This document shows positions 1 to 64,000 of a DNA stretch of 64,000 nt, piece after piece. The stretch comes from a virus. The stretch is taken from the IMG/VR virus record IMGVR_UViG_3300045988_117852, positions 75,613-139,612 of that record; one strand, written 5' to 3'. The translations under genes and the position numbers were made by a program. The notes beneath the pieces are model-generated. The model ran no database searches. It was not told the origin of the DNA and was given only the letters and a program-made list of their open reading frames with translations. Positions within the stretch are counted from its first letter, which is position 1; every line of letters begins with the position of its first letter.

Positions 1-68
1 TACGCAGAAATTATGACTTAAATGCCTATAAGGTAAAGTATATCAGCACTGGAAAACTAACGGATAAA

Positions 69-287
69 ATGATCCGTGAACGTGCCACACGACATACAAT
101 TTATGTGGAAATTATCAAAAGTGTTTCTGCTGGAGGTAGACATGGAACGTATGGAAAAAACTACTATATTGCCTATAACAAACGTGTACGCAAGGGAAAA
201 CACATAACAAGCTATTGTGTATGGAATCCTTGCAATAGTTATTGTGATGATGTAGAAGTCGTGGCAGATAATGGAAAAATCAGATAA
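69..287 (+). CDS. hypothetical small early protein (72 aa)
   Basis: Intact ORF in the co-directional tightly packed early-gene block; no recognisable motif. Confidence 0.35.
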   Translation: MIRERATRHTIYVEIIKSVSAGGRHGTYGKNYYIAYNKRVRKGKHITSYCVWNPCNSYCDDVEVVADNGKIR

Positions 288-304
288 AAAGAAGGTTGGA
301 AATT

Positions 305-538
305 ATGACAACTGTTACTATTTACAGAAACAAAAGAAACGAGAACAAATATATAGAAGTCCATAACGATGGATATTATCACAACTCAGTAAAACAGTTT
401 ATGCAATGGAAGAAAGATCACAATTGGAATCAGCTTGCTAAACCTATCAGAAATGAAATGGGCGATCGAGTCTTACATAGATGGAAAAAAGCAAACTTGA
501 TGACGTTACTGGAAGATTATGAACTGATTACGGCTTAG
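305..538 (+). CDS. hypothetical small protein
   Basis: ORF 296..538. The likely true start is the second ATG, after the GGTTGGAAATT motif. No motif match. Confidence 0.4.
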   Translation: MTTVTIYRNKRNENKYIEVHNDGYYHNSVKQFMQWKKDHNWNQLAKPIRNEMGDRVLHRWKKANLMTLLEDYELITA

Positions 539-556
539 AAAGAAGGTATGGAAATT

Positions 557-868
557 ATGAAAGATTATAGAACGATTATTGATAATGATACAATAGAAAT
601 GTTTTGCACGACTTTAGATGATTACTTAGAAGATAGTTTTGAAGGCTGTATGTTAGATAACTATTTCTTTGATATTGGAAATAACAATATGAGATGGGGC
701 AGAGTTAAGCTAAGAAAGTACGTGATGATCTTAGAAAAGGGCTTGAATGAATGGTCAAGTGTCAACGAACTGTACATGACAGATAGCGAAAAGAAGTATA
801 GAGAACTGTTAGATATGTACTATAAGGATCGTGAAGAGTATGAGAAAGAAAAACTGGAAACGGCATAG
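557..868 (+). CDS. hypothetical small protein
   Basis: ORF 548..868. Internal ATG after AGAAGGTATGGAAATT gives RBS-like spacing. Confidence 0.4.
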   Translation: MKDYRTIIDNDTIEMFCTTLDDYLEDSFEGCMLDNYFFDIGNNNMRWGRVKLRKYVMILEKGLNEWSSVNELYMTDSEKKYRELLDMYYKDREEYEKEKLETA

Positions 869-888
869 AATAGGAGGTATGGAAGATC

Positions 889-1377
889 ATGAGAACAGAA
901 ATCAAAGAAGCAAAAACATATTATATTTCAGATGATGGAATTTATTATACAGACAAATGGGATTGTATCCAGCATGAAAATTGGATCAAAGAAGATAATA
1001 GAAGAATAAATCTACAAGAACGCTGGAATAAATTGATTAACTCTTTACCAATGGAGCAAGGCGAATGTCCAGTATATCAAGAAGCAAGTACAGACTACAA
1101 ATATACATATGTTACCATTAAAAATAAAAAAGAATTGGAAAAAATAAACGATATGTATACAATAGCAAGTCCATATCATCACAAGGTAGAGTATACGGGT
1201 AATTTCCCAATGATTTTAGTTATGGAAACAAATACGGAACTTTATATGGCTGATCTTGAAAAAAGTCATGTGAGATTATGTACATTAGACCATATTAAAA
1301 GTGAAACACTGTGGTATTGGAAAGAAATGGGATACGACATAACAATTACAAAGAAAGATAACCAGGAGGAACAATAG
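889..1377 (+). CDS. hypothetical protein (162 aa)
   Basis: GGAGGT RBS upstream of ATG 889; intact ORF. Confidence 0.45.
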   Translation: MRTEIKEAKTYYISDDGIYYTDKWDCIQHENWIKEDNRRINLQERWNKLINSLPMEQGECPVYQEASTDYKYTYVTIKNKKELEKINDMYTIASPYHHKVEYTGNFPMILVMETNTELYMADLEKSHVRLCTLDHIKSETLWYWKEMGYDITITKKDNQEEQ

Positions 1378-1379
1378 AT

Positions 1380-1715
1380 ATGATTGGAAATAGATATGAA
1401 TTGAAAAAAGATGAAGCAGAACTAAAAGAAATTGAAAATGATCTTGCAAAATATCTTAATGTGCCATTTGTAAAATGTAGCTACGACAATGTAAATAGTC
1501 ATAAGTATAAAGATAAGAATGAAATTGAATATAGAAATAAAGAAGCAATGGAAACTGGTTTATATGATATGTGTGATTACATTATTAACTATGAAAAATA
1601 CAATACGCTAGATGGCTATAAACAAAATAATGGCGGATACGATGGGGAGGTGTATGAATTGTTATATCTTAAGGGAAATGGAAATTATATTGTGATTACC
1701 AATATCGCAGAATGA
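1380..1715 (+). CDS. hypothetical protein (111 aa)
   Basis: ORF abuts the previous stop; AGGAGG lies upstream. Confidence 0.4.
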   Translation: MIGNRYELKKDEAELKEIENDLAKYLNVPFVKCSYDNVNSHKYKDKNEIEYRNKEAMETGLYDMCDYIINYEKYNTLDGYKQNNGGYDGEVYELLYLKGNGNYIVITNIAE

Positions 1716-1745
1716 TTTATAAGAAAACAAAGGAGTGTATATCAA

Positions 1746-1982
1746 ATGGAAATTTTAAAGAAACAAACTTATGAACAGTATCAGTTACAATGGATGATTG
1801 ATCACGGTTTTTCATTAAAAGATTTAATGGAATCTATGGACAGATATTTTATGAACGACGGAGATTCTATCCAGGAATTGTTTAAGGATTGGGAGTATAA
1901 CTGTGGGTTTGGCGGTATGTTGTATGCTTGTAAAGATGAAGCAATAGATTGTGGCGAATGTATAGAAGATGAGGAAGAATAG
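1746..1982 (+). CDS. hypothetical small Cys-rich protein
   Basis: AAGGAG RBS. C-terminal CGECIEDEEE cysteine cluster with an acidic tail. Confidence 0.4.
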   Translation: MEILKKQTYEQYQLQWMIDHGFSLKDLMESMDRYFMNDGDSIQELFKDWEYNCGFGGMLYACKDEAIDCGECIEDEEE

Positions 1983-1993
1983 GGAGAATAATC

Positions 1994-2266
1994 ATGGAAA
2001 TTTTAAAGATGACAGAACGCAAAACAGTAGTAATTCAGACAATTGAGAAGGAAGAACGAAATACTTTTGATATTGGAAAAATCAAAGTATCTGCCTTGCC
2101 ACCGATTGCAAAACGTGATCTTATCGCAGAACTTAAATGCAAGGGCTTCTGCGATGGAATGATTCACACGGCATTGCAATGTAGACTGGAAGATCTAAAG
2201 GACTATGTGAACGTATGGAAGTATGTGGCGTACATCTTAGCGGTAGAACTGATGGAAAGATTATAA
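1994..2266 (+). CDS. hypothetical protein (90 aa)
   Basis: GGGAG RBS; intact ORF. Confidence 0.4.
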   Translation: MEILKMTERKTVVIQTIEKEERNTFDIGKIKVSALPPIAKRDLIAELKCKGFCDGMIHTALQCRLEDLKDYVNVWKYVAYILAVELMERL

Positions 2267-2283
2267 GAAGGGAGTTGGAAATT

Positions 2284-2472
2284 ATGATAACAAGAAATAC
2301 ATATCCCGATGGTAGAACGGAAATTTTTTGTGATACACCCGATGAATATAATGATTTATGCTGTGAGTTTGATCTTGAAGATTGCGGAGCAAGTGGAAAA
2401 TATTATGGATCTAGTTGGAGCCACGATGATAAGAACAATGTAGATGTTTATTTTAAATATAAAGAAGAATAG
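2284..2472 (+). CDS. hypothetical small protein
   Basis: Internal ATG of ORF 2215..2472, preceded by GGGAGTTGGAAATT. Confidence 0.35.
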   Translation: MITRNTYPDGRTEIFCDTPDEYNDLCCEFDLEDCGASGKYYGSSWSHDDKNNVDVYFKYKEE

Positions 2473-2488
2473 AAAGTAGGTGGAAAAA

Positions 2489-2743
2489 ATGAGTCGCAGA
2501 ACGACAATGACAGCACTTGTGTGCCACGTAGAACGCAAGTATAACACGTTATACTTTACGGAAAATCCGCCAAACGCTGGAATTGACGATGATTTGTTTG
2601 GCTATAAATATTTCTTGCTATTCAAGAACACGTTCGGAATTTTTCGGAAATACAGAACGCAAGAAGAAGCAGTCAACGACATGACGGAAATTTTAAAAGA
2701 AGATCCAGCTAATCTATTCAACTTCTCTGTATGCCGTACATAG
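2489..2743 (+). CDS. hypothetical protein
   Basis: ATG after AGGTGGAAAAA; ORF 2480..2743. Confidence 0.4.
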   Translation: MSRRTTMTALVCHVERKYNTLYFTENPPNAGIDDDLFGYKYFLLFKNTFGIFRKYRTQEEAVNDMTEILKEDPANLFNFSVCRT

Positions 2744-3042
2744 TTTATTACATAGCCAATTAAAGGCTTTTACTGTCTGTAATGAAGCAGACTACACCAT
2801 AACGGAAAGACTCGACTATTGAAGCTAATAGTTACTTTATATGAACGGAAAGACTGTACTACTGGTTGATGGTAGTGACGTATTGGAACGGAAAAACGGT
2901 GGCGTATGGTAATTTGTGATAGGTTCGATTCCTATCCCGTCACTTTATGGAAAATATAAATCAAAAGAATAAAGAAAGAAGGTACTTAATTATGGGAAAT
3001 CGTGCAATTATTAAAGGAAAGAACTAGGCGTTAGGCGTATAT

Positions 3043-3651
3043 GTGCATTGGAATGGTGGTTATGATTCTGTAAATGCTTTTTGTACATATTGTAAATTAA
3101 AAGGATACAGAAGTCCAGAAACTGATAGCTACGGAATTGCTAGGCTTGCACAAGTGATTGGAAATTTCTTTGGCGGTAATGTTTCAGTAGGAATTGAGAT
3201 CGTTGACAATAATCCGACACCCAAACAAGTTGAGGAATTATGGCTTGATAATGGAATCTATGAGATTGAAGGTTGGAAAATTGTTAACCATATGAATCCT
3301 GATATAGTTATCAAAGAAGATCATGAGGAATATGACTTAATGGAATTTTTAGAAACCATTGACGAAAATATGCCGACTAAAGAACAGTTAGGAAAAGAAT
3401 TCTTACATTCAGAAGAAATGAACGTCACGGATTTAAAAGTCGGTGACGTTGTTTATTATTGGAATGAATTGTATGGAAAATATGAAAGACATACCGTTAT
3501 AGGAATTGCAGAAGGCGAAACCATTAGAAACGGACATAATATGGATGGAATTCCATATATTGATTTATACGAAAATAATGGATCATATGATGGAAATCCT
3601 AACAATTACTTAGCTTATCAGAAAACAATTAGAGTATGTAAAGAAAAGTAA
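3043..3651 (+). CDS. hypothetical protein (202 aa). An in-frame upstream ATG at 2992 is separated from it by a TAG at 3025-3027.
   Basis: The ORF as called starts on GTG 3043. ATG 2992 carries a good AGAAGGT RBS in the same frame, with a single TAG between. Confidence 0.4.
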   Translation: MHWNGGYDSVNAFCTYCKLKGYRSPETDSYGIARLAQVIGNFFGGNVSVGIEIVDNNPTPKQVEELWLDNGIYEIEGWKIVNHMNPDIVIKEDHEEYDLMEFLETIDENMPTKEQLGKEFLHSEEMNVTDLKVGDVVYYWNELYGKYERHTVIGIAEGETIRNGHNMDGIPYIDLYENNGSYDGNPNNYLAYQKTIRVCKEK

Positions 3652-3715
3652 TTTATAGTGGCGTATGGTAGATAAAAGAGTGCTTTTATCGGGCGGTTCA
3701 ATTCCGCCATCGCTA

Positions 3716-3745
3716 CTTCACACGATGGAAATTATCGTGTATAAT
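3716..3745 (+). promoter_or_regulatory. Sigma-A-like promoter (TTCACA-17-TATAAT). An inverted repeat CACGAT-N7-ATCGTG sits in the spacer.
   Basis: Hexamers and spacing read directly from the sequence; the palindrome overlaps the spacer, so it is a candidate operator. Confidence 0.35.
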
Positions 3746-3811
3746 ATAAGAGAACAGTTAACTTAAAATCTGACCGCAGGCGGTCAGTCACTAAAAAGGA
3801 TGGTGGAAATT

Positions 3812-4564
3812 ATGAAGTACAAAGAACTTATTATGACAGAACAATCTACTGGAAAGAAAACAGTGCTTTATGAGAATGAAGAGTTCAAGAATTTTGATTA
3901 TCTTAGTAATCTCATGATGAAGTATGGGTATAGTGAGAATGATTATGAAAATCTTGATGATGATATTATGAGTGGAATTGATCACTTTGATATTATGGAG
4001 TATGGAAACATAATCGAAACACTTTTATTTGAATATATTAAATATCCTGAGTGCTTTGAGATCCATAAGATTCCTGAAATGCCTGATGGATTTACAAAAA
4101 TCACTTATCATGGTTATACAATCAAATTAAATCAATATAACTGTGATTGGTACTACGGGAAAAGTTCTGACGGAAGTTTATGTGTGACAAGCACTAAGTA
4201 CGATTGGAAAAAACACGACAAGATAAAGATGCTAGTACAACGTGATTATCACGGAAAATTTGAAGAAGAATGGTGGAATATTGTTGACGACAACGGAAAT
4301 CTTATAGTAAAAATCATGGATGATGATATAGAAAAAGTTGTCGCAGACATTAAAGATAATCGTGGTCATGCAATGGATTTTGAAGATTGGTTATTATCAA
4401 CCGATGCAGAAGAGTGTGACGTTGAATGGACTCAAGAAAATTATGATAAAGATAGGGCAGATGAGATTATCAGAAATGATTATAATGACTACCTTAATAT
4501 GCACTGGAAATACGCATGGTTGGTTAGAACAGTAGCGGAAAATATGATCAAGAAGGGAATGTAG
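3812..4564 (+). CDS. hypothetical protein (~250 aa)
   Basis: ATG after GGATGGTGGAAATT; long intact ORF. Confidence 0.5.
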   Translation: MKYKELIMTEQSTGKKTVLYENEEFKNFDYLSNLMMKYGYSENDYENLDDDIMSGIDHFDIMEYGNIIETLLFEYIKYPECFEIHKIPEMPDGFTKITYHGYTIKLNQYNCDWYYGKSSDGSLCVTSTKYDWKKHDKIKMLVQRDYHGKFEEEWWNIVDDNGNLIVKIMDDDIEKVVADIKDNRGHAMDFEDWLLSTDAEECDVEWTQENYDKDRADEIIRNDYNDYLNMHWKYAWLVRTVAENMIKKGM

Positions 4565-4574
4565 GTGGTAAATT

Positions 4575-4853
4575 ATGTTTGATTATGAAAGAAAAGCATT
4601 TGAAAAGAACGTGGAAATTTTAATGGAAGATCATTGCACCCGAAAAGAAGCGGAAAGATTTTTGAAAAATAACACAGTAGTATATGAATTGAAAGATTTT
4701 ACAGAACATTTTGGTCAGTTTATGGAAGATTGGCAAGAAGATAAAGAAGGAATTGAAGCATATAAGAAGATGCTTGAAACTAAAGAACCGATGAGTGGAT
4801 ATAGTTTTGTAGAATATAATGGAAAAGAATATTTGATTAGTTATTGTTTATAG
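4575..4853 (+). CDS. hypothetical protein (92 aa)
   Basis: GTAGGTGG RBS; intact ORF. Confidence 0.4.
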   Translation: MFDYERKAFEKNVEILMEDHCTRKEAERFLKNNTVVYELKDFTEHFGQFMEDWQEDKEGIEAYKKMLETKEPMSGYSFVEYNGKEYLISYCL

Positions 4854-4890
4854 AATAACGGAAAATTTAATACAAGAACAAAGTAATCTA

Positions 4891-4920
4891 GGAAGATGCA
4901 GAAATGTATCTTCCTTTTTT
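4891..4920 (+). terminator. Rho-independent terminator
   Basis: GGAAGAT-loop-ATCTTCC hairpin followed by TTTTTT. Confidence 0.6.
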
Positions 4921-4946
4921 AATGGAAGGAAACGAGGTAAGAGCGA

Positions 4947-5234
4947 ATGAAAGTTAGTAAAGAAGAGTACGAAAGATTAGATTTTGAGGACTTTGTGGAA
5001 AAATTAAAACCACAATACAGTACATTATGTAGCCTTGAAGATATGAAAAATGCTTGCGTTGATGCAGTTAACGTGATGGAAGTTAGCCTTGCAATTCATA
5101 TCCTGGAGCCGATTGAAGAGTACGGTGTATGGTATTACGACTACGATCGAGAAAAGGGTATGCAGTATGTACCGCAGCCATTATCACAAAAAGAGGATCT
5201 TGTAAAGGCTGGATACTTAGAATTAGTCGGATAA
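4947..5234 (+). CDS. hypothetical protein (95 aa)
   Basis: GGAAACGAGG RBS; ORF. Confidence 0.4.
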   Translation: MKVSKEEYERLDFEDFVEKLKPQYSTLCSLEDMKNACVDAVNVMEVSLAIHILEPIEEYGVWYYDYDREKGMQYVPQPLSQKEDLVKAGYLELVG

Positions 5235-5274
5235 TAAAATGCAGATTTAAAAGAAAGATATGAGGTATATAGAT

Positions 5275-6423
5275 ATGAAATTTACATTAAATACAAAGGA
5301 TTTTAAAGAAGTGATAAGCAAACTGGAAAAAACAATTAAGAATAGTGTAACAGATAATTGCATTGTATTTATGGGTGGAAATGTAGTGACATTTATTGCA
5401 AATACAGCAGATGCACGAATGATTATCGTAAAAGACAGTGTTTGTGATGATGTCGGAAAATTCGTTGTGCCATTTGCTAAATTAAAACAAATATCAAAAT
5501 TGAAAGCAAAAGATTTTACTTTTGATTTTCACAAACATGATGGAAAACTTATCGTAAAAGCCGATAAGAAAGTGCAGAGTATTATAGGATCAGAAGTCAA
5601 TGTGACCTACAATGGACTGAAAAAATTACAACACGTTGCCATTATTCCAGGGAATGATCTTTTTGAGATGATGGAAAAACTTTCATTATTTAATAAAGAG
5701 TTAGACAAAAATAAACCGATGATGAATTGCTTTAATTTAAACATTATGAATAAAACAATAACTGTACTTGATGGGTACAGAATTATTCAGAAAGATTTAT
5801 CTGAGTATATGTTTGGCGATACAGCACTGACGGAAATTAACATTCCATTAAGGGCATATATAATGCTTAAAAATTGCTTAAAAGGAAATAAAGGTAACGT
5901 AGAGATTCAAGCCAATCAAGATTATGTACAGTTTACTGGAAATGATTTTACTTTCTTTATTGAAATGGTAGGTGGAAAATATTTTGATGTAGATGAAATC
6001 TTAAAAGGGATTGAACCGACTGGATCAGTAGAGCTTGTAACAAAAGAATTAATGGAAATTACAAAGTATAATGTAAATCATGTTAAAGGTTCAAGATTTC
6101 CAATGCTTCTACATAATAAAGAAAACAAATTAGTATCTTATTGTGAGAACAAACATAATGAGTCATCAATGGATTTTCTCGACACAAAGAACAATGAATT
6201 ATCAGAAAATTTTGTGATTGGATTCGATCCGAACTTTGCATTAGATGCTTTAAAAGTTATTCAAAATGATACGTTTACACTGGAAGTTATGAGTGATAAA
6301 GCACCATGTAAAATTATTGATAATGGATATACGATTGTACTTCTTCCAGTGAATATTAACATGATTGACAAATTTAATGAAGTGTTAGAAAACATCAAAA
6401 CTTTAAAGCAGTCAATGGAATAA
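5275..6423 (+). CDS. dnaN: DNA polymerase sliding clamp (beta-clamp / DnaN-like)
   Basis: ~383 aa. The N-terminus MKFTLNTKDF..L..I..V..N..I.F....V.F.A..TD... matches the DnaN N-terminal pattern, and the size is typical. A replisome is present elsewhere in the window. Confidence 0.5.
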   Translation: MKFTLNTKDFKEVISKLEKTIKNSVTDNCIVFMGGNVVTFIANTADARMIIVKDSVCDDVGKFVVPFAKLKQISKLKAKDFTFDFHKHDGKLIVKADKKVQSIIGSEVNVTYNGLKKLQHVAIIPGNDLFEMMEKLSLFNKELDKNKPMMNCFNLNIMNKTITVLDGYRIIQKDLSEYMFGDTALTEINIPLRAYIMLKNCLKGNKGNVEIQANQDYVQFTGNDFTFFIEMVGGKYFDVDEILKGIEPTGSVELVTKELMEITKYNVNHVKGSRFPMLLHNKENKLVSYCENKHNESSMDFLDTKNNELSENFVIGFDPNFALDALKVIQNDTFTLEVMSDKAPCKIIDNGYTIVLLPVNINMIDKFNEVLENIKTLKQSME

Positions 6424-6432
6424 ATTAGTGTA

Positions 6433-6460
6433 AAGCGGCATCTACATCGGTGCCGCTTTT
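6433..6460 (+). terminator. Rho-independent terminator
   Basis: AAGCGGCA-loop-TGCCGCTT hairpin followed by TTTT. Confidence 0.6.
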
Positions 6461-6502
6461 AAGTTAAAAGAAAAGTTTTATCACAGAATAGGAGCGGAAA
6501 TT

Positions 6503-6772
6503 ATGAATGATAAAGAATGGAAATTAACAAAGGCTGGCGAAGAACAAGTCGAGTATTTCATTAAAGAATGTGAAGCAAAACGAAAAGAGATTCTTGACGC
6601 AGGAAAAGACACGGCTGACGAAACGAATATTCCAACAAAGGAAGATATTTTAAGCGATATTAACGACGGATCATTTCTTGATGAAGATGGATATTTTAAT
6701 GGATGGGGTGTCACGGATAATTACGATCTAGGCATTGGATTGGCATATGGAACTGATATCGTACAGGAATAG
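6503..6772 (+). CDS. hypothetical acidic small protein
   Basis: AGGAGCGG RBS; ORF. Confidence 0.4.
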   Translation: MNDKEWKLTKAGEEQVEYFIKECEAKRKEILDAGKDTADETNIPTKEDILSDINDGSFLDEDGYFNGWGVTDNYDLGIGLAYGTDIVQE

Positions 6773-6784
6773 GAGTGAGAGATT

Positions 6785-6979
6785 ATGAATACAGAAACAA
6801 AACAGGAAATTATCGGAATCGTTATGTGTCACGGAGAGAATGATTATGGATACTGGGGAGGATTTTCTCTAACAGAGGAAGAAGAAGAACAGATTTACGA
6901 GATCATGATGCGACATGATACAGAAGGATGCTCTATTAGAGGTACAAGAAATGACATTGCAAATGAGATTAGGGAATAG
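6785..6979 (+). CDS. hypothetical small protein
   Basis: GGAGTGAGAG RBS; ORF. Confidence 0.4.
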   Translation: MNTETKQEIIGIVMCHGENDYGYWGGFSLTEEEEEQIYEIMMRHDTEGCSIRGTRNDIANEIRE

Positions 6980-6993
6980 GAGAGTGATTAGTT

Positions 6994-7245
6994 ATGGAAA
7001 ATAACGAAGTAAAAAGAATTGCAAACATCTTATTCAATATGTCTTTGGGAATGGACTATGACACGTTCGTAGATGATTGTAAAGAAGATATGAAAATGTT
7101 AACTGAAAGCATTGGAAATTTATCTAAGGCAATAGGAAAATTGTCTAAAGCGGATGATTCTCTGTTTTATGTATTGCAGAATATTGCAGATAACAACGCA
7201 GATATGGAAAATAGATTGGTCAATGCAGATGGATCTATTAATTAA
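6994..7245 (+). CDS. hypothetical small protein
   Basis: GGAGAG RBS; ORF. Confidence 0.4.
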   Translation: MENNEVKRIANILFNMSLGMDYDTFVDDCKEDMKMLTESIGNLSKAIGKLSKADDSLFYVLQNIADNNADMENRLVNADGSIN

Positions 7246-7298
7246 TAGAATGTCAATTTTATTAAAATAATATTGTGTAAAAAGTGTGTAAAATATTA

Positions 7299-7326
7299 TT
7301 GACAGTGTGTAGATATTGTGTATAAT
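7299..7326 (+). promoter_or_regulatory. Strong sigma-A promoter (TTGACA-16-TATAAT) upstream of hicA
   Basis: Consensus hexamers, with GTGT repeats around them; 25 nt upstream of the hicA RBS AAGGAG. Confidence 0.55.
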
Positions 7327-7351
7327 ATAAGTAAGTAAAGGAGACAATACA

Positions 7352-7525
7352 ATGAAGCAGAAAGATTTAATCAAGAAGCTCAAAGCAGGCGGATTTGTCT
7401 TTGACAGACATGGCGGTAACCATGATATCTACATCAAAGGAAACAAAGTTGAATCAGTTCCACGGCACAAGGAAGTTGATGAAAGACTTGCTAAAGAGAT
7501 TCTAAGAAGGAACGGGCTGTTATAA
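7352..7525 (+). CDS. hicA: HicA-family mRNA interferase toxin (57 aa)
   Basis: MKQKDLIKKLKAGGFVFDRHGGNHDIYIKGNKVESVPRHKEV matches the YcfA/HicA fold signature, with the conserved GxH and size. It is missing from the ORF track because it is under 60 aa. Confidence 0.8.
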   Translation: MKQKDLIKKLKAGGFVFDRHGGNHDIYIKGNKVESVPRHKEVDERLAKEILRRNGLL

Positions 7526-7583
7526 TACAGCCTGCCCTTGGAAAATCTTGTTTGCAATCATATATAAGAATAGAGGTGAAAAT

Positions 7584-8018
7584 ATGAAAGCAGTATATCC
7601 TGTACTATTTACAAAAACCGATGACGGAAAATATTTAATTGAGGCACCAGATTTAAATGTATTAACGGAAGGAAAAGATATGTCGGATGCTATTAAAATG
7701 GCACGAGACGCAATGGAATTAACTTGTGTTTCTATGGAAGATAGAGAGGTGGAAATTCCTAAACCAACAAATATTACAGATATCGATATTGCGAAAAGCA
7801 CATTTTTTGATGAAGGAGAAACTATTATTTCATTGGTTGATATTGATTCAACAGAATATCGAAGAAAAATTGATACAAAATCTGTAAGAAGAAATGTTGC
7901 ATTACCTAGTTGGTTAAATTATGAAGCAGAACATTCTGGAATTAATGTTTCTAAAGTGTTACAAGATGCACTTATTCAAGTATTGAATGTTACTGATAGA
8001 CCAAATTATAATAAATAA
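7584..8018 (+). CDS. hicB: HicB-family antitoxin (HicB N-domain plus C-terminal RHH)
   Basis: MKAVYPVLFTKTDDGKYLIEAPDL is the classic HicB N-terminus. The C-terminus RRNVALPSWLNYEAEHSGINVSKVLQDAL is a ribbon-helix-helix. It sits immediately downstream of hicA. Confidence 0.8.
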   Translation: MKAVYPVLFTKTDDGKYLIEAPDLNVLTEGKDMSDAIKMARDAMELTCVSMEDREVEIPKPTNITDIDIAKSTFFDEGETIISLVDIDSTEYRRKIDTKSVRRNVALPSWLNYEAEHSGINVSKVLQDALIQVLNVTDRPNYNK

Positions 8019-8046
8019 TATATATAAAAACGATTAATTTATTGTC

Positions 8047-8076
8047 AATAGGCACTTTTAATAGTGCCTATTTTTT
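8047..8076 (+). terminator. Rho-independent terminator after hicB
   Basis: 10-bp stem AATAGGCACT/AGTGCCTATT, 6-nt loop, then a T-run. Confidence 0.7.
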
Positions 8077-8095
8077 AGCAAAGGAGAGTAAAATT

Positions 8096-8266
8096 ATGCC
8101 ATTGGTTTTATTATTAATAATTATATTTATCGTTCCAGAGGATAGTTTGGAATATATGTTAGGAGCTATCTTAGGTGGTGGCTATGGAATTTTAATGGTT
8201 ATAGCATTTGTTGCTATTCTGTATGGAATTTATAAGTTCTTTTCCGATCTTTGGAACGGAAGATAG
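8096..8266 (+). CDS. small membrane protein (two predicted TM helices)
   Basis: AAGGAGAG RBS. MPLVLLLIIIFIV and GGGYGILMVIAFVAILYGIY are hydrophobic segments. Confidence 0.45.
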   Translation: MPLVLLLIIIFIVPEDSLEYMLGAILGGGYGILMVIAFVAILYGIYKFFSDLWNGR

Positions 8267-8427
8267 AATGGAAAATATCATTTGATATGAATCATTCTGA
8301 CACACCAGAAATTGACGAACTAGAATTAGAGTGAATACAAATTAATATAGGTAACTAGGACACTTATGGAAAATTCCAGAGTGTCTTTTTTAATACAAAT
8401 TTTTACATAAGAAAGGTGGAATTGATT

Positions 8428-9780
8428 ATGAATTTAAACGAAATGGAAATTCCTTGCGATCCAATTTTGGATAAGGCAAAGAGAGATGAACTGGTGCAGA
8501 ATACAGAACTTTTAAAACAAGTTACGATCAAGCCGATTCCGTGGCTCCCTGGACGAGATTATATCACTACGGAACAGGTAGCACGATTTTTTGATGGAGA
8601 TGTTGACGAGGTTAAGAGATTGTGTACGAAGTATCGCAAAGAGTTTTTAGACGATGGAATGGAAGTTAAGACGGTGCAGGAGATCATTGATGGTCAGGAC
8701 GCAGCAACGGAAAAACAGAAGGGAAGAATCATGGTAACGTATCCGAACGGATTAAATATCTCATTCGGCTATAAAGGTGCTAAGGTGTTCACTCTTAAAT
8801 GCTTAATCAGATTATCTTTACTGATGGAAACTTCAAACCTTGCTGAGAGCGTAAGATATTATGTTTTTATCAACGATTATATCACGATAGAAGAACAGAG
8901 AGAACAAGAACAGGTAGAGGCAGGTGTGCAGCTTGTTGACACAACGGAAATTTTAGGCAGACGAATTGATCTGTATAGAAGTATTGAAGATCCGTTATTC
9001 CTTGCGAGAGATGTTGCAGAATGGATTGATTACAGTAAGAGAGATAATGGAAAATATAAGACAGACATGATGTTACAATCTGTTGATTCAGATGAAAAAT
9101 TTAAGACTAAAATTCTGACTGCCAACAATCTTGGCACTCAGAATTTAGGTCAATTAGACACTGATGGAAAAACTAAAGTTCCATTTTGGTTTCTGACAGA
9201 AGATGGACTCTATGAAGTATGTATGCAGTCACGCAAACCGATTGCAAAGCAGATGAAGAAACAGATTAAAGAGTATCTTAGAAACATTCGTAAGACAGGT
9301 GGTGCAGTTGACTTTGGAAAAGAATCACAGTTCATTGAACATTACTTCCCGTCATTTTCTGAGGATGTCAAGCTTGCTATGGTAACTGATCTACGAACAC
9401 AGAACAAAGAACTCAAAGAAGAGAATCAGAAACTACAGAACGATAACAAGTTATTAGCAGCGGAAATTTTGACGTGGGATGATCGCAATAAGATGAACGC
9501 TGGGATTAGGAAGTTGGCTGCGGTTACAGGGACACAATTCTCTGTTATGTGGAACGAGTTGTATAAGAACTTACAGTATAAATATCAGATTGATGTTAAG
9601 AAACGTGGAAAGAAACCATTTCTACAGTGGATTCAAGAACATGAATGGGATAAGGTACTGAAAGTCTTTTGTGCAATGTGTGAAGCTAGAAACCTATCTC
9701 CAACAGATATGTTCCAACAGACAGCACCAGTGGAAAATTTATATGATAATGAAGATGAGGATGATGAAGTATGGAATTAG
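8428..9780 (+). CDS. phage antirepressor-like protein (ORF6N/Bro-N-like region plus coiled coil), tentative
   Basis: AAGGTGG RBS. ~450 aa. A central region resembles Bro-N/ORF6N, and the C-terminus is coiled-coil. Confidence 0.35.
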   Translation: MNLNEMEIPCDPILDKAKRDELVQNTELLKQVTIKPIPWLPGRDYITTEQVARFFDGDVDEVKRLCTKYRKEFLDDGMEVKTVQEIIDGQDAATEKQKGRIMVTYPNGLNISFGYKGAKVFTLKCLIRLSLLMETSNLAESVRYYVFINDYITIEEQREQEQVEAGVQLVDTTEILGRRIDLYRSIEDPLFLARDVAEWIDYSKRDNGKYKTDMMLQSVDSDEKFKTKILTANNLGTQNLGQLDTDGKTKVPFWFLTEDGLYEVCMQSRKPIAKQMKKQIKEYLRNIRKTGGAVDFGKESQFIEHYFPSFSEDVKLAMVTDLRTQNKELKEENQKLQNDNKLLAAEILTWDDRNKMNAGIRKLAAVTGTQFSVMWNELYKNLQYKYQIDVKKRGKKPFLQWIQEHEWDKVLKVFCAMCEARNLSPTDMFQQTAPVENLYDNEDEDDEVWN

Positions 9781-10016
9781 AACAGGTTGTTCATTTCTTT
9801 GAACAGTTCTGCGGAATATCTTTTGTGTTATATGTGATTGTTTTTCTAGCTTGGTTATCGCTAAGAAAAATTGATCGTGAACATAATAAGGTATATTTAA
9901 GCAAATATATAGACGTATTAGAGGAAATATTAGAAGCTATTATGAAGCCTATGAAAGCAATTACGACATTATGGGTTATCGTAGCTTTCGGAATGCTTAT
10001 TTATCAGCTGATTTAA
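9771..10016 (+). CDS. small membrane protein
   Basis: Two hydrophobic helices (ISFVLYVIVFLAWL and ITTLWVIVAFGMLIY). Confidence 0.35.
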   Translation: MELEQVVHFFEQFCGISFVLYVIVFLAWLSLRKIDREHNKVYLSKYIDVLEEILEAIMKPMKAITTLWVIVAFGMLIYQLI

Positions 10017-10036
10017 TTCCATATAATAATTTTGGC

Positions 10037-10108
10037 AAAGAACCGAACGGAAGGTTCTTTTTATTTTACGGAAATATTTGACAGGAACCGATTTGGCAGG
10101 TCGGTTCT
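10037..10108 (+). terminator. Tandem hairpin terminators (AAGAACC…GGTTCTT-TTTTT, then GGAACCGA…TCGGTTC)
   Basis: Two stem-loops read directly; the first has a T-tract. Confidence 0.55.
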
Positions 10109-10338
10109 TTGTCAAATTTATTATACACAAACTAATGATTAACTAAACATAGAATTGTTAATAGGTAAGGTGTTGATTACATAGAGAACTAATAGGAATA
10201 GAATAGGTTTCTATTAGGATTGGCACACTAATAGTTGGAATTAAATGTTGATTTTATTCCTATTGGTTTACGGAATACAGTTATACAAAAATAATGAGTG
10301 TAGAGAAAAATAAGACAGTTTAGAAAGGAAGATGAAGA

Positions 10339-11433
10339 ATGAACCTACAGTTAGTAAAAACGGAAAATTTTAACGATTTATCGTGTGATTTTTATAGTTC
10401 TGAGGACGATATTTGGATGACAAGAAATCAAATTGGAGAAGCACTGGAATATGCAGATCCAAGAAAAGCAATTCAAAATATTCACGATAAGAACAAGGCT
10501 CGGTTTATTGGAAAATCAAGTGTCCTCAAAACGAGGACGGTTGATGGAAGGCATAGGGAAACAGTTGTATATAATGAGTTGGGAGTATTTGAAATATGTA
10601 GATTAAGTCGTCAGCCAAAAGCAGATGCCTTTATGGACTGGGCGTGGAATGTTATCAAAGCTTATCGCCATGGAAAATTAAGAACAGGAACTTCTGTAAC
10701 AACAGTAGAACAGTTTCTTACAGAGCAGACAGAACTTATGAAGCAGATGGAAAGAAACAATGAACGCCTGTATAAAGTTACTATCAAGGGATTTAATCAG
10801 CTGGCAGATATTGTTAAAGAAATGAAAGCCGAACGGAAAGAACTGTATAAGCAGATCGGCAAACCTACGAAAGATATTCCAGTCGTAGATACTGAAAGTG
10901 TTATTGCAGAATACAAACTCAATGAATGGAAATCCAATGTCTATTCTATTATTGATGATATTCTAAAAGAATCTGACGAACTAGGAACAACTACTAGAGA
11001 TATTCTTAAAGAAGTATACAGGTATCTCACTAACACATATGGAATTGTGTGGGAGCAGGATCGGAAAGAATACAAGGAGAAATATAATATTAGCGAAAGA
11101 GGTAATGTACCAACGATTGATCTTTGCTATGACAAGTATCCTGATCTGCTAGTCAATTCATTGGAAAAAGTTTTACGGCAGTTTAGAAAAGAAAATGCAC
11201 AGCCTGATTGGGAAGAAATGAAGATCAAGATTACTAATTATGCTAATCATATTGGAAATAAATCTAAAGGTGGAACGTCTGTTTATCGGAAAATTTACAC
11301 TAAGATGACAGAGAATGGAGTTAACTGGGATGAGTATGCTCATGGAGTGCCTAAATCTCAACTTATTAAAACTAATGCAACTTTATACAATAGATTTTAT
11401 GAAGCTGCGGTGGAAATTATTTCAGAAGAATAG
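10339..11433 (+). CDS. Bro-N domain protein (antirepressor-like)
   Basis: The N-terminus has F.S.E...IW.TRNQIGEAL....K.....H..N, typical of the Bro-N/ORF6N DNA-binding domain. Confidence 0.5.
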   Translation: MNLQLVKTENFNDLSCDFYSSEDDIWMTRNQIGEALEYADPRKAIQNIHDKNKARFIGKSSVLKTRTVDGRHRETVVYNELGVFEICRLSRQPKADAFMDWAWNVIKAYRHGKLRTGTSVTTVEQFLTEQTELMKQMERNNERLYKVTIKGFNQLADIVKEMKAERKELYKQIGKPTKDIPVVDTESVIAEYKLNEWKSNVYSIIDDILKESDELGTTTRDILKEVYRYLTNTYGIVWEQDRKEYKEKYNISERGNVPTIDLCYDKYPDLLVNSLEKVLRQFRKENAQPDWEEMKIKITNYANHIGNKSKGGTSVYRKIYTKMTENGVNWDEYAHGVPKSQLIKTNATLYNRFYEAAVEIISEE

Positions 11434-11482
11434 AGAGGTGTGATATAATTATGACACAAAACGAAAAAGGAGTTGTCTCAAA

Positions 11483-11752
11483 ATGAATAAATTGGAAAAC
11501 CGAAAAGAAGAAGCTAAAGAATATAGGAAATTAGTTGATAAATGTTTAGCTTTAATGGATAAATACGTTGGAGTAACATTTGGAATTCCTGTATGGGTAG
11601 ATCGTGGCTCTCATACACTAGAGTTTAAAAAGAATGGAACTGATGAATGGAGACTCCTAACAAAAGAAGAAGTGTCTAATATTATTGAAAAATATGAGAT
11701 GTTAGATTCTGTAGCAGCAAAGATTACAAAAGAAACTAATATGGGATATTGA
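11483..11752 (+). CDS. hypothetical protein (89 aa)
   Basis: ORF with RBS AAAAGGAG. Confidence 0.4.
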   Translation: MNKLENRKEEAKEYRKLVDKCLALMDKYVGVTFGIPVWVDRGSHTLEFKKNGTDEWRLLTKEEVSNIIEKYEMLDSVAAKITKETNMGY

Positions 11753-11789
11753 AATGAAACAAATATTTGATCAGAAGGAATGAGAGTAA

Positions 11790-12374
11790 ATGGAAGATAG
11801 ATATATGTATGAAGATATGAGCAAAATTTTAAAAGATAGACAGATTGGAGATTTTAAATTGTCTCATTTTACAATAAGCAACCATAATGGATACGCCATG
11901 TGTCATGGAATTGCACCAGGAGATTATGTGAGATTAGAACATAGAGGAAGTGTCTTAATGTCTAATACACCAATGGAAAAAAGAACAAATGAAGATTTTG
12001 TAACAAATGCTCATGGGAAAGTTCTTATTGGTGGACTTGGAATTGGCTTGATTTTACTTGCGATTCAAGATGATCCAATGGTAGATAAGATAACTGTAGT
12101 AGAAAAGAATCAGGAAGTTATTGATTTGGTAGCAAGTCAGTTGCCATTGAGTAATAAGGTAGAAATCATCTGTTCAGATGTATATGATTATATCCCAGAA
12201 GATTGGTATAATACAATTTACATGGACATTTGGAGTTTTATCAACGAAGATATTTGTTATAACGAAATGTATCCACTGATGGATAAGTACGAACAATATT
12301 TAGATATTAATGATGAAGATAGATATCTTGATTGTTGGTGTAGATATGAGGCAGAGCATGGTATTAGAATTTAG
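11790..12374 (+). CDS. Rossmann-fold (SAM-methyltransferase-like) protein, tentative
   Basis: VLIGGLGIGL glycine-rich loop, followed by acidic-loop motifs. Confidence 0.3.
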   Translation: MEDRYMYEDMSKILKDRQIGDFKLSHFTISNHNGYAMCHGIAPGDYVRLEHRGSVLMSNTPMEKRTNEDFVTNAHGKVLIGGLGIGLILLAIQDDPMVDKITVVEKNQEVIDLVASQLPLSNKVEIICSDVYDYIPEDWYNTIYMDIWSFINEDICYNEMYPLMDKYEQYLDINDEDRYLDCWCRYEAEHGIRI

Positions 12375-12391
12375 AAATTGAGGTGATGGAA

Positions 12392-12619
12392 ATGATTAAG
12401 ATTTTTAAAGATATGAGTGATAGCGACTTAAAATCTATTTGGGAAAAATATGTTAGGGCTAAAGAAGTTGGAAAAACCTGTGAAAGCTTTAGAGAATATG
12501 CGAGAAAGTGGAAAAATGAACTTTATTCAGAAGACACTTTGCAATTCTCAGGGCTTGTAATCGCAGTGGAACAACAATTTTTTGAAGAAATAGCGAAAAG
12601 ATATTTTGAAAAGGAATGA
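12392..12619 (+). CDS. hypothetical small protein
   Basis: ATG after GGTGATGGAAATG. Confidence 0.35.
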   Translation: MIKIFKDMSDSDLKSIWEKYVRAKEVGKTCESFREYARKWKNELYSEDTLQFSGLVIAVEQQFFEEIAKRYFEKE

Positions 12620-12625
12620 TGTAAA

Positions 12626-12982
12626 ATGGAAATATTAACATTGAAGGGCAATGGAAAATCTAAATTTCTCAGTGATGTTATTGATAGTTCTCGATCAGAA
12701 AAATGCTTTGTAATCACATTTGAAGATGAAAACATTTCTCGCAGTCTGTTTTCAAGATGTGATAATTTTATTTTAGATGATTCGCAGAGTATTAAAGAGG
12801 AAATGGAAAAATATTTAGGAATTGTTGAAAATTGGAGTGACAAACTGGAATATTTAATAATATATAGTATAGATAAATCCGAAAAAGATATGATCAATTG
12901 TGATGTATATTATTTATTAAATCAGATTAAAGATCAACCGTTCTTTAAAGAGCTAACTTGCATTGTAGCTTGTAAAGAATAA
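12626..12982 (+). CDS. hypothetical protein (118 aa)
   Basis: ORF. Confidence 0.4.
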   Translation: MEILTLKGNGKSKFLSDVIDSSRSEKCFVITFEDENISRSLFSRCDNFILDDSQSIKEEMEKYLGIVENWSDKLEYLIIYSIDKSEKDMINCDVYYLLNQIKDQPFFKELTCIVACKE

Positions 12983-13006
12983 AGTAATTAAAAAGGAGTG
13001 ATTAAA

Positions 13007-13501
13007 ATGGAAAAATCTAAGGCATATACACCAGAAAAACCATATATGTGTGTTTACGAAACAAAAGAAGATGGAATTGGTTATGCGACATTTGACAACG
13101 AAGAGGCTTTAATGGAATTGTTAAATGAGTGCAGAGAAAACGGAGATAAGATTTTAGATGCCTGCAAGGTTGAGGATCGTTATGAATTCAAAGATGGAAA
13201 ATTTGAGTCTAAATATCAAAGAATGTATGAATATGCAGTCATTAAAGCGATCAAAGATAAGCATAAGGAATTATGTAATAAATTAAGAAAAGTAATTAAT
13301 GAAAGGATCGCTATAGAAGAAAAACTAGCAGATACAAACATGCCGTATCAAAAATATATGCATTTATTGCGTGAGAAAGAGGATATTGAAAAAAAAGAAG
13401 AAAAGTTAAGTCAGAGGAAACAAATCGTAAGAGATATGTTAGATGTCTGCTATGAAGCGGTATGGGAATGTGATGATCATATAGATAAAATGAAACTTTG
13501 A
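13007..13501 (+). CDS. hypothetical protein (coiled-coil)
   Basis: AAAAGGAG RBS precedes the ATG at 13007. Confidence 0.4.
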   Translation: MEKSKAYTPEKPYMCVYETKEDGIGYATFDNEEALMELLNECRENGDKILDACKVEDRYEFKDGKFESKYQRMYEYAVIKAIKDKHKELCNKLRKVINERIAIEEKLADTNMPYQKYMHLLREKEDIEKKEEKLSQRKQIVRDMLDVCYEAVWECDDHIDKMKL

Positions 13502-13520
13502 TAGAAAGGAAGTTGGATAA

Positions 13521-14249
13521 ATGAGAGAAAATGCTAGGAAAGAAGGAGATTATATAATATCAGAAGATGCTCTTGGAACATCATATAAACACCCATCATT
13601 TGGAATGTTATCATTCAATCGTACTCATGGCGGGCATAGCAATTTATTTGGCAGTAGCATTCAGCATAACGATACAATCCATATGGTATTAAGGGAAGGT
13701 GTGGTTACAAGGGGACTCAATGATGATTGGTATGTTGGAGAAGATGAGATTCTGGAAGTAGAAATGTCACAATCACAATTTGCGGAATTAATTACTTCTA
13801 TGAATGTTGGAACAGGTACTCCATGTACTATTAAATATTTACGTGGTAAAGGACGTATTAACGAAGCGGATTTTATCAATAAAAGACAGCAGATAACAAA
13901 TGAATTTAAAGAGTCTATGAACGAGCGTATGAGCGATGCAAAAGAATTTTATAATGAAGTCAAGGAGCTTTTTACTACGAAGAAATCTATTGGAAAAGGC
14001 GATCGAGAAATGATTTTGAAAAGACTTGCCAACGTGACTCAAGGTATGGAATCTAGTTCAAAATTTATCTTTGATCAATTTCAAAATCAGATAGACAAAA
14101 CAATTACAGAAGCTAAAGGAGAAATCGAGGCTTTTGCACAGAATAAAATTAATGCAATAGCCCAACAAGCTCTTGTAGAACAGAAAGAAGATATTTTAAA
14201 ATTAGAGAATCCTGTTGATGTAAATCATATGGAACTTGATGAAGAATAA
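13521..14249 (+). CDS. hypothetical protein (242 aa)
   Basis: GGAAGTTGG RBS; ORF. Confidence 0.45.
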   Translation: MRENARKEGDYIISEDALGTSYKHPSFGMLSFNRTHGGHSNLFGSSIQHNDTIHMVLREGVVTRGLNDDWYVGEDEILEVEMSQSQFAELITSMNVGTGTPCTIKYLRGKGRINEADFINKRQQITNEFKESMNERMSDAKEFYNEVKELFTTKKSIGKGDREMILKRLANVTQGMESSSKFIFDQFQNQIDKTITEAKGEIEAFAQNKINAIAQQALVEQKEDILKLENPVDVNHMELDEE

Positions 14250-14402
14250 AACGAAAATTTGATAGGTGGTGGTACGAATGGTGGATTGGGATCAACATAA
14301 ATGTATAAAGGAGCGTTCCCTGCACATTTGACTAGGTTGCTAGTGGAAATTTCTAATTGCTGGGTAGAATCTATGTCTGAAAAATAATGTATATTATAGG
14401 AG

Positions 14403-14591
14403 ATGATAAGAATGGAAAGTATTTATAAAAGAAGGGCAGATAGTGACTTGATTGTGGAATACAAACAATTTGAAAATAAAATGAAAAATGGTAAATTAAC
14501 TGTACACGAACAAAGAATGTATGTTACATTACTATCTGAAATTTCTGATCGTTGGATAAAACAGAATGAAATTGAAAGAGGTGCTAAATGA
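14403..14591 (+). CDS. hypothetical small protein
   Basis: TAGGAG RBS. Confidence 0.35.
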   Translation: MIRMESIYKRRADSDLIVEYKQFENKMKNGKLTVHEQRMYVTLLSEISDRWIKQNEIERGAK

Positions 14592-14833
14592 GAAAACCAA
14601 TAACAAAATGTCCGCACTGCGGAAGTGATCGTGGAATGGCTGTTAGGTTTAAAGCTACTGGAACCGATATATATAGTTTTGATGGACATTTTCAAGATAA
14701 AGAAATTATTGAATACTGTACATATAATAAATGTATGACATGCTGTGACTGTGGTAAACGTATAATGAGTTATGATGAATTTATGACACATTATGCAATC
14801 GATGAATTAACAGGTAAGCATTTAAAACAGTGA
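14588..14833 (+). CDS. zinc-ribbon protein
   Basis: CPHCGS…CCDCGK: two CxxC pairs. Confidence 0.4.
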   Translation: MRKPITKCPHCGSDRGMAVRFKATGTDIYSFDGHFQDKEIIEYCTYNKCMTCCDCGKRIMSYDEFMTHYAIDELTGKHLKQ

Positions 14834-14873
14834 AAGGAGAATTTTATCTCCACATATAGAGGGGAGCGATGCC

Positions 14874-15593
14874 ATGAGTAACACAGGATGGATTAAACTC
14901 CATCGGAAAATTACAGATCATTGGCTATGGGAAGACAAACCATTTGCCAGAGGACAAGCAATGATTGGCTTACTGATTCTCGCAGGTTATAATGATCAAC
15001 CTAAGTATGTTGATGGAAACTTAGAAACAGTCGAGCGAGGATCGATGGTTACTTCGATCAGAAGATTGTGTGATCGATGGGGGTGGAGTAATTCAAAGGT
15101 TGTCAAATTTTTAAAGACACTGGAAAACGACAGTATCATACATGTAAAAAGCGACACTAAAAAGACAGTCATAACCATAGTAAATTACAGTGTTTATCAA
15201 GGTTTTGTAGATGAAAAAACTACACAGAAACGACACCAAAACGACGCAGAAGCGACACATAAAAAGAAAGTAAAGAATAATAATAAATATAATAATAATA
15301 TAAAGCGATTCACACCGCCTGATTGCGAGCAAGTCTCCAGATATTGTCAACAAAGAAACAATGGGATTGATCCAGAAGAGTTTGTGGATTATTACACAGC
15401 CAAAGATTGGATGATGGGCAATAGCAAGATGCAAGACTGGAAGGCAGCAGTACGAAACTGGGAACGAAATCAGGCTAAGAAGAACGCTAAACAAAAGCCA
15501 AAGGTAACGAACCTTGCACACTTGGAATGTGATCGTGATTATGATTTTGGTGCGTTGGAAAGACAGTTGTTTGAGAAGCAGATGACAGGATAA
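14874..15593 (+). CDS. phage replisome organiser / DnaD-like replication initiation protein
   Basis: The N-terminus GWIKLHRKI.DHWLW.D.....A...L...A......V.G....RG....S...L...WGWS..KV..FL..LE is the phage_rep_org_N signature. The C-terminus is DnaD-like (FTPP….YY….W). Confidence 0.6.
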   Translation: MSNTGWIKLHRKITDHWLWEDKPFARGQAMIGLLILAGYNDQPKYVDGNLETVERGSMVTSIRRLCDRWGWSNSKVVKFLKTLENDSIIHVKSDTKKTVITIVNYSVYQGFVDEKTTQKRHQNDAEATHKKKVKNNNKYNNNIKRFTPPDCEQVSRYCQQRNNGIDPEEFVDYYTAKDWMMGNSKMQDWKAAVRNWERNQAKKNAKQKPKVTNLAHLECDRDYDFGALERQLFEKQMTG

Positions 15594-15614
15594 GTTTGAC
15601 GAAAGGATGGAAAA

Positions 15615-16079
15615 ATGTCAGAAAATATTTATATTCACTACGGAAGTGATAAGTTTGAGAAAGAGTTGTTTATGTCAATTGTGAACAGAAACATGATTAA
15701 CAAACCATTTGGAGGTTTATGGGCATCGGATATAAAGGCGGATCAGCCGTGGGAGAAATGGTGTATTGATAATGATTTTAGAATTGATAAACTAGACAAA
15801 AACTTTAAATTTACATTGGATGATTCGGCAAATATTGTTGAATGGACAGCGAAAGCCGATTTAAAGCAGGTTCCAACGCAAGATCTATCGGGATATCTCC
15901 CAGAATATTTATTTGATACAATGGGCGTTGTGCCAGATTTTGAGAAGATGGTCGAAGATGGAGTTGATGCAATTAAGCTTAATTTATCCAAAGGTGATTA
16001 TGAGTTATATTATGAGCTTTACGGTTGGGATTGTGATAGTATTCTGATCATGAATCCTGATATTATTAGACCATTGTAG
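15615..16079 (+). CDS. hypothetical protein (154 aa)
   Basis: AAGGATGG RBS. Confidence 0.4.
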   Translation: MSENIYIHYGSDKFEKELFMSIVNRNMINKPFGGLWASDIKADQPWEKWCIDNDFRIDKLDKNFKFTLDDSANIVEWTAKADLKQVPTQDLSGYLPEYLFDTMGVVPDFEKMVEDGVDAIKLNLSKGDYELYYELYGWDCDSILIMNPDIIRPL

Positions 16080-16231
16080 AAATTGAATAACAGAATGAGA
16101 TTGAGAAGCTTATGGCTTCTTTTTATTTTGCCTAAATTTAGAGAATAGGAGTAAGAATTATGGAATTAATCGAAGTAGAAATTAGACCAGAAGTACGTGA
16201 ACAGTGCAATAATTAGAGAGGAGAGATTATC

Positions 16232-17182
16232 ATGGCAGCAACACAGTTTGAAGTTATTGAAACAGTAAACAATAATAACGCAGAAGAATCTGAAACAAAG
16301 ATTAAAAGACGTAAGGATGGAAGTCCTAAATGGACTCGATCTAACAAACAAAAAGGCGTATCATCTTTAGTGTATCCGATCAAGGACAGAAAACAATTTG
16401 CAGCCTTTAATGCATATTTTAGAGACCAGATTGATAAATCGTACACAGAGTACAAACGATATGTAGCTGCCAGAAACAATCTTTTGGTTGCAGTTGGAAA
16501 CAATACAGCATATCGTATCTCTGATATCGTCAGACTCAAATGGGGCGATTTATTAGACGATAAGACTCGTAAGCAGGAAAAGAAAACAAAGAAATTCAGA
16601 ACTGTATACTTTAACGATTTGGTAACTGAAGCAGTGGATATTTTCTTTGAAGCTGTTGCAGGAACTAAATATGATGTCAAGATTGATGGCGAAGTGCCAA
16701 TGGATGATTATGTTTTTGGAACATGTAAGTCTGGATCAGGACACATGACTGAAGCAAATGCTTTGGATTTTGTTAAAAAAGGTGCTAAAGCAGTTGGAAT
16801 TGAGGACAATATTGGTACGCATACATTACGAAAGAACTTTGTGTATTGGACACTTGTCGATCATAAAGATGATCAGAACGTATTGTATACACTTATGAGA
16901 TTATTGAATCATAGTAGCCCTGCAATGACATTTCTGTATGCAACAATCACAGAGGAAGAAACTCATGTATTGTTTGATGATATTGCGCAGACATACAAGG
17001 AAATTATCAGTGGGGCTTTTAACGGATTGAAGGAAAATGTTGTTAATGTGAGTTATGATAGAGTTATGGAGATTATCAAGTTTGCTTATAAGACTGGCAA
17101 AGATGATGCAGATCAAGATGATAGAGTACATGAAGATAATATGCAGGCATTAGAAGAGTTATTGGAAGGAGTAATTGTATGA
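16232..17182 (+). CDS. tyrosine site-specific recombinase (phage integrase family)
   Basis: Catalytic-domain landmarks read in order: RISDIVRLKWGDL (Arg box), THTLRKNF (HxxR), LLNHSSPAMTFLYA (box II with Tyr). Confidence 0.65.
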   Translation: MAATQFEVIETVNNNNAEESETKIKRRKDGSPKWTRSNKQKGVSSLVYPIKDRKQFAAFNAYFRDQIDKSYTEYKRYVAARNNLLVAVGNNTAYRISDIVRLKWGDLLDDKTRKQEKKTKKFRTVYFNDLVTEAVDIFFEAVAGTKYDVKIDGEVPMDDYVFGTCKSGSGHMTEANALDFVKKGAKAVGIEDNIGTHTLRKNFVYWTLVDHKDDQNVLYTLMRLLNHSSPAMTFLYATITEEETHVLFDDIAQTYKEIISGAFNGLKENVVNVSYDRVMEIIKFAYKTGKDDADQDDRVHEDNMQALEELLEGVIV

Positions 17183-17925
17183 TATTTGTAACAGGAGATA
17201 CACATGGGGATTGGATAACTCGATTAAACAGTCGTTCTTTCCCAGAGGGAGTTGAGTTAACCAAAGATGATTATGTGATTATCTGCGGAGATTTTGGACT
17301 GTGGCATGACACAAAAGAAGAACGATATAATCTGGAATGGTTAGATAACAAGCCATTTACTACATTGTTTGTATGTGGGAATCATGAAAATTACGACCGC
17401 TTATATCAATATCCTGTAGAGAAATGGTGTGGCGGAAAGATTCACAAGATCAAAGACTCTGTATTTCATCTTATGCGTGGACAGGTGTTTGAAATTCAAG
17501 GAAAGAAATTCTTTACATTTGGCGGTGCCAGTTCCCATGATGTGCAAGATGGAATTTTAGAGCCAGACGATCCAAGAATTAATGAATGGTACAGAGATTA
17601 TGACAAAATGTTTAGGATTAATCATGTGAGCTGGTGGAAAGAAGAATTGTCATCTGATAAAGAGATGGCAGAAGGTGTGATGAATTTAGAGAAAAATGAC
17701 TTCCAAGTAGATTACGTTATTACACATAGTCCATACACATCTGTTTTAAGACAAATGGATCAAGGATCAGGAGTGTACAAATCTGACAAGTTAACGGATT
17801 ATTTACAGCAAATAAAAGACAAAGTGATTTATCAAAAATGGTTCTTTGGGCATATGCATGTGAACCAGAACTTTCCAGGAAATAATGCGATTGCAATTTA
17901 CGAACAAATTATTAGGATTTTATAG
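17179..17925 (+). CDS. metallophosphoesterase (calcineurin-like Ser/Thr phosphatase)
   Basis: GDTHGD, GDFGLW and GNHE motifs are present in canonical order. Confidence 0.7.
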   Translation: MIFVTGDTHGDWITRLNSRSFPEGVELTKDDYVIICGDFGLWHDTKEERYNLEWLDNKPFTTLFVCGNHENYDRLYQYPVEKWCGGKIHKIKDSVFHLMRGQVFEIQGKKFFTFGGASSHDVQDGILEPDDPRINEWYRDYDKMFRINHVSWWKEELSSDKEMAEGVMNLEKNDFQVDYVITHSPYTSVLRQMDQGSGVYKSDKLTDYLQQIKDKVIYQKWFFGHMHVNQNFPGNNAIAIYEQIIRIL

Positions 17926-17936
17926 GAGAATTTTGT

Positions 17937-18257
17937 ATGAAGATAAATACGATTAGACAAAATAAGGAAGAAAAGAAAGCAAACCAGAATCTTATGTGGA
18001 TTTCAGCAGAGATTCCACCATTAAAACCAGATAATGCATCACGTTACATGAGGTATAAAACATATCCTGTTATTGTGGATTACAAATATAATGATGGATG
18101 TGTGGACGAAGTGCTTGATTTTTGTGACTATGATTTTGAAGAAAAGAAATGGAAACTGGATAAGCCTCATAAAGTTAGACAGTATTTCCCCCTTCCAAGT
18201 AAGCACAAAGTAAAGTGTTCGAACAAAAAGAGAACATTTGTTCGAAAAATATCTTGA
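17937..18257 (+). CDS. hypothetical basic protein
   Basis: ORF. Confidence 0.35.
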   Translation: MKINTIRQNKEEKKANQNLMWISAEIPPLKPDNASRYMRYKTYPVIVDYKYNDGCVDEVLDFCDYDFEEKKWKLDKPHKVRQYFPLPSKHKVKCSNKKRTFVRKIS

Positions 18258-18338
18258 TTTTGTTCTATGGTAGCATTATAATAAGAAATGTAGAGATTCT
18301 TTGTTCACAATAAAAATTAACTTTCTTTCTTGCACCTA

Positions 18339-18367
18339 TTGACAGGGTGCAAAAAGTATGGTATATT
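18339..18367 (+). promoter_or_regulatory. Sigma-A-like promoter (TTGACA-17-TATATT) embedded in an inverted repeat TTGCACC…GGTGCAA
   Basis: The -35 hexamer lies in the loop of a 7-bp inverted repeat, a candidate operator, upstream of the MazF-like gene. Confidence 0.45.
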
Positions 18368-18416
18368 TAATTCATGAAAATAACAAATGCAACTGGGGAA
18401 AGTTGAGGGACGTAAA

Positions 18417-18866
18417 ATGAACGGATATACTAACAAAGAAAGAAAAGGAAACGATAACAGAAAAAGAAAAGAATATGTATATGGTAAATATCAAAATCCT
18501 CAAGTTTGGGGAATATATTTTGCAGATTTGCCGAAAATCGAAGGTAGCCATATCTTGCATGGGAAAAGACCAGTTATTGTCTATTCCAATAATATTTGTA
18601 ACAATACGAGCACAGAGATTAACGTGTATCCAATTACAAAAAAATTAAGGAACTGGATACCGACACATGTGACCATTTATCCAAATACCAGTAATGGATT
18701 AAAAATGGTATCACAAGTGTATTTAGAGCAAGGAAGAACAATTCCAAAGAATAATCTTTTAGAGTATTGGGGAAGAATATCTGATCTATCTTTAATGTTA
18801 AAAATAGGACATGGCATTTTAATACAAAACGGCATGTTATCGTACATGAATGCAATGGCATCCTAG
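18417..18866 (+). CDS. MazF/PemK-family endoribonuclease toxin-like protein, with a basic N-terminal extension
   Basis: GIYFADLPKIEGSHILHGKRPVIVYSNN…VYPITKK…SQVYLEQGRTIPKNNL follows the PemK/MazF core pattern (G.I…DL.P..G.E..G.RP..V.S…….P.T……S.V…Q.RTI). Confidence 0.55.
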   Translation: MNGYTNKERKGNDNRKRKEYVYGKYQNPQVWGIYFADLPKIEGSHILHGKRPVIVYSNNICNNTSTEINVYPITKKLRNWIPTHVTIYPNTSNGLKMVSQVYLEQGRTIPKNNLLEYWGRISDLSLMLKIGHGILIQNGMLSYMNAMAS

Positions 18867-18880
18867 AAATGGAGAATATT

Positions 18881-19897
18881 ATGAATAATAAAGAATTGAT
18901 ACAAAATTATATAGATTCTCATGTATCAGAATCACGTCGCCCAACATGGAATTGGTTATTTGATTCTGATATTGCGGATGACAATGAATCTGGGTTAACG
19001 TATGCACCAGGTACAATCCAAGAGGCTATATTATCAGATACTAGAGGTAAAAAAACCAAAAGTATGAATTCTATTAAAAAAAGATATGACCAGCTCGTTA
19101 AACTATATACTTATGCATATGAACAAAATTACATTAAATATAATCCATTTATTAATGATAAATTTATAAACTTGCAATTAGCAGTTGATATATATTTTTC
19201 AAATAGAGTTAATGTTAATTATGTTACACCAGATAAAATAAATGCGTTTATTTCGAATCTGATGTCGTGCAATGCATCAGCCGATACCAAATTGAATACT
19301 AGATTTCACATTGTGAGTTTATATAATGGGATAAATGGAAAGGAGTTAAGAAATCTAAAATTCTCAGATATTAATCAAAATGATTTAACAATTCTTGGGA
19401 AACCAGTCTCCAAAGATTTTATCGAGACATTGAATGAATATAAATTGAAAATGGGAGATACGAATATATATGATGATTTTGTATTAATACCACGAAAAAA
19501 ATGTAATAATATAGAAGAATATCAAGCAGAGCAAAAGAGGATATATAATAATGTGCAGTCTCAATTAGAATTAACTGGCAACACTTTATCTTATGAGAAA
19601 TTGACAACCATTGATGTTATTAATTCTGGTTTTATACAATATTTAAAATCTAAAATGGATATCAAGGCAATTGCAGATTTATATTATATTAAATCAAAAG
19701 AAGGAATTGCACGATCTGTAATCGCACGTCAATTTAGTGATATTGCAATTGATTTTTATTATAATTATTATATATCATATAGAATAAAGAAGAAACAATT
19801 TAGTGATCGTCAAACGGTAATCGGTAAAAGTATTGGTTACCTATATAAAGATGAGGACTATAAGAATTATCGTGTACATCAAATCATGGCAGAATAA
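18881..19897 (+). CDS. hypothetical protein, possibly a degenerate recombinase-like protein
   Basis: KELRNLKFSDINQNDLTILGKP resembles the integrase core-binding/Arg-box region, but no HxxR…Y was found. Confidence 0.25.
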   Translation: MNNKELIQNYIDSHVSESRRPTWNWLFDSDIADDNESGLTYAPGTIQEAILSDTRGKKTKSMNSIKKRYDQLVKLYTYAYEQNYIKYNPFINDKFINLQLAVDIYFSNRVNVNYVTPDKINAFISNLMSCNASADTKLNTRFHIVSLYNGINGKELRNLKFSDINQNDLTILGKPVSKDFIETLNEYKLKMGDTNIYDDFVLIPRKKCNNIEEYQAEQKRIYNNVQSQLELTGNTLSYEKLTTIDVINSGFIQYLKSKMDIKAIADLYYIKSKEGIARSVIARQFSDIAIDFYYNYYISYRIKKKQFSDRQTVIGKSIGYLYKDEDYKNYRVHQIMAE

Positions 19898-19911
19898 AGG
19901 AAGGTATATGT

Positions 19912-20277
19912 ATGGACAATCAAATATTAGAAATGTTAGCAGCGAATCAATCAAATCAAATGCATATTGATGTACTTGATTTACACTCATCAGAAATGTC
20001 ATCGTGGTTTCTGAGTGAATATAAGATTCGAGCAGATGATAGAAAGATAAAGATCTATGGCAAAGATAAAGATCTTTCATATCATTGGATCGAATTTATT
20101 CAAGATGAGAATTTGTTCTCTCATATTAGGCAGGACGACATATTTGACATAATCAAATGCCTGCAATTTACATACAAAGAGAGATACAATGTTGGAATAA
20201 AAATACAGACAATAAAAAAGAAAGCAGAAGTCTTTGGTAAAACTTCTACTTTCACACAAACTAAAAATTTCAACTAA
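19912..20277 (+). CDS. hypothetical protein
   Basis: ORF. Confidence 0.4.
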   Translation: MDNQILEMLAANQSNQMHIDVLDLHSSEMSSWFLSEYKIRADDRKIKIYGKDKDLSYHWIEFIQDENLFSHIRQDDIFDIIKCLQFTYKERYNVGIKIQTIKKKAEVFGKTSTFTQTKNFN

Positions 20278-20470
20278 ACAAATCATAGATAACAAAAAAA
20301 GATTTTTTGAATCTACCGTGTTGGCAGCACGATAGAAAATCGAATTTGATATTTAGAATTGTTTAATCTGAAAGGATAATAATATCCTTAAAATCATTAT
20401 AACAATTCTAAACATGTTCGTCAACATGAAAATTTTTCCAAAAAACTACAATTAAATACAGGAGTGATGT

Positions 20471-21121
20471 ATGAAATACATAATTACGAATGAAGAGTTC
20501 TATGTGAAAAGAGATCATGCAAGAAATAGATACGTTCGTGATAACCGTAAGTCTGAAGCTACTCAATTTACCTCCAAACAAGCAAAGCACATTTTAGGTT
20601 TGAAGCATAAATATACGTGGATGAAAGACGGATTTCATGCCAGAGAAATTGAGCTAGGTAAAGTTGGAAAACCTATGGAATCTAGTGAAATAATGCGTAA
20701 AGGTAATGGAAATTGCTTTATGGATTGGGAATGTGATAATACATTGATCGACAATATAGAGACTGAGGAAAGAGCTATAGTAGGACTTCTAGCATATGAC
20801 TCAGATCAATTAGGAGAAAAGAAGTTTGAATTAGAACAGGCATTATCATATGCAGATTCTGCCAGAAGTGATATTCTTCATGCAATTGAGTTTAAAAAGA
20901 TTGATGCTGCAAAACGTGCAGTGATTGTTGGGTATCTTAAAACTTTACAAGAATTGCATAGAAAGATCAAGAATTGTATTCGATACATAGAAGTGATGCA
21001 GAATTGTATGGATAATCAGAAAGACATATGTACTTTGAAGAAAGAATTAAAAGATGCAGAGCATAAACCTTATGTCGGCAGAACAAAGTATTATGAGTTG
21101 ATCCAAAATATAATCGGGTAG
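20471..21121 (+). CDS. hypothetical protein (216 aa)
   Basis: CAGGAGTG RBS. Confidence 0.45.
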   Translation: MKYIITNEEFYVKRDHARNRYVRDNRKSEATQFTSKQAKHILGLKHKYTWMKDGFHAREIELGKVGKPMESSEIMRKGNGNCFMDWECDNTLIDNIETEERAIVGLLAYDSDQLGEKKFELEQALSYADSARSDILHAIEFKKIDAAKRAVIVGYLKTLQELHRKIKNCIRYIEVMQNCMDNQKDICTLKKELKDAEHKPYVGRTKYYELIQNIIG

Positions 21122-21204
21122 AGTTTCTTCTTTATTATATATGATGACTCGCACAGGCATTTGTGCAAAATTAAAATGTAAAATTATAACTTAGGAGGTA
21201 TTTA

Positions 21205-22029
21205 ATGACAGAAGAAAAGGATATTGTAAATGAAAGATTAAACACATTAGTATTTAGCAATGATGAATTTGGAAATATCCGCACAGCGGTCTTAGATAAT
21301 AATCCGTGGTTTGTTGGCAAAGATGTTGCTGAATGTTTAGAGTACAAAAATACAAAAGACGCTCTTGCAAGACATGTAGATGCCGAAGACAAACAATTAA
21401 TCCTAAGGTCGCAAATCACGACCTTAGAAAATGTACCAAACAGAGGACTCACATTTATTAATGAGTCAGGACTTTATGCATTAATCTTTGGAAGTAAGCT
21501 TGATAAGGCAAAAGAATTCAAGCATTGGGTAACATCAGAAGTTCTTCCGCAGATTCGTAAGACGGGCGGATATATTCCAATTGAAAAAGATGATGATGAT
21601 TTAACTATCATGGCGAAAGCATTGAATATTATGCAAAACACTTTGGAGCAAAAGGATGAACTATTAGCCCAGAAAGAAGAAGTTATCAGTAAACAGAAGC
21701 CACTTGTTGATTTTGCCAATACGGTCAGTGCCACACCAACAATGGTTGATATGAAAACAATGGCAAAGCTTCTTGAGAAAGAAAATCAAGATATTCATAT
21801 GGGCAGAAACAAATTATTTGCGTGGTTAAGAAAAGAAGGGTATCTCATGTCAGATAATACCCCATATGAAAGATATGTTAAGCAGGGCATTTTCAAATTA
21901 ACAGAAAGTGAAGTTGAAACTAAGAATGGAAACAAGTTGATCACCAAAACATATGTGACTGGCAAAGGGCAATTATACTTGGCAAAGAAATTAGCACAAT
22001 ACTTTGCCTCACAGAGTGCATCAGCTTAG
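21205..22029 (+). CDS. phage antirepressor (Bro-N N-terminal domain plus KilA-C/ORF6C C-terminal domain)
   Basis: N-terminus: FSNDEFGNIRTAVLDNNPWFVGKDVAECLEY. C-terminus: KPLVDFANTVSATPTMVDMKTMAKLL….KLFAWLRKEGYL. Both are signature stretches. Confidence 0.75.
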   Translation: MTEEKDIVNERLNTLVFSNDEFGNIRTAVLDNNPWFVGKDVAECLEYKNTKDALARHVDAEDKQLILRSQITTLENVPNRGLTFINESGLYALIFGSKLDKAKEFKHWVTSEVLPQIRKTGGYIPIEKDDDDLTIMAKALNIMQNTLEQKDELLAQKEEVISKQKPLVDFANTVSATPTMVDMKTMAKLLEKENQDIHMGRNKLFAWLRKEGYLMSDNTPYERYVKQGIFKLTESEVETKNGNKLITKTYVTGKGQLYLAKKLAQYFASQSASA

Positions 22030-22043
22030 AGAGGAGACAAAGA

Positions 22044-23384
22044 ATGGATGAAAATAAAACGGGCGTTTGGGTACGCTGTATGAATGGTAAAGAAGTTAAA
22101 TATAATCCACGAGATGGTATGGCGCCATTTAATGTAGGAGATGTTGTTGAGGTAGAGAATAATGATGTATATGCGATGTTTAAAATTGAAACAGTAGAAT
22201 TCAAAGGAGATCTTCCAATAACCGAAACTTATATGATAAAGCCACATACCAAAGTTGCTAAAACAACGCAACCTTGGCACGATATTACATTTGATGATGC
22301 TGAGTCGATTGAAATGGATGTGTATAGAGATGGTAAAGTAAATATTATTGTTCCATATTGGTATGAAAAACTGCGATATAGACTACAAAGTATAAAGTCG
22401 ACAGAGGCAACTATTATAATCAGAAGAATTACAAGAAAAGAAACAATGAATGAAGATATTGAGATTAAGACAGGTACGATTTCAGCCGACAAAATAAAGG
22501 TTAATACATTAACCCTACCGTCACTTTCAGAAAGAAGAGTGTCTGCTCTGTCACACTATCAACAAAAACCAATTACTGCAACGTCAGAACCAATAAAGAA
22601 TGAGGCTGGTGAGCTTTCAACCACAGGGAAATCATGGATGATACATGACGACCGTGGGTTGAGTCCTTATGCACCAACACATATTGATTGGAATGGTGAA
22701 ATGAGTGCAACTTTAACATTTGCGTCAGAAAAATTGGATGAAATCATGAGTGAACTTACAGGAAACGAAGAGGAGAAAGATATGAATACAGAAAAATTAA
22801 AAGACAAAATCAAAAAAGTTATTTATGTAGACAAAGAGATGACAGTTAGGGAACCTGTTTTAGATAGTAATGGTAAGCCACTCGAAAGAGGTGGTAAACC
22901 AGTAACTAAGGCTAAATTTTACAGAGGTATGGTTAAGGTGGTTTGGAACTGTGGTACTGAAACTGTTGCTTATACAAGCAGATTCGACAGATTTAACAGA
23001 GAAGAAGGTTTCAAGACTTGTGTATTAAAATACCTGTTTGGTAACGCAGGTGCTCATGATGCAGTTGATTTTTGGACAAACAAATATGTGAAATATCCAA
23101 GTAGCTGCATTGAAGTGACAGAAAATTTATGCAAACTGGAAGAGATCATCGAGAATGATAAGCACAGAGAAGAGGAACGCAAAGGTTTACCTCATGCAAA
23201 ATTCTTTGTCGTAAAGAAAGAAGAATTAATGTTTGATCCACTTAAAGAATCATATGAGGACGAGAATGGTCAAAAGATTAAGGAATTTAAGAAACTTGCT
23301 AAGAAGTATTTCCCAGAACTCAAGGGCAAAGAAATTTATATCAATGACAATAAGAGTTATGAAATCTTCGTAGCAATTAAATAA
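22044..23384 (+). CDS. hypothetical protein (446 aa)
   Basis: Long ORF; no motif recognised. Confidence 0.5.
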   Translation: MDENKTGVWVRCMNGKEVKYNPRDGMAPFNVGDVVEVENNDVYAMFKIETVEFKGDLPITETYMIKPHTKVAKTTQPWHDITFDDAESIEMDVYRDGKVNIIVPYWYEKLRYRLQSIKSTEATIIIRRITRKETMNEDIEIKTGTISADKIKVNTLTLPSLSERRVSALSHYQQKPITATSEPIKNEAGELSTTGKSWMIHDDRGLSPYAPTHIDWNGEMSATLTFASEKLDEIMSELTGNEEEKDMNTEKLKDKIKKVIYVDKEMTVREPVLDSNGKPLERGGKPVTKAKFYRGMVKVVWNCGTETVAYTSRFDRFNREEGFKTCVLKYLFGNAGAHDAVDFWTNKYVKYPSSCIEVTENLCKLEEIIENDKHREEERKGLPHAKFFVVKKEELMFDPLKESYEDENGQKIKEFKKLAKKYFPELKGKEIYINDNKSYEIFVAIK

Positions 23385-23406
23385 CAAAATGAAAAGGAGA
23401 TAAATT

Positions 23407-25476
23407 ATGTGCACACCAATGAATGAAAACTGGAGCAATTTTTTAAACAAATTGTCAGAGCGTTTAAATAAAATGCTCGACTATGTAGAGAAAAACAATT
23501 CTACATTGTATGAAACTGATATTGATAAAGATGAACTTTGGGAAGTATATCTGAGCAGTTTTCCTGAAGGAACAAACAAAATGTATCGCAAACGACGAGA
23601 ATATGACTGTGGTCATTGCCGAAACTTTATTAAAACAATCGGTGGAGCTGTGGCAATTGTTGACGGCAAGCTTCATACAATTTGGGAAATTGATACTGAG
23701 GATGCCGTATTTCAGCCAGTAGTTGATGCTTTACGAACATATGTAGAATCAAAGCCGATCAAAGATATTTGGAGACATTTTACAAATACAGTTGGTACAA
23801 AAACCACAAATGAGTATACAGAAGATAAGCAGATTATCAAATGGACTCATATGTATACACCGATTCCAGAGAGATTACTAGAAAGAAAATCCGATATTCC
23901 TACAGCAAAAGCAAAAGTGAGAGATCGAAAGAATGTGTTTAAAAGATCACTTGATGAAATCACAGAAGAAGCTGTTGATACAGTGTTAGAGCTGATCGCT
24001 TCAAATACTCTTTATAGAGGACAGGAGTGGGAAAGAGTCTTAAAGGACTTTAGAAAATATCAGCGAGAATACAATGGTTTATCCGATGAAGAAAAAGATA
24101 CATATACATGGACAAAAGCCATGACCATCGGAGATGTAATTGGTCGTATTAGAAATCATAGCATCGGTACATTACTTGTGAATATCAGCGAAGGCATGGA
24201 CTTAGATAATGCAGTAAAAGCCTATGAAAATGTCGTAGCTCCTGCGAATTACAAACGACCAAAGGCAATCTTTACAAAGAAGATGCTTGAGGATGCAAAG
24301 AAAACTGTAACCGATTTAGGATATATGGATTCATTACAGCGTAGATTTGCAAGACTTGACGATATTACAGTAAACAATATTCTGTTTTGTAATCGTGATG
24401 CAGCACCACGTATTCAAGGTGGCTTAGATATTTTTGATGAAATGAGTAAGGAAGTCGCAGTAAATCCTAAGAAGTTCTCTAAAGTCGAAGAAATCAGTGC
24501 AGAGAAATTCGTATCAGATGTACTTCCAACGGCAAAAGAATTAGAAGTTCTGTTTGAAAATCGTCACAAGAAGAATATGGTTTCACTGATCGCACCTGTA
24601 AATAAAGATGCTAAGAACATGATGAAGTGGAGTAATCCTTTCAGCTGGGCATATTCAGGAAATATGACAGACAGTGAAATGAAAGAAAGAGTTAAGAACG
24701 CAGGTGGTGCAGTTGATGGAGTTTTAAGATTCTCAATTCAGTGGAATGCAAATACAGATTGGAATCAGGACGATTTTGATGCACATTGCAGAACTCCACG
24801 TCATCATATCTATTATGCTTCAATGCATGATTATGCAACTGGTGGAAGCCTTGATGTTGATGTAACTCATCCACATAGAGGAGAGCCTGCCGTAGAAAAT
24901 ATTACATGGGCAGATAAATCCAAAATGGTTGACGGAGAATATGAATTTTTCGTAAGAAATTTTGCTCATAGAAATGGAGTTTCTGGATTTACAGCAGAGA
25001 TTGAATTTGATGGACAGATTTATGAATTTGAATATGATAAGCCTTTACGTCAGAAGGAAGATGTTCCAGTAGCTACAGTTACATTAAAAGATGGTGTGTT
25101 CACAATCAAAGAAAAACTTCCATCAACAACATCTTCAAGAGAAATTTGGGGTATCAATACAAATCAGTTTGTGCCAGTAACAGTAATGTGTTATTCACCT
25201 AACTATTGGGACGAACAGACAGGTATTGGGCATAAACATTATCTGTTCATGTTAAACGGATGTGTGAATGAAGATACTCCAAATGGATTCTTCAATGAGT
25301 TTTTGAAGCAGGAATTAGTACAGCACAAGAGAGTATTCGAGGCTTTAGGAAGTAAGATGCATGTCGCAGATGACCCAAATCAGCTATCAGGAATTGGTTT
25401 CAGTTCTACAAAACGAGATGATGTGATCGTTAAAATCAAGGGTGCAACAGAAAGAGTTTTTAAAATTAAATTTTAA
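23407..25476 (+). CDS. hypothetical large protein (689 aa)
   Basis: Long ORF with AAGGAG RBS; contains a CGHC cysteine pair. Confidence 0.5.
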   Translation: MCTPMNENWSNFLNKLSERLNKMLDYVEKNNSTLYETDIDKDELWEVYLSSFPEGTNKMYRKRREYDCGHCRNFIKTIGGAVAIVDGKLHTIWEIDTEDAVFQPVVDALRTYVESKPIKDIWRHFTNTVGTKTTNEYTEDKQIIKWTHMYTPIPERLLERKSDIPTAKAKVRDRKNVFKRSLDEITEEAVDTVLELIASNTLYRGQEWERVLKDFRKYQREYNGLSDEEKDTYTWTKAMTIGDVIGRIRNHSIGTLLVNISEGMDLDNAVKAYENVVAPANYKRPKAIFTKKMLEDAKKTVTDLGYMDSLQRRFARLDDITVNNILFCNRDAAPRIQGGLDIFDEMSKEVAVNPKKFSKVEEISAEKFVSDVLPTAKELEVLFENRHKKNMVSLIAPVNKDAKNMMKWSNPFSWAYSGNMTDSEMKERVKNAGGAVDGVLRFSIQWNANTDWNQDDFDAHCRTPRHHIYYASMHDYATGGSLDVDVTHPHRGEPAVENITWADKSKMVDGEYEFFVRNFAHRNGVSGFTAEIEFDGQIYEFEYDKPLRQKEDVPVATVTLKDGVFTIKEKLPSTTSSREIWGINTNQFVPVTVMCYSPNYWDEQTGIGHKHYLFMLNGCVNEDTPNGFFNEFLKQELVQHKRVFEALGSKMHVADDPNQLSGIGFSSTKRDDVIVKIKGATERVFKIKF

Positions 25477-25498
25477 TATAGACAAAGGAGATTGAATT

Positions 25499-25888
25499 AT
25501 GACAACAGAAAACTTATTTGAAATGGCAACTAGAAACAAAATGAGATTCCCATCAACAAAGGGAGAATTATCCGTAGAAGATTTATGGGATTTATCTGAT
25601 AAAGATTTAGACGTGGTTTATAAAAATCTGAAAGATCAGGAAGTTAAATCTTCAGAAGAAAGTCTGTTGGATGATGCAAATGTTGATCCAAGATTAACGG
25701 CTGCGATTGGTATTGTGAAGTATATCTTTACAACAAAACGTAATGAGAGACTTGCTGAGAAGGAACGTATTAATAAGAAACTGACACAGAGAAAATATAT
25801 TGATGCTCTTTCCAAGAAACAGGATGAGGCTATTGAGAAGATGTCAGAAGCAGAATTACGTGCAATGATTGATTCGTTAGAAGATTAA
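25499..25888 (+). CDS. hypothetical protein
   Basis: AAGGAG RBS. Confidence 0.45.
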   Translation: MTTENLFEMATRNKMRFPSTKGELSVEDLWDLSDKDLDVVYKNLKDQEVKSSEESLLDDANVDPRLTAAIGIVKYIFTTKRNERLAEKERINKKLTQRKYIDALSKKQDEAIEKMSEAELRAMIDSLED

Positions 25889-25945
25889 GAGAATACACCT
25901 TCCCGTCAAATTTGACGGGTGGGTGCTTAAAGAAAGGAGACTGGA

Positions 25946-26413
25946 ATGATTTATAAATTAGAATTAGGCGACTGGTCGGAAGATGGGCATAAAATATCAG
26001 AAAGTTTTTTATTTGATTGTAACTATGATATTCATAAAATTCGACAAGCGTATAAAGACAGTTGTAAAAAGCTAGGAGTAGCTTTTAATTACAATGAAGA
26101 TTATACGGGTCTAGGTCTTGGTTATAGAAGTGAGAGACTGATTTGGACAGAGTATCAAGAATCAGAAATGAGCGAAACAGCATTTGAAATTTTAAATAAT
26201 TCTGGGTGTTTTAAAGAGGTTGATTTCTATAAAGAAGATGGCGTGTATTATATCGAAGAAAGGAAAGATTGTGCAAAACTTATTATGAATTTTATCGCAC
26301 TGTCTATGCCTGAAGATTTTCGATATAAGCTTGTCCAAGAGCCAAAAGTTGAATCGATTAATAGTTGGAATGATGAACTGAGACAGCACTTTGGGTATGG
26401 ATTATTTGATTAA
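25946..26413 (+). CDS. hypothetical protein
   Basis: AAGGAG RBS. Confidence 0.45.
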   Translation: MIYKLELGDWSEDGHKISESFLFDCNYDIHKIRQAYKDSCKKLGVAFNYNEDYTGLGLGYRSERLIWTEYQESEMSETAFEILNNSGCFKEVDFYKEDGVYYIEERKDCAKLIMNFIALSMPEDFRYKLVQEPKVESINSWNDELRQHFGYGLFD

Positions 26414-26444
26414 TAAAACAGTAATTTAATGGAAGGAGAAAACA

Positions 26445-27035
26445 ATGGACGTTAATAAATTATTGGTTGTCGTCGATATGCAGAATGATTTCATCGACGG
26501 AAGCCTTGGAACCAAAGAAGCACAGGAAATTGTTCCCAAAGTAATTGAGAAAATTAAAAATTTTGATGGCATTATTGTTGCAACAATGGACACACACGAT
26601 GAAAATTATTTATCTACACAGGAAGGAAAGAATCTTCCAGTAAAGCATTGCATCTGCGGAGAAGATGGATGGCGGTTAAATCAAGAGGTAGGAGATGCTT
26701 TATCTAACAATATTTCCGTTGATGATAACAAAGACAAATCTATATTACCAGATGGTATGTACCGTAAAAGCACATTTGGATCATTAGACCTTGCACTTGA
26801 CTGCGAAGATGAATTTGGGATTGGTAATCGACTTCATCCAGAAAATGTGGAAATTACATTAATTGGTTTATGTACAGATATTTGTGTAATCTCCAATGCA
26901 ATGTTATTAAAAGTAGCACTACCAAAAGCAAAGATTATTGTAGATGCTTCCTGCTGTGCAGGAGTGACACCAGAGAGTCATAAGAATGCACTTGAAGCAA
27001 TGAAAATGTGTCAAATTGAAGTAATTAATGAATAA
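26445..27035 (+). CDS. pncA: nicotinamidase / isochorismatase-family cysteine hydrolase (PncA-like)
   Basis: VVVDMQNDF gives the catalytic Asp and LCTDICV the Cys nucleophile; ~196 aa is the usual size. Confidence 0.7.
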   Translation: MDVNKLLVVVDMQNDFIDGSLGTKEAQEIVPKVIEKIKNFDGIIVATMDTHDENYLSTQEGKNLPVKHCICGEDGWRLNQEVGDALSNNISVDDNKDKSILPDGMYRKSTFGSLDLALDCEDEFGIGNRLHPENVEITLIGLCTDICVISNAMLLKVALPKAKIIVDASCCAGVTPESHKNALEAMKMCQIEVINE

Positions 27036-27049
27036 AGGGGTGATAAAGA

Positions 27050-27886
27050 ATGATTAGTATTGGTGGAGTCCCAGTTGTTCCAGAATCTTTTCCAGATGGA
27101 ACGCAAAAAATTGATTTTTCGTTAGGTGCGATATCTCAAGAAATCATAGAAAACAAGACAGCGTATATCACATGGTTATATGAGTCAGATAAAGAGTTGT
27201 TTTCCTTGTTGTGTATTTCTAAAAATATTAAAGAACATTTTCCGTGGTTACAACAAGCATTAGTGATGCCGTATATACCAAATGCAAGATTTGACAGAGT
27301 AAAAGAGCCAAGCGAATGCTTTACATTAAAATATTTTGCAGAAATTATTAATAGTCTTGGATTTGTAAAAGTTATTGTAACTGATCCACATTCCGATGTA
27401 TCTACTGCATTGATTGATCATGTAGAAGTAATCCGTGGAGCATCATATATTACACAAACTTGTAGTAAAGTCCTTAAAGCAGAGTCATCAAGAAATCTTG
27501 TAATTTATTTTCCAGATAGCGGATCACTAAAAAGATATTCTGAATTTGTATCAGATGATTATCCGATTGTCTATGGAATTAAAAATCGTGATTGGAAGAC
27601 AGGAAAAATTCTTGGTATTGAGATTCATGGAGATACAGATAAATTAGATGAGAATACAGCAATTTTAATGATTGATGATATTTGTAGTAAGGGTGGCACA
27701 TTCTACTACGGATCAAAAGAATTAAACAAATACGGTTGTAAAGATATGTATTTGTATGTTACTCACTGTGAAAACACAATTCTTGATGGCGAATTACTAA
27801 AGGAAGATAGTTTGTTTAAAAAAGTGTATACGACACGTAGTATTTTTACCAAAGAGCATGAGAAAGTTGAGGTTATGGAGGGGTAA
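27050..27886 (+). CDS. ribose-phosphate pyrophosphokinase family protein (Prs-like; candidate ADPR-PP synthetase of a phage NAD+ reconstitution pathway)
   Basis: FPDGTQKIDF, MPYIPNARFDR (the Prs PYxxYxRQDR signature) and ILMIDDICSKGGTF (PRPP-binding loop). Confidence 0.65.
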   Translation: MISIGGVPVVPESFPDGTQKIDFSLGAISQEIIENKTAYITWLYESDKELFSLLCISKNIKEHFPWLQQALVMPYIPNARFDRVKEPSECFTLKYFAEIINSLGFVKVIVTDPHSDVSTALIDHVEVIRGASYITQTCSKVLKAESSRNLVIYFPDSGSLKRYSEFVSDDYPIVYGIKNRDWKTGKILGIEIHGDTDKLDENTAILMIDDICSKGGTFYYGSKELNKYGCKDMYLYVTHCENTILDGELLKEDSLFKKVYTTRSIFTKEHEKVEVMEG

Positions 27887-27936
27887 AAATAAGAGACAAA
27901 AGTGATTTAACAGGAAATTATTATGGGAATTGGTTA

Positions 27937-28635
27937 GTGAAAGGATTGTCGAACGAAAAATCCAAAGAAGGAAAGCCTTTATGGATATGTGAATGCCAAT
28001 GTCCTAATAAAACGATCAAACTACATAAACGACATGATTTAACTTCTGGAAAAACAAAATCTTGTGGGTGTATGGCTTCATATTTTAAGAATCAAACTAT
28101 GAAAAAAAATAAAATGAATCGTTATGTTTTTGATGAAGACATGTGTATAATCATTGCCAATAACACTCATAACAAATTTTATATTGATAAAGAAGATTAT
28201 GATTTAATTAAAGATTATATTTGGTATGAAACAGATAGAGGGTATTTGGCTACAACGATTGATCGTAAAACGATATTTCTTCATCGTATGGTTATGCATT
28301 TGTCAATAGATGATGATAGAATTGTCGATCATATTTATCATACCCCAGATGGGAAGAATAGTTTTTACAACAACAGAAAGTCAAATTTAAGAATTACAAC
28401 ACAGGCAAAAAATTGTGCGAATAGAGGACTGAGCAGTAATAATACATCTGGAGTGACAGGAGTATCATGGGATAAAAAATACTGTGTATGGAAGGCTTAT
28501 ATAACTTATAACAAGAAAAGATATTATCTAGGTTCTTATTCAAATATCAATGATGCAATTCAAGCGAGAAGATCAAAGGAAGTTGAATTTTTTGGAGAAT
28601 ATAAATATAAAGAAGCGGAGGAAAAAAATGAGTAA
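27937..28635 (+). CDS. HNH homing endonuclease with AP2-type DNA-binding domain
   Basis: HNH_3-like VDHIYHTPDGKNSFYNNRKSNLRITTQAKN, plus an AP2 module GVSWDKKYCVWKAYITYNKKRYYLGSYSNINDAIQAR. It overlaps the next gene's start by 8 nt. Confidence 0.65.
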   Translation: MKGLSNEKSKEGKPLWICECQCPNKTIKLHKRHDLTSGKTKSCGCMASYFKNQTMKKNKMNRYVFDEDMCIIIANNTHNKFYIDKEDYDLIKDYIWYETDRGYLATTIDRKTIFLHRMVMHLSIDDDRIVDHIYHTPDGKNSFYNNRKSNLRITTQAKNCANRGLSSNNTSGVTGVSWDKKYCVWKAYITYNKKRYYLGSYSNINDAIQARRSKEVEFFGEYKYKEAEEKNE

Positions 28636-30097
28636 TATTTCTTTTATGTTAATGGCAGATACATATAAAAATACAAATCCAGACGCAATGCCTAACGGAT
28701 TATCGAAATTAACTTCATATATCACACCAAGAAAATCAATGTTTAATAACATTAATAAAGTAGTGTTTTTTGGGCTACAAGGATTTATTAAAGAGTTTTT
28801 GATTGATTCAATAAATAATACATTTTTTAATAGAAATAAAGATGAAGTCATAAATGAATATAAAAAATATCTTGATACTCAGATTGGAGCCCAAAGTTAT
28901 AATATCAATAGAATTGAGCAACTATATGATTTAGGATATTTACCAATTGAAATGAAAGCATTACCAGAAGGTTCTCTTGTACCGATGGGGGTTCCGTGTA
29001 TTGAGTTAGTAAATACACACCCTAAGTTTGCATGGGTTGTACAATGGATTGAATGCATGACACAGTCAGAGCTGTATGGAACATGTAATTGGGCTACTAT
29101 GGCTCATGAATATCGAAAACTGGCAAATACCTTTTATGACAAAACTACCGATAATTCTGATCCATCAATGGCTATGGCGGATTTTGGGTTTAGAGGGCTT
29201 GGTGTAAATAATGGGATTAGAGCCAGTAGCTCATGGTTATTGTCTTTTAACAAAACGTCTACGATTCCAGCAATGCAGTATGTTGATAAAATGTATGATG
29301 CAAATTGCGAAAAGAATCATATTGGTATCGGAGCAGTAAGTCTTGAACATGCAACAGTGTGTTGTAATTTGGCAGTTTGTGAAACTGAAGAGAATTTACT
29401 TAGAAGGCTTCTGACAACGGTTTATAAAGATACTTCATTTAGTTATGTGTCAGATAGTTTTGACTATTGGAATCTTATTGATAATATATTACCTAAACTT
29501 AAAAAAGAAATTTTGGAGCATAACGGCAAATTTTTTGTGCGACCTGATAGCGGAGATATAGTAGAAATTTCTGTGCAAACTGTACAAAAACTTTATAAAA
29601 TTTTTGGGGGAAAAATAAATAAAAAAGGATATAAAGAGCTTAATCATAAAATTGGATTAATTTATGGTGATGGTTGCCAGTATGAGAAGATTAAAGAAAT
29701 TTGGACGCAGCTTGAACACCTTGGGTTTGCAGCGAATACAATTTTGTTTGGTGTTGGGGCATTTTCATTCACTGCAATGTCTACAGAAAAAGACGGACTC
29801 GTATGTCTAACGAGAGACACTTTCGGGTTTGCAATGAAGAGCACTGATTGTGTAATAAATGGTAAAGAATATATGATTCAAAAAGATCCTAAGACGGACA
29901 AAACAAAATTAAAAAAGTCACATAAAGGTTTATGCTATATAACCAATGATGATGGTAATTTTGTATGTCATGATGGATATACTTCAGAAAATCTTCCATT
30001 GAATAATCTGCTTGAGACGGTATTTAGAGATGGCAAATTGGTAAAAGAACAGTCATTACAGGAAATTAGAAGAGTTTTAAACGAAGGAGAATTTTAA
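28628..30097 (+). CDS. nicotinamide/nicotinate phosphoribosyltransferase family protein (NAMPT/NadV-like; candidate Namat)
   Basis: LMADTYK at the N-terminus, DFGFRG and IYGDGCQYEKI motifs; ~489 aa, typical for NAMPT. Confidence 0.7.
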   Translation: MSNISFMLMADTYKNTNPDAMPNGLSKLTSYITPRKSMFNNINKVVFFGLQGFIKEFLIDSINNTFFNRNKDEVINEYKKYLDTQIGAQSYNINRIEQLYDLGYLPIEMKALPEGSLVPMGVPCIELVNTHPKFAWVVQWIECMTQSELYGTCNWATMAHEYRKLANTFYDKTTDNSDPSMAMADFGFRGLGVNNGIRASSSWLLSFNKTSTIPAMQYVDKMYDANCEKNHIGIGAVSLEHATVCCNLAVCETEENLLRRLLTTVYKDTSFSYVSDSFDYWNLIDNILPKLKKEILEHNGKFFVRPDSGDIVEISVQTVQKLYKIFGGKINKKGYKELNHKIGLIYGDGCQYEKIKEIWTQLEHLGFAANTILFGVGAFSFTAMSTEKDGLVCLTRDTFGFAMKSTDCVINGKEYMIQKDPKTDKTKLKKSHKGLCYITNDDGNFVCHDGYTSENLPLNNLLETVFRDGKLVKEQSLQEIRRVLNEGEF

Positions 30098-30114
30098 GAG
30101 AGGAGATATAAAAC

Positions 30115-30885
30115 ATGAGTTTTAATGCAGCAGAAACCAAAGACAGATTAGTACAGTGGATTAGAGATTGGTTTAAAGTTAATGGAAGATGGTGTAATGC
30201 CGTTGTAGGAATTTCAGGCGGTAAAGATTCATCAGTTGTCGCTGCCTTATGTGTCGAAGCACTAGGTAAAGATCGAGTTATTGGAATTATGATGCCACAG
30301 GGTGTGCAGAGTGATATTGAGTATTCTCAGATGCTATGTGATCATCTAGGAATTGAACATTACACAGTTAATATTTTTAATGCTTGCAGAGATATTAAAC
30401 ATGAAATCAGAGATGAATTAGGCGGTAAATGGAGTAAACAGAGTGCCACAAATTTACCTGCTCGTATCCGAATGGCTACATTGTATGCTTTTGCACAGAG
30501 TATGAATGGAAGAGTAGCAAATACATGTAATTTATCTGAAGATTGGGTCGGATATGCAACAAGATATGGAGATTCAGCCGGAGATTTTAGTCCATTAAGT
30601 GATCTGACTGTGACAGAAGTTAAAGCAATTGGTAGAGTTCTGGGACTTCCAACAGAGTTAATCGAAAAAACACCTACTGATGGATTATGCGGTAAGACAG
30701 ATGAAGATAATCTTGGATTTACATATGATATGTTAGACGAATATCTGAGAACTGGAGTATGTAAAGATGAAGCAGTGAGACAGATCATTGACGAGATGCA
30801 TGAGAAGAATGTATTTAAACTTGCTCCAATGCCTAAATTTATATCTGGCATGTGGATCGAGGCAGGAATGGAGTTGGATGATTAA
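30115..30885 (+). CDS. nadE: NH3-dependent NAD+ synthetase
   Basis: ISGGKDSSVVAAL PP-loop (SGGxDS); 256 aa, typical NadE size. Confidence 0.7.
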   Translation: MSFNAAETKDRLVQWIRDWFKVNGRWCNAVVGISGGKDSSVVAALCVEALGKDRVIGIMMPQGVQSDIEYSQMLCDHLGIEHYTVNIFNACRDIKHEIRDELGGKWSKQSATNLPARIRMATLYAFAQSMNGRVANTCNLSEDWVGYATRYGDSAGDFSPLSDLTVTEVKAIGRVLGLPTELIEKTPTDGLCGKTDEDNLGFTYDMLDEYLRTGVCKDEAVRQIIDEMHEKNVFKLAPMPKFISGMWIEAGMELDD

Positions 30886-30887
30886 AT

Positions 30888-31220
30888 ATGGAAGTTAAAG
30901 CAAAATGGACAGGTCGTGGTTTTGCACTCTGTATTGGAGAATGGAAGCTTGATGTTGATGGCAAAGATGTTACCGATAAGATTCCAGAAGACTTACGCAC
31001 AGAACCTATGAATACATATAAAAGATATGAGCGATGGTATTTTAAGGACTGGGTTGAAGAATGGGAATCATATTATGACGGACTGAAACAAGATGAGTGG
31101 ATTGAGGCTAATAAGTATTGGTTAGATAAAATTACAAAAGATATTGATGTTCAGCGCCAGATCTTCAAAGCAATCAATGAAGAGGATTTTCGCACTAATT
31201 CTTGTGGCGGATGTATTTAG
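30888..31220 (+). CDS. hypothetical Trp-rich protein
   Basis: ORF. Confidence 0.4.
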   Translation: MEVKAKWTGRGFALCIGEWKLDVDGKDVTDKIPEDLRTEPMNTYKRYERWYFKDWVEEWESYYDGLKQDEWIEANKYWLDKITKDIDVQRQIFKAINEEDFRTNSCGGCI

Positions 31221-31285
31221 TAACAAGATTATGACATCTATATATGGTGTTGTGATAAATAAATTTTATAACAAAGGAGATATTT

Positions 31286-32746
31286 ATGATTGAAGTAATT
31301 GGAACAGTGGTACCAGTGGTTATTGCGGTAGGTGGCGTAGGAGCTATTATCGGTAGCGGTTATGTCAAAGCAAGTCCAGATAAAGCTTATATTATTTCTG
31401 GACTTAGAAAGACACCTAAGACATTAATTGGTAAGGCAGGGTTAAAAATCCCATTCTTTGAAAAAGCAGATCATCTTAATCTTGAGTTAATTCCAATTGA
31501 TGTTAAGACATCAAGTTCTGTGCCTACAGCAGATTATATCAATATCAATGTAGATGCAGCGGTCAATGTAAAGGTTAGCAGTAATCCAGAAAGATTAAAA
31601 CTTGCAGCAGAAAACTTCTTAAATAAGCCAGTAGGCGATATTGGACAGGTCGCAAGAGAAGTCCTTGAAGGTAATATGCGAGAGATCGTTGGAAAGATGA
31701 GCCTCGAAGAAATGGTTTCTGATCGTCAGAAATTTGCACAGCTTGTTACAGAAAATGCGAAGCCAGACCTTGCTGCAATGGGATTAGATATCATCAGTTT
31801 TAATGTGCAGAATTTTATGGATGATAATGATGTTATTGAAAATCTTGGTGTAGATAATGTTGTTAAAATTCAGAAGAAGGCTGCAATTTCCAGAGCTGAA
31901 AGCGAAAGAGATATTGAAAAAGCAAAAGCAATGGCTGAAAAAGAAGCGAATGATGCAAGGGTTGAGTCAGAAACAGCGATCGCAGAAAAGAATAACAATC
32001 TGGAAATTAAAAAATCTGAACTTGAGAAGATTTCAAAAGCAAAGAAGGCTGAGGCAGATGCAGCATACAAGATTCAGGAAGAAAAATCACGTAAAGAAAT
32101 TGAAATTGTAACTGCGGATGCTAATATTATGCGTCAGGAAAAAGAAATTGAACTGAAACGTAAAGACGTTGAGGTAACAGAGCAGACATTAGATGCACAG
32201 ATCAAGAAACAGGCAGAGGCTGAAAGATATGCCTCTCAGCAGAAAGCAGATGCAGATTTATATAAGAGACAGAAAGAGTCTGAAGCTAACAAATATGCCA
32301 AAGAAAAAGAAGCTGAATCTACAAAATATGCTATGGAGCAGGAAGCTGAAGGTATTCGTGCAAAGGGTGTAGCAGAAGCCGAGGCAATCAAAGCTAAAGG
32401 TATTGCTGAAGCAGAAGCAATTGAAAAGAAAGCAGAAGCTATGAAACAGATGGGTAAAGCATCTATTGTAGAAATGATGTGTCAGATGTTCCCAGAAGCA
32501 GTTAAAAATGCAGCCGCACCATTAGGAAATGTAGGAAGTATCACTATGTATGGAGAAGGAAACACAACAAAATTAACAAAAGATATTATGAATGTTGTGA
32601 ATCAGGTATCAGATGGTGTTAAAGGATCTACAGGTGTTGATCTTGCAAAGATGCTAAAAGATTTTGTTTCTGAAGATAAAGAAGTAGAATCTACAGATAA
32701 TGAAAATCTTGGAACACCAGAGCCAGCAGATTACCGTGAGTTCTAA
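31286..32746 (+). CDS. flotillin / SPFH (band-7) domain membrane protein
   Basis: N-terminal TM helix, SPFH core (YVKASPDKAYIISG…) and long Ala/Glu-rich flotillin repeats (AEAEAIKAKGIAEAEAIEKKAEA). Confidence 0.7.
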   Translation: MIEVIGTVVPVVIAVGGVGAIIGSGYVKASPDKAYIISGLRKTPKTLIGKAGLKIPFFEKADHLNLELIPIDVKTSSSVPTADYININVDAAVNVKVSSNPERLKLAAENFLNKPVGDIGQVAREVLEGNMREIVGKMSLEEMVSDRQKFAQLVTENAKPDLAAMGLDIISFNVQNFMDDNDVIENLGVDNVVKIQKKAAISRAESERDIEKAKAMAEKEANDARVESETAIAEKNNNLEIKKSELEKISKAKKAEADAAYKIQEEKSRKEIEIVTADANIMRQEKEIELKRKDVEVTEQTLDAQIKKQAEAERYASQQKADADLYKRQKESEANKYAKEKEAESTKYAMEQEAEGIRAKGVAEAEAIKAKGIAEAEAIEKKAEAMKQMGKASIVEMMCQMFPEAVKNAAAPLGNVGSITMYGEGNTTKLTKDIMNVVNQVSDGVKGSTGVDLAKMLKDFVSEDKEVESTDNENLGTPEPADYREF

Positions 32747-32760
32747 TAGGAGAAATTATT

Positions 32761-33495
32761 ATGACAATTATTATTATTTGTGTAATTGTAGCGATTATCG
32801 CATATTTACAATTTACTAAAAATGGAAAGCAGATTAAAAATGTGGCATCTGGAACAGTTACAGAAAAAATCAAAGAAAATGCAATGACTCCAGAGGGAGC
32901 AAGAGCCAGATATAATACTGCAATTAAAGATAAGCAGGATTTCTACCAGAAAACAATGGGTACATACACAATGGTAGCTGGTCGATTGGCAACAATGGAA
33001 GATAACCTCAAAGAAACAAAAGAAGAAATTTCTAAAACCGAGGCAATGATCAACCAGTATATTGATAACAATGATGATAAAAAAGCAATGTATTATGCTC
33101 AAAAATTAGCCACGCTCAAGGCACAGAAATCAGTGTACGAAAAGAAAATCCCAGAGTTGCAATCCACAAAAGATAAACAAGAAGAAATTAAAAACCAAGC
33201 GTATGATCAGCTCATTAAGCTAAAAAGCGAAAAAGATACTGTGGTTCTTCAGATGGAGGCAGATCAGCAGATTGCAGAATTGCAGAAAAATTTAGATCAA
33301 TACAATAGTTCAAATGCTGCTCAGGAAGGTTTGGAAGAGGTTCGAGAAGGAGCAAAGAAACTTAGCGAACAAGCCAAAGGCGTTGCTATTGCGTATGAAT
33401 CTAGTGCAGAAACATTGGATTATCATATGGAGCAAGAAGAGCGACAGCAAGAAGCTAAAGCCATATTAGATCAGATGAAAAATGCTCGCAAATAA
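32761..33495 (+). CDS. PspA/IM30-like coiled-coil protein with an N-terminal TM helix, tentative
   Basis: TM start (IIIICVIVAIIAYL), then a PspA-like heptad-rich helical region (ARYNTAIKDKQDF….MEDNLKETKEE). Confidence 0.35.
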   Translation: MTIIIICVIVAIIAYLQFTKNGKQIKNVASGTVTEKIKENAMTPEGARARYNTAIKDKQDFYQKTMGTYTMVAGRLATMEDNLKETKEEISKTEAMINQYIDNNDDKKAMYYAQKLATLKAQKSVYEKKIPELQSTKDKQEEIKNQAYDQLIKLKSEKDTVVLQMEADQQIAELQKNLDQYNSSNAAQEGLEEVREGAKKLSEQAKGVAIAYESSAETLDYHMEQEERQQEAKAILDQMKNARK

Positions 33496-33625
33496 CGAAT
33501 AAATTCATCTACAAAAATTAATTTCACAAACATAAAACTGGCATTTTATGGCACTATAAACCACAATATATAGTGTTTACTCAATTATCAAGCCACTATA
33601 TATAGTTGTATAAAGTGCCAGTTAT

Positions 33626-33763
33626 GGAAACATAGCTCAGTTGGTAGAGCAGGCAATACATACATTCTTTTTCTACCTCCGTATAAGTATTTTTATATTA
33701 TTTACATTTTAATTTTTCATCACATATAAATTGCCGACGCAGGTTCGATCCCTGTTGTTTCCA
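33626..33763 (+). tRNA. tRNA-like gene interrupted by a ~70-nt AT-rich insertion in the anticodon arm (anticodon uncertain)
   Basis: Perfect 7-bp acceptor stem (GGAAACA/TGTTTCC), canonical D-arm GCTCAGTTGGTAGAGC, T-arm GCAGG-TTCGATC-CCTGT, and anticodon-stem halves GGCAA (33652-56) and TTGCC (33731-35) 74 nt apart. Confidence 0.55.
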
Positions 33764-33765
33764 CT

Positions 33766-33801
33766 AAAAAAGACCTTAACCTAAATGGTCAAAGTCTTTT
33801 T
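33766..33801. terminator. bidirectional hairpin terminator (AAAAAAGAC…GTCTTTTT) between the tRNA-like gene and the XRE gene
   Basis: Stem with an A-tract on the 5' side and a T-tract on the 3' side. Confidence 0.5.
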
Positions 33802-33803
33802 GA

Positions 33804-34022
33804 TTAATCGTTTGGTATGACCTCGATAACATCTTCAATTTTGCAATCAAGATATAAGCAAATTTTGTCAATGTTTTCGAGACTGATATATTGGTGCTTT
33901 GCCATCTTAGCAATAGTACCAGGACTCATATGCAATGCGGTTCGCAAATCAGATTTTGTCATACTCTTTTTCGCTAAAGTAACGAAAAGCGGTTTATAAC
34001 TTATCATATGATATACCTCCAC
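33804..34022 (-). CDS. XRE-family helix-turn-helix transcriptional regulator (Cro/CI-like)
   Basis: MTKSDLRTALHMSPGTIAKMAKHQYISLENIDKICLYLDCKIEDV is an XRE-type HTH motif. It is the only clearly coding − strand gene in the window. Confidence 0.7.
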   Translation of the reverse strand: MEVYHMISYKPLFVTLAKKSMTKSDLRTALHMSPGTIAKMAKHQYISLENIDKICLYLDCKIEDVIEVIPND

Positions 34023-34088
34023 ATCTATATTGTAGCATATTACATACTAGATGTAAAATAAAATATTCAAGAAGTTGAAGATTTTGTA

Positions 34089-34117
34089 TTGACACTATCT
34101 GCAAGAAGTGGTATATT
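34089..34117 (+). promoter_or_regulatory. Sigma-A promoter TTGACA-17-TATATT with extended -10 TGg, divergent from the XRE gene; an inverted repeat ACATCTA-N19-TAGATGT lies at 34021-34053
   Basis: Hexamers read directly; a candidate operator palindrome sits between the divergent genes. Confidence 0.5.
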
Positions 34118-34171
34118 ATATTCAACAAATGAAAGATAAACTTCAAGAAAATGAAGTGAAGGAGTGAGAAA

Positions 34172-34579
34172 ATGTCAAATAAAATTTACAGATATTATCA
34201 ACCAAACGATAAAGATACGAAAGACAATCATTCAGATTGCGTGATCAGAGCATTAACGAAAGTTCTTGACAAAGAATGGTTAACGACATTTGATGAATTG
34301 TTACCATATGCAAGGGATATGCAGTGTATGCCGTCAGAGCGAAAATGTTACGAAGAATATTTATTCGATAACGGATTTGCTTATCAGGGCATAAGCAACA
34401 GAAAAGGATCTAAACGACCAACGGTTGAAAGCTTTGCAAAAGATCATAAGCAAGGCAATTACTTGGTAAATGTTGCGAATCATGTAGTTGCAATTTCAGA
34501 CGGTTGTTATTACGACACATGGGATTCTGGAGATTGCTGCTTGTATGGATATTACTATAAAGAAGAAGGAGAAAAATAA
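34172..34579 (+). CDS. hypothetical protein, possibly a papain-like Cys peptidase-fold protein
   Basis: Cys (CVIRAL) … His (NHVVAI) … Asp order. Weak evidence. Confidence 0.3.
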   Translation: MSNKIYRYYQPNDKDTKDNHSDCVIRALTKVLDKEWLTTFDELLPYARDMQCMPSERKCYEEYLFDNGFAYQGISNRKGSKRPTVESFAKDHKQGNYLVNVANHVVAISDGCYYDTWDSGDCCLYGYYYKEEGEK

Positions 34580-34608
34580 ATGAGAAAGAAAATTTTGGCA
34601 ACGGTTTA

Positions 34609-34842
34609 ATGACAGGATGTACCGCAGGATTCAAAAGAGAAGTTGTTGATATGAAAAGCAATTGGAATGGCGGTATGAAAAGAGTCATTACAGTATATAC
34701 AGCAGATGGTAAAAAGATTGCTGAATATAAAGGGAAAATTGACATTGATACAAATGACGGTGGATATGTCAAGTTTGACTACAAAGGTAAGAGATATATT
34801 TACTACAACTGCTTCGTAGAAAGTATCGCAGAAATTGATTAG
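34609..34842 (+). CDS. hypothetical small protein
   Basis: ORF. Confidence 0.35.
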   Translation: MTGCTAGFKREVVDMKSNWNGGMKRVITVYTADGKKIAEYKGKIDIDTNDGGYVKFDYKGKRYIYYNCFVESIAEID

Positions 34843-34869
34843 AAGTATAGAAAAAAGGAAGTGGATAAA

Positions 34870-35367
34870 ATGGGAATTAAAAATCTAACAGAAGCAGAAG
34901 AAAAAGAGTTTTACAGACTTGTTGAGAAAATGAATGGAAAAGAACCAGACAAGAAACAGGATGTAAAGGTAAAGAAACCAAAGTGTAGGCAAGAGTATTT
35001 TTTTGCCAATAGTCGTGGATGTGTTGAATGTAGTACATGGCAAGATACAGTTGCAGATAACGAAAGATGGGAATTTGGAAACGTCTTTCTGACAAGAGAG
35101 AAAGCGTTATTTGATGTAGAAAAAAGAAAAGTAGAAGTTGAGTTGGAACGGTATGCAGATGAACATAATAGCAAGATAGTTAAAAAACGTTTTTGTATTC
35201 AATATGATGATGAGGATACAAAACAACTGAGTTGTGACTTTTGGAGTTTAAAGTTACAAGGGGCGGTGATGTTTACGTCAAGACAGCTTGTATTTGATGC
35301 AATCGAAGCAGTAGGAAAAGAAAGAATTTTAAAATACATCTTTGGGGTAGAAAGTGAGGGGAAATAA
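34870..35367 (+). CDS. hypothetical protein, paralogue of the next gene
   Basis: Shares GNVF.T.EKA.F..EK.KV.VELE.YA.EHN and RI.KY.F.V. with 35368..35901. Confidence 0.45.
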   Translation: MGIKNLTEAEEKEFYRLVEKMNGKEPDKKQDVKVKKPKCRQEYFFANSRGCVECSTWQDTVADNERWEFGNVFLTREKALFDVEKRKVEVELERYADEHNSKIVKKRFCIQYDDEDTKQLSCDFWSLKLQGAVMFTSRQLVFDAIEAVGKERILKYIFGVESEGK

Positions 35368-35901
35368 ATGAGTACAACAAAAACAATTGATATTTCGAAA
35401 TTATCTGAAGCACAGCAGAATTTATTTAAATCATTATTTGATCAGTTTTGTGAAAGATCGGAACCGAAAGAAGAAACTAATCCATGTGGATTAAATAATG
35501 GGGATACGTATTATTTCATCACTGATGATGGACATATCTGTATGGCAAAATGGCAAAACAGAACTTCAGATTTTAGAAGATTAGCTTTAGGAAATGTATT
35601 TAAGACTGAAAAGGATACAGAGTTTGGTATTGAAAAGCAGAAGGTCAAAGTAGAGCTTGAGCAATACGCAAAAGAACATAATGATCCAGAGAAAGAAGAG
35701 TGGAATGGCATAAATCCACATTATACTATTAGATATGATATTGGAGATGAAGCTTTAGTAAGATCATCAAATCATGTAGTAGAAAATATCAATGATATTT
35801 ATTTCACTTCCGAAGATATTGTTAAAAATGCCGTTGATTATATTGGAGCAAAACGCATCATGAAATATCTATTTGATGTTGATTGTGGGGTGGATGAATG
35901 A
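35368..35901 (+). CDS. hypothetical protein, paralogue of the previous gene
   Basis: Tandem paralogue (see above). Confidence 0.45.
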   Translation: MSTTKTIDISKLSEAQQNLFKSLFDQFCERSEPKEETNPCGLNNGDTYYFITDDGHICMAKWQNRTSDFRRLALGNVFKTEKDTEFGIEKQKVKVELEQYAKEHNDPEKEEWNGINPHYTIRYDIGDEALVRSSNHVVENINDIYFTSEDIVKNAVDYIGAKRIMKYLFDVDCGVDE

Positions 35902-36221
35902 GTACATATAAAATCGGAGAAATCTTAGTATCACAAAGAGAAACAGAAGTTGAAACAATTTTTGGAAGAAAAGAGATAATTCCTAAAGGAAACAAAATTA
36001 TTATTACCGCTCATAGGCTTGGGTATCATATTAGGAACGGCATGAAACAGCCTTTGCAAAAGGATGATGCTGTAAAAGGCTATGACACAGAAGGACTTGC
36101 AGAGTATTTGTTTACGTGTATGAAAAGTCATCTTCCGATGGATGATATGATGTGTGATTATGATTTGACACAAACAGATGTTCAAGAAGTTATTGAAGAA
36201 GCATTGGATGAGATTTTTTAG
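35898..36221 (+). CDS. hypothetical protein
   Basis: ORF with overlapping start/stop. Confidence 0.4.
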   Translation: MSTYKIGEILVSQRETEVETIFGRKEIIPKGNKIIITAHRLGYHIRNGMKQPLQKDDAVKGYDTEGLAEYLFTCMKSHLPMDDMMCDYDLTQTDVQEVIEEALDEIF

Positions 36222-36237
36222 AAGAGGAGGATGAATA

Positions 36238-36702
36238 GTGCTGATAACAATACTTGTAATTACTATAATTGCTTCAATGACCTATTATCATCATGCTAAA
36301 AACAAGGATTACTCCTCTTGTGATCTTGATATTCTTAGTGTTGTATTAATTCTGATTAACTTTGCCATTATCGTACTTTTATGTTCACTACTGAGTAATC
36401 TATATGAAAATCAAGGTGTCAATCAGAAAATCAAAATGTATGAAACACAAAATCGGCAGCTTGAGAGAAAGATTGATGTGACTGTTAAGAGTTACATGAA
36501 TCATGAAAAGGATACATACAAAGAATTTAAAGCTGGTGATGGAATGGCATTGATCACAACATATCCTGAATTAAGAAGCAATGAACTTGTTAAAAAACAG
36601 ATGGATACATACCAAAGCAATAATCGTAAGATTGCAAAATTAAAAGAAAAAGAAATTGATTGCAATGTTACCAAGTGGTGGATTTATTTTGGAGGAGAAT
36701 AA
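36238..36702 (+). CDS. membrane protein (two TM helices) with a coiled-coil tail
   Basis: LITILVITIIASMTY and LSVVLILINFAIIVLLCSLL are hydrophobic helices. Confidence 0.4.
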   Translation: MLITILVITIIASMTYYHHAKNKDYSSCDLDILSVVLILINFAIIVLLCSLLSNLYENQGVNQKIKMYETQNRQLERKIDVTVKSYMNHEKDTYKEFKAGDGMALITTYPELRSNELVKKQMDTYQSNNRKIAKLKEKEIDCNVTKWWIYFGGE

Positions 36703-36704
36703 TT

Positions 36705-36893
36705 ATGAAAGTTTTATATAAAGGTAAGAAGTACAAAGTGTATGGAGTAAGCCCTAGCCCATACACACAAGGTTATTACTATGAAAAGGGTGCAGATTTC
36801 TTAATCTATATAAAAAATAGTTGGGTATGGGTATCTTCTGATTATTGTATACCATATAAAAAGAAAAAACATAAGAAGGAAGAGGGTAAATGA
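36705..36893 (+). CDS. hypothetical small basic protein
   Basis: GGAGGAG RBS before ATG 36705. Confidence 0.35.
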   Translation: MKVLYKGKKYKVYGVSPSPYTQGYYYEKGADFLIYIKNSWVWVSSDYCIPYKKKKHKKEEGK

Positions 36894-36993
36894 TATTAGA
36901 TACGCACTTAGAGATGTTTCGCTATTTGCGCTTACTGACGATACAACCGATGAAGAAAAAATAATATTTACAGTTCAAGGGAGTAAGGCTGAT

Positions 36994-37314
36994 ATGAATT
37001 ATAATCTAACATTTCCTGTCGTAGTTCTAAAAGATGAGAATGACTCAGTTCCATATATGGCATATATCCCATATTTTGACGTAATGACACAGGGATATGA
37101 TGAAGAAGAATTGCAGATGATGGTCAAAGATTTGTTGAATCTCTGCTTAGAAGATAAAGAATCTTATACAATTCCTGCATGGGCATATAGTTATTTCAAT
37201 GAAGACGATGTCAAGGAACGAGGCAGAAAATATTTCACAGAACTTGATGATGGAGACGATACATATTTTCAGAAGAATTTTTACACAGTATGGTGGTTCG
37301 ATTTTAGGAAATAG
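36994..37314 (+). CDS. hypothetical acidic protein
   Basis: ORF. Confidence 0.4.
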   Translation: MNYNLTFPVVVLKDENDSVPYMAYIPYFDVMTQGYDEEELQMMVKDLLNLCLEDKESYTIPAWAYSYFNEDDVKERGRKYFTELDDGDDTYFQKNFYTVWWFDFRK

Positions 37315-37337
37315 TCGTAGAAAAGGAGAAAGATAAA

Positions 37338-37520
37338 ATGGACGTTTTGTTTTACATAATTTGGGTATTAGCGTTTATGGTAATTGCAGCGATCGGCATT
37401 GGAGTACCATACATGACTTATTACAATTACAAAAGAATTAAGGCAATGGATAAGAAACTTACAGGAATGTGTACAGGTCTTGGCATTATGTTAAGACCAG
37501 AAGAAGGTGATGAAGAATGA
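37338..37520 (+). CDS. small membrane protein
   Basis: One TM helix (VLFYIIWVLAFMVIAAIGIGV). Confidence 0.35.
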   Translation: MDVLFYIIWVLAFMVIAAIGIGVPYMTYYNYKRIKAMDKKLTGMCTGLGIMLRPEEGDEE

Positions 37521-37825
37521 AAGATATGAGAAATAATCCCATTGAAAATGGAAATCTGTGTTTTAGATCAAGAATGGTAAATGGAGAAACATTGATTGGA
37601 TATGCATTAGTTATCTCAAACAAGCTGTTTTGGAAAGACGGATGGAATAACTATATTTCTAGTCACGACAAACTTAATTCTAAGCAATTAATTGTCATCG
37701 AACACCTAAATGATAATGAAAAGAAAATGAGAAAAGAGTGGTTAAAGTTCATGGCAACAACAAAATCAAAAAAGGTTAAAGATGCAGACCGAGTAATTGT
37801 GAAAGACTTATTGAGTGAAATATGA
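37517..37825 (+). CDS. hypothetical protein
   Basis: ORF. Confidence 0.4.
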   Translation: MKDMRNNPIENGNLCFRSRMVNGETLIGYALVISNKLFWKDGWNNYISSHDKLNSKQLIVIEHLNDNEKKMRKEWLKFMATTKSKKVKDADRVIVKDLLSEI

Positions 37826-37840
37826 GGTGTAAGGTATTAA

Positions 37841-38008
37841 ATGAGAAGATTAATTTGGTATATCAGGTCTTGTTTCTGTAAACATGATTGGGAACAGATA
37901 TTTAATTCAGATATATATTGGAGCGAGAAATCAACTAAGCCTTATAAGTGTGAAAAGGTTTATCGGTGTAAGAAATGTGGCTGTGAGAAAAGATATGTAA
38001 TAGAGTAA
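37841..38008 (+). CDS. small zinc-ribbon protein (55 aa)
   Basis: CFC…CEKVYRCKKCGCEK; RBS GAGGTG. Under 60 aa, so absent from the ORF track. Confidence 0.3.
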   Translation: MRRLIWYIRSCFCKHDWEQIFNSDIYWSEKSTKPYKCEKVYRCKKCGCEKRYVIE

Positions 38009-38041
38009 AATCTGAGTTTTATGTAAAGTGAGGTGATTAAT

Positions 38042-38362
38042 ATGGGAGCCAATATTGAGTTCGCTATTGGCTATGCGATTGGGTTTTGTATCGTTGGAGT
38101 GATTGTATTTCTGAGATACGAAAGAAAGATGGATCGGATGAGGCAGACAAATGTAAATTTGATCTTAGATAAGATGTCGTTCATGGCTGATGCGAACGAC
38201 AAAGAAAATGGTACATGTAATAAGGAAGAAACTCGTTCAGATGTTAAGGACGCAGTGAAGTATGCAATGAAGAAAAGTCATCCAGATAATGGTGGTAGTG
38301 CAGAGGATTTTCGAAAATTTAGAGAGTTATATGAAGAAATGGAAGGTAAAGGAGTGAAGTAG
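38042..38362 (+). CDS. membrane-anchored J-domain (DnaJ-like) protein
   Basis: TM helix (FAIGYAIGFCIVGVIVFL) and a J-domain HPD motif in YAMKKSHPDNGGSAEDFRKFRELYE. Confidence 0.45.
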   Translation: MGANIEFAIGYAIGFCIVGVIVFLRYERKMDRMRQTNVNLILDKMSFMADANDKENGTCNKEETRSDVKDAVKYAMKKSHPDNGGSAEDFRKFRELYEEMEGKGVK

Positions 38363-38365
38363 TAT

Positions 38366-39973
38366 ATGACAGCTAAAGATAACACAATGGTAATTACTAG
38401 AAAAATCGCTTTGATTCCTGTCGCAAGTGAGCGAAAAGAATGGAAGAAAAGAATCAATTCTTTCTTAGAAAAAGATTTTCCAAGGAAAATTGAAGCAAAG
38501 AAGAAGCAGATCAAGAATACAAGCAAACCAGAAAAGAAAGACGGGTATAAACAGCAGCTCACAGAATTAGAAAAGCAATATGAAGATTTCAAAGAAAATA
38601 GAATCGAAGAATATACTCAGAAAATGGTTAACGATTATACATATGGTCTTGTGAGAGATGCAATGGAGAGCGAAGCAAGACGAAAGAACTACATTTTGTC
38701 TTACATATACACAAAAATGGTACAGGATGGAGTTGGATATATGCCAACATTGAAAGATAAATATACATGGATTAAAGAAAATATTAATGTTGCATATAGA
38801 CGAAAAGGAAGTAATAAAGGAAGCATCTTTGATGATGTTGACATTGACAATCCATTAGGTGGATACGGAACATGTTTCTCTCAGATATTAACAAGCAAGA
38901 TCAAAGATTTGGTTAAACAGGGATTGTTAGACGGCAAAGTGTCAATTCCGAATTTTAAAATTGACTCACCGTTTACAATTGCAAAAGCGTATTTTGATCT
39001 ATATCACGAATATGAAGATATAACAGAATTAAAGAAAAATATTCAAAATTCTGATTGTAAATTGTATTGTGGATTAGGTAACAAAGGTATTCCGACCATT
39101 GCAAATTTCAAAGTAAATATTGGACACAAAGGAAATAGAGATGAGTTGATTTCTACATTGTTAAGAATATTTACTGGAGAATACGAGATTTGTGGAAGTA
39201 CAATGCAGATTTCTAAAACAAAAATTATTTTAAATTTATCAATTAGAATTCCTAAAACACAACTTGAATTAGATGAGGACACTGTAGTTGGTGTCGATCT
39301 TGGAGTTGCAATTCCAGCGGTATGTTCTTTGAATAATAACAAATATAAGAGAGAGTATATTGGTAGTAGTGACGATTTTATTAGAATGAGAACGAAATTA
39401 CAGCATGAGAAACAGCAGTTACAGAAAGCGTTAAAAATGTCAAAAGGCGGACATGGAAGAAAAAGAAAGTTGTTGGCATTAGAAAGATGTAAAAAGAAAG
39501 AATATAACTTTGTTGAAACATACTGTCACAAAGTAAGCAAGAAAGTGGTTGATTTTGCGGTCAAGAATAAAGCGAAATATATCAATGTAGAAAATCTTTC
39601 GGGATATGATTCAAGTAAATTCATTTTAAGAAATTGGAGTTTTTATAAACTTCAGCAATACATAGAATATAAAGCTGCAAAATATGGCATTGAAGTTAGA
39701 AAAGTAAATCCTTCATTTACATCTCAAGTGTGTAGTTTCTGCGGACATTGGGAAGACGGGCAGAGAAAAGATCAAGCAACATTTGTTTGTGGTAATCCTG
39801 ATTGTGAAAGTCATAAGTTGCATATGGTAAATGCAGACTACAATGCATCAAGAAATATTGCGATGTCAACATTATTTACAAGTGATAAATTTCAATTTTG
39901 TAAAAAGACAATGCAAGATGCGGCTGAGTATTACGGTATTCAATTAGATAATGAAGATCAATTAGCAGCGTAA
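38366..39973 (+). CDS. TnpB/Cas12-like RNA-guided-nuclease-family protein (RuvC split domain plus zinc finger), 535 aa
   Basis: RuvC-I VGVDLGV, RuvC-II …YINVENL…, OrfB Zn-ribbon CSFCGH…CGNPDC, RuvC-III NADYNASRNIA. The N-terminus MVITRKIALIP resembles the TnpB start. There is no upstream left-end/TnpA. Confidence 0.7.
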   Translation: MTAKDNTMVITRKIALIPVASERKEWKKRINSFLEKDFPRKIEAKKKQIKNTSKPEKKDGYKQQLTELEKQYEDFKENRIEEYTQKMVNDYTYGLVRDAMESEARRKNYILSYIYTKMVQDGVGYMPTLKDKYTWIKENINVAYRRKGSNKGSIFDDVDIDNPLGGYGTCFSQILTSKIKDLVKQGLLDGKVSIPNFKIDSPFTIAKAYFDLYHEYEDITELKKNIQNSDCKLYCGLGNKGIPTIANFKVNIGHKGNRDELISTLLRIFTGEYEICGSTMQISKTKIILNLSIRIPKTQLELDEDTVVGVDLGVAIPAVCSLNNNKYKREYIGSSDDFIRMRTKLQHEKQQLQKALKMSKGGHGRKRKLLALERCKKKEYNFVETYCHKVSKKVVDFAVKNKAKYINVENLSGYDSSKFILRNWSFYKLQQYIEYKAAKYGIEVRKVNPSFTSQVCSFCGHWEDGQRKDQATFVCGNPDCESHKLHMVNADYNASRNIAMSTLFTSDKFQFCKKTMQDAAEYYGIQLDNEDQLAA

Positions 39974-40001
39974 ATTATATGAAAATATATGGCATGTTTT
40001 G

Positions 40002-40042
40002 GAGGGAGTTCGATGCTCCCTCAGCCATAAAATAATATGGCT
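40002..40042 (+). ncRNA. two adjacent perfect hairpins (GAGGGAG-N7-CTCCCTC and AGCCATA-N6-TATGGCT) directly 3' of the nuclease gene; a candidate guide-RNA scaffold element or terminator
   Basis: Read directly. No U-tract follows them, and they sit at the start of the first repeated unit. Confidence 0.35.
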
Positions 40043-40135
40043 ATGCCAAGAGATAGGAAAATTTTTCACTCACTAAAATTTGTGTAATTGAACAGAACGT
40101 AAAGTTCTGCATTGTATACATAATAAAGATTTGAG

Positions 40136-40237
40136 GTTTGAGAATTATTGAAAATTACACAGATACAAAACCATTCCCTGTATGCATAAGCACAATCCCA
40201 TGTTTGAGAACTATTGAAAATTACATAAAATGTATGG
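40136..40237 (+). CRISPR. CRISPR-like mini-array 1: 36-nt repeat, 30-nt spacer, degenerate terminal repeat
   Basis: Repeat GTTTGAGAATTATTGAAAATTACACAGATACAAAAC (40136-40171). Spacer CATTCCCTGTATGCATAAGCACAATCCCAT (40172-40201). The second copy from 40202 matches 24/25 nt, then diverges. Confidence 0.55.
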
Positions 40238-40375
40238 CATGTTTTGAGAAATTTTATATCCAATGTAAATTTTCTGATCATAAGAAATATGATTATGCCA
40301 AAAGTGAGATTTAAAAATAATACTCACTAAAACCTATGTGATAAAGTATCAAAATTGGACAAGGATGAAATTGAG

Positions 40376-40543
40376 GTTTGATACCTATTAAAAATTACAT
40401 AGGTACAAAACATGTTTTGATCTTCAGCACCTGATACAAAGTTTGATACCTATTAAAAATTACATAGGTACAAAACACAATCGGCATCCGATCTTTTCGC
40501 TGCCTGAGTTTGATACCTATTAAAAATTACACAAAGTGTGTGG
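40376..40543 (+). CRISPR. CRISPR-like mini-array 2: two identical 36-nt repeats, 29- and 31-nt spacers, degenerate third repeat
   Basis: Repeat GTTTGATACCTATTAAAAATTACATAGGTACAAAAC at 40376-40411 and 40441-40476. Unique spacers at 40412-40440 and 40477-40507. The third copy from 40508 matches 25 nt, then diverges. Confidence 0.65.
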
Positions 40544-40642
40544 TGTGTTCTGGAGATTTTATCTCGTCTATCAAATAGGTAGATACGCCAAAAGTGAGAC
40601 ATGAATGTACTCACTAAAATCTATGTTAGTTGAATATTTGAG

Positions 40643-40732
40643 GTTTAAGACCTATCAAATTTAACACAGGTACAGAACTCTGACGTGCTTCATTTTATTC
40701 GATCGTGCGTAAAAGACCTATCAAATTTAACA
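40643..40732 (+). CRISPR. CRISPR-like mini-array 3: 36-nt repeat, 30-nt spacer, degenerate terminal repeat
   Basis: Repeat GTTTAAGACCTATCAAATTTAACACAGGTACAGAAC (40643-40678). Spacer TCTGACGTGCTTCATTTTATTCGATCGTGC (40679-40708). Partial repeat at 40709-40732. Confidence 0.5.
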
Positions 40733-40757
40733 AAATCAAAAGGAAATTAAACGAAAA

Positions 40758-40925
40758 ATGAAATCAAGACAGCAACGTGAACAGGAAATAAAACGATTCT
40801 TTGATCGGCTGAGTCCCAGTGAATTGGACAGGCTGTTAGAAAGAAATGGAATTAATGATAAAGAGTCTGATGAGGCTCTTGCATATAGAATTATTAAAGA
40901 AGAAATTGAGAAAGGAGAGATATAA
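40758..40925 (+). CDS. hypothetical small protein (55 aa)
   Basis: ATG 40758 to stop 40923-25, overlapping the next start (ATAATG). Under 60 aa. Confidence 0.3.
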   Translation: MKSRQQREQEIKRFFDRLSPSELDRLLERNGINDKESDEALAYRIIKEEIEKGEI

Positions 40926-41230
40926 TGAACAACTTCTTATATATTGAATCACGGGAAGAAGAGAATACATCCCTCGATTCTAAACGTGTTTTATTGAATG
41001 AAGAAAATTACAAACATATTATTTCATCATTAGATCATTATCCACCGACGGCAGACGAAGTTAAGAAAGCAATTTGTATTTTGACTGGACGATTGATCTA
41101 CAGAAGCGTTTGGAATATGGAATCTGATATTGATAGTTTAAATATGAGTTTATCACCGCCAAAAGAAATGACGGTTGCAGAAATTGAAAAGGAACTTGGT
41201 TATAAAGTTAAGATTGTAAAGGAGAAATAA
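40925..41230 (+). CDS. hypothetical protein
   Basis: GGAGAG RBS. Confidence 0.4.
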   Translation: MNNFLYIESREEENTSLDSKRVLLNEENYKHIISSLDHYPPTADEVKKAICILTGRLIYRSVWNMESDIDSLNMSLSPPKEMTVAEIEKELGYKVKIVKEK

Positions 41231-41541
41231 TGCCAATGGCAAAAAAGAAACAAGGAATGTCGTTTGAAATGATGATGCAAAATATGGAAATTAATCCAAG
41301 GCAATTGTATCGTCGTAGTTCGTGGAAGAAGACACGAACAACTTATGATTATGTGTTTATGATGTGCGAAGAAGAATTAAATGAGATTATTCCATTTGAT
41401 AAAAAATATAAAATGAAACCACTCTTATGTAGAGACCAAAATGGAGTTATAACATTGGGATGGTTGCCTACACAAGAGGATATTTTCGCAAATGATTGGG
41501 TTGAGCAAGGATGGGATTTTAACAGTAAAAGGAAGAGGTGA
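41230..41541 (+). CDS. hypothetical protein
   Basis: ORF, translationally coupled to the previous gene. Confidence 0.4.
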   Translation: MPMAKKKQGMSFEMMMQNMEINPRQLYRRSSWKKTRTTYDYVFMMCEEELNEIIPFDKKYKMKPLLCRDQNGVITLGWLPTQEDIFANDWVEQGWDFNSKRKR

Positions 41542-41549
41542 ATAATTAA

Positions 41550-41849
41550 TTGAATTTTATAAAAGCAATGATCGCAATAAAAAAAGACAAAACTACTATA
41601 AGAAGAGGCATTTGGGGAAAGGAAAAGTATTTGAAAATTTATTCGTCAGAATTAACTAATGTTTATTTTGAGTGTAATGATATGGGTGAATATAAGCCAG
41701 ATTCAATTATTTTTTTATTTGATAAAGAAAACGCAGAAGTTTGGATACCTCTTGCGGAAGATGTATATGCAGATGACTGGGAAATATATGTTGAATCGGT
41801 TAAAAAGCCAAATCAATCAAAAGCAAAGGTGAAGGAGAAAGAAGAATGA
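41550..41849 (+). CDS. hypothetical protein (TTG start as called)
   Basis: GAGGTG lies 9 nt upstream of TTG 41550. Confidence 0.35.
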   Translation: MNFIKAMIAIKKDKTTIRRGIWGKEKYLKIYSSELTNVYFECNDMGEYKPDSIIFLFDKENAEVWIPLAEDVYADDWEIYVESVKKPNQSKAKVKEKEE

Positions 41850-42259
41850 AAGTGTTTTTAGGCGGAACATGCTCTGGATGGAAGTGGAGAGACCAGCTAC
41901 AGAAGATGTTGGATTGTGATTATTATAATCCAATCGTAAAAAATTGGAGTGAAGAAGACCGACTGCGGGAAGTCAAGGAAAGAGAAGAATCTGACTATGT
42001 TCTGTATGGCATTACGAATGGTATTAAAGGAGTATACAGTATTGCAGAAGTAGTTGATGATTCTCATAAGCGACCAGATAAAGTGATCTTTCTTAATCTC
42101 TATCAGGAACAAAAGAATAAAGAATCTAAGCAGATGAGCCACAGTTTAAAAGCAGTCGAAAATTTATTGAAAGAAAATCGTATTAAAGTATATTCTGGCG
42201 TACATGCTATGCAGGATGTTGCAGATTTTCTTAACTTAATGAATAAACGAAAGGGGTAA
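41846..42259 (+). CDS. nucleoside 2-deoxyribosyltransferase-like protein
   Basis: VFLGGTCSG near the N-terminus and a DYVLYGI…G core are consistent with the Nuc_deoxyrib_tr fold. Weaker match than the 46464 paralogue. Confidence 0.35.
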   Translation: MKVFLGGTCSGWKWRDQLQKMLDCDYYNPIVKNWSEEDRLREVKEREESDYVLYGITNGIKGVYSIAEVVDDSHKRPDKVIFLNLYQEQKNKESKQMSHSLKAVENLLKENRIKVYSGVHAMQDVADFLNLMNKRKG

Positions 42260-42265
42260 AGAAGA

Positions 42266-43219
42266 ATGAAATGTTTTTATCATGTTGATCAGGACGGCAT
42301 CGTATCTGGTTTCTATGTCAGAAAAGCTTGCGAACAGCGAGGTTTAGAGTTTAAACCAGAAGACTTCCGAAAAATTAATTACGGCATGAAATTCCCGTTT
42401 CATGACATTGAGCAGGATGAATTTGTGTTTATTGTAGACTACAGTATTGAGCCAGAAGAGATGTGGCAGTTGCTCAGTATTACAAAGAATGTATTTTGGA
42501 TCGACCATCATCAGTCTACGATTGAAGCGTATAAAGATTTCAAGTGTGATGTAAAAGGAATCAGAATTACTGGAGCGGGTATTTCAGGAGCGAATTTGAC
42601 ATGGTTATATTTTAAATATATGTGTGATGAAAATTGGGAGCAAATTGAGAGGACGGATGAGAAAAATGTAAAAAGATTACTCAATATATATAAATATAAA
42701 GCAGATTATCCAAAACTGGCAGAATATACAGCCATGTGGGATACATTTTATTTTGGTGAAACGTCAAAACAATTCGTAAAAGCATTTCACTATGCATTTG
42801 AATCGTATGATTTTGATGCGTTAAGTCCATTGCTAAACACGTTAAATAAAGATCAAGGAATTTATGAAGCAGCAAAAATTATTGGTGATATGATAGCAGA
42901 TGGCTTATCAATTATTGAGTATTTAGCAGCAAATGCAGAACAATATCTTAGAGCATATGGTTTTGAAACCATATTTGAGGGACATAAAGTCTATGCAATC
43001 AACCGAGCATTAATCAATTATGATTTCTTTGAATCTATTGATGCTTCTAAATATGATATGTTCATTGGTTTTTCGTTCAATGGAAGTATGTGGGAATATC
43101 AGTTGCGATCCGCAGAACAGGATAAAGTAAATGTGTATGAGCTTGCTGTGAAATATGGTGGCGGTGGTCATCCAAATGCAGCTGGGTTCAGAAGTGATAA
43201 GTATGTGTTAGGAGTGTGA
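42266..43219 (+). CDS. DHH-DHHA1 phosphoesterase (NrnA-like nanoRNase / pAp phosphatase family)
   Basis: DHH motifs HVDQDG, FIVDYS and WIDHHQ, plus the DHHA1 GGGGHPNAAGF signature near the C-terminus. Confidence 0.65.
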   Translation: MKCFYHVDQDGIVSGFYVRKACEQRGLEFKPEDFRKINYGMKFPFHDIEQDEFVFIVDYSIEPEEMWQLLSITKNVFWIDHHQSTIEAYKDFKCDVKGIRITGAGISGANLTWLYFKYMCDENWEQIERTDEKNVKRLLNIYKYKADYPKLAEYTAMWDTFYFGETSKQFVKAFHYAFESYDFDALSPLLNTLNKDQGIYEAAKIIGDMIADGLSIIEYLAANAEQYLRAYGFETIFEGHKVYAINRALINYDFFESIDASKYDMFIGFSFNGSMWEYQLRSAEQDKVNVYELAVKYGGGGHPNAAGFRSDKYVLGV

Positions 43220-43222
43220 TGT

Positions 43223-44008
43223 ATGTCAAGGAAAAATACAAGAGAATTTGAACTTGCTTTTAGTAAACATAGAGACCCAGATTGGGAAGCCGATGTAGAG
43301 ATTTATGGAAAAAGGGTTTTAAAAACAGTACGTGGTATTTGTCTTGGTGATGAATGGACAGAAATTAATTCATTGAGAAACAAGGATCATATTGAGTTAG
43401 CGGAGATGTTTTGTAATTTTGACGATCATAATCCACATTTTAATCTGAGCCCTCAATATGTTTTATTGGATAAGTTTTCTATAACATCTCCTGCGATATT
43501 GTGTAGTGATGAAATAGTTATGAAAAATGGCAAAGTTTTGAATGTTGATAATATATCAGCAAATCTATCAGGCAAAAATGAAGTATACAAGATTTATTCA
43601 AATACAAAATATGATGATTATACATATTATGATGAATCAGAAAATTTAGTATTTGAATTAGCATCAAAAGATGTTGATAAGATAATCCGATTTATGAGAG
43701 ATTTTATGGATGAATTACGTGATGCTAAATTAACAAAGTATAGAAATAGTAATTTTTTATGGAGACTATTTAACACTCTTGATATGCCACATTTTAAACA
43801 AACATATTCCATGAATGATTTGAAAAAATATACAAACACATTTAGATCTGAGGTTTGTGGTCAACTAAAAGAAACTATTCCTAATTTTAAATATACTGGA
43901 GTTCCAATGGGCGGGTATATTGAAAGATATTTTGAATTAAGTTATGTAGAGGAAGTACAAAAATTCATTAAAGAACAGGAGGCAAAGAGATGTGAAGAAA
44001 CTAAATGA
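43223..44008 (+). CDS. hypothetical protein (261 aa)
   Basis: ORF. Confidence 0.45.
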   Translation: MSRKNTREFELAFSKHRDPDWEADVEIYGKRVLKTVRGICLGDEWTEINSLRNKDHIELAEMFCNFDDHNPHFNLSPQYVLLDKFSITSPAILCSDEIVMKNGKVLNVDNISANLSGKNEVYKIYSNTKYDDYTYYDESENLVFELASKDVDKIIRFMRDFMDELRDAKLTKYRNSNFLWRLFNTLDMPHFKQTYSMNDLKKYTNTFRSEVCGQLKETIPNFKYTGVPMGGYIERYFELSYVEEVQKFIKEQEAKRCEETK

Positions 44009-44525
44009 TGAACAGCGAAGGCTGATTGAAGATAATTACTCTTTGATTTGGCATTTACATGAAAAATATTTTACAAAGTTTACAGATTTTGATACATATA
44101 TGGATCTTGGTCGTATGGCAATTTGTAAAGCAGCATTAAAATGGGACGAGTCTAAAGGAACTTTTGGTACATATCTCTTCTGGGTATTACGTTCAGAAGT
44201 GAATCAATATTATACAAAATGGCACAGACTAACAGAAAAAATGAATAGGAATGCTGAATCGTTAGATACACCATTGGCAGGATACGAACCAGAAGATGAT
44301 ATTACAATCGGAACAACACTGATGAGTAAAGATAATGTAGAGGATGAGGTGCTTACAAAGGTACATTTTCAAAATGAGTTTGATAAATTGGCACCGAGAA
44401 ATAAAAAGATTATCACGTTAAAGCAGAAAGGTTTAACACAAAGACAAATTGCAAGTCAGCTTGGAATCACTCATCAGTGGGTTAGTCAAAATATTGTACA
44501 GTTTAAGAAAGCATTATGTGGATAA
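43992..44525 (+). CDS. sigma-70-family RNA polymerase sigma factor
   Basis: Region-2-like …YMDLGRMAICKAALKWDESKG.FGTYLFWVLRSEV and region-4 HTH LTQRQIASQLGITHQWVSQNI. GTG start as called. Confidence 0.6.
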   Translation: MKKLNDEQRRLIEDNYSLIWHLHEKYFTKFTDFDTYMDLGRMAICKAALKWDESKGTFGTYLFWVLRSEVNQYYTKWHRLTEKMNRNAESLDTPLAGYEPEDDITIGTTLMSKDNVEDEVLTKVHFQNEFDKLAPRNKKIITLKQKGLTQRQIASQLGITHQWVSQNIVQFKKALCG

Positions 44526-44538
44526 AAGAGGTGAGATC

Positions 44539-45369
44539 ATGACAATTGAAGAAGTAAAAGATTACATAAACTCGTCTCCAGAGTATGACTTTTTACGAGA
44601 TTATCCTCACAAAATCGCTTTTCTCACGCTAGGTGGAAGTTATGCCTACGGAACAAATACAGAGGATTCTGATATTGATTTACGTGGTGTTTTCCTTAGT
44701 GATAAAAGAGAGATTTTGTTGAATGACAGCACGAAACTGGTGGATACCAAAAAGGATACTGATACGGTAATGTATACATTAAAAAAATATGTCGACCTAT
44801 GTGCTAAAGGTAATCCTACAACATTAGAACTGTTGTATAATCGTCCAGAATGTTATTTGTATATATCTGATATAGGTATGGAACTAATTAAAAATCGAAA
44901 TATGTTTTTATCTAAGAAAATTTGGTATGCATTTGATGGATGTGTAGAGGCTTTGAACGAACAAACTGTCAGAAGTTATGACGCAACTGTTTTAACAGAA
45001 GATCAGATTAATTTGGTAAGGAAAAAGGCTTGCAAGGCTATGATGCATGTAATTAGAGTAATGCATAACGGAACAGCGTTATTGAAAACATCTACAATGC
45101 AAACTTACAATTTTGAACTTCTCAGACGAGCTTTATTATTACTGAGAGATGGAGTTTATTGTAGTAGTATGATGATCAAAGGAAGAGCAACTGATCATAT
45201 ATTCAAACGATTTGTTCCATCTAATGATTTTGGGGAGCTATTTGATGTATTTTATCAAGCTTTTGAAAACGCATTTAAAACTACAACCTTACCAGACGAA
45301 CCAGACTGGAATCGTATTAATGATTTTCTGGCAACAACAAATGAACGAATTGTGAGAGAGATGGTGTGA
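44539..45369 (+). CDS. Pol-beta-superfamily nucleotidyltransferase-fold protein
   Basis: GGSYAYGTNTEDSDIDLRGVF gives the hG[GS]-x11-DxD NTase signature; a helical C-terminal half follows. Confidence 0.5.
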   Translation: MTIEEVKDYINSSPEYDFLRDYPHKIAFLTLGGSYAYGTNTEDSDIDLRGVFLSDKREILLNDSTKLVDTKKDTDTVMYTLKKYVDLCAKGNPTTLELLYNRPECYLYISDIGMELIKNRNMFLSKKIWYAFDGCVEALNEQTVRSYDATVLTEDQINLVRKKACKAMMHVIRVMHNGTALLKTSTMQTYNFELLRRALLLLRDGVYCSSMMIKGRATDHIFKRFVPSNDFGELFDVFYQAFENAFKTTTLPDEPDWNRINDFLATTNERIVREMV

Positions 45370-45370
45370 T

Positions 45371-45640
45371 ATGTATGTAAAGATTGGAGATGAAATTGCT
45401 TTTCATCCTGGTGAATGTTTAGAAGAATTTATTGAATCTTGCAGTATAACTCCTTATCAGCTTGCGAGTAAAATCGGTATGGATGTCGATTATGTGCAAG
45501 GGCTGATTGACGGGTCACAAAGTGTTACAAAAGAATTTGCAAAAGCAATGGCAGATCATTATGGATTTGCTAATGATGGACAGTTTTGGTTAAATTTACA
45601 AGAAACATTTAATAAGAAAGTGGGTGGTAGAGATGTTTAA
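45371..45640 (+). CDS. HigA/VapI-family XRE HTH antitoxin-like protein
   Basis: HPGECLEEFIES…ITPYQLASKIGMDVDYVQGLIDGSQSVTKEFAKAMADHYGF…FWLNLQ is a close match to the HigA consensus (HPGE.L.E.F…….LA..G…..V..L..G……A..L….G….FWLNLQ). Confidence 0.65.
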   Translation: MYVKIGDEIAFHPGECLEEFIESCSITPYQLASKIGMDVDYVQGLIDGSQSVTKEFAKAMADHYGFANDGQFWLNLQETFNKKVGGRDV

Positions 45641-46136
45641 TTTGTTGAAAAGTGATGTAAAATTTGACAAGGAATATACCGTTAAAGAATTTATTGAAGA
45701 AATGATGCAAACAAGAGTTGGGGATTGGGGATATATCAATATTTATGATAATGCGAAGCGTATTGAACAATTAGAATATGATACGGCAGGATATTATGTT
45801 GCATCAGACAATGAAGATCATAAGATTAAAAAGGCATATGCAGTCCGTAGAGGCTCAAGAACGGATTATAATATCTGTATTGAATATCAAAAACAGAAGC
45901 CGAATAAAGTAGCAAAAGGCGCGCTCAGATTTATCGTTAAGAAGCCGAATGGAGAAGAATCAGTAGTTGTTATTTTTAAGAATAAAGCCGATGGCACATA
46001 TTCGTTTGTTAATTTGACAAAAGAGCATATTTGTTCGTGCAAATTTAAGACAATTGAGGAAGCGATTCAGGATATGAATGACCGACTAAAGAAAGGATTG
46101 ATTGAGTCCTATATTGTAAAAGGAGAAAGAAAATAA
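45633..46136 (+). CDS. hypothetical protein
   Basis: ORF. Confidence 0.4.
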   Translation: MFNLLKSDVKFDKEYTVKEFIEEMMQTRVGDWGYINIYDNAKRIEQLEYDTAGYYVASDNEDHKIKKAYAVRRGSRTDYNICIEYQKQKPNKVAKGALRFIVKKPNGEESVVVIFKNKADGTYSFVNLTKEHICSCKFKTIEEAIQDMNDRLKKGLIESYIVKGERK

Positions 46137-46474
46137 TGGATATACATATTGGAGATTTTTGGCAGAATAAATGTAATCCAAAAGTAATTCAGCATGTGGT
46201 TAATTTTTCATTTAGAATGGGTGGAGTCCCAAGTAGTAAAGATATGCTACTGATCTGTGAAGAATTTCATTATACAAAGATAGGTGAGAACCCTACCTCT
46301 GTTAAAGAAGATTCCAGATTCTTCTCACATATTACAGTGGATAATTTTAAAAAGATGAATCAATGTATTCTCAGTGCTGAGAGGATTATGAAAGATACTC
46401 AGGCATTTAAAACAGATAAAGATATTTTGGATTATTTAACAAAGAAAGTGGAGGAGAAATTAAATGCAAAATAA
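46136..46474 (+). CDS. hypothetical protein
   Basis: ORF. Confidence 0.4.
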   Translation: MDIHIGDFWQNKCNPKVIQHVVNFSFRMGGVPSSKDMLLICEEFHYTKIGENPTSVKEDSRFFSHITVDNFKKMNQCILSAERIMKDTQAFKTDKDILDYLTKKVEEKLNAK

Positions 46475-46937
46475 TGTATTTCAGATTTATCTTGCAGGCG
46501 GTATGCAGGATTTATCATTTGAAGAACAGAATACTTGGAGAGAAAGAATTTGCAATCAAATTATTGCTATGCGTAGAATACTTAATGTTAATATGAAAGA
46601 AGTCAACATTATTAACCCCGTTGATTATTACAATTTTCAAACAGAGTTACATGATACAGAAAAAGAAGTAATGAGATTTGATACAAATTTTGTTAGAAAT
46701 AGTGATCTTGTTGTGGTAAATGCGAATGATCCGAAGAGCATTGGTACATCTATGGAGATTGCAATTGCATATGAACGTCATATTCCTGTACTGATTTTGA
46801 ATACAGAAAAGAAAAGATTGCATGCTTGGTGGGTGCAAATGTCTGACAAGATATTTGACGATGAGAAAAAATTATGTACATATATATATGACTTTTATCT
46901 CAGGATGAATCATAGTAGTATTCGAGCATGGGTGTAA
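46464..46937 (+). CDS. nucleoside 2-deoxyribosyltransferase-family protein (dNMP N-glycosidase-like)
   Basis: IYLAGGM N-terminal motif and DLVVVNANDPKSIGTSMEIAIAYERHIPVL match the family core (D.vv…d…s.GT..E.G.A…gkPV). Confidence 0.6.
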   Translation: MQNNVFQIYLAGGMQDLSFEEQNTWRERICNQIIAMRRILNVNMKEVNIINPVDYYNFQTELHDTEKEVMRFDTNFVRNSDLVVVNANDPKSIGTSMEIAIAYERHIPVLILNTEKKRLHAWWVQMSDKIFDDEKKLCTYIYDFYLRMNHSSIRAWV

Positions 46938-47098
46938 ATGCAATGATATAAAATAGGAATTTGAGGCAAAATGAAAGGAGTTGAATCACTATCACGGCAG
47001 AGAAACAAGGCAAGTTTATTATTTTCCATCTGGATGATGGTAAAACTTGTAAATATGATTTATCAAATGGTGATTGCTATGGCAAAAGTGGTAAGAAA

Positions 47099-48133
47099 GT
47101 GAAAGCTTTAAATAATATTCTGTCTGGGCATTCGGCTGATGAATTGGATAAATTATTTGTGTCCGATCCACATTATGCAGAGTTTTTAAAATATGTAAAC
47201 TGGCGAAAAAATTGTGAAATGGGAAGAACTACATGGGGCTTCATTGATTATAATTTAGGAACATTGTTTAAATATGCAAGTAAATATTCGGTATGTGAAC
47301 AGTTCTTTGCTATAGGATTTACACATAAACAAGTCACAGAAGATTTTAAATATTCAATCAATGAAGTACCAAAATGGTTAAGAAATTATTGTCTTGGTGT
47401 GAAGAATAGACGATTGTTAAGTAATGATTTTGTTGATTTTTATAAGATGTATCCAGATTATGTACAAAAGATTTTACAGACAGAGTATATGACATTAACT
47501 AAAGAATATTTAATAAATTTCTTCGAGGATAATCATAGATATCGTTTTACGAAAATTTTGGAGGCTTTAAATCAGGATTATGGCTATAATCTTGCAGATG
47601 TGTTTGTTTATATAGATAGAATAATTACATTTGAAGCTGCTACCAATAGTATAAATTGGTTACTCGGAGAATTGCGTGATTATGCCCGTATGATGGACAC
47701 AATCAGTCATAAATTTGATAGATATCCAAGACATTTCAAAACAACAATGGATATTGTCACAAGAAATTACAAAAGATTGCAAAAAGAATTTTCGGAAGAA
47801 GTCTTTAAGAACCGTATTAACAAAGAATACGAATTTACATATAAAGGACTGAGATTCTTTTATCCAGATTCTACTCAAGACATTAAAGACGAAGCGGTGC
47901 AGCAAAATAATTGTGTGGCAAGTTACATAGATCGAGTCATTGATGGCGAATGCCATATTATGTTCTTGAGAAGAGTAAAAGAACCAAACAAATCGTTAGT
48001 GACGATTGAAATACAAAATGGACGAATCGTACAAGCACTGCAAAGATTCAATGATCCTCTAACTGCCGATCAACAAGAAGCGGTTGATGCATGGAATAAA
48101 CATTTTAGTAAGAAAGGTAAGGTGGCAGCATGA
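47099..48133 (+). CDS. PcfJ-like domain protein
   Basis: The C-terminal NNCVASYIDRVIDGECHIMFLRR…SLVTIEI resembles the PcfJ family core. GTG start as called. Confidence 0.4.
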   Translation: MKALNNILSGHSADELDKLFVSDPHYAEFLKYVNWRKNCEMGRTTWGFIDYNLGTLFKYASKYSVCEQFFAIGFTHKQVTEDFKYSINEVPKWLRNYCLGVKNRRLLSNDFVDFYKMYPDYVQKILQTEYMTLTKEYLINFFEDNHRYRFTKILEALNQDYGYNLADVFVYIDRIITFEAATNSINWLLGELRDYARMMDTISHKFDRYPRHFKTTMDIVTRNYKRLQKEFSEEVFKNRINKEYEFTYKGLRFFYPDSTQDIKDEAVQQNNCVASYIDRVIDGECHIMFLRRVKEPNKSLVTIEIQNGRIVQALQRFNDPLTADQQEAVDAWNKHFSKKGKVAA

Positions 48134-48666
48134 TTAATATTAATGAATTGACAACAGATCATAAGATTAAATTAAAGAAACCAATGGGATGCTTCGATAA
48201 TCTTGGCGAGGTATGTGAGATTGTTAAGATTGATACAGATGAAAATGTTATTAATTTTAGATTTGGTGTAGATGGAGTACATCTTGGCGTGATGTCAGGA
48301 GATGAATTGGAAAAATATTTTGATGTTATTGAACCAACTGTTATTCCTGATGATTATGAGTGGCATCCATATGGTTTTATTGACGGATATCAGGTTGAAT
48401 ATCGGGCGGATGTCAATGGAGGAATTCATATGAGCATTGGTTATAATGGATCAATTATTTCAGTTTCATATAACCATCCAGAAATTGGATATCGTACAAT
48501 TCAAAATGGACAGCAGGGTAAATTTTATGAAAATGATTTAAAGGTTGCATTTTTCAAATTACAGAAATCATATTATGATCAATTATATAAAGATGTTCAC
48601 TATGAAGTTGAATCTGAGTATTTTGCTAAGAGAGACGAATGTGGTCTTGAGCTTAATGAATGGTAG
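48130..48666 (+). CDS. hypothetical protein
   Basis: ORF. Confidence 0.4.
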   Translation: MININELTTDHKIKLKKPMGCFDNLGEVCEIVKIDTDENVINFRFGVDGVHLGVMSGDELEKYFDVIEPTVIPDDYEWHPYGFIDGYQVEYRADVNGGIHMSIGYNGSIISVSYNHPEIGYRTIQNGQQGKFYENDLKVAFFKLQKSYYDQLYKDVHYEVESEYFAKRDECGLELNEW

Positions 48667-48674
48667 AAGTAACT

Positions 48675-48893
48675 ATGAAGGATGTAAAATTGATAATCCA
48701 ATTAGCAAGTATTCTCATAGCATGTGTCGTTTATGTTGGAATATGGTGCTGGATTTATGACAATAGAGATGAATACTTATATATATCATATCCAAAAGGG
48801 ATTCCTGGAAGATTCTTGAGTATGTTCTCTCAAATATGGTGTGTTATACATATTGTTGGTGCTATAGGTGCAATTATATGGGCTTGGTGTTAG
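48675..48893 (+). CDS. small membrane protein (two TM helices)
   Basis: LIIQLASILIACVVYVGIWCW and IVGAIGAIIWAWC are hydrophobic helices. Confidence 0.4.
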   Translation: MKDVKLIIQLASILIACVVYVGIWCWIYDNRDEYLYISYPKGIPGRFLSMFSQIWCVIHIVGAIGAIIWAWC

Positions 48894-48909
48894 AAAGAGG
48901 TGATGTAAA

Positions 48910-49296
48910 ATGTGCGATTTTAAGGTTGGAGATAAGGTGTATTTTGCTTGGTATGATGAACCATATACTGTTAAGTCTGGAATCATTACGGAGATTAAAT
49001 GTCTTGGCGATCTAATATATATAATGATACAAGACAGTATAACGCATGGTTTATATATGGTTCTTTTAGAAGAGATATATCGCACTGAATCAGAAATAAA
49101 AGCGGTTCTAAAACGAGAGTTTTATGCCAAGGTAAATGAAGTCAAAAAAGATATTCATACCTTAGAAGAGTTACTAAAATTCATGTACAATAATGATCTT
49201 ACAATTGATGAAGATGATGGATATTGTGTTTGTGAAGAACGTGTTGCGGTAAGAGAACTGGCGAAAGAAATTTGTGGGATTGAGTTAGGAGAGTAA
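48910..49296 (+). CDS. hypothetical protein
   Basis: ORF. Confidence 0.4.
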   Translation: MCDFKVGDKVYFAWYDEPYTVKSGIITEIKCLGDLIYIMIQDSITHGLYMVLLEEIYRTESEIKAVLKREFYAKVNEVKKDIHTLEELLKFMYNNDLTIDEDDGYCVCEERVAVRELAKEICGIELGE

Positions 49297-49301
49297 TGTA
49301 G

Positions 49302-49943
49302 ATGGAGAAGAAACTTTTGTGCGCATATTGTCGAAAGCTAGTTGATTATGAACTTGAAACAAGGTTTACAATTGTTCCAATGATAGGTGAAAGAATTTCG
49401 TTTGCAGAGACATATGGTATTTGTAAGATTTGTGGAAGGGAAATTTTTATTCCAGAGGTACATGATCATAACATAGAAGCTATGGACAGAGTATATCGGA
49501 TTATAAAAGAGCGAAAGGGGAATTTAGCAATGAATCAAACCTATCAAAATTGTGGTATATACTGCAAGGCACAGAATTATGATACTAATAAGTGGATTAC
49601 TGGGACATACATCGGTAAAGGATGGTTATTATTCCCAAGATGTGAACCAGCAGACCATAGTGGTATGTATGGGTGTCAAGTAAAAGAAGATACCATTTGT
49701 CAATCAACTGGCAGAGAAAATGAATTCGAATATGATGTTGTACAATTGGTTGATGATGACGAAGACGTATATTTGATTATTTATAATGATGAAGATTTGG
49801 CGTGGCAGATGTTATCTGTTTATGGTTCTGATATGATTGATTTAGGAGAAATTAAACCAGATCAATATGTGAAACTTGGCAATATCAAAGAAGATGATTA
49901 TTGGAGAAAGGAATGGGAAAGACAGAGTGAAAAAAGAAAATAA
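49302..49943 (+). CDS. zinc-ribbon-containing protein
   Basis: CAYCRK…CKICGRE. Confidence 0.4.
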   Translation: MEKKLLCAYCRKLVDYELETRFTIVPMIGERISFAETYGICKICGREIFIPEVHDHNIEAMDRVYRIIKERKGNLAMNQTYQNCGIYCKAQNYDTNKWITGTYIGKGWLLFPRCEPADHSGMYGCQVKEDTICQSTGRENEFEYDVVQLVDDDEDVYLIIYNDEDLAWQMLSVYGSDMIDLGEIKPDQYVKLGNIKEDDYWRKEWERQSEKRK

Positions 49944-50385
49944 TAAAGTATTTACATACGGGCAGTTAGAAGAATTAAGAAATAGTTTAGCACTTTCAAT
50001 AGGCGAGGTTGAATCATCAAATAAGCAAGATCATATACTTCGAAAATATTATAATATATGTAGTTTACTTGATACGTTTCAACTGACGAAACCGCTAGTT
50101 GATGAACTAAAACGTCATCCGATTGCAGCGAGATATTTTGTTTTGTCGTTATGGAACGAATTGGTGGATTCGTGTCTTAATGCGTGCGATACATTGACTG
50201 TGAATGATATAGAGAATCGAGATTCCGAAAAGCTACTATCTACTAAAACCAATGCGGCACAGTACATCCATGTATTAAATGATATGATTTCCATAAATGA
50301 TTATACAACAATTCAAGATGAGGCGTTGCAGTTTGCAATTGATACAATTAAGGAGAAATATAATGGAGAAAGAAAAGAAAAGTAA
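49876..50385 (+). CDS. hypothetical protein (start uncertain; overlaps the upstream gene)
   Basis: The ORF extends 5' into the previous gene; the true start may be GTG 49927. Confidence 0.3.
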   Translation: MAISKKMIIGERNGKDRVKKENNKVFTYGQLEELRNSLALSIGEVESSNKQDHILRKYYNICSLLDTFQLTKPLVDELKRHPIAARYFVLSLWNELVDSCLNACDTLTVNDIENRDSEKLLSTKTNAAQYIHVLNDMISINDYTTIQDEALQFAIDTIKEKYNGERKEK

Positions 50386-50596
50386 ATTACATACGCCAAA
50401 AGAAATTTTAAATGCACTGCATGTGATTCAGGATACGTGCGAATACCATCTTGATGGAGCAGACGAAGATTGTAAAGCCTGTCCTTTATGCACGATGATG
50501 GGCGAAGCCCCGACTTGTACCCCTAGAGACCTTGACCCTTGTAATTGGGAAATTGATGATGATCCAGATACTATATGGCGAGCATTCAAGAAGTAG
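50363..50596 (+). CDS. small Cys-rich protein
   Basis: CKACPLC…C..C cluster. Confidence 0.35.
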   Translation: MEKEKKSKLHTPKEILNALHVIQDTCEYHLDGADEDCKACPLCTMMGEAPTCTPRDLDPCNWEIDDDPDTIWRAFKK

Positions 50597-50607
50597 GAGG
50601 TGATATT

Positions 50608-50850
50608 GTGAGCGAGAAAAATTATAAAGAGTATACACCTGATGAGATATATGATGCTTTAAGCGTAGTTCAAAATATCTGTAAGGCAAACAGAGTTCAT
50701 GATATGGGAAGTAGAAGTGTCGATTATGAGAATTGCTTAAATTGTGATTTTTATAATGTAGTTAGAGGTTGCAGGGTAAGAGTTTCATTACCGAAATATT
50801 GGAAGCTAAATGCTCCACCCAGAGAATGGGAACCATTTGTTCATGATTAA
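50608..50850 (+). CDS. small Cys-rich protein
   Basis: GTG start after GTAGGAGGTG RBS; C..C…C cluster. Confidence 0.35.
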   Translation: MSEKNYKEYTPDEIYDALSVVQNICKANRVHDMGSRSVDYENCLNCDFYNVVRGCRVRVSLPKYWKLNAPPREWEPFVHD

Positions 50851-50879
50851 CACATAAACACAAGTAAATAAAGGAGAAA

Positions 50880-51419
50880 ATGTCGTTGAAATTAAATGAC
50901 GAACAGAGAAAATTGGTAGAACAAAATCATAATTTGATTTACTCTGCTATGACAAAATGCGGTATCCGCAGACAAGATTTTGATGACTATTATGGATTCG
51001 CTGCCATTGGGTTGTGTAAGGCAGCAATTGATTATGATGAATCCAAAGCTAAATCATTCTCTACATATGCATATAAATGTATGCAAAAAGAAATTATAGC
51101 ATATACTCGATGGAGATTTGCAGATAAAAGAGATGAACGACTTACCTTATCGTACAATCAGTTAATGAATGATTTAGATGAAGACGAAAAAGAATATTCT
51201 TTTTTGTTAGCTGATAAAAAAAATAATGAAAAAAAATTAATTTTCTTTTTGTGTTTTGATGAGCAAATGCGAATACTAAATAATAAGGACAGGTTAATTA
51301 TTAATTTAAAGGCAAAAGGGTATACGAACGAAGAAATAGGAAATACCCTTGGTGTTACATATCAAGCAATTCAATATCAATTGAAAAAAATTAAAAATAA
51401 ATTAATCCCATCCTTATAA
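50880..51419 (+). CDS. sigma-70-family RNA polymerase sigma factor (second copy)
   Basis: Region-2 YGFAAIGLCKAAIDYDESKAKSFSTYAYKCM and region-4 HTH YTNEEIGNTLGVTYQAIQYQL. Same architecture as 43992..44525. Confidence 0.6.
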   Translation: MSLKLNDEQRKLVEQNHNLIYSAMTKCGIRRQDFDDYYGFAAIGLCKAAIDYDESKAKSFSTYAYKCMQKEIIAYTRWRFADKRDERLTLSYNQLMNDLDEDEKEYSFLLADKKNNEKKLIFFLCFDEQMRILNNKDRLIINLKAKGYTNEEIGNTLGVTYQAIQYQLKKIKNKLIPSL

Positions 51420-51629
51420 TTTCAAAAAAGCTTTTTGCTTTTATTATTTTTTTGACGCATTTGTTATAAACGTACTAGAACGATTATAGCAATGTAAGAC
51501 GATCAGATAAAATTATTTTTTTGTTCCTGTTGGCTTTGGCAGAGTTGACAGTGGATATAAATTGATGACTTATTCACAAACTAAAAACTAACTAAACAAA
51601 TTTAATAACAAGAGGAGGAATTCTATTTA

Positions 51630-52874
51630 ATGAATTTTGAAATGACAGGGAAACTCAGCATTAGCAAGGACACAGAAAAATTTCACCCTTACAGTGAGAC
51701 AAAATATGAAAAGTCAGGCTGGGTACGAAGAAGACTGTTATTTAATGTGACATGCGGTGACAGTAGACATATGTTAACTGTTGATGCAGGAAGTTTCGAA
51801 GATGGACACGGTGATGTCTATACATATTCCAAACCAGAATACGACCCAAGTGGTAAGAAAATCAAAGATGGAGAAAAAATTCAGATTCCTTTTAAAGACA
51901 GATTAACATCTCCAAAACTGGAAGAAGTATCAGATTTCAGAAAATTTGTTTTTGATTTAGAAAAACCAGGAAGAAGATACAAATTAAAAAATGCTTTAGA
52001 AAAAATCAAAGAAGGTAAAGATCTTACAGATAAAGATCTTGCAGAAGTTGGATTAACATCTGTAGACGAACTTGAAAAAGAGTATGAGAAGAGTAAGAAG
52101 AGACATCATGAATTTATTTCTGAATGGGACTATGCAGAATTTATCAAAAAGGTCATTGACAGTGGTAAATATGATGATTGCAATTTCCATATCAGAGGAC
52201 GTGGAGATTATTCATATTCCGACGATAAAGAAAGATTTTATGAGAATCTAATTCCTAACAGAATTTATCTTGCAGCAGATGATGATGAACCATATTCTAC
52301 AGCAACAATGAGTTTTGTATTTGGAGCTGAGAGCTTAGACGAAACAAGTGTTGAGGAAGACGGTAAATATTACGTTAATGGATTTGTCTTTGAATACATC
52401 CAGAGCAGAAAGAAAAAATTAGCCGTTCCAACAACAGTTGTTATTCCAGTTCCTGATAAAGAAAAAGACGAAAGCGGATACAAGAAGGCTAATGGCTTAA
52501 AGAGAAAATTCATTGTCGACGATGAAGACAAATACATGGAATATGGCATTGTCGTAGATATGATCAATGGTTCTCAGCGTGTAGAACTTACAGAGGACAT
52601 GCTCTCAGAAGAACAGAGAGATGATCTTGAATGTGGAATCATTACTATGGAAGAGATTCAAAAGGCGATTGGCGGAAGTGCTTATGGAGATAAAGTCAAA
52701 GAGTATCAGTTAATTAAACCATCACGCAACGGTATTAAAGAGGGCGTTCAGGACACGGTTTATACAGCAGAAGATATGGAAGTACCTGCATTAGAGATTG
52801 ACGAGAACGAAGATTTATTCTCAGAAGAATCAATCGATAACGATAATGATGACGACGATGACTTATTCGATTAG
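51630..52874 (+). CDS. putative single-stranded DNA-binding protein with acidic C-terminal tail
   Basis: Ends in …DNDNDDDDDLFD, an SSB-type acidic tip. Located at the head of the replication module; the N-terminus is β-rich. Confidence 0.4.
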   Translation: MNFEMTGKLSISKDTEKFHPYSETKYEKSGWVRRRLLFNVTCGDSRHMLTVDAGSFEDGHGDVYTYSKPEYDPSGKKIKDGEKIQIPFKDRLTSPKLEEVSDFRKFVFDLEKPGRRYKLKNALEKIKEGKDLTDKDLAEVGLTSVDELEKEYEKSKKRHHEFISEWDYAEFIKKVIDSGKYDDCNFHIRGRGDYSYSDDKERFYENLIPNRIYLAADDDEPYSTATMSFVFGAESLDETSVEEDGKYYVNGFVFEYIQSRKKKLAVPTTVVIPVPDKEKDESGYKKANGLKRKFIVDDEDKYMEYGIVVDMINGSQRVELTEDMLSEEQRDDLECGIITMEEIQKAIGGSAYGDKVKEYQLIKPSRNGIKEGVQDTVYTAEDMEVPALEIDENEDLFSEESIDNDNDDDDDLFD

Positions 52875-52952
52875 AGTTTAGAGCTTTTAGCTCTTTACTC
52901 GCTTGATGATTTATAAAACAAAATACTGTCTTTAAAAGGAGAAATTATACAT

Positions 52953-54161
52953 ATGGAATTACCAGTAATTAACGAAATTAAACCAGATATTAAAAACCTG
53001 TCAATCTATCTTAGATCAATTAAAAAGTTTGGAAAGACTACATTATTCAGAGATGTAATTATTGCAAAATATGGGGATCCGTCATGTGGACTTCTCGTAC
53101 AGTGTGGATTTGAAAAAGGAACAAAGATGTTAGATAACATCAACACTCTGCGTATTACATCTTATGAAGATGCGATCGAACTTAAAGAATACTTAATTAA
53201 CAAAAGAGTATTCAAGAGAGATAAATCTGGCAAGATTGTCCGTAACGAAAAGAGAAAACCAGAATACATCCCAGTAAAACACAATATTCAGATGGTTTGC
53301 TTTGATACAGTTGATGAAATTTGCCCATTGTTTGAAGAAGAAACAATCAGAATCAGCAATAAAGAAGGACAGAAAAAATGTAAAACTATCAACGCTGCAA
53401 TGGGTGGTTATCAGGCAGGACAGAGATACACAGCTGATATGATCAAAGCCTACATGGGTGATATTGAAGATGCTGGTATCGGTGTTTGGGGAATTGCTCA
53501 TACAAAATTCAAGACTATCAGAGAAAAAGGTGGCTTAGAAGAAGATGGATATCAGCAGTTAACATCTAATCTTGTAAGTGCTTATGAATCTGCTTTTGGT
53601 GATATCTTTGATGTAACTTTCACTGGTGTAATTGACAGAAATGTTGAAGTCAGAGGTGAAGGTGATAAAGCTAAGAGATATGCTACAGATGAAATTAGAA
53701 AACTTTATTTCCGTGGAACAACATTAATTGATGCTGGTGGTAGATTTGCTTCTGATGCAGTTCCTGAATATATGGTATTTGACAAAGGAAATATGGGAGA
53801 AGATTTCATTGAAGTGGTAGAAGACGGAATGGAGAAATCTAAAACAGTTCTTTCTAAAAAAACTAAAAAGCCAACTCCTCAGCCAGAACCAGAAGATGAG
53901 ATCGAGGAAGACATCGATGATATTATTGAAGATGATATTACAGAAGCTGACGAAGATTTAATGGAAGATGTTATTGATGATATTGATGAAGATACATCAG
54001 ACAACTATCCAGAAGATTTAAGAGAACATGTAAAAGAGTTGTGTAAAACTTGTGAAGACGCAGAATTAAAAACAAAAGTCAAAGGAATCATTAAGCAGTA
54101 TGGAAAACTTAGTGAAGTCGACGATGATGGATTAAAAGAAATGTATGATCTGCTGAAATAG
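52953..54161 (+). CDS. RecA-fold ATPase (AAA_24/Sak4-like recombination-replication protein), tentative
   Basis: P-loop-like IKKFGKTTLF near the N-terminus. The C-terminal third is very acidic (EDEIEEDIDDIIEDDITEADEDL). Confidence 0.35.
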   Translation: MELPVINEIKPDIKNLSIYLRSIKKFGKTTLFRDVIIAKYGDPSCGLLVQCGFEKGTKMLDNINTLRITSYEDAIELKEYLINKRVFKRDKSGKIVRNEKRKPEYIPVKHNIQMVCFDTVDEICPLFEEETIRISNKEGQKKCKTINAAMGGYQAGQRYTADMIKAYMGDIEDAGIGVWGIAHTKFKTIREKGGLEEDGYQQLTSNLVSAYESAFGDIFDVTFTGVIDRNVEVRGEGDKAKRYATDEIRKLYFRGTTLIDAGGRFASDAVPEYMVFDKGNMGEDFIEVVEDGMEKSKTVLSKKTKKPTPQPEPEDEIEEDIDDIIEDDITEADEDLMEDVIDDIDEDTSDNYPEDLREHVKELCKTCEDAELKTKVKGIIKQYGKLSEVDDDGLKEMYDLLK

Positions 54162-54172
54162 GAGTCTGAGCA

Positions 54173-54709
54173 ATGCTTGTAAAATGTAGAATTTGCGGCA
54201 CAAAAGTAGACAGAAACGAAGCTTTTAAAGTAGCAGTAGAAGGTAAACCAAATGCCTACTACTGCTCAGAAGCTGAGTATAACAAAATGATGGAAAACCG
54301 CAAAAATAGGAATGATACATATTATTGTATTTATGATATTTTCGGATATACGGTAACGAACACTGTATTAAATAAGGAAGTAAATGCTCTTGGCAAGATT
54401 TACGGATTTAAACTGATATTAGAATACTTGCATGACAATCAAGAATATTTAACAAGAATTGTTGGGAGAGAATACAATAGCGAATTTGCTAAGATTAAAT
54501 ATTTTTCAGCAATTTTAAAAAATAGTCTGGTTGATTATAGGGACTCAGACGATGGAGTTCCACAGAGACAACAGGCTATTGTCAAACATCATGTTGTAAG
54601 CAAGCAGATCAATGAAAATATCGGAGCTGAAAAAACTAAATACAAGAAGAAAAAGAAATCTCGTAGATGTATTAACGATATTTTGACGGAAGTTGGTGAG
54701 AAAGAATAG
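54173..54709 (+). CDS. zinc-ribbon protein
   Basis: CRICGTK…YYCSEAEY. Confidence 0.35.
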   Translation: MLVKCRICGTKVDRNEAFKVAVEGKPNAYYCSEAEYNKMMENRKNRNDTYYCIYDIFGYTVTNTVLNKEVNALGKIYGFKLILEYLHDNQEYLTRIVGREYNSEFAKIKYFSAILKNSLVDYRDSDDGVPQRQQAIVKHHVVSKQINENIGAEKTKYKKKKKSRRCINDILTEVGEKE

Positions 54710-54765
54710 CAGATTTTGTTGCAGGAGTTAAAGACAAATATCCGTCAAAATTATTAAAAGGTCGT

Positions 54766-56256
54766 ATGGAGGCAGAGGGAAATGTAATTAGTTGTTTCTT
54801 TAAAGATATGTTGCTTTTGGATGACACTACATTCGAACAACACGATTTCATTACAAAAGATGGACTTTTTTACTTTTCTATGCTTAAAAAATTACGTGAA
54901 CAGGGTTTCTATTCTCTGGATGAAATCACGATTTTATCCAACCTGTCTGAGAACGCTATAAAAAGATACACTGACATGGGAGGATGGGATTCTATTCAAC
55001 ATCAGATAGATATTATCAACACACAGAATTTTGATGTGTATATCGACATTCTGTATAGAGAAAACACTATGCTGAAGATGTATGATGATGGATTTAACCT
55101 GTTCAAAGAGATAGACATTGACGGCAAGAAAATCGTACCAGTAACACTTTTCAGAAGAATGACTGCCGAGGAAGTTACGGATTGGTATGATGCAAGACTA
55201 AGTACATATGGTACGGGATATTCCAGTAAGATTCTGGAAGAAGAAGAAATTGATTTTGATGATGATTTTATTGATTCCTGCGTGGAAGGTGAAGAAAATG
55301 GAGTTCCATTTGATGTGGCAGGGATTGATATTAATGGCGAAGAAATGAACTGCTTTCCGTTCTTATCCAGACAGATCATGGGTATTCTTGAGGGAACACT
55401 TACTATGATGGGTGGATTCAGTAGTGCAGGTAAATCAACATGGTTTATCACTTTGCTTATGGCATTGCTGAATTATGATAGGAAAGTATTGATCATTTCA
55501 AACGAAGAAAAAGTAAAGAAATTTAAAGTCAAGTTTATGATTTGGCTTTTGGCGAAGCATAATCGTTATTTTAAGTTGACAAAAAAGAAAATGATGTCTG
55601 GACAGATTGATGATGCAAGCCGAAGAGAACTAAAAGACGTGCAACAGTTATGGCGAGAACGGTATAAGGGTAGAGTGAAATTCTTACTTATCAACGATGC
55701 TGATATGACTGTTGTCAAGAAGAAAATTAGAGAACATGTACTTCGCTACGGATATGACACAGTGTTGTATGACACTTTTAAGATTCAAGAAGGAGATTTT
55801 AAAGGTAATCGTACTGATTTATCTTTGGTTCATGACAGTCGAGAGTTAGATAAACTTGCAAAAAAATACAACATTATCATGCTGGCATCTGTGCAGTTAG
55901 CAGAGTATATGAGAGGAAGGCTATTTCTTGATAGCTCTGTTCTTTCAAACTCTAAACAGATCAAAGAAGTATTAGAGAATCTTTTCTTGATGAGGACTGT
56001 ATATGACGAAGAACTTGATGAAAAGAGTAAATTCTATTGTCGTCCATTTAGGCTAAAAAAAGTTAATGATAAATGGATTGAGGAAGAATATCATCCTGAT
56101 CGTACTGCGGTGTGGAGAGCTTTATTTGTTGAGAAATGTCGAAGCGGTTCAAACTCATCAGATACAGGAGTTGGTTATCTACTTAAATTCGATGGTGATC
56201 ATTGTATCTTTAGAGAGGTTGCGCAGGCAAGATTTAAACATGGAGAAATCAAATAA
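54766..56256 (+). CDS. dnaB: DnaB-like replicative DNA helicase
   Basis: Walker A GGFSSAGKSTW in the C-terminal RecA-like domain; size and N-terminal helical domain are consistent with the DnaB family. Confidence 0.6.
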   Translation: MEAEGNVISCFFKDMLLLDDTTFEQHDFITKDGLFYFSMLKKLREQGFYSLDEITILSNLSENAIKRYTDMGGWDSIQHQIDIINTQNFDVYIDILYRENTMLKMYDDGFNLFKEIDIDGKKIVPVTLFRRMTAEEVTDWYDARLSTYGTGYSSKILEEEEIDFDDDFIDSCVEGEENGVPFDVAGIDINGEEMNCFPFLSRQIMGILEGTLTMMGGFSSAGKSTWFITLLMALLNYDRKVLIISNEEKVKKFKVKFMIWLLAKHNRYFKLTKKKMMSGQIDDASRRELKDVQQLWRERYKGRVKFLLINDADMTVVKKKIREHVLRYGYDTVLYDTFKIQEGDFKGNRTDLSLVHDSRELDKLAKKYNIIMLASVQLAEYMRGRLFLDSSVLSNSKQIKEVLENLFLMRTVYDEELDEKSKFYCRPFRLKKVNDKWIEEEYHPDRTAVWRALFVEKCRSGSNSSDTGVGYLLKFDGDHCIFREVAQARFKHGEIK

Positions 56257-56277
56257 TTAAAATGTGCGGTGTGATAT

Positions 56278-57306
56278 ATGTTAGACAATATAAAAAAAGA
56301 ACTATTGTCTAATCCTGAAAAAATAAGAGAAGTCTTGGAGCATTTTGATTATTGTCATGTAGTGATCAGAAACACATATATGTCATTTGGTCGAGATGAG
56401 GTCTCTTCAAAGAAGTCCATAGTAATCAATCTGAAAAATAACAAAGCGTTGTTTGTGCATGATTATGCTAGAGCAATCCAAAAAGATTTGTTCTCATATA
56501 TTATGCAGCAACGTGGAGTTGATTTTGCAGAGGTTTTAGGAGTTGTTAAAAACATCTTAGGGATTACTGATTACTATGATTTCTTTGATAGACAAGGTAT
56601 TTTTGGCGGATTTTATGAAAGGATTAGAAATCACAATGTAGTTCGAATCCAAACTTATGATGAATCTATATTAGATAAATACAATAATGTAGGGAATTTA
56701 AGATTCCTTAAAGATAATATATCACTTGAAGCACAAAGAACTTTTGGCATTCGGTTTGATACATCATCTCAAGGGATCGCAATTCCGATTAGAAATCAAT
56801 TAGGACAACTAATTGGTGTAAAAGAAAGATTTAACTATGATGTTGAAGATGGTGAAATGAAATATTTCTACGATGTTCCGTGTCAAATGTCTCAAACATT
56901 ATATGGATATTCTCAGAATTATCAGTATTTAGCCAACGGTGTTGTGTTGATATTTGAGGCAGAGAAATCTGTAATGCAGTGTTTTACATATGGAATTAGA
57001 AACTGTGTGGCACTTGGCAGTGGAACAATCAGCAAGAAACAGGTGCAATTATTATTGGAATTAAATCCTAAAAAAGTAATATTTATGCATGATGTTGGCT
57101 ATGATATTGAGAATATTATGAGAAATATTGACATGGTAAAAGGATACTCAAGATTTGCTGAGATTGAGTTAGGATACTGGGACTTTAATTTAAGTGAGTA
57201 TTCCAATAAGGTATCACCGTCCGATATGGGAAAAGAAAAGTTAAATTACATATTAGAAAACGAAATAAAAATGATAGGGGATGAAGACGTCGAAGAAGAA
57301 ATATAA
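56278..57306 (+). CDS. TOPRIM-domain DNA primase-like protein
   Basis: LIFEAEKS (Toprim Glu) and FMHDVGYD (DxD); it sits between the helicase and RecJ. Confidence 0.45.
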   Translation: MLDNIKKELLSNPEKIREVLEHFDYCHVVIRNTYMSFGRDEVSSKKSIVINLKNNKALFVHDYARAIQKDLFSYIMQQRGVDFAEVLGVVKNILGITDYYDFFDRQGIFGGFYERIRNHNVVRIQTYDESILDKYNNVGNLRFLKDNISLEAQRTFGIRFDTSSQGIAIPIRNQLGQLIGVKERFNYDVEDGEMKYFYDVPCQMSQTLYGYSQNYQYLANGVVLIFEAEKSVMQCFTYGIRNCVALGSGTISKKQVQLLLELNPKKVIFMHDVGYDIENIMRNIDMVKGYSRFAEIELGYWDFNLSEYSNKVSPSDMGKEKLNYILENEIKMIGDEDVEEEI

Positions 57307-58900
57307 CATTTTGAACGATTGCAGAGGACTTTTTGAAGATGAGGTGTTTGAAATTATCATGCAGGAGCGTGGTATTGACGATCCAGAGCATTTTCTAAAT
57401 CCTACGGAAGATGATTTACTTTCTCTTGATGACTTAAAAAATATTGATAAAGCATATAAGCTTTTGGTAGATGCAGTATACAAAGATAAACGTATTGCAG
57501 TACATTTTGACACAGATACTGACGGAGTTGCAGCGGGAACTATTATTACACGACATTTAAAAAACATGACAGAAAATCCAGTAGATGTATACATTAACCG
57601 AGGCAAACAGCATGGATTAGCAAATCAGGACATTGCTAAGTTTTATGGGTATGATTTACTGATTGTCGTTGATAGTTTGGATAAAGACGAGACTCAGTAT
57701 AAGGATTTAAAAGAAACAGGAGTTGATGTGATTGTGTTAGACCACCATGCCATCGATCCAGATGTTCCTTATGACAACTATTGCACATTAGTTTCTTCTC
57801 AGAGAGAATATGAAAATCCACAGCTATCTGGCGCAGGTGTTGTTTGGAAGTTTTGCAAGTATATTGATGAGCAGAATGGTACAGATTATGCAGATGATTT
57901 GGTCGATCTAGCAGGTGTTGGGCTGATTGCAGATATGATGGATATGAGAGTAATGGAGAATCGTTACATTGTATCCGAAGCTTTGAAAGAAATTAGAAAT
58001 CCTGCGATTAAGAAGATTATTGGTGGATTTGAATTCAACAGCACAGCAGTTGCTTTTAGTATTGCACCGTTGGTTAATGCTGCAAACAGAATGGATCAGA
58101 ATGAAATTGCCCTAAATGCTTTCCTTGAAGACGACAATAAAAAGTTACGAGGATATATTAAACAGTTAAAGCAATGCAAAGAAGACCAAAATGAAGAGGT
58201 CGCACAGCTGATGCCAATGATTGCGGAACAGTGTGAAGCTCAGAGTGATAAAAAGATGATCACAACTTTTATCGACACTGATTATGGTATTTCTGGGTTA
58301 ATTGGAAACAAATTGCTTGAAAAATACCAGAAGCCGATTCTTGTGCTAAAGAAAAATGAAGATACATATGCAGGATCTATGCGAGCAGTTGGTGTAAAAG
58401 ACTTCCGACAGATGTGTAATAACAGTCAGTTGGCTGAAGCAAATGGACATGAACTTGCCAGTGGTATTGAAATTCCTAGAAAGAACTTCGCTGAGTTCAC
58501 CTCTTATATAGAAGAAACTCTTCCAGATAAGCCAGAAGATACAACAGTTGATGTCGATATTATGCTTGATATTTCAGACATCACAAGAAAAATGGTTGAC
58601 ATGATTAAGAAAATTGATCGTATTTCTGGACAAGGATTTAAACCTGTAAGAGTTTATATTGAAGAGATTGACGACTATGACATTGGTCAGATGAGCAATT
58701 ATAAACATCTTGTCCTGAAACCATGTAACAATGATAAATTGTGGATCATTAAATGGAACTACGATGGATCATTTGAGGATATGGAAGACCACTCTATGAT
58801 GAATGATGAATTTTGTGCTGTAACTACTCTTGATTGTGGATTCTTTGGCAGAAAGTTTGTGCTGAAAGCAGTGTGTGATTCACTTGAAGAGGTGGGATGA
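57281..58900 (+). CDS. recJ: RecJ-like DHH-family single-strand DNA exonuclease
   Basis: VHFDTDTDGVAAG (motif I/II), LIVVDS, and VIVLDHHAID (the DHH motif). Its start overlaps the primase end. Confidence 0.65.
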   Translation: MKTSKKKYNILNDCRGLFEDEVFEIIMQERGIDDPEHFLNPTEDDLLSLDDLKNIDKAYKLLVDAVYKDKRIAVHFDTDTDGVAAGTIITRHLKNMTENPVDVYINRGKQHGLANQDIAKFYGYDLLIVVDSLDKDETQYKDLKETGVDVIVLDHHAIDPDVPYDNYCTLVSSQREYENPQLSGAGVVWKFCKYIDEQNGTDYADDLVDLAGVGLIADMMDMRVMENRYIVSEALKEIRNPAIKKIIGGFEFNSTAVAFSIAPLVNAANRMDQNEIALNAFLEDDNKKLRGYIKQLKQCKEDQNEEVAQLMPMIAEQCEAQSDKKMITTFIDTDYGISGLIGNKLLEKYQKPILVLKKNEDTYAGSMRAVGVKDFRQMCNNSQLAEANGHELASGIEIPRKNFAEFTSYIEETLPDKPEDTTVDVDIMLDISDITRKMVDMIKKIDRISGQGFKPVRVYIEEIDDYDIGQMSNYKHLVLKPCNNDKLWIIKWNYDGSFEDMEDHSMMNDEFCAVTTLDCGFFGRKFVLKAVCDSLEEVG

Positions 58901-60162
58901 TTATGGCAGGAAAAGAAGTATTTTGTTCAGTCTGCGGTTTATCATCTACTTTGGACGGACATTTTTGGAAAGAAAAGAAGTTGTGCAACAGACACAATAT
59001 GCAGTTAGAAAAACATGGAAAACTGTTAGATAAAGATATAGTAATCCCTAAAAAGAGACATAGATGGACTCCAGAAGAAGAAACCAGATTAGAAGAGTTG
59101 TATAAACAAGGAGTTTCTTTTGAAAAAATTAGTAAACAAATGAATCTATCCGTGGCAGCCATAGCGGCTCGAAGTCGTCATTTGAATCTTGGCAATAAGT
59201 ATATGAGGTCTAATAATCCTAATTTTAAAGCCACATATCAGGATTATGATTGGTGTTATGAAAGATATGTTGTTAAGGGAATGACTCATCAAGAAATGGC
59301 AGATGAATGTGGTGCCTCGTTAAGAGTTATTCAGAAATGGTGTTCTGAAGTTCATAAATTAAATTGTTGGACTTTCAAAAACAATAAGACATTAACCGAT
59401 AAACAGTATCAAATTATTTTATTTGGCACATTAGGAGATGGGCATATTGATAAGAGAGAGATGCAACCTTTGTATATTGAATGTCATTCTATAGCAGAAA
59501 AGGATTACGTGTTTTGGAAATATGAAGAATTAAAAGATTTATGTAACTCTGAGCCAAAGTATTATGAAGGTGGCTATAAAGATTTTGGTTCTGGTACAAA
59601 GTATTGGTGTAAACCACATTACAGATTTGAGACAAGAATTATTAATCAATTGAAGGACATTCGAGACATGCCAAGAATCAATAAGATTTGGCAATTGAAT
59701 GAATTTGGATTATCTCTTCATTGCTTAGACGATGGATGCAGAGGTAAATCAGCGTGGGAATTATGTTTGGCAGAATATACTCAGCAAGAAATTGATTTAT
59801 ATATCAAGCTGTGTAAAAAGAGATTTGGGTTATATGCTAAACAGCAGACAGATAAAAGATATATAAGATTTGATTCAGATTCAAGTAGAATTATTGATCA
59901 AATTATTTTAAACAATATTCCTAATTCGCTTGACATTATCAAAAAGAAGATATTAGAAAACGATAAAATTTCTAAAAAAGTAAGATACATTTATGTTGTC
60001 ATGCAGAACGGAGAACAGATTGGTTTATCTACATATTGTAGATCTCATGGTATTCCATATGAAAAGACAAGAAAATATGTCATTGAGCACAATATCTCTC
60101 GAATTCAAGAAGCTGATCTACTAAATAGATTAAAAGCTGGAGGATTAATGAATGCGGTATAA
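58897..60162 (+). CDS. LAGLIDADG-family homing endonuclease with N-terminal zinc-finger/HTH region
   Basis: Two LAGLIDADG-like motifs (ILFGTLGDGHID and LSLHCLDDGCRG), plus CSVCG…C and an HTH (VSFEKISKQMNLSVAAIAARSRHL). Confidence 0.55.
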   Translation: MIMAGKEVFCSVCGLSSTLDGHFWKEKKLCNRHNMQLEKHGKLLDKDIVIPKKRHRWTPEEETRLEELYKQGVSFEKISKQMNLSVAAIAARSRHLNLGNKYMRSNNPNFKATYQDYDWCYERYVVKGMTHQEMADECGASLRVIQKWCSEVHKLNCWTFKNNKTLTDKQYQIILFGTLGDGHIDKREMQPLYIECHSIAEKDYVFWKYEELKDLCNSEPKYYEGGYKDFGSGTKYWCKPHYRFETRIINQLKDIRDMPRINKIWQLNEFGLSLHCLDDGCRGKSAWELCLAEYTQQEIDLYIKLCKKRFGLYAKQQTDKRYIRFDSDSSRIIDQIILNNIPNSLDIIKKKILENDKISKKVRYIYVVMQNGEQIGLSTYCRSHGIPYEKTRKYVIEHNISRIQEADLLNRLKAGGLMNAV

Positions 60163-63100
60163 CAATTATCATAAACACGATCATGTGTCAAATATCTTTA
60201 CCCCAGATACAAATACTAAACAAGAAGAGTATATTCTTAAAGCATTGGAGTATGGGCATACAAGTTATTATAGTACGAATCATGGCAGTTTTGGAGATAT
60301 CTTTGAAGCCAGAACATTGTGTAATAAGTATGGATTGCGTTGTATTGCAGGCATCGAAGGATATATTGTCCCAAATGCGTCGCAAAAAGACAAAAGGAAT
60401 TATCATATTATAGTGATCCCTAAAACCGATGAAGCCAGAAAGAAGATGAATTATGTATCAAGTATGGCAAACATCAAAGGGTTTTATTATAAACCAAGAT
60501 TTTTTTTATCTGATTTATTAAAACTTGATCCCAATGATGTTTATATTACAACTGCATGTGTAGCAGGATTATTACGAGATGAGGATTCAATTAATGAGAT
60601 TTTTATGCCTCTATATAAGCATTTTAAAGAAAATGTAATGCTAGAAGTTCAGACTCATGATGATCCGTTGCAAATTGAAATCAATAAAAAGGCAATATAT
60701 CTGTCTGATCAATATGGGTTAAGCTTAATTGCTGCAAATGATTCACACTATATTGACGAATCAGGCAAAGAAGAACGTCTGGAATTATTGCGAGGTAAAC
60801 ATATCAATTACGGCAGTGAAGACGATTTTATATTAGATTATCCTACTGCTGAAACAATGATTGAAAGATTCAAAAAACAAGGCGTTTTGACAGATAGACA
60901 AATCTCAGATGCATTAAATAACACATTGTTGTTTGATGAATGTGAAGAAATACAACTCGATTATTCAATTAAAATGCCTACGATTTATCCTAACTTGACT
61001 CCCGAACAAAGAGTGGGTCTTCTAAAAAAAGAAGTAAATAAACGGTTCAAGGAGATTCGAAAAGAAGAACATATTGAAGGAGAAGAGTTTAAAAAATATA
61101 AAGATGGAATTCGATATGAGATGAAAATCATCGAGGATACTAATGATGAAATACATACAGCGGACTATTTTTTGTTTAATGAGAAAAATGTAGATCTTGC
61201 AGTTAATAAATATGGTGGTGTATTGACTCGTGGTGGAAGAGGTAGTTGCGGTTCCTTCTATATAAATAGGATATTGGGAATGACACAACTAGATAGATTT
61301 AAAATTAATCTTCCGCTTTTCCCAGACAGATTTGCTTCTACTGCCAGATTGCTAGAGAATCGCTCATTGCCCGATATAGATTTTAACGTAAAATCCCAAG
61401 AACCATTTATTAAAGCTTCAAGGGAATTGCTTGGTGAACACGGGTGTTATCCAATGTATGCACCAGGAACCATGCAAATATCTGAAGCATTTAGAAATGT
61501 ATGTAGATCTAAGAATATGTCATTTGACGAATTTAATCATGTGGCAAAAAATCTGGAAGAATATCAAGATGATCCGAAATGGAAACCGATTATCGAAGAG
61601 GCAAATCGCTATGTTGGAACAATTATATCTGGTTCTGTACATCCTTGCGCCCATATTTTAAGCAACACTAATTTGCTTTATGAGTACGGTGTTACTCGTT
61701 TAGGTGAAAACGTATGTGTTTTAATTACTTCATCTGAAGCAGATGAATATAAGGTACTTAAAAACGATTATCTTATCGTCACGGTTTGGAAGCTTATTGA
61801 CGAAACATTTAAAGAGATTGGAATTCCGATTATTAAGGCAAATGAATTATTGGATAAAATTAAAGATGATCAGAGAATATGGGATTTATTTAAAAATGGT
61901 ATTACATGTACTTTAAATCAGGTTGATAGCGACAATGGATGTAGACAAGCAAAACAGTATGGTATTTCGTCATTTGAGGATGGCGCCCATATTGCAGCAG
62001 CCATAAGACCGTCTTTTGATTCATGGAGAGAACAGTTTTTAGACAGAAAACCATATACAACTGGTTCAGATCAGCTTGACGATGTTTTGAAAGATACTCA
62101 TGGATACATTTTATTTCAAGAATCATTAATGCAATATTTTGACTGGTTGGGGGTTAGCCCAGCTGAATCTATTGGTTTAATTAAGAAAATTTCCAAGAAA
62201 AAAATTAAACAATCGGATTTTGATAATCTTGAGGAAAGAATCAAAAAGCAATGGATTATTAATACTGGCTCAGAAGAAATGTTTTCCGAAACATGGCATT
62301 TGGTACAAAGTTGTATGAGCTACGGATTTTGTTCAGCCCATGCAGCAGCAACCTCATTGGACATGTGTTATGGAGCATATCTAAAGGTCAATTATCCTTA
62401 CGAATACTACAGTGTTTGTTTCAATAATTACGTTGGAGACAAAGAACGAACGAATAAACTAACAAATGAGTTAGAGTATTTTGGTATTAAATTAAGCGAC
62501 ATTAAGTTTAGACACTCTAACTCAAAATATTCTTATGATAAAGAGGGTCATACAATATTCAAAGGCATGTCGTCCATTAAATTTGTTGGAGATAATGTTG
62601 GAGAAGAACTGTATGCATTACGAGATAATCAATATGATTCTTTTATAGATTTGTTGCAAGACATATCTAATACATCTGTCAATTCTAAACAGTTAGATAT
62701 TTTAATTAAATTAGATTTCTTTTCTGAATTTGGAGACATTAATTATCTACTTAAACAGGTTGAGTGCTATGACAAATTCTATGGCAGAAAACAGTTTACA
62801 ATTTCGAAGCTCCAAAAAGAAGGCGAAGATATTGAATTAATCAAAAAGTATTGTCAGAAACAGACAGAAAAAACATTGAAAGAATTTGATTATATTGGAT
62901 TTTTGAAAGATATGACATCAAGTATGGCATATTCACTAGTTTCAATAACTGAACGGATGGATTATCAGAAAGAATATATTGGTTACATCAGTTACATTAA
63001 CCCAAACGTCGGCAAACGATATTACTATGTTAAAGATTTATCTGTAACAAAATCCATCGTGAACATCCAACTATATGAAATTTACTCTGGAAAAACACAA

Positions 63101-63316
63101 AAAGTAAAAATGTGGACAACCCAATATAAGAAGAATCCATTCGATGAAGGAGATATTCTATATCTGAAATCAGTTGAGAAGAAACATAAAAAAGAACCAA
63201 CTGGAGAGATCAATCAAAAAACAGGAAAGAAAATCTACAAAGATGTGCCAGATAAATTTGAGTTTTGGCTTAAGAATTTCACTATTAAAAATGACGTAGA
63301 GGAGGAATTAGTATAA
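60152..63316 (+). CDS. dnaE: DNA polymerase III alpha subunit (DnaE family, PHP plus polymerase core)
   Basis: The PHP N-terminus YHKHDHVSNI…G.TSYYSTNHGSFGDI is the DnaE hallmark; 1054 aa. Confidence 0.7.
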   Translation: MRYNNYHKHDHVSNIFTPDTNTKQEEYILKALEYGHTSYYSTNHGSFGDIFEARTLCNKYGLRCIAGIEGYIVPNASQKDKRNYHIIVIPKTDEARKKMNYVSSMANIKGFYYKPRFFLSDLLKLDPNDVYITTACVAGLLRDEDSINEIFMPLYKHFKENVMLEVQTHDDPLQIEINKKAIYLSDQYGLSLIAANDSHYIDESGKEERLELLRGKHINYGSEDDFILDYPTAETMIERFKKQGVLTDRQISDALNNTLLFDECEEIQLDYSIKMPTIYPNLTPEQRVGLLKKEVNKRFKEIRKEEHIEGEEFKKYKDGIRYEMKIIEDTNDEIHTADYFLFNEKNVDLAVNKYGGVLTRGGRGSCGSFYINRILGMTQLDRFKINLPLFPDRFASTARLLENRSLPDIDFNVKSQEPFIKASRELLGEHGCYPMYAPGTMQISEAFRNVCRSKNMSFDEFNHVAKNLEEYQDDPKWKPIIEEANRYVGTIISGSVHPCAHILSNTNLLYEYGVTRLGENVCVLITSSEADEYKVLKNDYLIVTVWKLIDETFKEIGIPIIKANELLDKIKDDQRIWDLFKNGITCTLNQVDSDNGCRQAKQYGISSFEDGAHIAAAIRPSFDSWREQFLDRKPYTTGSDQLDDVLKDTHGYILFQESLMQYFDWLGVSPAESIGLIKKISKKKIKQSDFDNLEERIKKQWIINTGSEEMFSETWHLVQSCMSYGFCSAHAAATSLDMCYGAYLKVNYPYEYYSVCFNNYVGDKERTNKLTNELEYFGIKLSDIKFRHSNSKYSYDKEGHTIFKGMSSIKFVGDNVGEELYALRDNQYDSFIDLLQDISNTSVNSKQLDILIKLDFFSEFGDINYLLKQVECYDKFYGRKQFTISKLQKEGEDIELIKKYCQKQTEKTLKEFDYIGFLKDMTSSMAYSLVSITERMDYQKEYIGYISYINPNVGKRYYYVKDLSVTKSIVNIQLYEIYSGKTQKVKMWTTQYKKNPFDEGDILYLKSVEKKHKKEPTGEINQKTGKKIYKDVPDKFEFWLKNFTIKNDVEEELV

Positions 63317-63366
63317 TTCAATTTTATAAATACACAGATAAGGAAGTCAAAGAGCTAATAAGCTCG

Positions 63367-63849
63367 ATGACAATCCTTGTCGACACAAGGGAGCAAAAGG
63401 CTGATCATATCATAGACTACTTCGATAGAAAAGGTGTAAATCATAAAAAGAAAGCATTGGATTATGGAGACTACAGTTTCATGATTCCTGCAAATGAGAA
63501 GCTTGGTATTCAGAGAGATATGTATTTTGACAGCAAAGTGTGTGTTGAGCGCAAAGGAAGTCTTGAAGAAATCAGTGGCAATTTATCAAAAGATCGTGCT
63601 AGATTCGAAAAAGAGCTAAGTCTTGCACCAGAGACAAAAGTTATTTTACTTGAAAATGCCAATTACTCAGATATTGCAGAGGGCAATTATAACACGCAGT
63701 ATAACAAGAAATCATTCATTGGATCATTGCACAGCTTTTGGTTTAAATACAATGTGCCGATATTCTTCATGCCAGATAATAAATATTCTGGTCTGTTTAT
63801 TCGATTGTATTTTGAATATTACTTAAAAAATTATTTAAAAGGGAAATGA
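63367..63849 (+). CDS. ERCC4/XPF-type nuclease-domain protein (putative structure-specific endonuclease/resolvase)
   Basis: ILVDTREQ…YGDYSF…VERKGSLEEISGNL carries the ERCC4 D…E, GDY and ERK motifs. Confidence 0.55.
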   Translation: MTILVDTREQKADHIIDYFDRKGVNHKKKALDYGDYSFMIPANEKLGIQRDMYFDSKVCVERKGSLEEISGNLSKDRARFEKELSLAPETKVILLENANYSDIAEGNYNTQYNKKSFIGSLHSFWFKYNVPIFFMPDNKYSGLFIRLYFEYYLKNYLKGK

Positions 63850-63864
63850 GGTGCTGCCTAAATA

Positions 63865-64000
63865 ATGGAGAGTCAGACATGCGAAAAGGTATGCGAGTTT
63901 GAAATGATTCCTACATATCAGATATTTTATAATGAAGAATCAATGTTTGGTATCTATGCGTTTTGTACAAAAGACCAGATACCACAATTCAGTCCATACA
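63865..64000 (+). CDS. partial CDS (5' end), resembling a RecD-like helicase N-terminus
   Basis: MESQTC…EMIPTYQIFYNEESMFGIYAFCT resembles the RecD2 N-terminal domain; it runs off the window. Confidence 0.3.
   Translation, partial: MESQTCEKVCEFEMIPTYQIFYNEESMFGIYAFCTKDQIPQFSPY

Follow-up and report, generated by a model that had tools for sequence, protein, structure and literature searches.

Tandem scaffold and mini-array cassettes as probable guide-RNA genes of a phage-encoded Cas12f-like nuclease

A 64,000-nt stretch of viral DNA (the window) carries, just 3′ of a nuclease gene, three cassettes that are very probably modular guide-RNA genes for this adjacent phage-encoded, type V-F-like Cas12f nuclease. 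The cassettes lie on the + strand at 39990–40225, 40235–40531 and 40541–40732, and each consists of a 102–146-nt scaffold followed by a mini-array of 36-nt repeats, the last of which is incomplete. The preliminary description had recognized three ~260-bp units with the same ordered blocks, and all of these blocks do occur in each unit on the same strand: TGGCATG/TGGTGTG, GTTTTG/GTTCTG, ATGCCAA/ACGCCAA, AGTGAGA...ACTCACTAAAA, a CTATGT/TTGTGT block and, across the scaffold–repeat boundary, TTTGAG/GTTT. Its reading of the units as scaffold-RNA-plus-guide cassettes rather than one long array is borne out, with each tracrRNA-like scaffold covarying with and matching its own repeat. As far as we could find, a modular scaffold and mini-array layout beside Cas12f is an apparently undescribed variant of type V-F CRISPR: in the literature searched, many subscription papers being outside its scope, we found no account of a Cas12f or phage system with more than one tracrRNA or with tracr-array units in tandem.

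The nuclease gene (38366–39973, + strand) encodes a 535-aa protein with Pfam matches to PF07282 (Cas12f1-like TNB, E = 2.4e-19) and PF01385 and an NCBIfam match to guided_TnpB (E = 5.6e-48). Its closest solved relatives are 8hr5 (E = 4.7e-66), which we take to be CnCas12f1 and whose database label is only 'Transposase', and Al3Cas12f (9nzo/9nzr, E = 3.5e-65). The RuvC residues D311, E409 and D491 and the zinc site CxxC..CxxC are invariant in 15 homologues, and the NADxNA motif is retained together with D491. Judged from its sequence, the protein is Cas12f-like, with catalytic D-E-D triad and zinc ribbon intact; it has the size (~400–700 aa), the TnpB-like RuvC with D-E-D and the zinc-ribbon TNB of a type V-F effector. 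Type V-F Cas12f works as an asymmetric homodimer on one guide RNA. The family of Cas12p 'hacker', a phage-encoded Cas12 (bioRxiv 10.1101/2025.01.20.633832), was rejected as that of the nuclease, as the match reached only E = 2.8e-4. Pfam matches in the neighbouring ORFs (35368–44008) were confined to two Tad2-like domains and one weak similarity to nucleoside deoxyribosyltransferases, and the nearest Pfam Sigma70 match lies near position 50.9 kb of the window. The carrier of the locus is a phage of roughly 150–170 kb.

Each scaffold folds into P1 (the closing helix), a pair of internal hairpins and a hairpin P4, and base-pairs with the 3′ half of its own repeat; within this pairing, scaffold bases 7–12 form a pseudoknot with the final six bases of the repeat. 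In cassette 1, the tracrRNA-like scaffold (39990–40135) is supported by covariation and by a covariance-model match at 39990–40171 (141.4 bits), and contains P1 (39990–39995/40043–40048), the pseudoknot strand (39996–40001), the anti-repeat (40078–40087) and, at its end, the junction motif ATTTGAG (40129–40135). It had been suggested that this first leader begins at the nuclease stop codon, but the scaffold starts at 39990, 17 nt past the TAA (39971–39973) and outside the ORF. The mini-array that follows (40136–40225) contains a repeat (40136–40171), of which bases 40155–40164 pair with the anti-repeat and 40166–40171 with the pseudoknot strand, spacer S1 (40172–40201) and a truncated terminal repeat (40202–40225). 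The window copy of this cassette has two non-standard pairs (mismatches) in helix P4.

Cassette 2 has the same organization, with a scaffold at 40235–40375 (covariance-model match 40235–40411, 144.4 bits) made up of P1 (40235–40240/40295–40300), pseudoknot strand (40241–40246), P4 (40303–40308/40323–40328), anti-repeat (40332–40341) and junction AATTGAG (40369–40375), and a mini-array at 40376–40531 (repeat 40376–40411, spacer S2a 40412–40440, repeat 40441–40476, spacer S2b 40477–40507, truncated terminal repeat 40508–40531). Its single-sequence fold yields both the anti-repeat:repeat and the pseudoknot pairings, with z = −4.3. The scaffold of cassette 3 (40541–40642; covariance-model match 40541–40678, 132.8 bits) differs compensatorily in two pairings, TGGTGT/ACGCCA in P1 (40541–40546/40585–40590) and GTTCTG/CAGAAC, formed by its pseudoknot strand GTTCTG (40547–40552); P4 (40593–40598/40610–40615), the anti-repeat (40619–40628) and ATTTGAG (40636–40642) complete it, and its mini-array (40643–40732) holds a repeat (40643–40678), spacer S3 (40679–40708) and a truncated terminal repeat (40709–40732). 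The window copy has one C·A mismatch in the anti-repeat helix, where two relatives (L001 and L002) have T and full pairing. The three arrays thus contain 1, 2 and 1 spacers, respectively, of 29–31 nt, and in all three the terminal repeat consists of only the first 24 nt, lacking precisely the segment that pairs with the scaffold.

The evidence for an RNA structure in the scaffolds is comparative. Across 46 distinct cassettes from related phages, a 39-pair structure is paired in 99.2% of cells, compared with 89.2% in shuffles and 31–50% with partners slid, and compensatory double changes occur at 17 of the 39 pairs. Because these sequences are related, counting cells exaggerates how many events are independent, an effect mitigated by the presence of seven cassette types and by the slid-partner control. 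The covariation score of 0.402, against 0.192, was reached by none of 500 shuffles, and RNAalifold independently recovers the nested helices, with compensatory changes at 15 of 32 pairs. P1 is 100% paired (3 compensatory pairs), the computed 10-bp anti-repeat:repeat helix 99.6% (compensatory changes at 3 pairs) and the 6-bp pseudoknot 99.3% (2 compensatory pairs); the pseudoknot partners, in scaffold and last six repeat bases, covary as GUUUUG/CAAAAC, GUUCUG/CAGAAC and GUUUCG/CGAAAC. The comparative record indicates that the scaffolds are tracrRNA-like and not AT-rich filler. An Rfam scan of 37500–41500 at E ≤ 1 gave no match, so that homology to characterized tracrRNAs rests on architecture, namely the common core of stem 1, pseudoknot and repeat:anti-repeat that published Cas12f guide RNAs share (PMC12255294).

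Similarity between the units extends beyond the repeats: global alignments of the leaders alone score 26–36, compared with 8.7–12.3 ± 2.6–2.9 in shuffles (maximum 25). The 70–80% identity first reported for the units holds over aligned positions only (78–82% between leaders); over all alignment columns including gaps, units are 49–54% identical, with a mean column identity of 66%. The repeat consensus differs between units, as had been noted, with 26–30 of 36 positions identical. The suggestion of serial duplication, in the sense of recent copies, did not hold up. The cassette types are old paralogues: within the window they share 49–54% identity with each other, but 79–86% with their counterparts of like type in phages with nucleases of no more than 63–68% identity. 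They also combine in differing orders, including 1-5-4, 1-2-3 and 1-6-7-4.

The covariance model finds exactly three matches in the 64-kb window, all at the cassettes, and no other anti-repeat was found there. In the window and 78 related loci together it finds 191 matches, all on the nuclease strand, at 1–6 per locus, and the Cas12f gene is present in every one of these loci. Nearly all of the roughly 80 related viral loci have cassettes next to the nuclease gene, often on both sides, and in related phages the locus keeps both its position and its neighbouring genes. Two covariance-model matches each were found in loci of Clostridium and Roseburia isolates; in a blastn search, INPHARED contained no match to the locus. 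Most cassettes examined consist of a scaffold followed by a 36-nt repeat and 1–4 spacers of ~30 nt, our parser finding none in some; most arrays are short, with 1–2 spacers, and arrays with 2–4 also exist. The family as a whole comprises more than 185 spacers.

The spacers behave as exchangeable CRISPR guides. They differ between phages with 97–100% identical nucleases and unchanged scaffolds, and S1 of the window differs in each of the closest relatives. Gain is polarized to the leader end, as in the series [s5,s6] to [s12,s5,s6] to [s11,s12,s5,s6] and [s31,s32] to [s4,...] to [s3,s4,...]. Spacer S2b matches two metagenome contigs (L170 and L171) at 30 of 31 positions beside a 5′ TTCG flank, and L170 is plasmid-like, encoding ParA, a Rep protein, an Arc-like repressor and an invertase. 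A spacer from a related locus (L041) matches the Cas12f gene of rival phages at 28–29 of 30 positions beside a 5′ TTTG flank, but that of L041 itself at only 21 of 30, with a TTGG flank. The two protospacer flanks, TTTG in the rival phage and TTCG in the plasmid-like contig, suggest a 5′ TTYG-type PAM. Cas12f is known to have a 5′ PAM that is T-rich (PMC13186708) or C-rich, and to target phages and plasmids (PMC10691335). The other three window spacers had no identified target in scans of the window, IMG/VR and INPHARED, and S1 is also absent from a metagenome collection; exact 24-nt scans of all four in IMG/VR matched only the arrays of a sister phage, and a pool of 51 clade spacers had no match in INPHARED. 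Autoregulatory self-targeting of the nuclease gene by the cassette 2 spacers was rejected: the best in-window matches of all four spacers cover 18–21 of 29–31 positions, equal to shuffled spacers, so that the partial complementarities are at chance level. The locus would represent CRISPR as phage weaponry, in which self-contained guide modules, situated beside anti-defence genes, are directed against plasmids and the Cas12f genes of rival phages.

In the mechanism we propose, each cassette would produce a tracrRNA-like scaffold directly upstream of its own mini-array on the same strand. The scaffold would grip the 3′ half of the cognate repeat through the anti-repeat:repeat helix and the pseudoknot and, because the repeat is held by these two contacts, the spacer would emerge as a 3′ guide. 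Cas12f single-guide RNAs and TnpB omega-RNA are arranged alike. As the scaffold always lies on the same strand only 15–70 nt upstream of the first repeat, it could pair with that repeat in cis and so form a natural single guide; it may serve additional repeats in trans as well. With its scaffold-pairing segment missing, the truncated terminal repeat would close the array. After any RNA processing, the loaded nuclease would cut competing mobile elements (plasmids and rival phages) beside the TTYG-type PAM, and new spacers would enter at the scaffold–repeat junction with its ATTTGAG/GTTT motif. Strict orthogonality of the cassettes was rejected: within the same phage, scaffolds pair at 15.9 of 16 positions with cognate and 14.4 of 16 with non-cognate repeats, the latter still forming 12–16 of 16 pairs. 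With a predicted loss of only 1–4 pairs on cross-pairing, the cassettes do not appear clearly orthogonal. One Cas12f-type nuclease with several diverged scaffold/repeat pairs would provide a natural experiment on which guide positions are read by the protein and which only need to pair, of direct use for the design of compact editors and of guides that are multiplexed or orthogonal.

Type V-F1 systems (Cas14a/Un1Cas12f1, AsCas12f1, SpCas12f1, CnCas12f1 and Al3Cas12f) share with the window a small TnpB-like nuclease with RuvC and zinc ribbon, a tracrRNA encoded between the nuclease gene and an array that adjoins the effector gene, and, by architecture, a guide-RNA core of stem 1, pseudoknot and anti-repeat helix (PMC12255294). 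In the loci described for them a single tracrRNA goes with a single array, a layout that is typical of type V-F and not defining, whereas here a single nuclease gene is accompanied by three cassettes in the window and 1–6 in relatives. Within the guide-RNA-gene explanation, and compatible with it, the scaffold and first repeat might stay linked in one RNA as natural covalent single guides, intermediate between dual-RNA Cas12f and the tandem gRNAs of nuclease-dead Cas12f–σE; we consider this sub-model plausible, at somewhat below even chances. It would accord with the constant strand and spacing of the scaffold, with single-sequence folds that put anti-repeat and pseudoknot on the cis repeat, with the prevalence of arrays of only 1–2 spacers, and with the proposed origin of dCas12f–σE gRNAs, in which a tracrRNA was brought beside a minimized array and fused to half a repeat (PMC10691335; PMC12259090). 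The distal spacers of 2–4-spacer arrays, however, need a trans scaffold or alternative cis pairing, and the full 36-nt repeats and polarized acquisition have been kept, so there is no fusion at the DNA level. The dCas12f–σE systems ('omega-RNA arrays') resemble the window in having tandem scaffold-plus-guide units beside a Cas12f-family gene, a likeness of layout without membership: their proteins are distant matches of the window nuclease with alignments ending at about residue 444, are associated with rpoE and lack RuvC-III, whereas the window nuclease keeps D311/E409/D491, and their fused 85–105-nt gRNAs carry 14–16-nt guides and no repeats, in contrast to the full repeat–spacer–repeat arrays here, which are still acquiring spacers. 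The layout of the window may be regarded as a testable evolutionary intermediate, with canonical loci of tracrRNA plus array on one side and the tandem single gRNAs of exapted dCas12f on the other.

Other explanations fit the data less well. That the leaders are mere array leaders or promoters, or decayed repeat–spacer units, of three ordinary arrays, with any tracrRNA located elsewhere, is highly improbable: they are AT-rich, have promoter-like hexamers nearby and end in ATTTGAG, a leader motif known at the DNA level, but their helices, both internal and with the repeat, stay paired through 17 double changes, covariation with the final six repeat bases would not arise in a leader acting only as DNA, and the three covariance-model sites are the only places in the window where an anti-repeat was found. 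It is extremely improbable that a TnpB-type transposon, or what is left of one, supplies the scaffolds as its omega-RNAs and sets the guides by its ends. TnpB and omega-RNA of IS200/IS605 have a homologous nuclease core, the window nuclease matches TnpB models and its first scaffold starts just past the stop codon; the omega-RNA likeness noted in the preliminary description also stands for topology, with a 5′ scaffold, a 3′ guide and a pseudoknot beside the guide. It fails for ORF overlap and for the origin of the guide. An omega-RNA overlaps the 3′ end of the ORF, ends at the right end of the transposon and carries a single guide fixed by flanking DNA, whereas the window scaffolds overlap no ORF, cassettes 2 and 3 open with the same scaffold start without an ORF upstream, relatives also have cassettes upstream of the nuclease gene, and there are neither transposon ends nor TnpA; the constant place of the locus and its neighbouring genes likewise speaks against a transposon. 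Guides that lie between 36-nt repeats in true repeat–spacer–repeat arrays, vary, and are gained on the leader side show CRISPR behaviour, not TnpB behaviour.

It is also improbable that the mini-arrays mainly exploit or jam a host type II-A system, as host Cas9 substrates or RNA decoys, with Cas12f secondary. Viral mini-arrays that use host effectors are known from inter-virus conflict and, like those of this family, have 1–4 spacers of which at least one targets a close phage (PMC11656645), but they rely on a host effector and copied host repeats, whereas the window phage supplies the effector itself, together with a separate scaffold RNA for every array. The resemblance to II-A lies in junction, repeats and spacers: ATTTGAG/GTTT before a repeat of 36 nt that starts with G and ends with C is the leader–repeat junction of type II-A group 1, where spacers of ~30 nt are likewise gained leader-proximally (PMC5382924). 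The window repeats (G...AAAAC, 36 nt, spacers ~30 nt) share these lengths and termini, unlike the other Cas12f arrays inspected. By contrast, the mid-repeat segment to which a Cas9 tracrRNA would bind differs freely from one cassette type to another, the scaffold that pairs with the repeat 3′ half is of the Cas12f type and covaries with the repeat in every cassette, every locus has a Cas12f gene, and both protospacers have the 5′ T-rich flank expected for Cas12f rather than a 3′ Cas9 PAM.

For the cassettes themselves, the II-A-type junction may bear on how spacers are acquired. ATTTGAG/GTTT is exact in 71 of 149 distinct cassettes and present with at most one mismatch in 110, and positions −7 to −1 are conserved at 73–93%, compared with about 40–48% further upstream. 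A II-A operon has cas9-cas1-cas2-csn2 beside the array; in the 64-kb window, Pfam found none of cas1, cas2, cas4, csn2 or cas9 among the ORFs of 90 aa or more on the + strand. A tentative and rather doubtful idea is that a II-A adaptation machine (Cas1–Cas2–Csn2, with or without Cas9), supplied by the Clostridia host or from elsewhere in the phage, loads spacers for a type V effector; the result would be a hybrid of II-A acquisition and V-F interference in portable promoter–scaffold–array modules shuffled between phages, and also a living intermediate from dual-RNA Cas12f to tandem single gRNAs. Pointers to it are the scaffold-end motif, repeats with II-A length and termini whose middles co-evolve with the Cas12f scaffold, the junction-side spacer gain and the lack of a nearby adaptation gene. 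If functional, the junction would let spacer acquisition cross CRISPR types and explain how phage arrays without cas1-cas2 stay current.

Finally, the cassettes may be transcribed from promoters of their own. Promoter-like matches upstream of cassettes (n = 133) are modestly enriched over random positions; because the enrichment is only modest, we put them forward as candidates rather than as demonstrated promoters. No terminators were found between the window cassettes. A σ70-like match, TTGAGA-16-TAAAAT (40204–40231, + strand, 10/12), spans the truncated repeat of cassette 1 and has its predicted start near the TGGCATG of cassette 2.

A 535-aa open reading frame (ORF; 38366–39973, + strand) is directly followed by three units in the same orientation, each a scaffold and then a mini-array: cassette 1 (scaffold 39990–40135, mini-array 40136–40225, one spacer), cassette 2 (scaffold 40235–40375, mini-array 40376–40531, two spacers) and cassette 3 (scaffold 40541–40642, mini-array 40643–40732, one spacer). 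Repeats are 36 nt and spacers 29–31 nt, and the terminal repeat of each array comprises its first 24 nt only. The three-unit observation of the preliminary description is confirmed, and the likeness extends beyond the repeats: alignments of the leaders alone score 26–36, compared with 9–12 ± 3 in shuffles, and the three leaders are truly related. By its matches, the ORF is a Cas12f-family nuclease, hitting Cas12f1-like TNB and OrfB_IS605 in Pfam and guided_TnpB in NCBIfam, with 8hr5 (E 5e-66) and Al3Cas12f 9nzo/9nzr (E 4e-65; PMC13186708) as the closest solved structures. Across 15 aligned homologues (52–67% identity), RuvC residues D311, E409 and D491 and the four zinc cysteines never vary, and the nuclease is therefore predicted to be catalytically active.

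Covariation was assessed over 46 distinct units of scaffold plus first repeat, drawn from the window together with 14 relatives of the locus (nuclease identity 63–100%), against a 39-pair structure read from the sequences. This structure consists of P1 (TGGCAU/AUGCCA), which encloses two hairpins; P4 (AGUGAG/CUCACU); a 10-bp helix of scaffold AYCUAUGUNA with repeat UNACAUAGGU; and a 6-bp pseudoknot of scaffold bases 7–12 with the last six repeat bases. Standard pairs occupy 99.2% of 1793 cells, compared with 89.2% after shuffling and 31–50% when partners are slid by 1–3 columns; both sides change at 17 of the 39 pairs across the 46 units, and the covariation score (0.402 versus 0.192) was reached by none of 500 shuffles. 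Variants change in step in the pseudoknot (GUUUUG/CAAAAC, GUUCUG/CAGAAC in window cassette 3, and GUUUCG/CGAAAC) and in P1 (UGGCAU/AUGCCA, UGGUGU/ACGCCA, UGGCAC/GUGCCA and UGGUGU/ACACCA), and RNAalifold recovers the same nested helices from the alignment alone. Folded singly, cassettes 1 and 2 greatly exceed their shuffles in stability (z = −3.9 and −4.3), with a weaker excess for cassette 3 (z = −1.4). Within a phage, a scaffold's best partner is its own repeat (15.9 of 16 pairs, versus 14.4 for non-cognate repeats), a gap so small that cross-use of scaffolds between cassettes is possible. The prediction that the scaffolds are structured RNAs matched to their own repeats is well supported by these comparisons. 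Published Cas12f guide RNAs comprise stem 1, a pseudoknot, side stems, a repeat:anti-repeat stem and a 3′ guide, a plan shared with the TnpB guide RNA (PMC12255294); the scaffolds have the same predicted architecture, and the likeness is one of architecture, as Rfam has no characterised tracrRNA model for comparison.

A covariance model built from the cassette alignment and run on the 64-kb window and 78 related loci (77 viral) finds only three sites within the window and 191 in all, 1–6 per locus, every one on the nuclease strand and often on both sides of the nuclease gene (six each in loci L032 and L039). Two sites each near homologues in Clostridium sp. AF37-5 and Roseburia sp. 1XD42-69 suggest Clostridia/Lachnospiraceae hosts. 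Most cassettes examined consist of a scaffold, then a 36-nt repeat with 1–4 spacers, and cassette types (numbered 1–7) are conserved across phages in different combinations: 1-5-4 in the window, L001 and L002; 1-2-3 in L004 and L012–L018; and 1-6-7-4 in L006, L020 and L041. The layout characterizes the whole family and is no peculiarity of one locus. Since the window cassettes share 49–54% identity with each other and 79–86% with the same type in distant relatives, the sequences identify them as old modular paralogues, and the serial duplication first proposed for them, if taken as recent, is wrong. Cassette 2 of L019 (4479–4633) joins a GTTTCG-type (type 6-like) scaffold to a type-4-like repeat ending CAGAAC, with one pseudoknot mismatch; it looks like a recombinant, evidence for cassette shuffling by recombination.

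Spacer content shows the arrays to be live: phages with 97–100% identical nucleases keep their scaffolds and carry different spacers. In a densely sampled subgroup, scaffold-distal spacers are common to the arrays, which differ by scaffold-proximal additions, forming two nested series of numbered spacers: [s5,s6], [s12,s5,s6], [s11,s12,s5,s6]; and [s31,s32], [s4,s31,s32], [s3,s4,s31,s32]. Such polarised additions, as read from the arrays, are the signature of integrase-mediated, leader-proximal acquisition. No IMG/VR contig is identical to the window. The cassette 1 spacer (S1, 40172–40201) was found in neither the viral (IMG/VR) nor the metagenome collection, the spacers of cassettes 2 and 3 are shared with IMGVR_UViG_3300045988_134824 and a 2-kb ENA contig (L172), and turnover seems fastest in cassette 1. 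One array of L056 (1971–2168) has two consecutive copies of spacer s16, suggesting duplication by repeat recombination besides acquisition; in L007, one spacer sequence occurs twice 5′ of the nuclease gene (2789–2818 and 2892–2921).

Of 149 distinct cassettes, 71 have exactly ATTTGAG as the seven bases 5′ of the first repeat and 110 have it with at most one mismatch; these bases are far better conserved than the sequence further 5′. The family consensus repeat is GTTTTAGAACTATATAAAATTACATAGGTACAAAAC, the ends of which we take, as a lead only, to resemble the S. pyogenes repeat. An ATTTGAG/GTTT junction and 36-nt repeats, as found here, characterize group-1 type II-A arrays, for which spacer integration is reported to need no more than the last 10 leader bases and the first repeat (PMC5382924). 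Other Cas12f arrays inspected in bacterial loci have neither the ATTTGAG junction nor these repeat termini. Because junction and termini are II-A-like and no Cas1, Cas2, Cas4 or Csn2 domain was detected among the + strand ORFs of the window, the sequences suggest that spacers reach these arrays through a II-A-type adaptation module whose genes lie elsewhere.

A sigma-70-like match (TTGAGA-16-TAAAAT, 40204–40231) extends across cassette 1's truncated repeat and would start transcription at the cassette 2 scaffold; many cassettes of the family have an A/T-rich element resembling TAAAAT a few bases 5′ of the TGG start. Because promoter scores at cassettes are only modestly above those at random positions and no terminators were found between the window cassettes, we infer per-cassette transcription only as a candidate arrangement. 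An ORF at about 50868–51420 matches Sigma-70 region 2 (E 2.9e-8), and another at about 43950–44525 is sigma-factor-like by eye, with no match reported; phage-encoded sigma factors could mean that the cassette promoters are not of host sigma-70 type.

Its protein, array, anti-repeat and RNA core class the system as type V-F-like CRISPR–Cas12f. Unlike described Cas12f loci, it has several complete tracr-plus-mini-array cassettes for one nuclease gene, a II-A-like junction and repeat termini, and a phage as carrier; we found no description of tandem tracr-array cassettes in the literature searched, which covers subscription articles incompletely. The nearest described layout is that of the tandem single guide RNAs ('omega-RNA arrays') of nuclease-dead Cas12f–sigmaE systems, proposed to have originated when a tracrRNA was brought next to a minimised array (PMC10691335, PMC12259090). 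Membership of that group is rejected, as those proteins are dead and rpoE-linked and their guides are fused without repeats. Distant Bacteroidota homologues (L110–L169; Chryseobacterium, Sphingobacterium, Flagellimonas, Paenimyroides and others) align only to about residue 444, before RuvC-III, and their genera include some with published nuclease-dead Cas12f–sigmaE systems (PMC12259090). A TnpB/omega-RNA element is likewise rejected, and the close omega-RNA analogy of the preliminary description fails with it: ORF overlap and transposon ends are absent, and the guides are exchangeable spacers. Its reading of the units as scaffold-plus-guide cassettes was right in substance, and RNA structure, conservation across the family and spacer dynamics give the proposed mechanism good support.

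Against the window itself, all four of its spacers match no better than chance. The second cassette 2 spacer (S2b, 40477–40507) matches two metagenome contigs at 30 of 31 positions (mismatch at position 27; 5′ flank TTCG), one of which is plasmid-like because it encodes ParA, an Arc-like repressor, a replication initiator, an invertase and an HNH nuclease. In L004, L012–L018 and L070, the antisense strand of the sister-clade Cas12f gene (about 3672–3701 in locus coordinates) is matched by a spacer of L041 (4655–4684) at 28–29 of 30 positions, the 5′ flank being TTTG, compared with 21 of 30 (9 differences) and a TTGG flank in L041's own Cas12f gene. From the L041 match, phages appear to aim CRISPR at each other's CRISPR nuclease. 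Both protospacers, two only, are consistent with a T-rich 5′ PAM and with a part in mobile-element conflict.

The window corresponds to the early/replication region of a large phage (about 33% GC, genes all on one strand), with genes for a DnaB-like helicase, RecJ-like exonuclease, DNA polymerase and NAMPT; the contigs closest to it are IMG/VR viral contigs of 150–166 kb. Two adjoining small genes just 3′ of the cassettes are Tad2-like (Thoeris anti-defence 2; 41230–41541 and 41550–41849; E 3.8e-8 and 1.3e-11), and such neighbours are also present in L006, placing the Cas12f locus within a counter-defence neighbourhood. Phages use NAD+ salvage or regeneration modules against NAD-depleting defences, and 26430–30885 may be one: an isochorismatase/nicotinamidase-like ORF and a nicotinamide phosphoribosyltransferase (28550–30097; PHROG E 5e-150) are followed by another enzyme-sized ORF. 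Further mobile-element or conflict genes at 16217–18870, 7506–8020 and 58888–60162 comprise a tyrosine integrase-family ORF, a metallophosphatase, a PemK/MazF-like toxin and a HicB-like antitoxin, and the same set includes a LAGLIDADG homing endonuclease gene immediately 5′ of the DNA polymerase gene. In the 55%-identical relative L007 (181–2479), the Cas12f locus adjoins a GmrSD-like gene and a methyltransferase.

What the first reader, a model, noticed from the sequence alone, without database searches (positions are those of the whole stretch)
40172..40708. Spacers are markedly more GC-rich than the surrounding phage DNA
Spacer 40477–40507 (ACAATCGGCATCCGATCTTTTCGCTGCCTGA) is about 52% GC. 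The others are about 40–47%, in a genome region far more AT-rich. This suggests the spacers derive from foreign targets such as the host chromosome, a plasmid or a competing phage, not local sequence. That fits a phage using mini-arrays for inter-MGE conflict or host manipulation. Repeat-end plus spacer-start at 40405–40420 also forms a palindrome (CAAAACATGTTTTG) that could affect processing.
Basis: seen in the sequence. Interest (0 to 1): 0.6.

Follow-up and report, generated by a model that had tools for sequence, protein, structure and literature searches.

The report
Phage Cas12f mini-arrays target small plasmids
The four "GC-rich spacers" belong to a real CRISPR locus carried by a large phage: a miniature Cas12f nuclease followed by three guide-RNA modules. 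At least one spacer matches a family of small circular plasmids perfectly, so the phage appears to be fighting plasmids, although the GC argument itself does not hold.

Summary
The spacers are real and only modestly GC-rich: 43, 34.5, 52 and 43% against 33.5% for the window (pooled P about 0.006-0.01). One is at background.

They sit just 3' of an intact 535-aa Cas12f gene (type V-F, V-U3 lineage). They lie in three tandem modules, each made of a tracrRNA-like scaffold, a 36-nt repeat, one or two spacers and a truncated repeat. Covariation between each scaffold and its own repeat supports a Cas12f-type dual-anti-repeat, pseudoknotted guide.

Spacer 3 (40477-40507) matches 31/31 a circular ~13-kb plasmid-like contig carrying ParA, Rep and resolvase genes. 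It matches 30/31 in two relatives of that contig. Nine of 30 spacers, from phages of four to five Cas12f lineages (one rests on a single borderline match), hit this plasmid family. None of 360 shuffled controls did.

The plasmids are as AT-rich (33.8% GC) as the phage. GC excess is therefore not a signature of foreign composition; the protospacers are locally GC-rich sites.

Spacers 1, 2 and 4 have no target in the databases I could search. No cas1, cas2 or cas4 is present in the window.

This is a new variant of a known kind.

The parts
38366..39973 (+). cas12f gene (535 aa). RuvC residues D311, E409 and D491 are intact, as are the zinc-finger cysteines C456, C459, C475 and C480.
   Evidence: PDB 8hr5 (CnCas12f1) E 4.7e-66; 9nzo/9nzr (Al3Cas12f) E 3.5e-65. 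Pfam Cas12f1-like_TNB and OrfB_IS605. PADLOC Cas12u3 at 7.7e-98 and Cas12f at 1.2e-94. Motif positions.
39982..40089 (+). Module 1 tracrRNA-like scaffold. The 5' anti-repeat GTTTTG is at 39996-40001 and the 3' anti-repeat ATTTGTGTAATT at 40078-40089.
   Evidence: Repeat families D3 and D6 and inverted repeat I4; pair table and covariation; conserved motif ACTCACTAAAA at 40068. Stem D is weakened in this module (A-A and U-C mismatches).
40136..40171 (+). Module 1 repeat (36 nt): GTTTGAGAATTATTGAAAATTACACAGATACAAAAC
40172..40201 (+). Spacer S1 (30 nt, 43.3% GC). It differs in all four close relatives. No target was found.
40202..40225 (+). Module 1 terminal truncated repeat (the first 24 nt of the repeat only). 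Together with the junction it forms a sigma-70-like -35/-10 pair (40204-40231) pointing into scaffold 2.
   Evidence: promoter-like site (a consensus match only)
40227..40342 (+). Module 2 tracrRNA-like scaffold. The 5' anti-repeat GTTTTG is at 40241-40246 and the 3' anti-repeat ACCTATGTGAT at 40332-40342.
   Evidence: Folded as one transcript, the module reproduces stems B, C and D and both repeat:anti-repeat helices, z = -4.0.
40376..40411 (+). Module 2 repeat 1 (36 nt)
40412..40440 (+). Spacer S2 (29 nt, 34.5% GC). Its first 8 nt complete the palindrome CAAAACATGTTTTG with the repeat end. No target was found.
40441..40476 (+). Module 2 repeat 2 (36 nt, identical to repeat 1)
40477..40507 (+). 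Spacer S3 (31 nt, 51.6% GC). Protospacer on the plasmid family: 31/31 in L025, 30/31 in L005 and L006, 26/31 in L035. 5' flank ...ACTTCG.
40508..40531 (+). Module 2 terminal truncated repeat (24 nt)
40532..40628 (+). Module 3 tracrRNA-like scaffold. The 5' anti-repeat GTTCTG is at 40547-40552 and compensates the CAGAAC end of repeat 3. The 3' anti-repeat ATCTATGTTA is at 40619-40628.
40643..40678 (+). Module 3 repeat (36 nt): GTTTAAGACCTATCAAATTTAACACAGGTACAGAAC
40679..40708 (+). Spacer S4 (30 nt, 43.3% GC). No target was found.
40709..40732 (+). Module 3 terminal truncated, degenerate repeat: GTAAAAGACCTATCAAATTTAACA

Best explanation
Window 38366-40732 is an autonomous type V-F CRISPR-Cas locus carried by a large phage, possibly a plasmid-prophage, probably of Clostridia. 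It consists of a nuclease-competent Cas12f gene followed by three tandemly duplicated, diverged guide-RNA modules. Each module encodes its own tracrRNA-like scaffold, a short linker, a cognate 36-nt repeat, one or two 29-31-nt spacers, and a terminal repeat truncated after 24 nt.

Shown in silico: each scaffold pairs with its own repeat through two anti-repeat segments. The scaffold 5' end pairs with the last 6 nt of the repeat. The scaffold 3' end pairs with repeat positions about 18-29. A pseudoknot-type stem lies around two or three internal hairpins. This is the layout I recall for solved Cas12f guide RNAs.

Inferred: the + strand is transcribed, either as one precursor or from module promoters. 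Each scaffold:repeat-spacer unit loads Cas12f, acting either as a dual guide or as a natural single guide. The complex cuts double-stranded DNA carrying the protospacer next to a T-rich 5' motif.

Shown: spacer S3 is identical to a site at the 3' end of a 73-codon ORF beside the parA/RHH partition genes of a family of 12.5-17.6-kb circular plasmid-like replicons. Spacers of phages with Cas12f only 55-68% identical to this one hit other sites of the same family.

Inferred: the phage uses Cas12f to destroy or exclude these plasmids in the shared host. The reason is unresolved. The plasmids may interfere with the phage as a defence carrier or satellite. Alternatively, a plasmid-like prophage may be competing with co-resident plasmids.

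The GC excess of the spacers reflects the choice or retention of locally GC-rich protospacers in equally AT-rich targets. It does not reflect a foreign base composition.
For: Cas12f identity and intact active site.

Seven repeats and three scaffolds occur only here in the 64 kb; 0 of 100 shuffles reached these counts.

Scaffold:repeat structure. Of the cells in 35 proposed pairs, 97.6% form standard pairs, against 28-48% when the 3' partner is slid by 1-3 columns. Eight pairs carry compensatory changes, for example GTTTTG/CAAAAC against GTTCTG/CAGAAC. 0 of 500 shuffles reached the covariation score. The thermodynamic fold of module 2 as one RNA reproduces the same helices, z = -4.0.

Genuine CRISPR behaviour. 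In four phages whose Cas12f is 97-99.6% identical to the window's, scaffolds and repeats are conserved while spacers are swapped.

The same multi-module architecture occurs in relatives whose Cas12f is 58-68% identical; the 53-55% relatives carry one or two scaffold-plus-array units.

Target. S3 matches 31/31 in L025 and 30/31 in L005 and L006, with no flanking repeats. Nine of 30 spacers hit the plasmid family with six or fewer mismatches, an indel, or an exact 20-nt block. All 360 shuffled and 24 reversed controls had at least 8 mismatches.

Plasmid nature. The contigs carry ParA, an RHH protein, a Rep of the HTH_36/DUF6017 type, a resolvase and no phage structural genes. Rep homologues occur only on contigs of 17.7 kb or less. 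Most of the full-length contigs checked (8 of 10) have terminal overlaps, as expected of circular replicons.

Phage nature of the window. It encodes a DNA polymerase, a DnaB-like helicase, a RecJ-like exonuclease, NAMPT and an anti-repressor, with almost all genes on one strand. Relatives in IMG/VR lie on contigs of 154-166 kb.

Shared cell. A 63-nt stretch is 98% identical between phage and plasmid.

The 5' flanks are T-rich, with a purine at position -1 in 8 of 9 cases.
Against: There are no expression data. Strand, RNA ends and processing are all inferred. The promoter scan found fewer sites than in shuffles (3 against 6.8), and the one suggestive site is only a consensus match.

Only one of the four spacers in the window has a known target.

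The TTC/TTT motif is not at one fixed offset, and n = 9 is spread over at least four Cas12f lineages.

No cas1, cas2 or cas4 is present in the window, so how spacers turn over is unexplained.

Stem D of module 1 is weakened in this window, so that module may be decaying.

That phage and plasmids share a host is inferred, not shown. The plasmid cargo gives no clear reason for the conflict: the radical-SAM genes hit viperin models only through the generic core and well below cut-off.

Module 3 folded alone is not unusually stable (z = -1.3).
Confidence: 0.8

Rival explanations
1. One reading: the spacers are GC-rich because they were taken from a compositionally different, GC-richer source such as the host chromosome or a GC-richer element. 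On this view GC content itself marks them as foreign.
For: Pooled spacer GC is 43.8% against 33.5% for the window. The family-wide mean is 38.1% against 32.5%. Three of the four window spacers have no identified source, so a GC-richer source for them is not excluded.
Against: The only identified source, the plasmid family, has 33.8% GC. Its matched protospacers are local GC peaks within AT-rich DNA. S2 is at background. S3 and S4 seeds have no exact match in 185,579 species-representative genomes.
Confidence: 0.07
2. Host-dependent viral mini-arrays or RNA decoys. On this view the repeats mimic a host CRISPR system. The units either borrow host Cas proteins to attack rivals or act as RNA anti-CRISPRs, and the neighbouring cas12f-like gene is irrelevant.
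For: The arrays have one or two spacers and no adaptation genes, as in virus-borne mini-arrays reviewed in PMC11656645.
Against: An intact Cas12f gene lies immediately upstream. Each array has its own co-varying anti-repeat scaffold. The gene, scaffolds and arrays travel together in relatives down to 53% protein identity. The spacers with known targets hit plasmids, not related viruses. Host repeats could not be examined.
Confidence: 0.04
3. The gene is a transposon TnpB of an IS200/IS605-type element, and the downstream repeats are its omega-RNA and transposon-end region or some other non-CRISPR tandem duplication. On this view the 'spacers' are just diverged duplicate sequence.
For: Pfam OrfB_IS605 and NCBIfam guided_TnpB match the protein. 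The three modules clearly arose by tandem duplication.
Against: The best matches by far are solved Cas12f effectors and Cas12f/Cas12u3 models. The 29-31-nt segments between conserved repeats are replaced wholesale between phages that are about 97-99% identical elsewhere. Several of them match an unrelated replicon at up to 31/31. The locus sits at the same place in syntenic phage genomes.
Confidence: 0.03
4. The GC excess is a sampling accident with no biological cause. The spacers are ordinary draws from AT-rich targets.
For: The window has only four spacers. One is at background, and two are within the top 8-16% of random 30-mers. Spacers shared between relatives inflate the family-wide test.
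Against: The excess persists in 20 spacers outside the window (36.9% against 32.2%, P = 0.02) and in 30 overall (P = 0.0009). Four of five mapped protospacers lie at or above the 80th GC percentile of their plasmids.
Confidence: 0.15

Closest known systems
Type V-F1 (formerly V-U3) CRISPR-Cas12f systems of Bacillota and Bacteroidota with solved structures: CnCas12f1 (PDB 8hr5) and Al3Cas12f (9nzo/9nzr; PMC13186708)
   Same: The effector is about 500 aa with a RuvC plus zinc-finger C-terminal half (E about 1e-65). The repeats are 36 nt. A long tracrRNA lies next to the gene. The 5' flank is T-rich, as reported for the Al3Cas12f family. V-F arrays are reported to be short.
   Different: Here the locus is on a large phage. 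The tracrRNA is triplicated, and each copy is tied to its own one- or two-spacer array with a diverged repeat and a truncated terminal repeat. Scaffold and repeat are only 14-46 nt apart on the same strand, so a natural single-guide transcript is possible.
Tandem guide RNAs or 'omega-RNA arrays' of Cas12f-derived, nuclease-dead sigma-factor-associated TnpB/dCas12f (PMC10691335; PMC12259090)
   Same: The whole scaffold-plus-guide unit is duplicated in tandem downstream of a Cas12f-lineage gene. The array is minimised, with a half repeat next to the scaffold.
   Different: Those proteins have lost RuvC activity, have no separate tracrRNA and act in transcription next to rpoE. Here the catalytic triad is intact, full repeat-spacer-repeat units persist, the spacers match a foreign replicon, and no sigma gene is adjacent (the nearest starts at 43992).
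Vibrio phage ICP1 type I-F CRISPR-Cas directed against the PLE satellite (recalled from memory: Seed et al. 2013; summarised in PMC11656645)
   Same: A phage-borne, self-sufficient CRISPR system whose spacers are aimed at one family of small host-resident mobile elements.
   Different: ICP1 carries a multi-subunit class 1 system with an adaptation module. Its target is a chromosomal island that is known to block the phage. Here the system is a single miniature effector with no adaptation genes in the 64 kb, and the target's effect on the phage is unknown.
Virus-borne mini-CRISPR arrays and solitary repeat units (reviewed in PMC11656645)
   Same: Arrays of one or two spacers on a viral genome, used in conflicts between elements.
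   Different: Those rely on the host's Cas proteins, have repeats identical to the host's and mostly target related viruses. Here the effector and tracrRNAs are encoded beside the arrays, and the known targets are plasmids.
Plasmid-borne type IV and V-M systems used in competition between plasmids (PMC11656645)
   Same: A mobile-element-borne CRISPR system without an adaptation module whose spacers are enriched for plasmid targets.
   Different: Those act by binding or transcriptional repression and sit on plasmids. Here the carrier looks like a phage and the effector has an intact nuclease site. The carrier's polymerase is, however, closest (42%) to those of Clostridioides phiCD211-like phages and Clostridium botulinum phage c-st, which I recall as plasmid-like prophages, so the ecological logic may be similar.

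Membership tests
Type V-F CRISPR-Cas (Cas12f) | A single small effector (about 400-700 aa) with a split RuvC domain and a zinc-finger/TNB insertion, related in sequence to characterised Cas12f | tested here: met
   535 aa. 8hr5 E 4.7e-66 and 9nzo E 3.5e-65. PF07282 at 2.4e-19. PADLOC Cas12u3 at 7.7e-98 and Cas12f at 1.2e-94. D311, E409, D491 and four cysteines present.
Type V-F CRISPR-Cas (Cas12f) | An adjacent CRISPR array: direct repeats separated by unique spacers that vary between strains | tested here: met
   Seven repeats and four spacers at 40136-40732. Spacers are replaced between relatives whose Cas12f is 97-99.6% identical to the window's, while repeats are kept.
Type V-F CRISPR-Cas (Cas12f) | A tracrRNA whose anti-repeat(s) pair with the repeat | tested here: met
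   In silico only. Two anti-repeat helices per module; 97.6% of cells paired; 8 compensatory pairs; slid controls 28-48%; MFE fold agrees. Expression and RNA ends not tested.
Type V-F CRISPR-Cas (Cas12f) | A 5' PAM next to protospacers (T-rich or C-rich, depending on the orthologue) | tested here: inconclusive
   The four bases 5' of nine protospacers are TTCG, TTTC, TCCA, TTTA, TTTA, TTTG, CTAA, TTAA and TAAA. They are T-rich with a purine at -1 in 8 of 9. However, they come from several orthologues, the sample is small and the targets are AT-rich.
Type V-F CRISPR-Cas (Cas12f) | RNA-guided double-stranded DNA cleavage by an asymmetric homodimer on one guide RNA | not testable with these tools
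   Needs biochemistry or a structure.
Type V-F CRISPR-Cas (Cas12f) | An adaptation module (cas1, cas2, cas4). As I recall (not checked here), the archaeal Cas14 loci have one and the V-U3-lineage loci typically do not, so it is not strictly defining. | tested here: not met
   No Cas1, Cas2 or Cas4 model was matched by any of 88 ORFs of at least 70 aa in the 64-kb window. The rest of the roughly 150-166-kb genome was not seen.
Host-dependent virus-borne mini-CRISPR arrays / RNA anti-CRISPR repeat units | No effector of its own; repeats copy the host's CRISPR repeats | tested here: not met
   cas12f and three cognate scaffolds are adjacent. Host repeats could not be examined because the host is unknown.
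Host-dependent virus-borne mini-CRISPR arrays / RNA anti-CRISPR repeat units | Spacers mostly target closely related viruses | tested here: not met
   No matches in IMG/VR apart from the arrays themselves. Nine spacers match plasmids. One borderline 23/30 match of a relative's spacer to this phage's cas12f is consistent with chance.
IS200/IS605 TnpB with omega-RNA | The guide is the DNA flanking the transposon end, fused to a single scaffold that overlaps the gene's 3' end; the element is mobile and multi-copy | tested here: not met
   Guides sit between repeats, are swapped between otherwise near-identical loci and match a foreign replicon. There is a single copy in the window. Presence of tnpA was not specifically tested.
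Nuclease-dead Cas12f / sigma-associated TnpB with tandem guide RNAs | Inactivated RuvC and linkage to an rpoE-type sigma gene | tested here: not met
   The catalytic D, E and D are intact. The neighbours are small phage ORFs. Sigma-like ORFs lie about 4 and 11 kb downstream (43992-44525; 50880-51416), not adjacent.
Nuclease-dead Cas12f / sigma-associated TnpB with tandem guide RNAs | Scaffold-plus-guide units repeated in tandem | tested here: met
   Three modules in the window. Three to five modules in relatives L017, L018 and L038.

The most novel reading that the evidence does not exclude
A widespread clade of 140-230-kb gut phages, or plasmid-prophages of Clostridia, carries a self-contained Cas12f system. 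Its guides are built as tandem 'scaffold + mini-array' cassettes, effectively natural single-guide units, and are exchanged or renewed without Cas1-Cas2. Across at least four divergent Cas12f lineages these cassettes are persistently aimed at one family of 12.5-17.6-kb circular plasmids. Those plasmids carry a 63-nt piece that is 98% identical to a phage sigma-factor-like gene. This hints that the plasmids are phage-responsive parasites or defence carriers, which would make the pairing a class 2 analogue of the ICP1-PLE arms race.
Probability: 0.25. Interest if true: 0.8.

Novelty: new variant of a known kind. Interest (0 to 1): 0.6.

Why it matters
Phage-encoded CRISPR systems are known, but few have an identified, recurrent target.

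Here a miniature nuclease of the Cas12f family, which is used in genome editing, sits on a large phage with its guide RNAs organised as three self-contained scaffold-plus-spacer cassettes. Spacers from several divergent relatives converge on one family of small plasmids that appears in many metagenome samples.

This matters in three ways:
- It offers a tractable phage-versus-plasmid conflict to study.
- It gives a natural series of co-varying tracrRNA:repeat pairs that could inform Cas12f guide design and orthogonal multiplexing.
- It provides a living intermediate for the proposed path from omega-RNA to tracrRNA plus crRNA, and back to tandem single guides.

It also shows that spacer GC content is a poor proxy for spacer origin.

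Tried and rejected
Protospacer searches that found nothing:
- BLASTN of all four spacers against GenBank phages and PLSDB plasmids at E up to 10: no match.
- Self-targeting: no match of 23/30 or better in the window.
- Exact seed scans of IMG/VR (S3 22 nt; S4, S1 and S2 5' 20 nt; S1 and S4 3' 20 nt): only the arrays of relatives.
- S3 and S4 seeds of 22 nt in GTDB representative genomes: none.

S1, S2 and S4 could therefore not be searched there.

Megablast of the whole plasmid L005 against PLSDB and GenBank phages found nothing.

A defence function for the plasmid cargo was not established. PADLOC and NCBIfam gave only sub-threshold radical-SAM core hits to viperin models.

The 15-nt complementarity between S3 and cas12f (39759-39773) was judged to be chance.

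The 23/30 match of relative L019's spacer to this cas12f was judged borderline, since about 0.3-0.7 such hits are expected by chance.

The Rfam gathering-threshold scan found no known RNA family in the locus.

The promoter/terminator scan was uninformative.

The idea that S2 derives from a rival tracrRNA, because it shares a 10-nt CATGTTTTGA, was dropped. No tracr variant among the loci matches it beyond those 10 nt.
Full report
**1. Observation**

The interval 40172-40708 runs from the first base of the first spacer to the last base of the fourth. The spacers are:
- S1, 40172-40201, 30 nt, 43.3% GC.
- S2, 40412-40440, 29 nt, 34.5% GC.
- S4, 40679-40708, 30 nt, 43.3% GC.

The window as a whole is 33.5% GC, the intergenic region 30.9% and the repeats about 25%.

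S3 is in the top 1.3% of all 30-nt windows. S1 and S4 are in the top 8-16%. S2 is at background. Pooled, the spacers are 43.8% GC, a value reached by 0.6% of random sets of four 30-mers.

The statement is therefore right for S3, wrong for S2, and describes a modest excess rather than a marked one. The palindrome CAAAACATGTTTTG is present at 40406-40419.

**2. What the region is**

The spacers lie directly 3' of ORF 38366-39973 (535 aa, + strand). This ORF matches:
- the solved Cas12f effectors CnCas12f1 (8hr5, E 4.7e-66) and Al3Cas12f (9nzo, E 3.5e-65);
- Pfam Cas12f1-like_TNB and OrfB_IS605;
- the PADLOC models Cas12u3 and Cas12f (E 1e-98 and 1e-94).

Its RuvC residues D311, E409 and D491 and its four zinc-finger cysteines are intact.

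The 784-nt non-coding stretch that follows consists of three tandem, diverged copies of one unit. Each unit has:
- a conserved scaffold of about 100-115 nt;
- a linker of 14-46 nt ending in TTGAG;
- a 36-nt repeat;
- one spacer (modules 1 and 3) or two (module 2);
- a terminal repeat cut off after 24 nt.

Nothing like the scaffolds or repeats occurs anywhere else in the 64 kb.

**3. The scaffolds behave as tracrRNAs**

I aligned the three modules from this window and from three close relatives, giving 12 sequences. I then tested a structure read off the sequence.

In that structure the scaffold 5' segment GTTTTG pairs with the last six bases of the repeat, CAAAAC. The scaffold 3' segment pairs with repeat positions about 18-29. 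A stem (TGGCAT/ATGCCA) encloses two hairpins and crosses the first helix, which makes a pseudoknot. A further GTGAG/CTCAC hairpin precedes the 3' anti-repeat.

Of 375 cells, 97.6% form standard pairs, against 28-48% when the partners are slid by 1-3 columns. Eight of 35 pairs show compensatory double changes, and no shuffle reaches the covariation score.

The clearest cases are these:
- Module 3 has GTTCTG opposite CAGAAC where modules 1 and 2 have GTTTTG opposite CAAAAC.
- The 3' anti-repeats TTTGTGTAATT, CCTATGTGAT and TCTATGTTA are each matched to their own repeat.

Folded as one RNA, module 2 recovers all the nested helices (z = -4.0). Module 3 recovers them too, but is not unusually stable (z = -1.3).

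From memory, two repeat:anti-repeat duplexes plus a pseudoknot is the architecture of solved Cas12f guide RNAs. The literature I read confirms long multi-stem tracrRNAs encoded beside the gene (PMC13186708).

Transcription, direction and RNA ends are inferred, not shown. The only promoter-like site of note (40204-40231) is made by the truncated repeat of module 1 and points into scaffold 2.

**4. It behaves as CRISPR**

Three IMG/VR phage contigs (29, 154 and 166 kb) encode a Cas12f that is 97-99.6% identical. Their scaffolds and repeats are nearly identical to the window's, but the spacers differ:
- S1 is different in all four genomes.
- S2 to S4 are shared with one contig and replaced by another set in the other two.

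No Cas1, Cas2 or Cas4 model is matched by any of 88 ORFs in the window. How spacers are renewed is therefore unexplained. Cassette exchange by recombination between the conserved flanks is one possibility.

**5. Carrier and family**

The window encodes a DnaE-like polymerase, a DnaB-like helicase, a RecJ-like exonuclease, NAMPT and an anti-repressor. Almost all of its genes are on one strand.

The polymerase is closest (42% identity) to those of Clostridioides phiCD211-like phages and Clostridium botulinum phage c-st. From memory, these are plasmid-like prophages.

The Cas12f has more than 1,300 relatives at E < 1e-30. Many lie on contigs of 140-233 kb.

I examined six relatives whose Cas12f is 53-68% identical to the window's. 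All carry tracr-like scaffolds with short arrays of diverged repeats downstream and/or upstream of the gene. Three of them have three to five modules.

**6. Targets**

All four spacers gave nothing in GenBank phages, PLSDB or the window itself. Seed scans of IMG/VR found only the arrays themselves.

It found two contigs that carry the sequence without flanking repeats, matching 30/31, and one short contig with the same array.

The first contig (L005, 13,022 bp) has a 55-bp terminal overlap and is therefore circular. It encodes ParA, an RHH protein, a replication initiator (HTH_36/DUF6017), a serine resolvase, an HNH endonuclease, a SprT-like protein and a radical-SAM protein. It has no phage structural genes.

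Homologues of its Rep occur only on contigs of 17.7 kb or less, in many samples. Eight of the ten full-length contigs checked have assembler-type terminal overlaps. This is a family of small circular plasmids, or plasmid-like elements. One member (L025, 13,160 bp) carries a perfect 31/31 protospacer for S3 with the 5' flank TTATACTTCG.

I scanned 30 spacers, from the window and nine related phage loci, against 24 plasmid loci totalling 270 kb. Nine hit:

| Spacer | Match to the plasmid family |
|---|---|
| S3 (window) | 0 mismatches |
| Second spacer of L001/L002 | 2-3 mismatches |
| Fourth spacer of L001/L002 | 4 mismatches |
| L017, two spacers | 3 mismatches each |
| L038 | 2 mismatches |
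| L038 | one indel |
| L038 | exact 20-nt block |
| L019 | 6 mismatches (borderline) |

In contrast, 360 shuffled and 24 reversed spacers never had fewer than 8 mismatches.

The sites are scattered over the plasmid. They include the 73-codon ORF beside the partition genes, the 403-aa gene and its downstream region, a 95-aa ORF and a radical-SAM gene.

The flanks are T-rich and end in a purine in 8 of 9 cases. This is compatible with the T-rich PAMs of related Cas12f, but the evidence is too thin to define a PAM.

**7. The GC question**

The plasmids average 33.8% GC, the same as the phage. Five mapped protospacers lie at the 97th, 97th, 88th, 80th and 28th percentile of plasmid 30-mer GC.

Family-wide, spacers average 38.1% GC against 32.5% for their loci (P = 0.0009). 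Those with plasmid hits average 42.3%.

The excess therefore seems real. It reflects which sites become or remain spacers, not a foreign base composition. Possible causes are guide stability in an AT-rich setting, conserved coding sites or an acquisition bias. None of these was tested.

**8. Mechanism, with shown and inferred steps**

Shown:
- the effector family and its intact active site;
- three co-varying scaffold:repeat pairs;
- spacer turnover between strains;
- exact and near-exact protospacers on a circular plasmid family.

Inferred:
- + strand transcription;
- assembly of Cas12f with each scaffold:crRNA pair, or with a single-transcript guide, given the 14-46-nt linkers;
- PAM-dependent cleavage of the plasmid;
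- a shared host, supported by similar GC, Clostridia-like affinities and a 63-nt stretch 98% identical between phage and plasmid.

Why the phage attacks the plasmid is open. The plasmid cargo shows no clear defence system.

**9. Comparison and novelty**

By sequence and locus features this is a member of the type V-F (V-U3-lineage) Cas12f systems.

It differs from the described loci I could check in three ways:
- it is phage-borne;
- the tracrRNA is multiplied, with each copy tied to its own mini-array and diverged repeat;
- spacers recurrently target one plasmid family.

The nearest precedent for tandem scaffold-plus-guide units is the nuclease-dead, sigma-associated Cas12f derivatives (PMC10691335, PMC12259090). 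Those differ in lacking nuclease activity and a separate tracrRNA.

Phage CRISPR aimed at a resident element recalls ICP1 against PLE (from memory; reviewed in PMC11656645). [quoted passage not shown]

I could not read the main survey of phage-encoded CRISPR systems (Al-Shayeb et al. 2022), which is not in the library. This clade may already be listed there. I rate the finding a new variant of a known kind.

**10. Verdict**

Interest is 0.6.

Noticed in passing
window 51230-51292 (inside ORF 50880-51416); L005 6471-6533; L008 3893-3955: A 63-nt stretch inside a sigma-factor-like phage ORF (it encodes ...KKLIFFLCFDEQMRILNNKDR...) is 98% identical to a conserved element in the large intergenic region of the target plasmids. 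Other family members carry one or two copies at 80-87% identity. In the plasmids it looks promoter-like (TTGATG, 17 nt, AATAAT) and lies upstream of the 403-aa gene. It points to recent exchange between phage and plasmid, or to regulatory mimicry.
   Followed up: partly
window 20254-20334 and 51561-51619; L005 12535-12619; L013 2321-2368; L023 2150-2206; L008 10817-10863: A leader-like motif (CACAAACTAAAAAyTwmACTAAACAAAT...) upstream of two phage genes also occurs upstream of small ORFs on the plasmids (75-85% identity over 46-87 nt). It could be a shared promoter or 5' leader, or an AT-rich coincidence.
   Followed up: no
L001 6047-6076 versus L002 4716-4745; plasmid sites such as L031 498-527: The second spacers of two phages that are about 98% identical differ at 3 of 30 positions. 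That is far more than their flanks differ, and each variant base is found in some plasmid allele of the same protospacer. This suggests repeated acquisition at one site, or spacer updating, in a locus without Cas1-Cas2.
   Followed up: partly
window 40204-40231: The truncated terminal repeat of module 1 plus the junction forms a sigma-70-like promoter (TTGAGA, 16 nt, TAAAAT; 10 of 12 matches). Transcription from it would start at the 5' end of scaffold 2. Truncated repeats may therefore double as promoters. The equivalent junction before module 3 is weaker.
   Followed up: partly
window 40406-40421 versus 40238-40247: The repeat end plus the first 9 nt of spacer S2 (CATGTTTTGA) is identical to the 5' anti-repeat region of scaffold 2. 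In the predicted fold, the first bases of the S2 guide extend the helix with the scaffold, which might compete with the pseudoknot stem. The feature is specific to this spacer and is absent from relatives with other spacers.
   Followed up: partly
L019 2789-2818 (spacer) versus window 38736-38765 (- strand, within cas12f): A spacer of a distant relative (Cas12f 55% identical) matches this phage's cas12f gene at 23/30, but has no comparable match in its own cas12f. This would mean one phage targeting another phage's CRISPR gene. However, about 0.3-0.7 such hits are expected by chance.
   Followed up: partly
window 33626-33763 (+): Rfam reports a tRNA match (43 bits, E 7e-6) spanning 138 nt, whereas ARAGORN finds no tRNA in the window. 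It may be an intron-containing or otherwise unusual phage tRNA.
   Followed up: no
L019 2753-2958: The array upstream of cas12f in this relative contains an exact 103-nt tandem duplication (repeat-spacer-repeat, twice), so the same spacer is present twice.
   Followed up: no
window 40480-40492: Spacer S3 contains a 5-bp hairpin followed by a T-run (ATCGG-CAT-CCGAT CTTTTCG), which the scan flagged as terminator-like on both strands. It is inherited from the plasmid protospacer, and its effect on the guide is unknown.
   Followed up: no
window 60152-63316: The phage's DnaE-like polymerase is closest (42% identity) to those of Clostridioides phiCD211/phiCDIF1296T-like phages and Clostridium botulinum phage c-st. 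From memory, these large phages persist as plasmid-like prophages. This bears on why this phage might compete with plasmids.
   Followed up: partly
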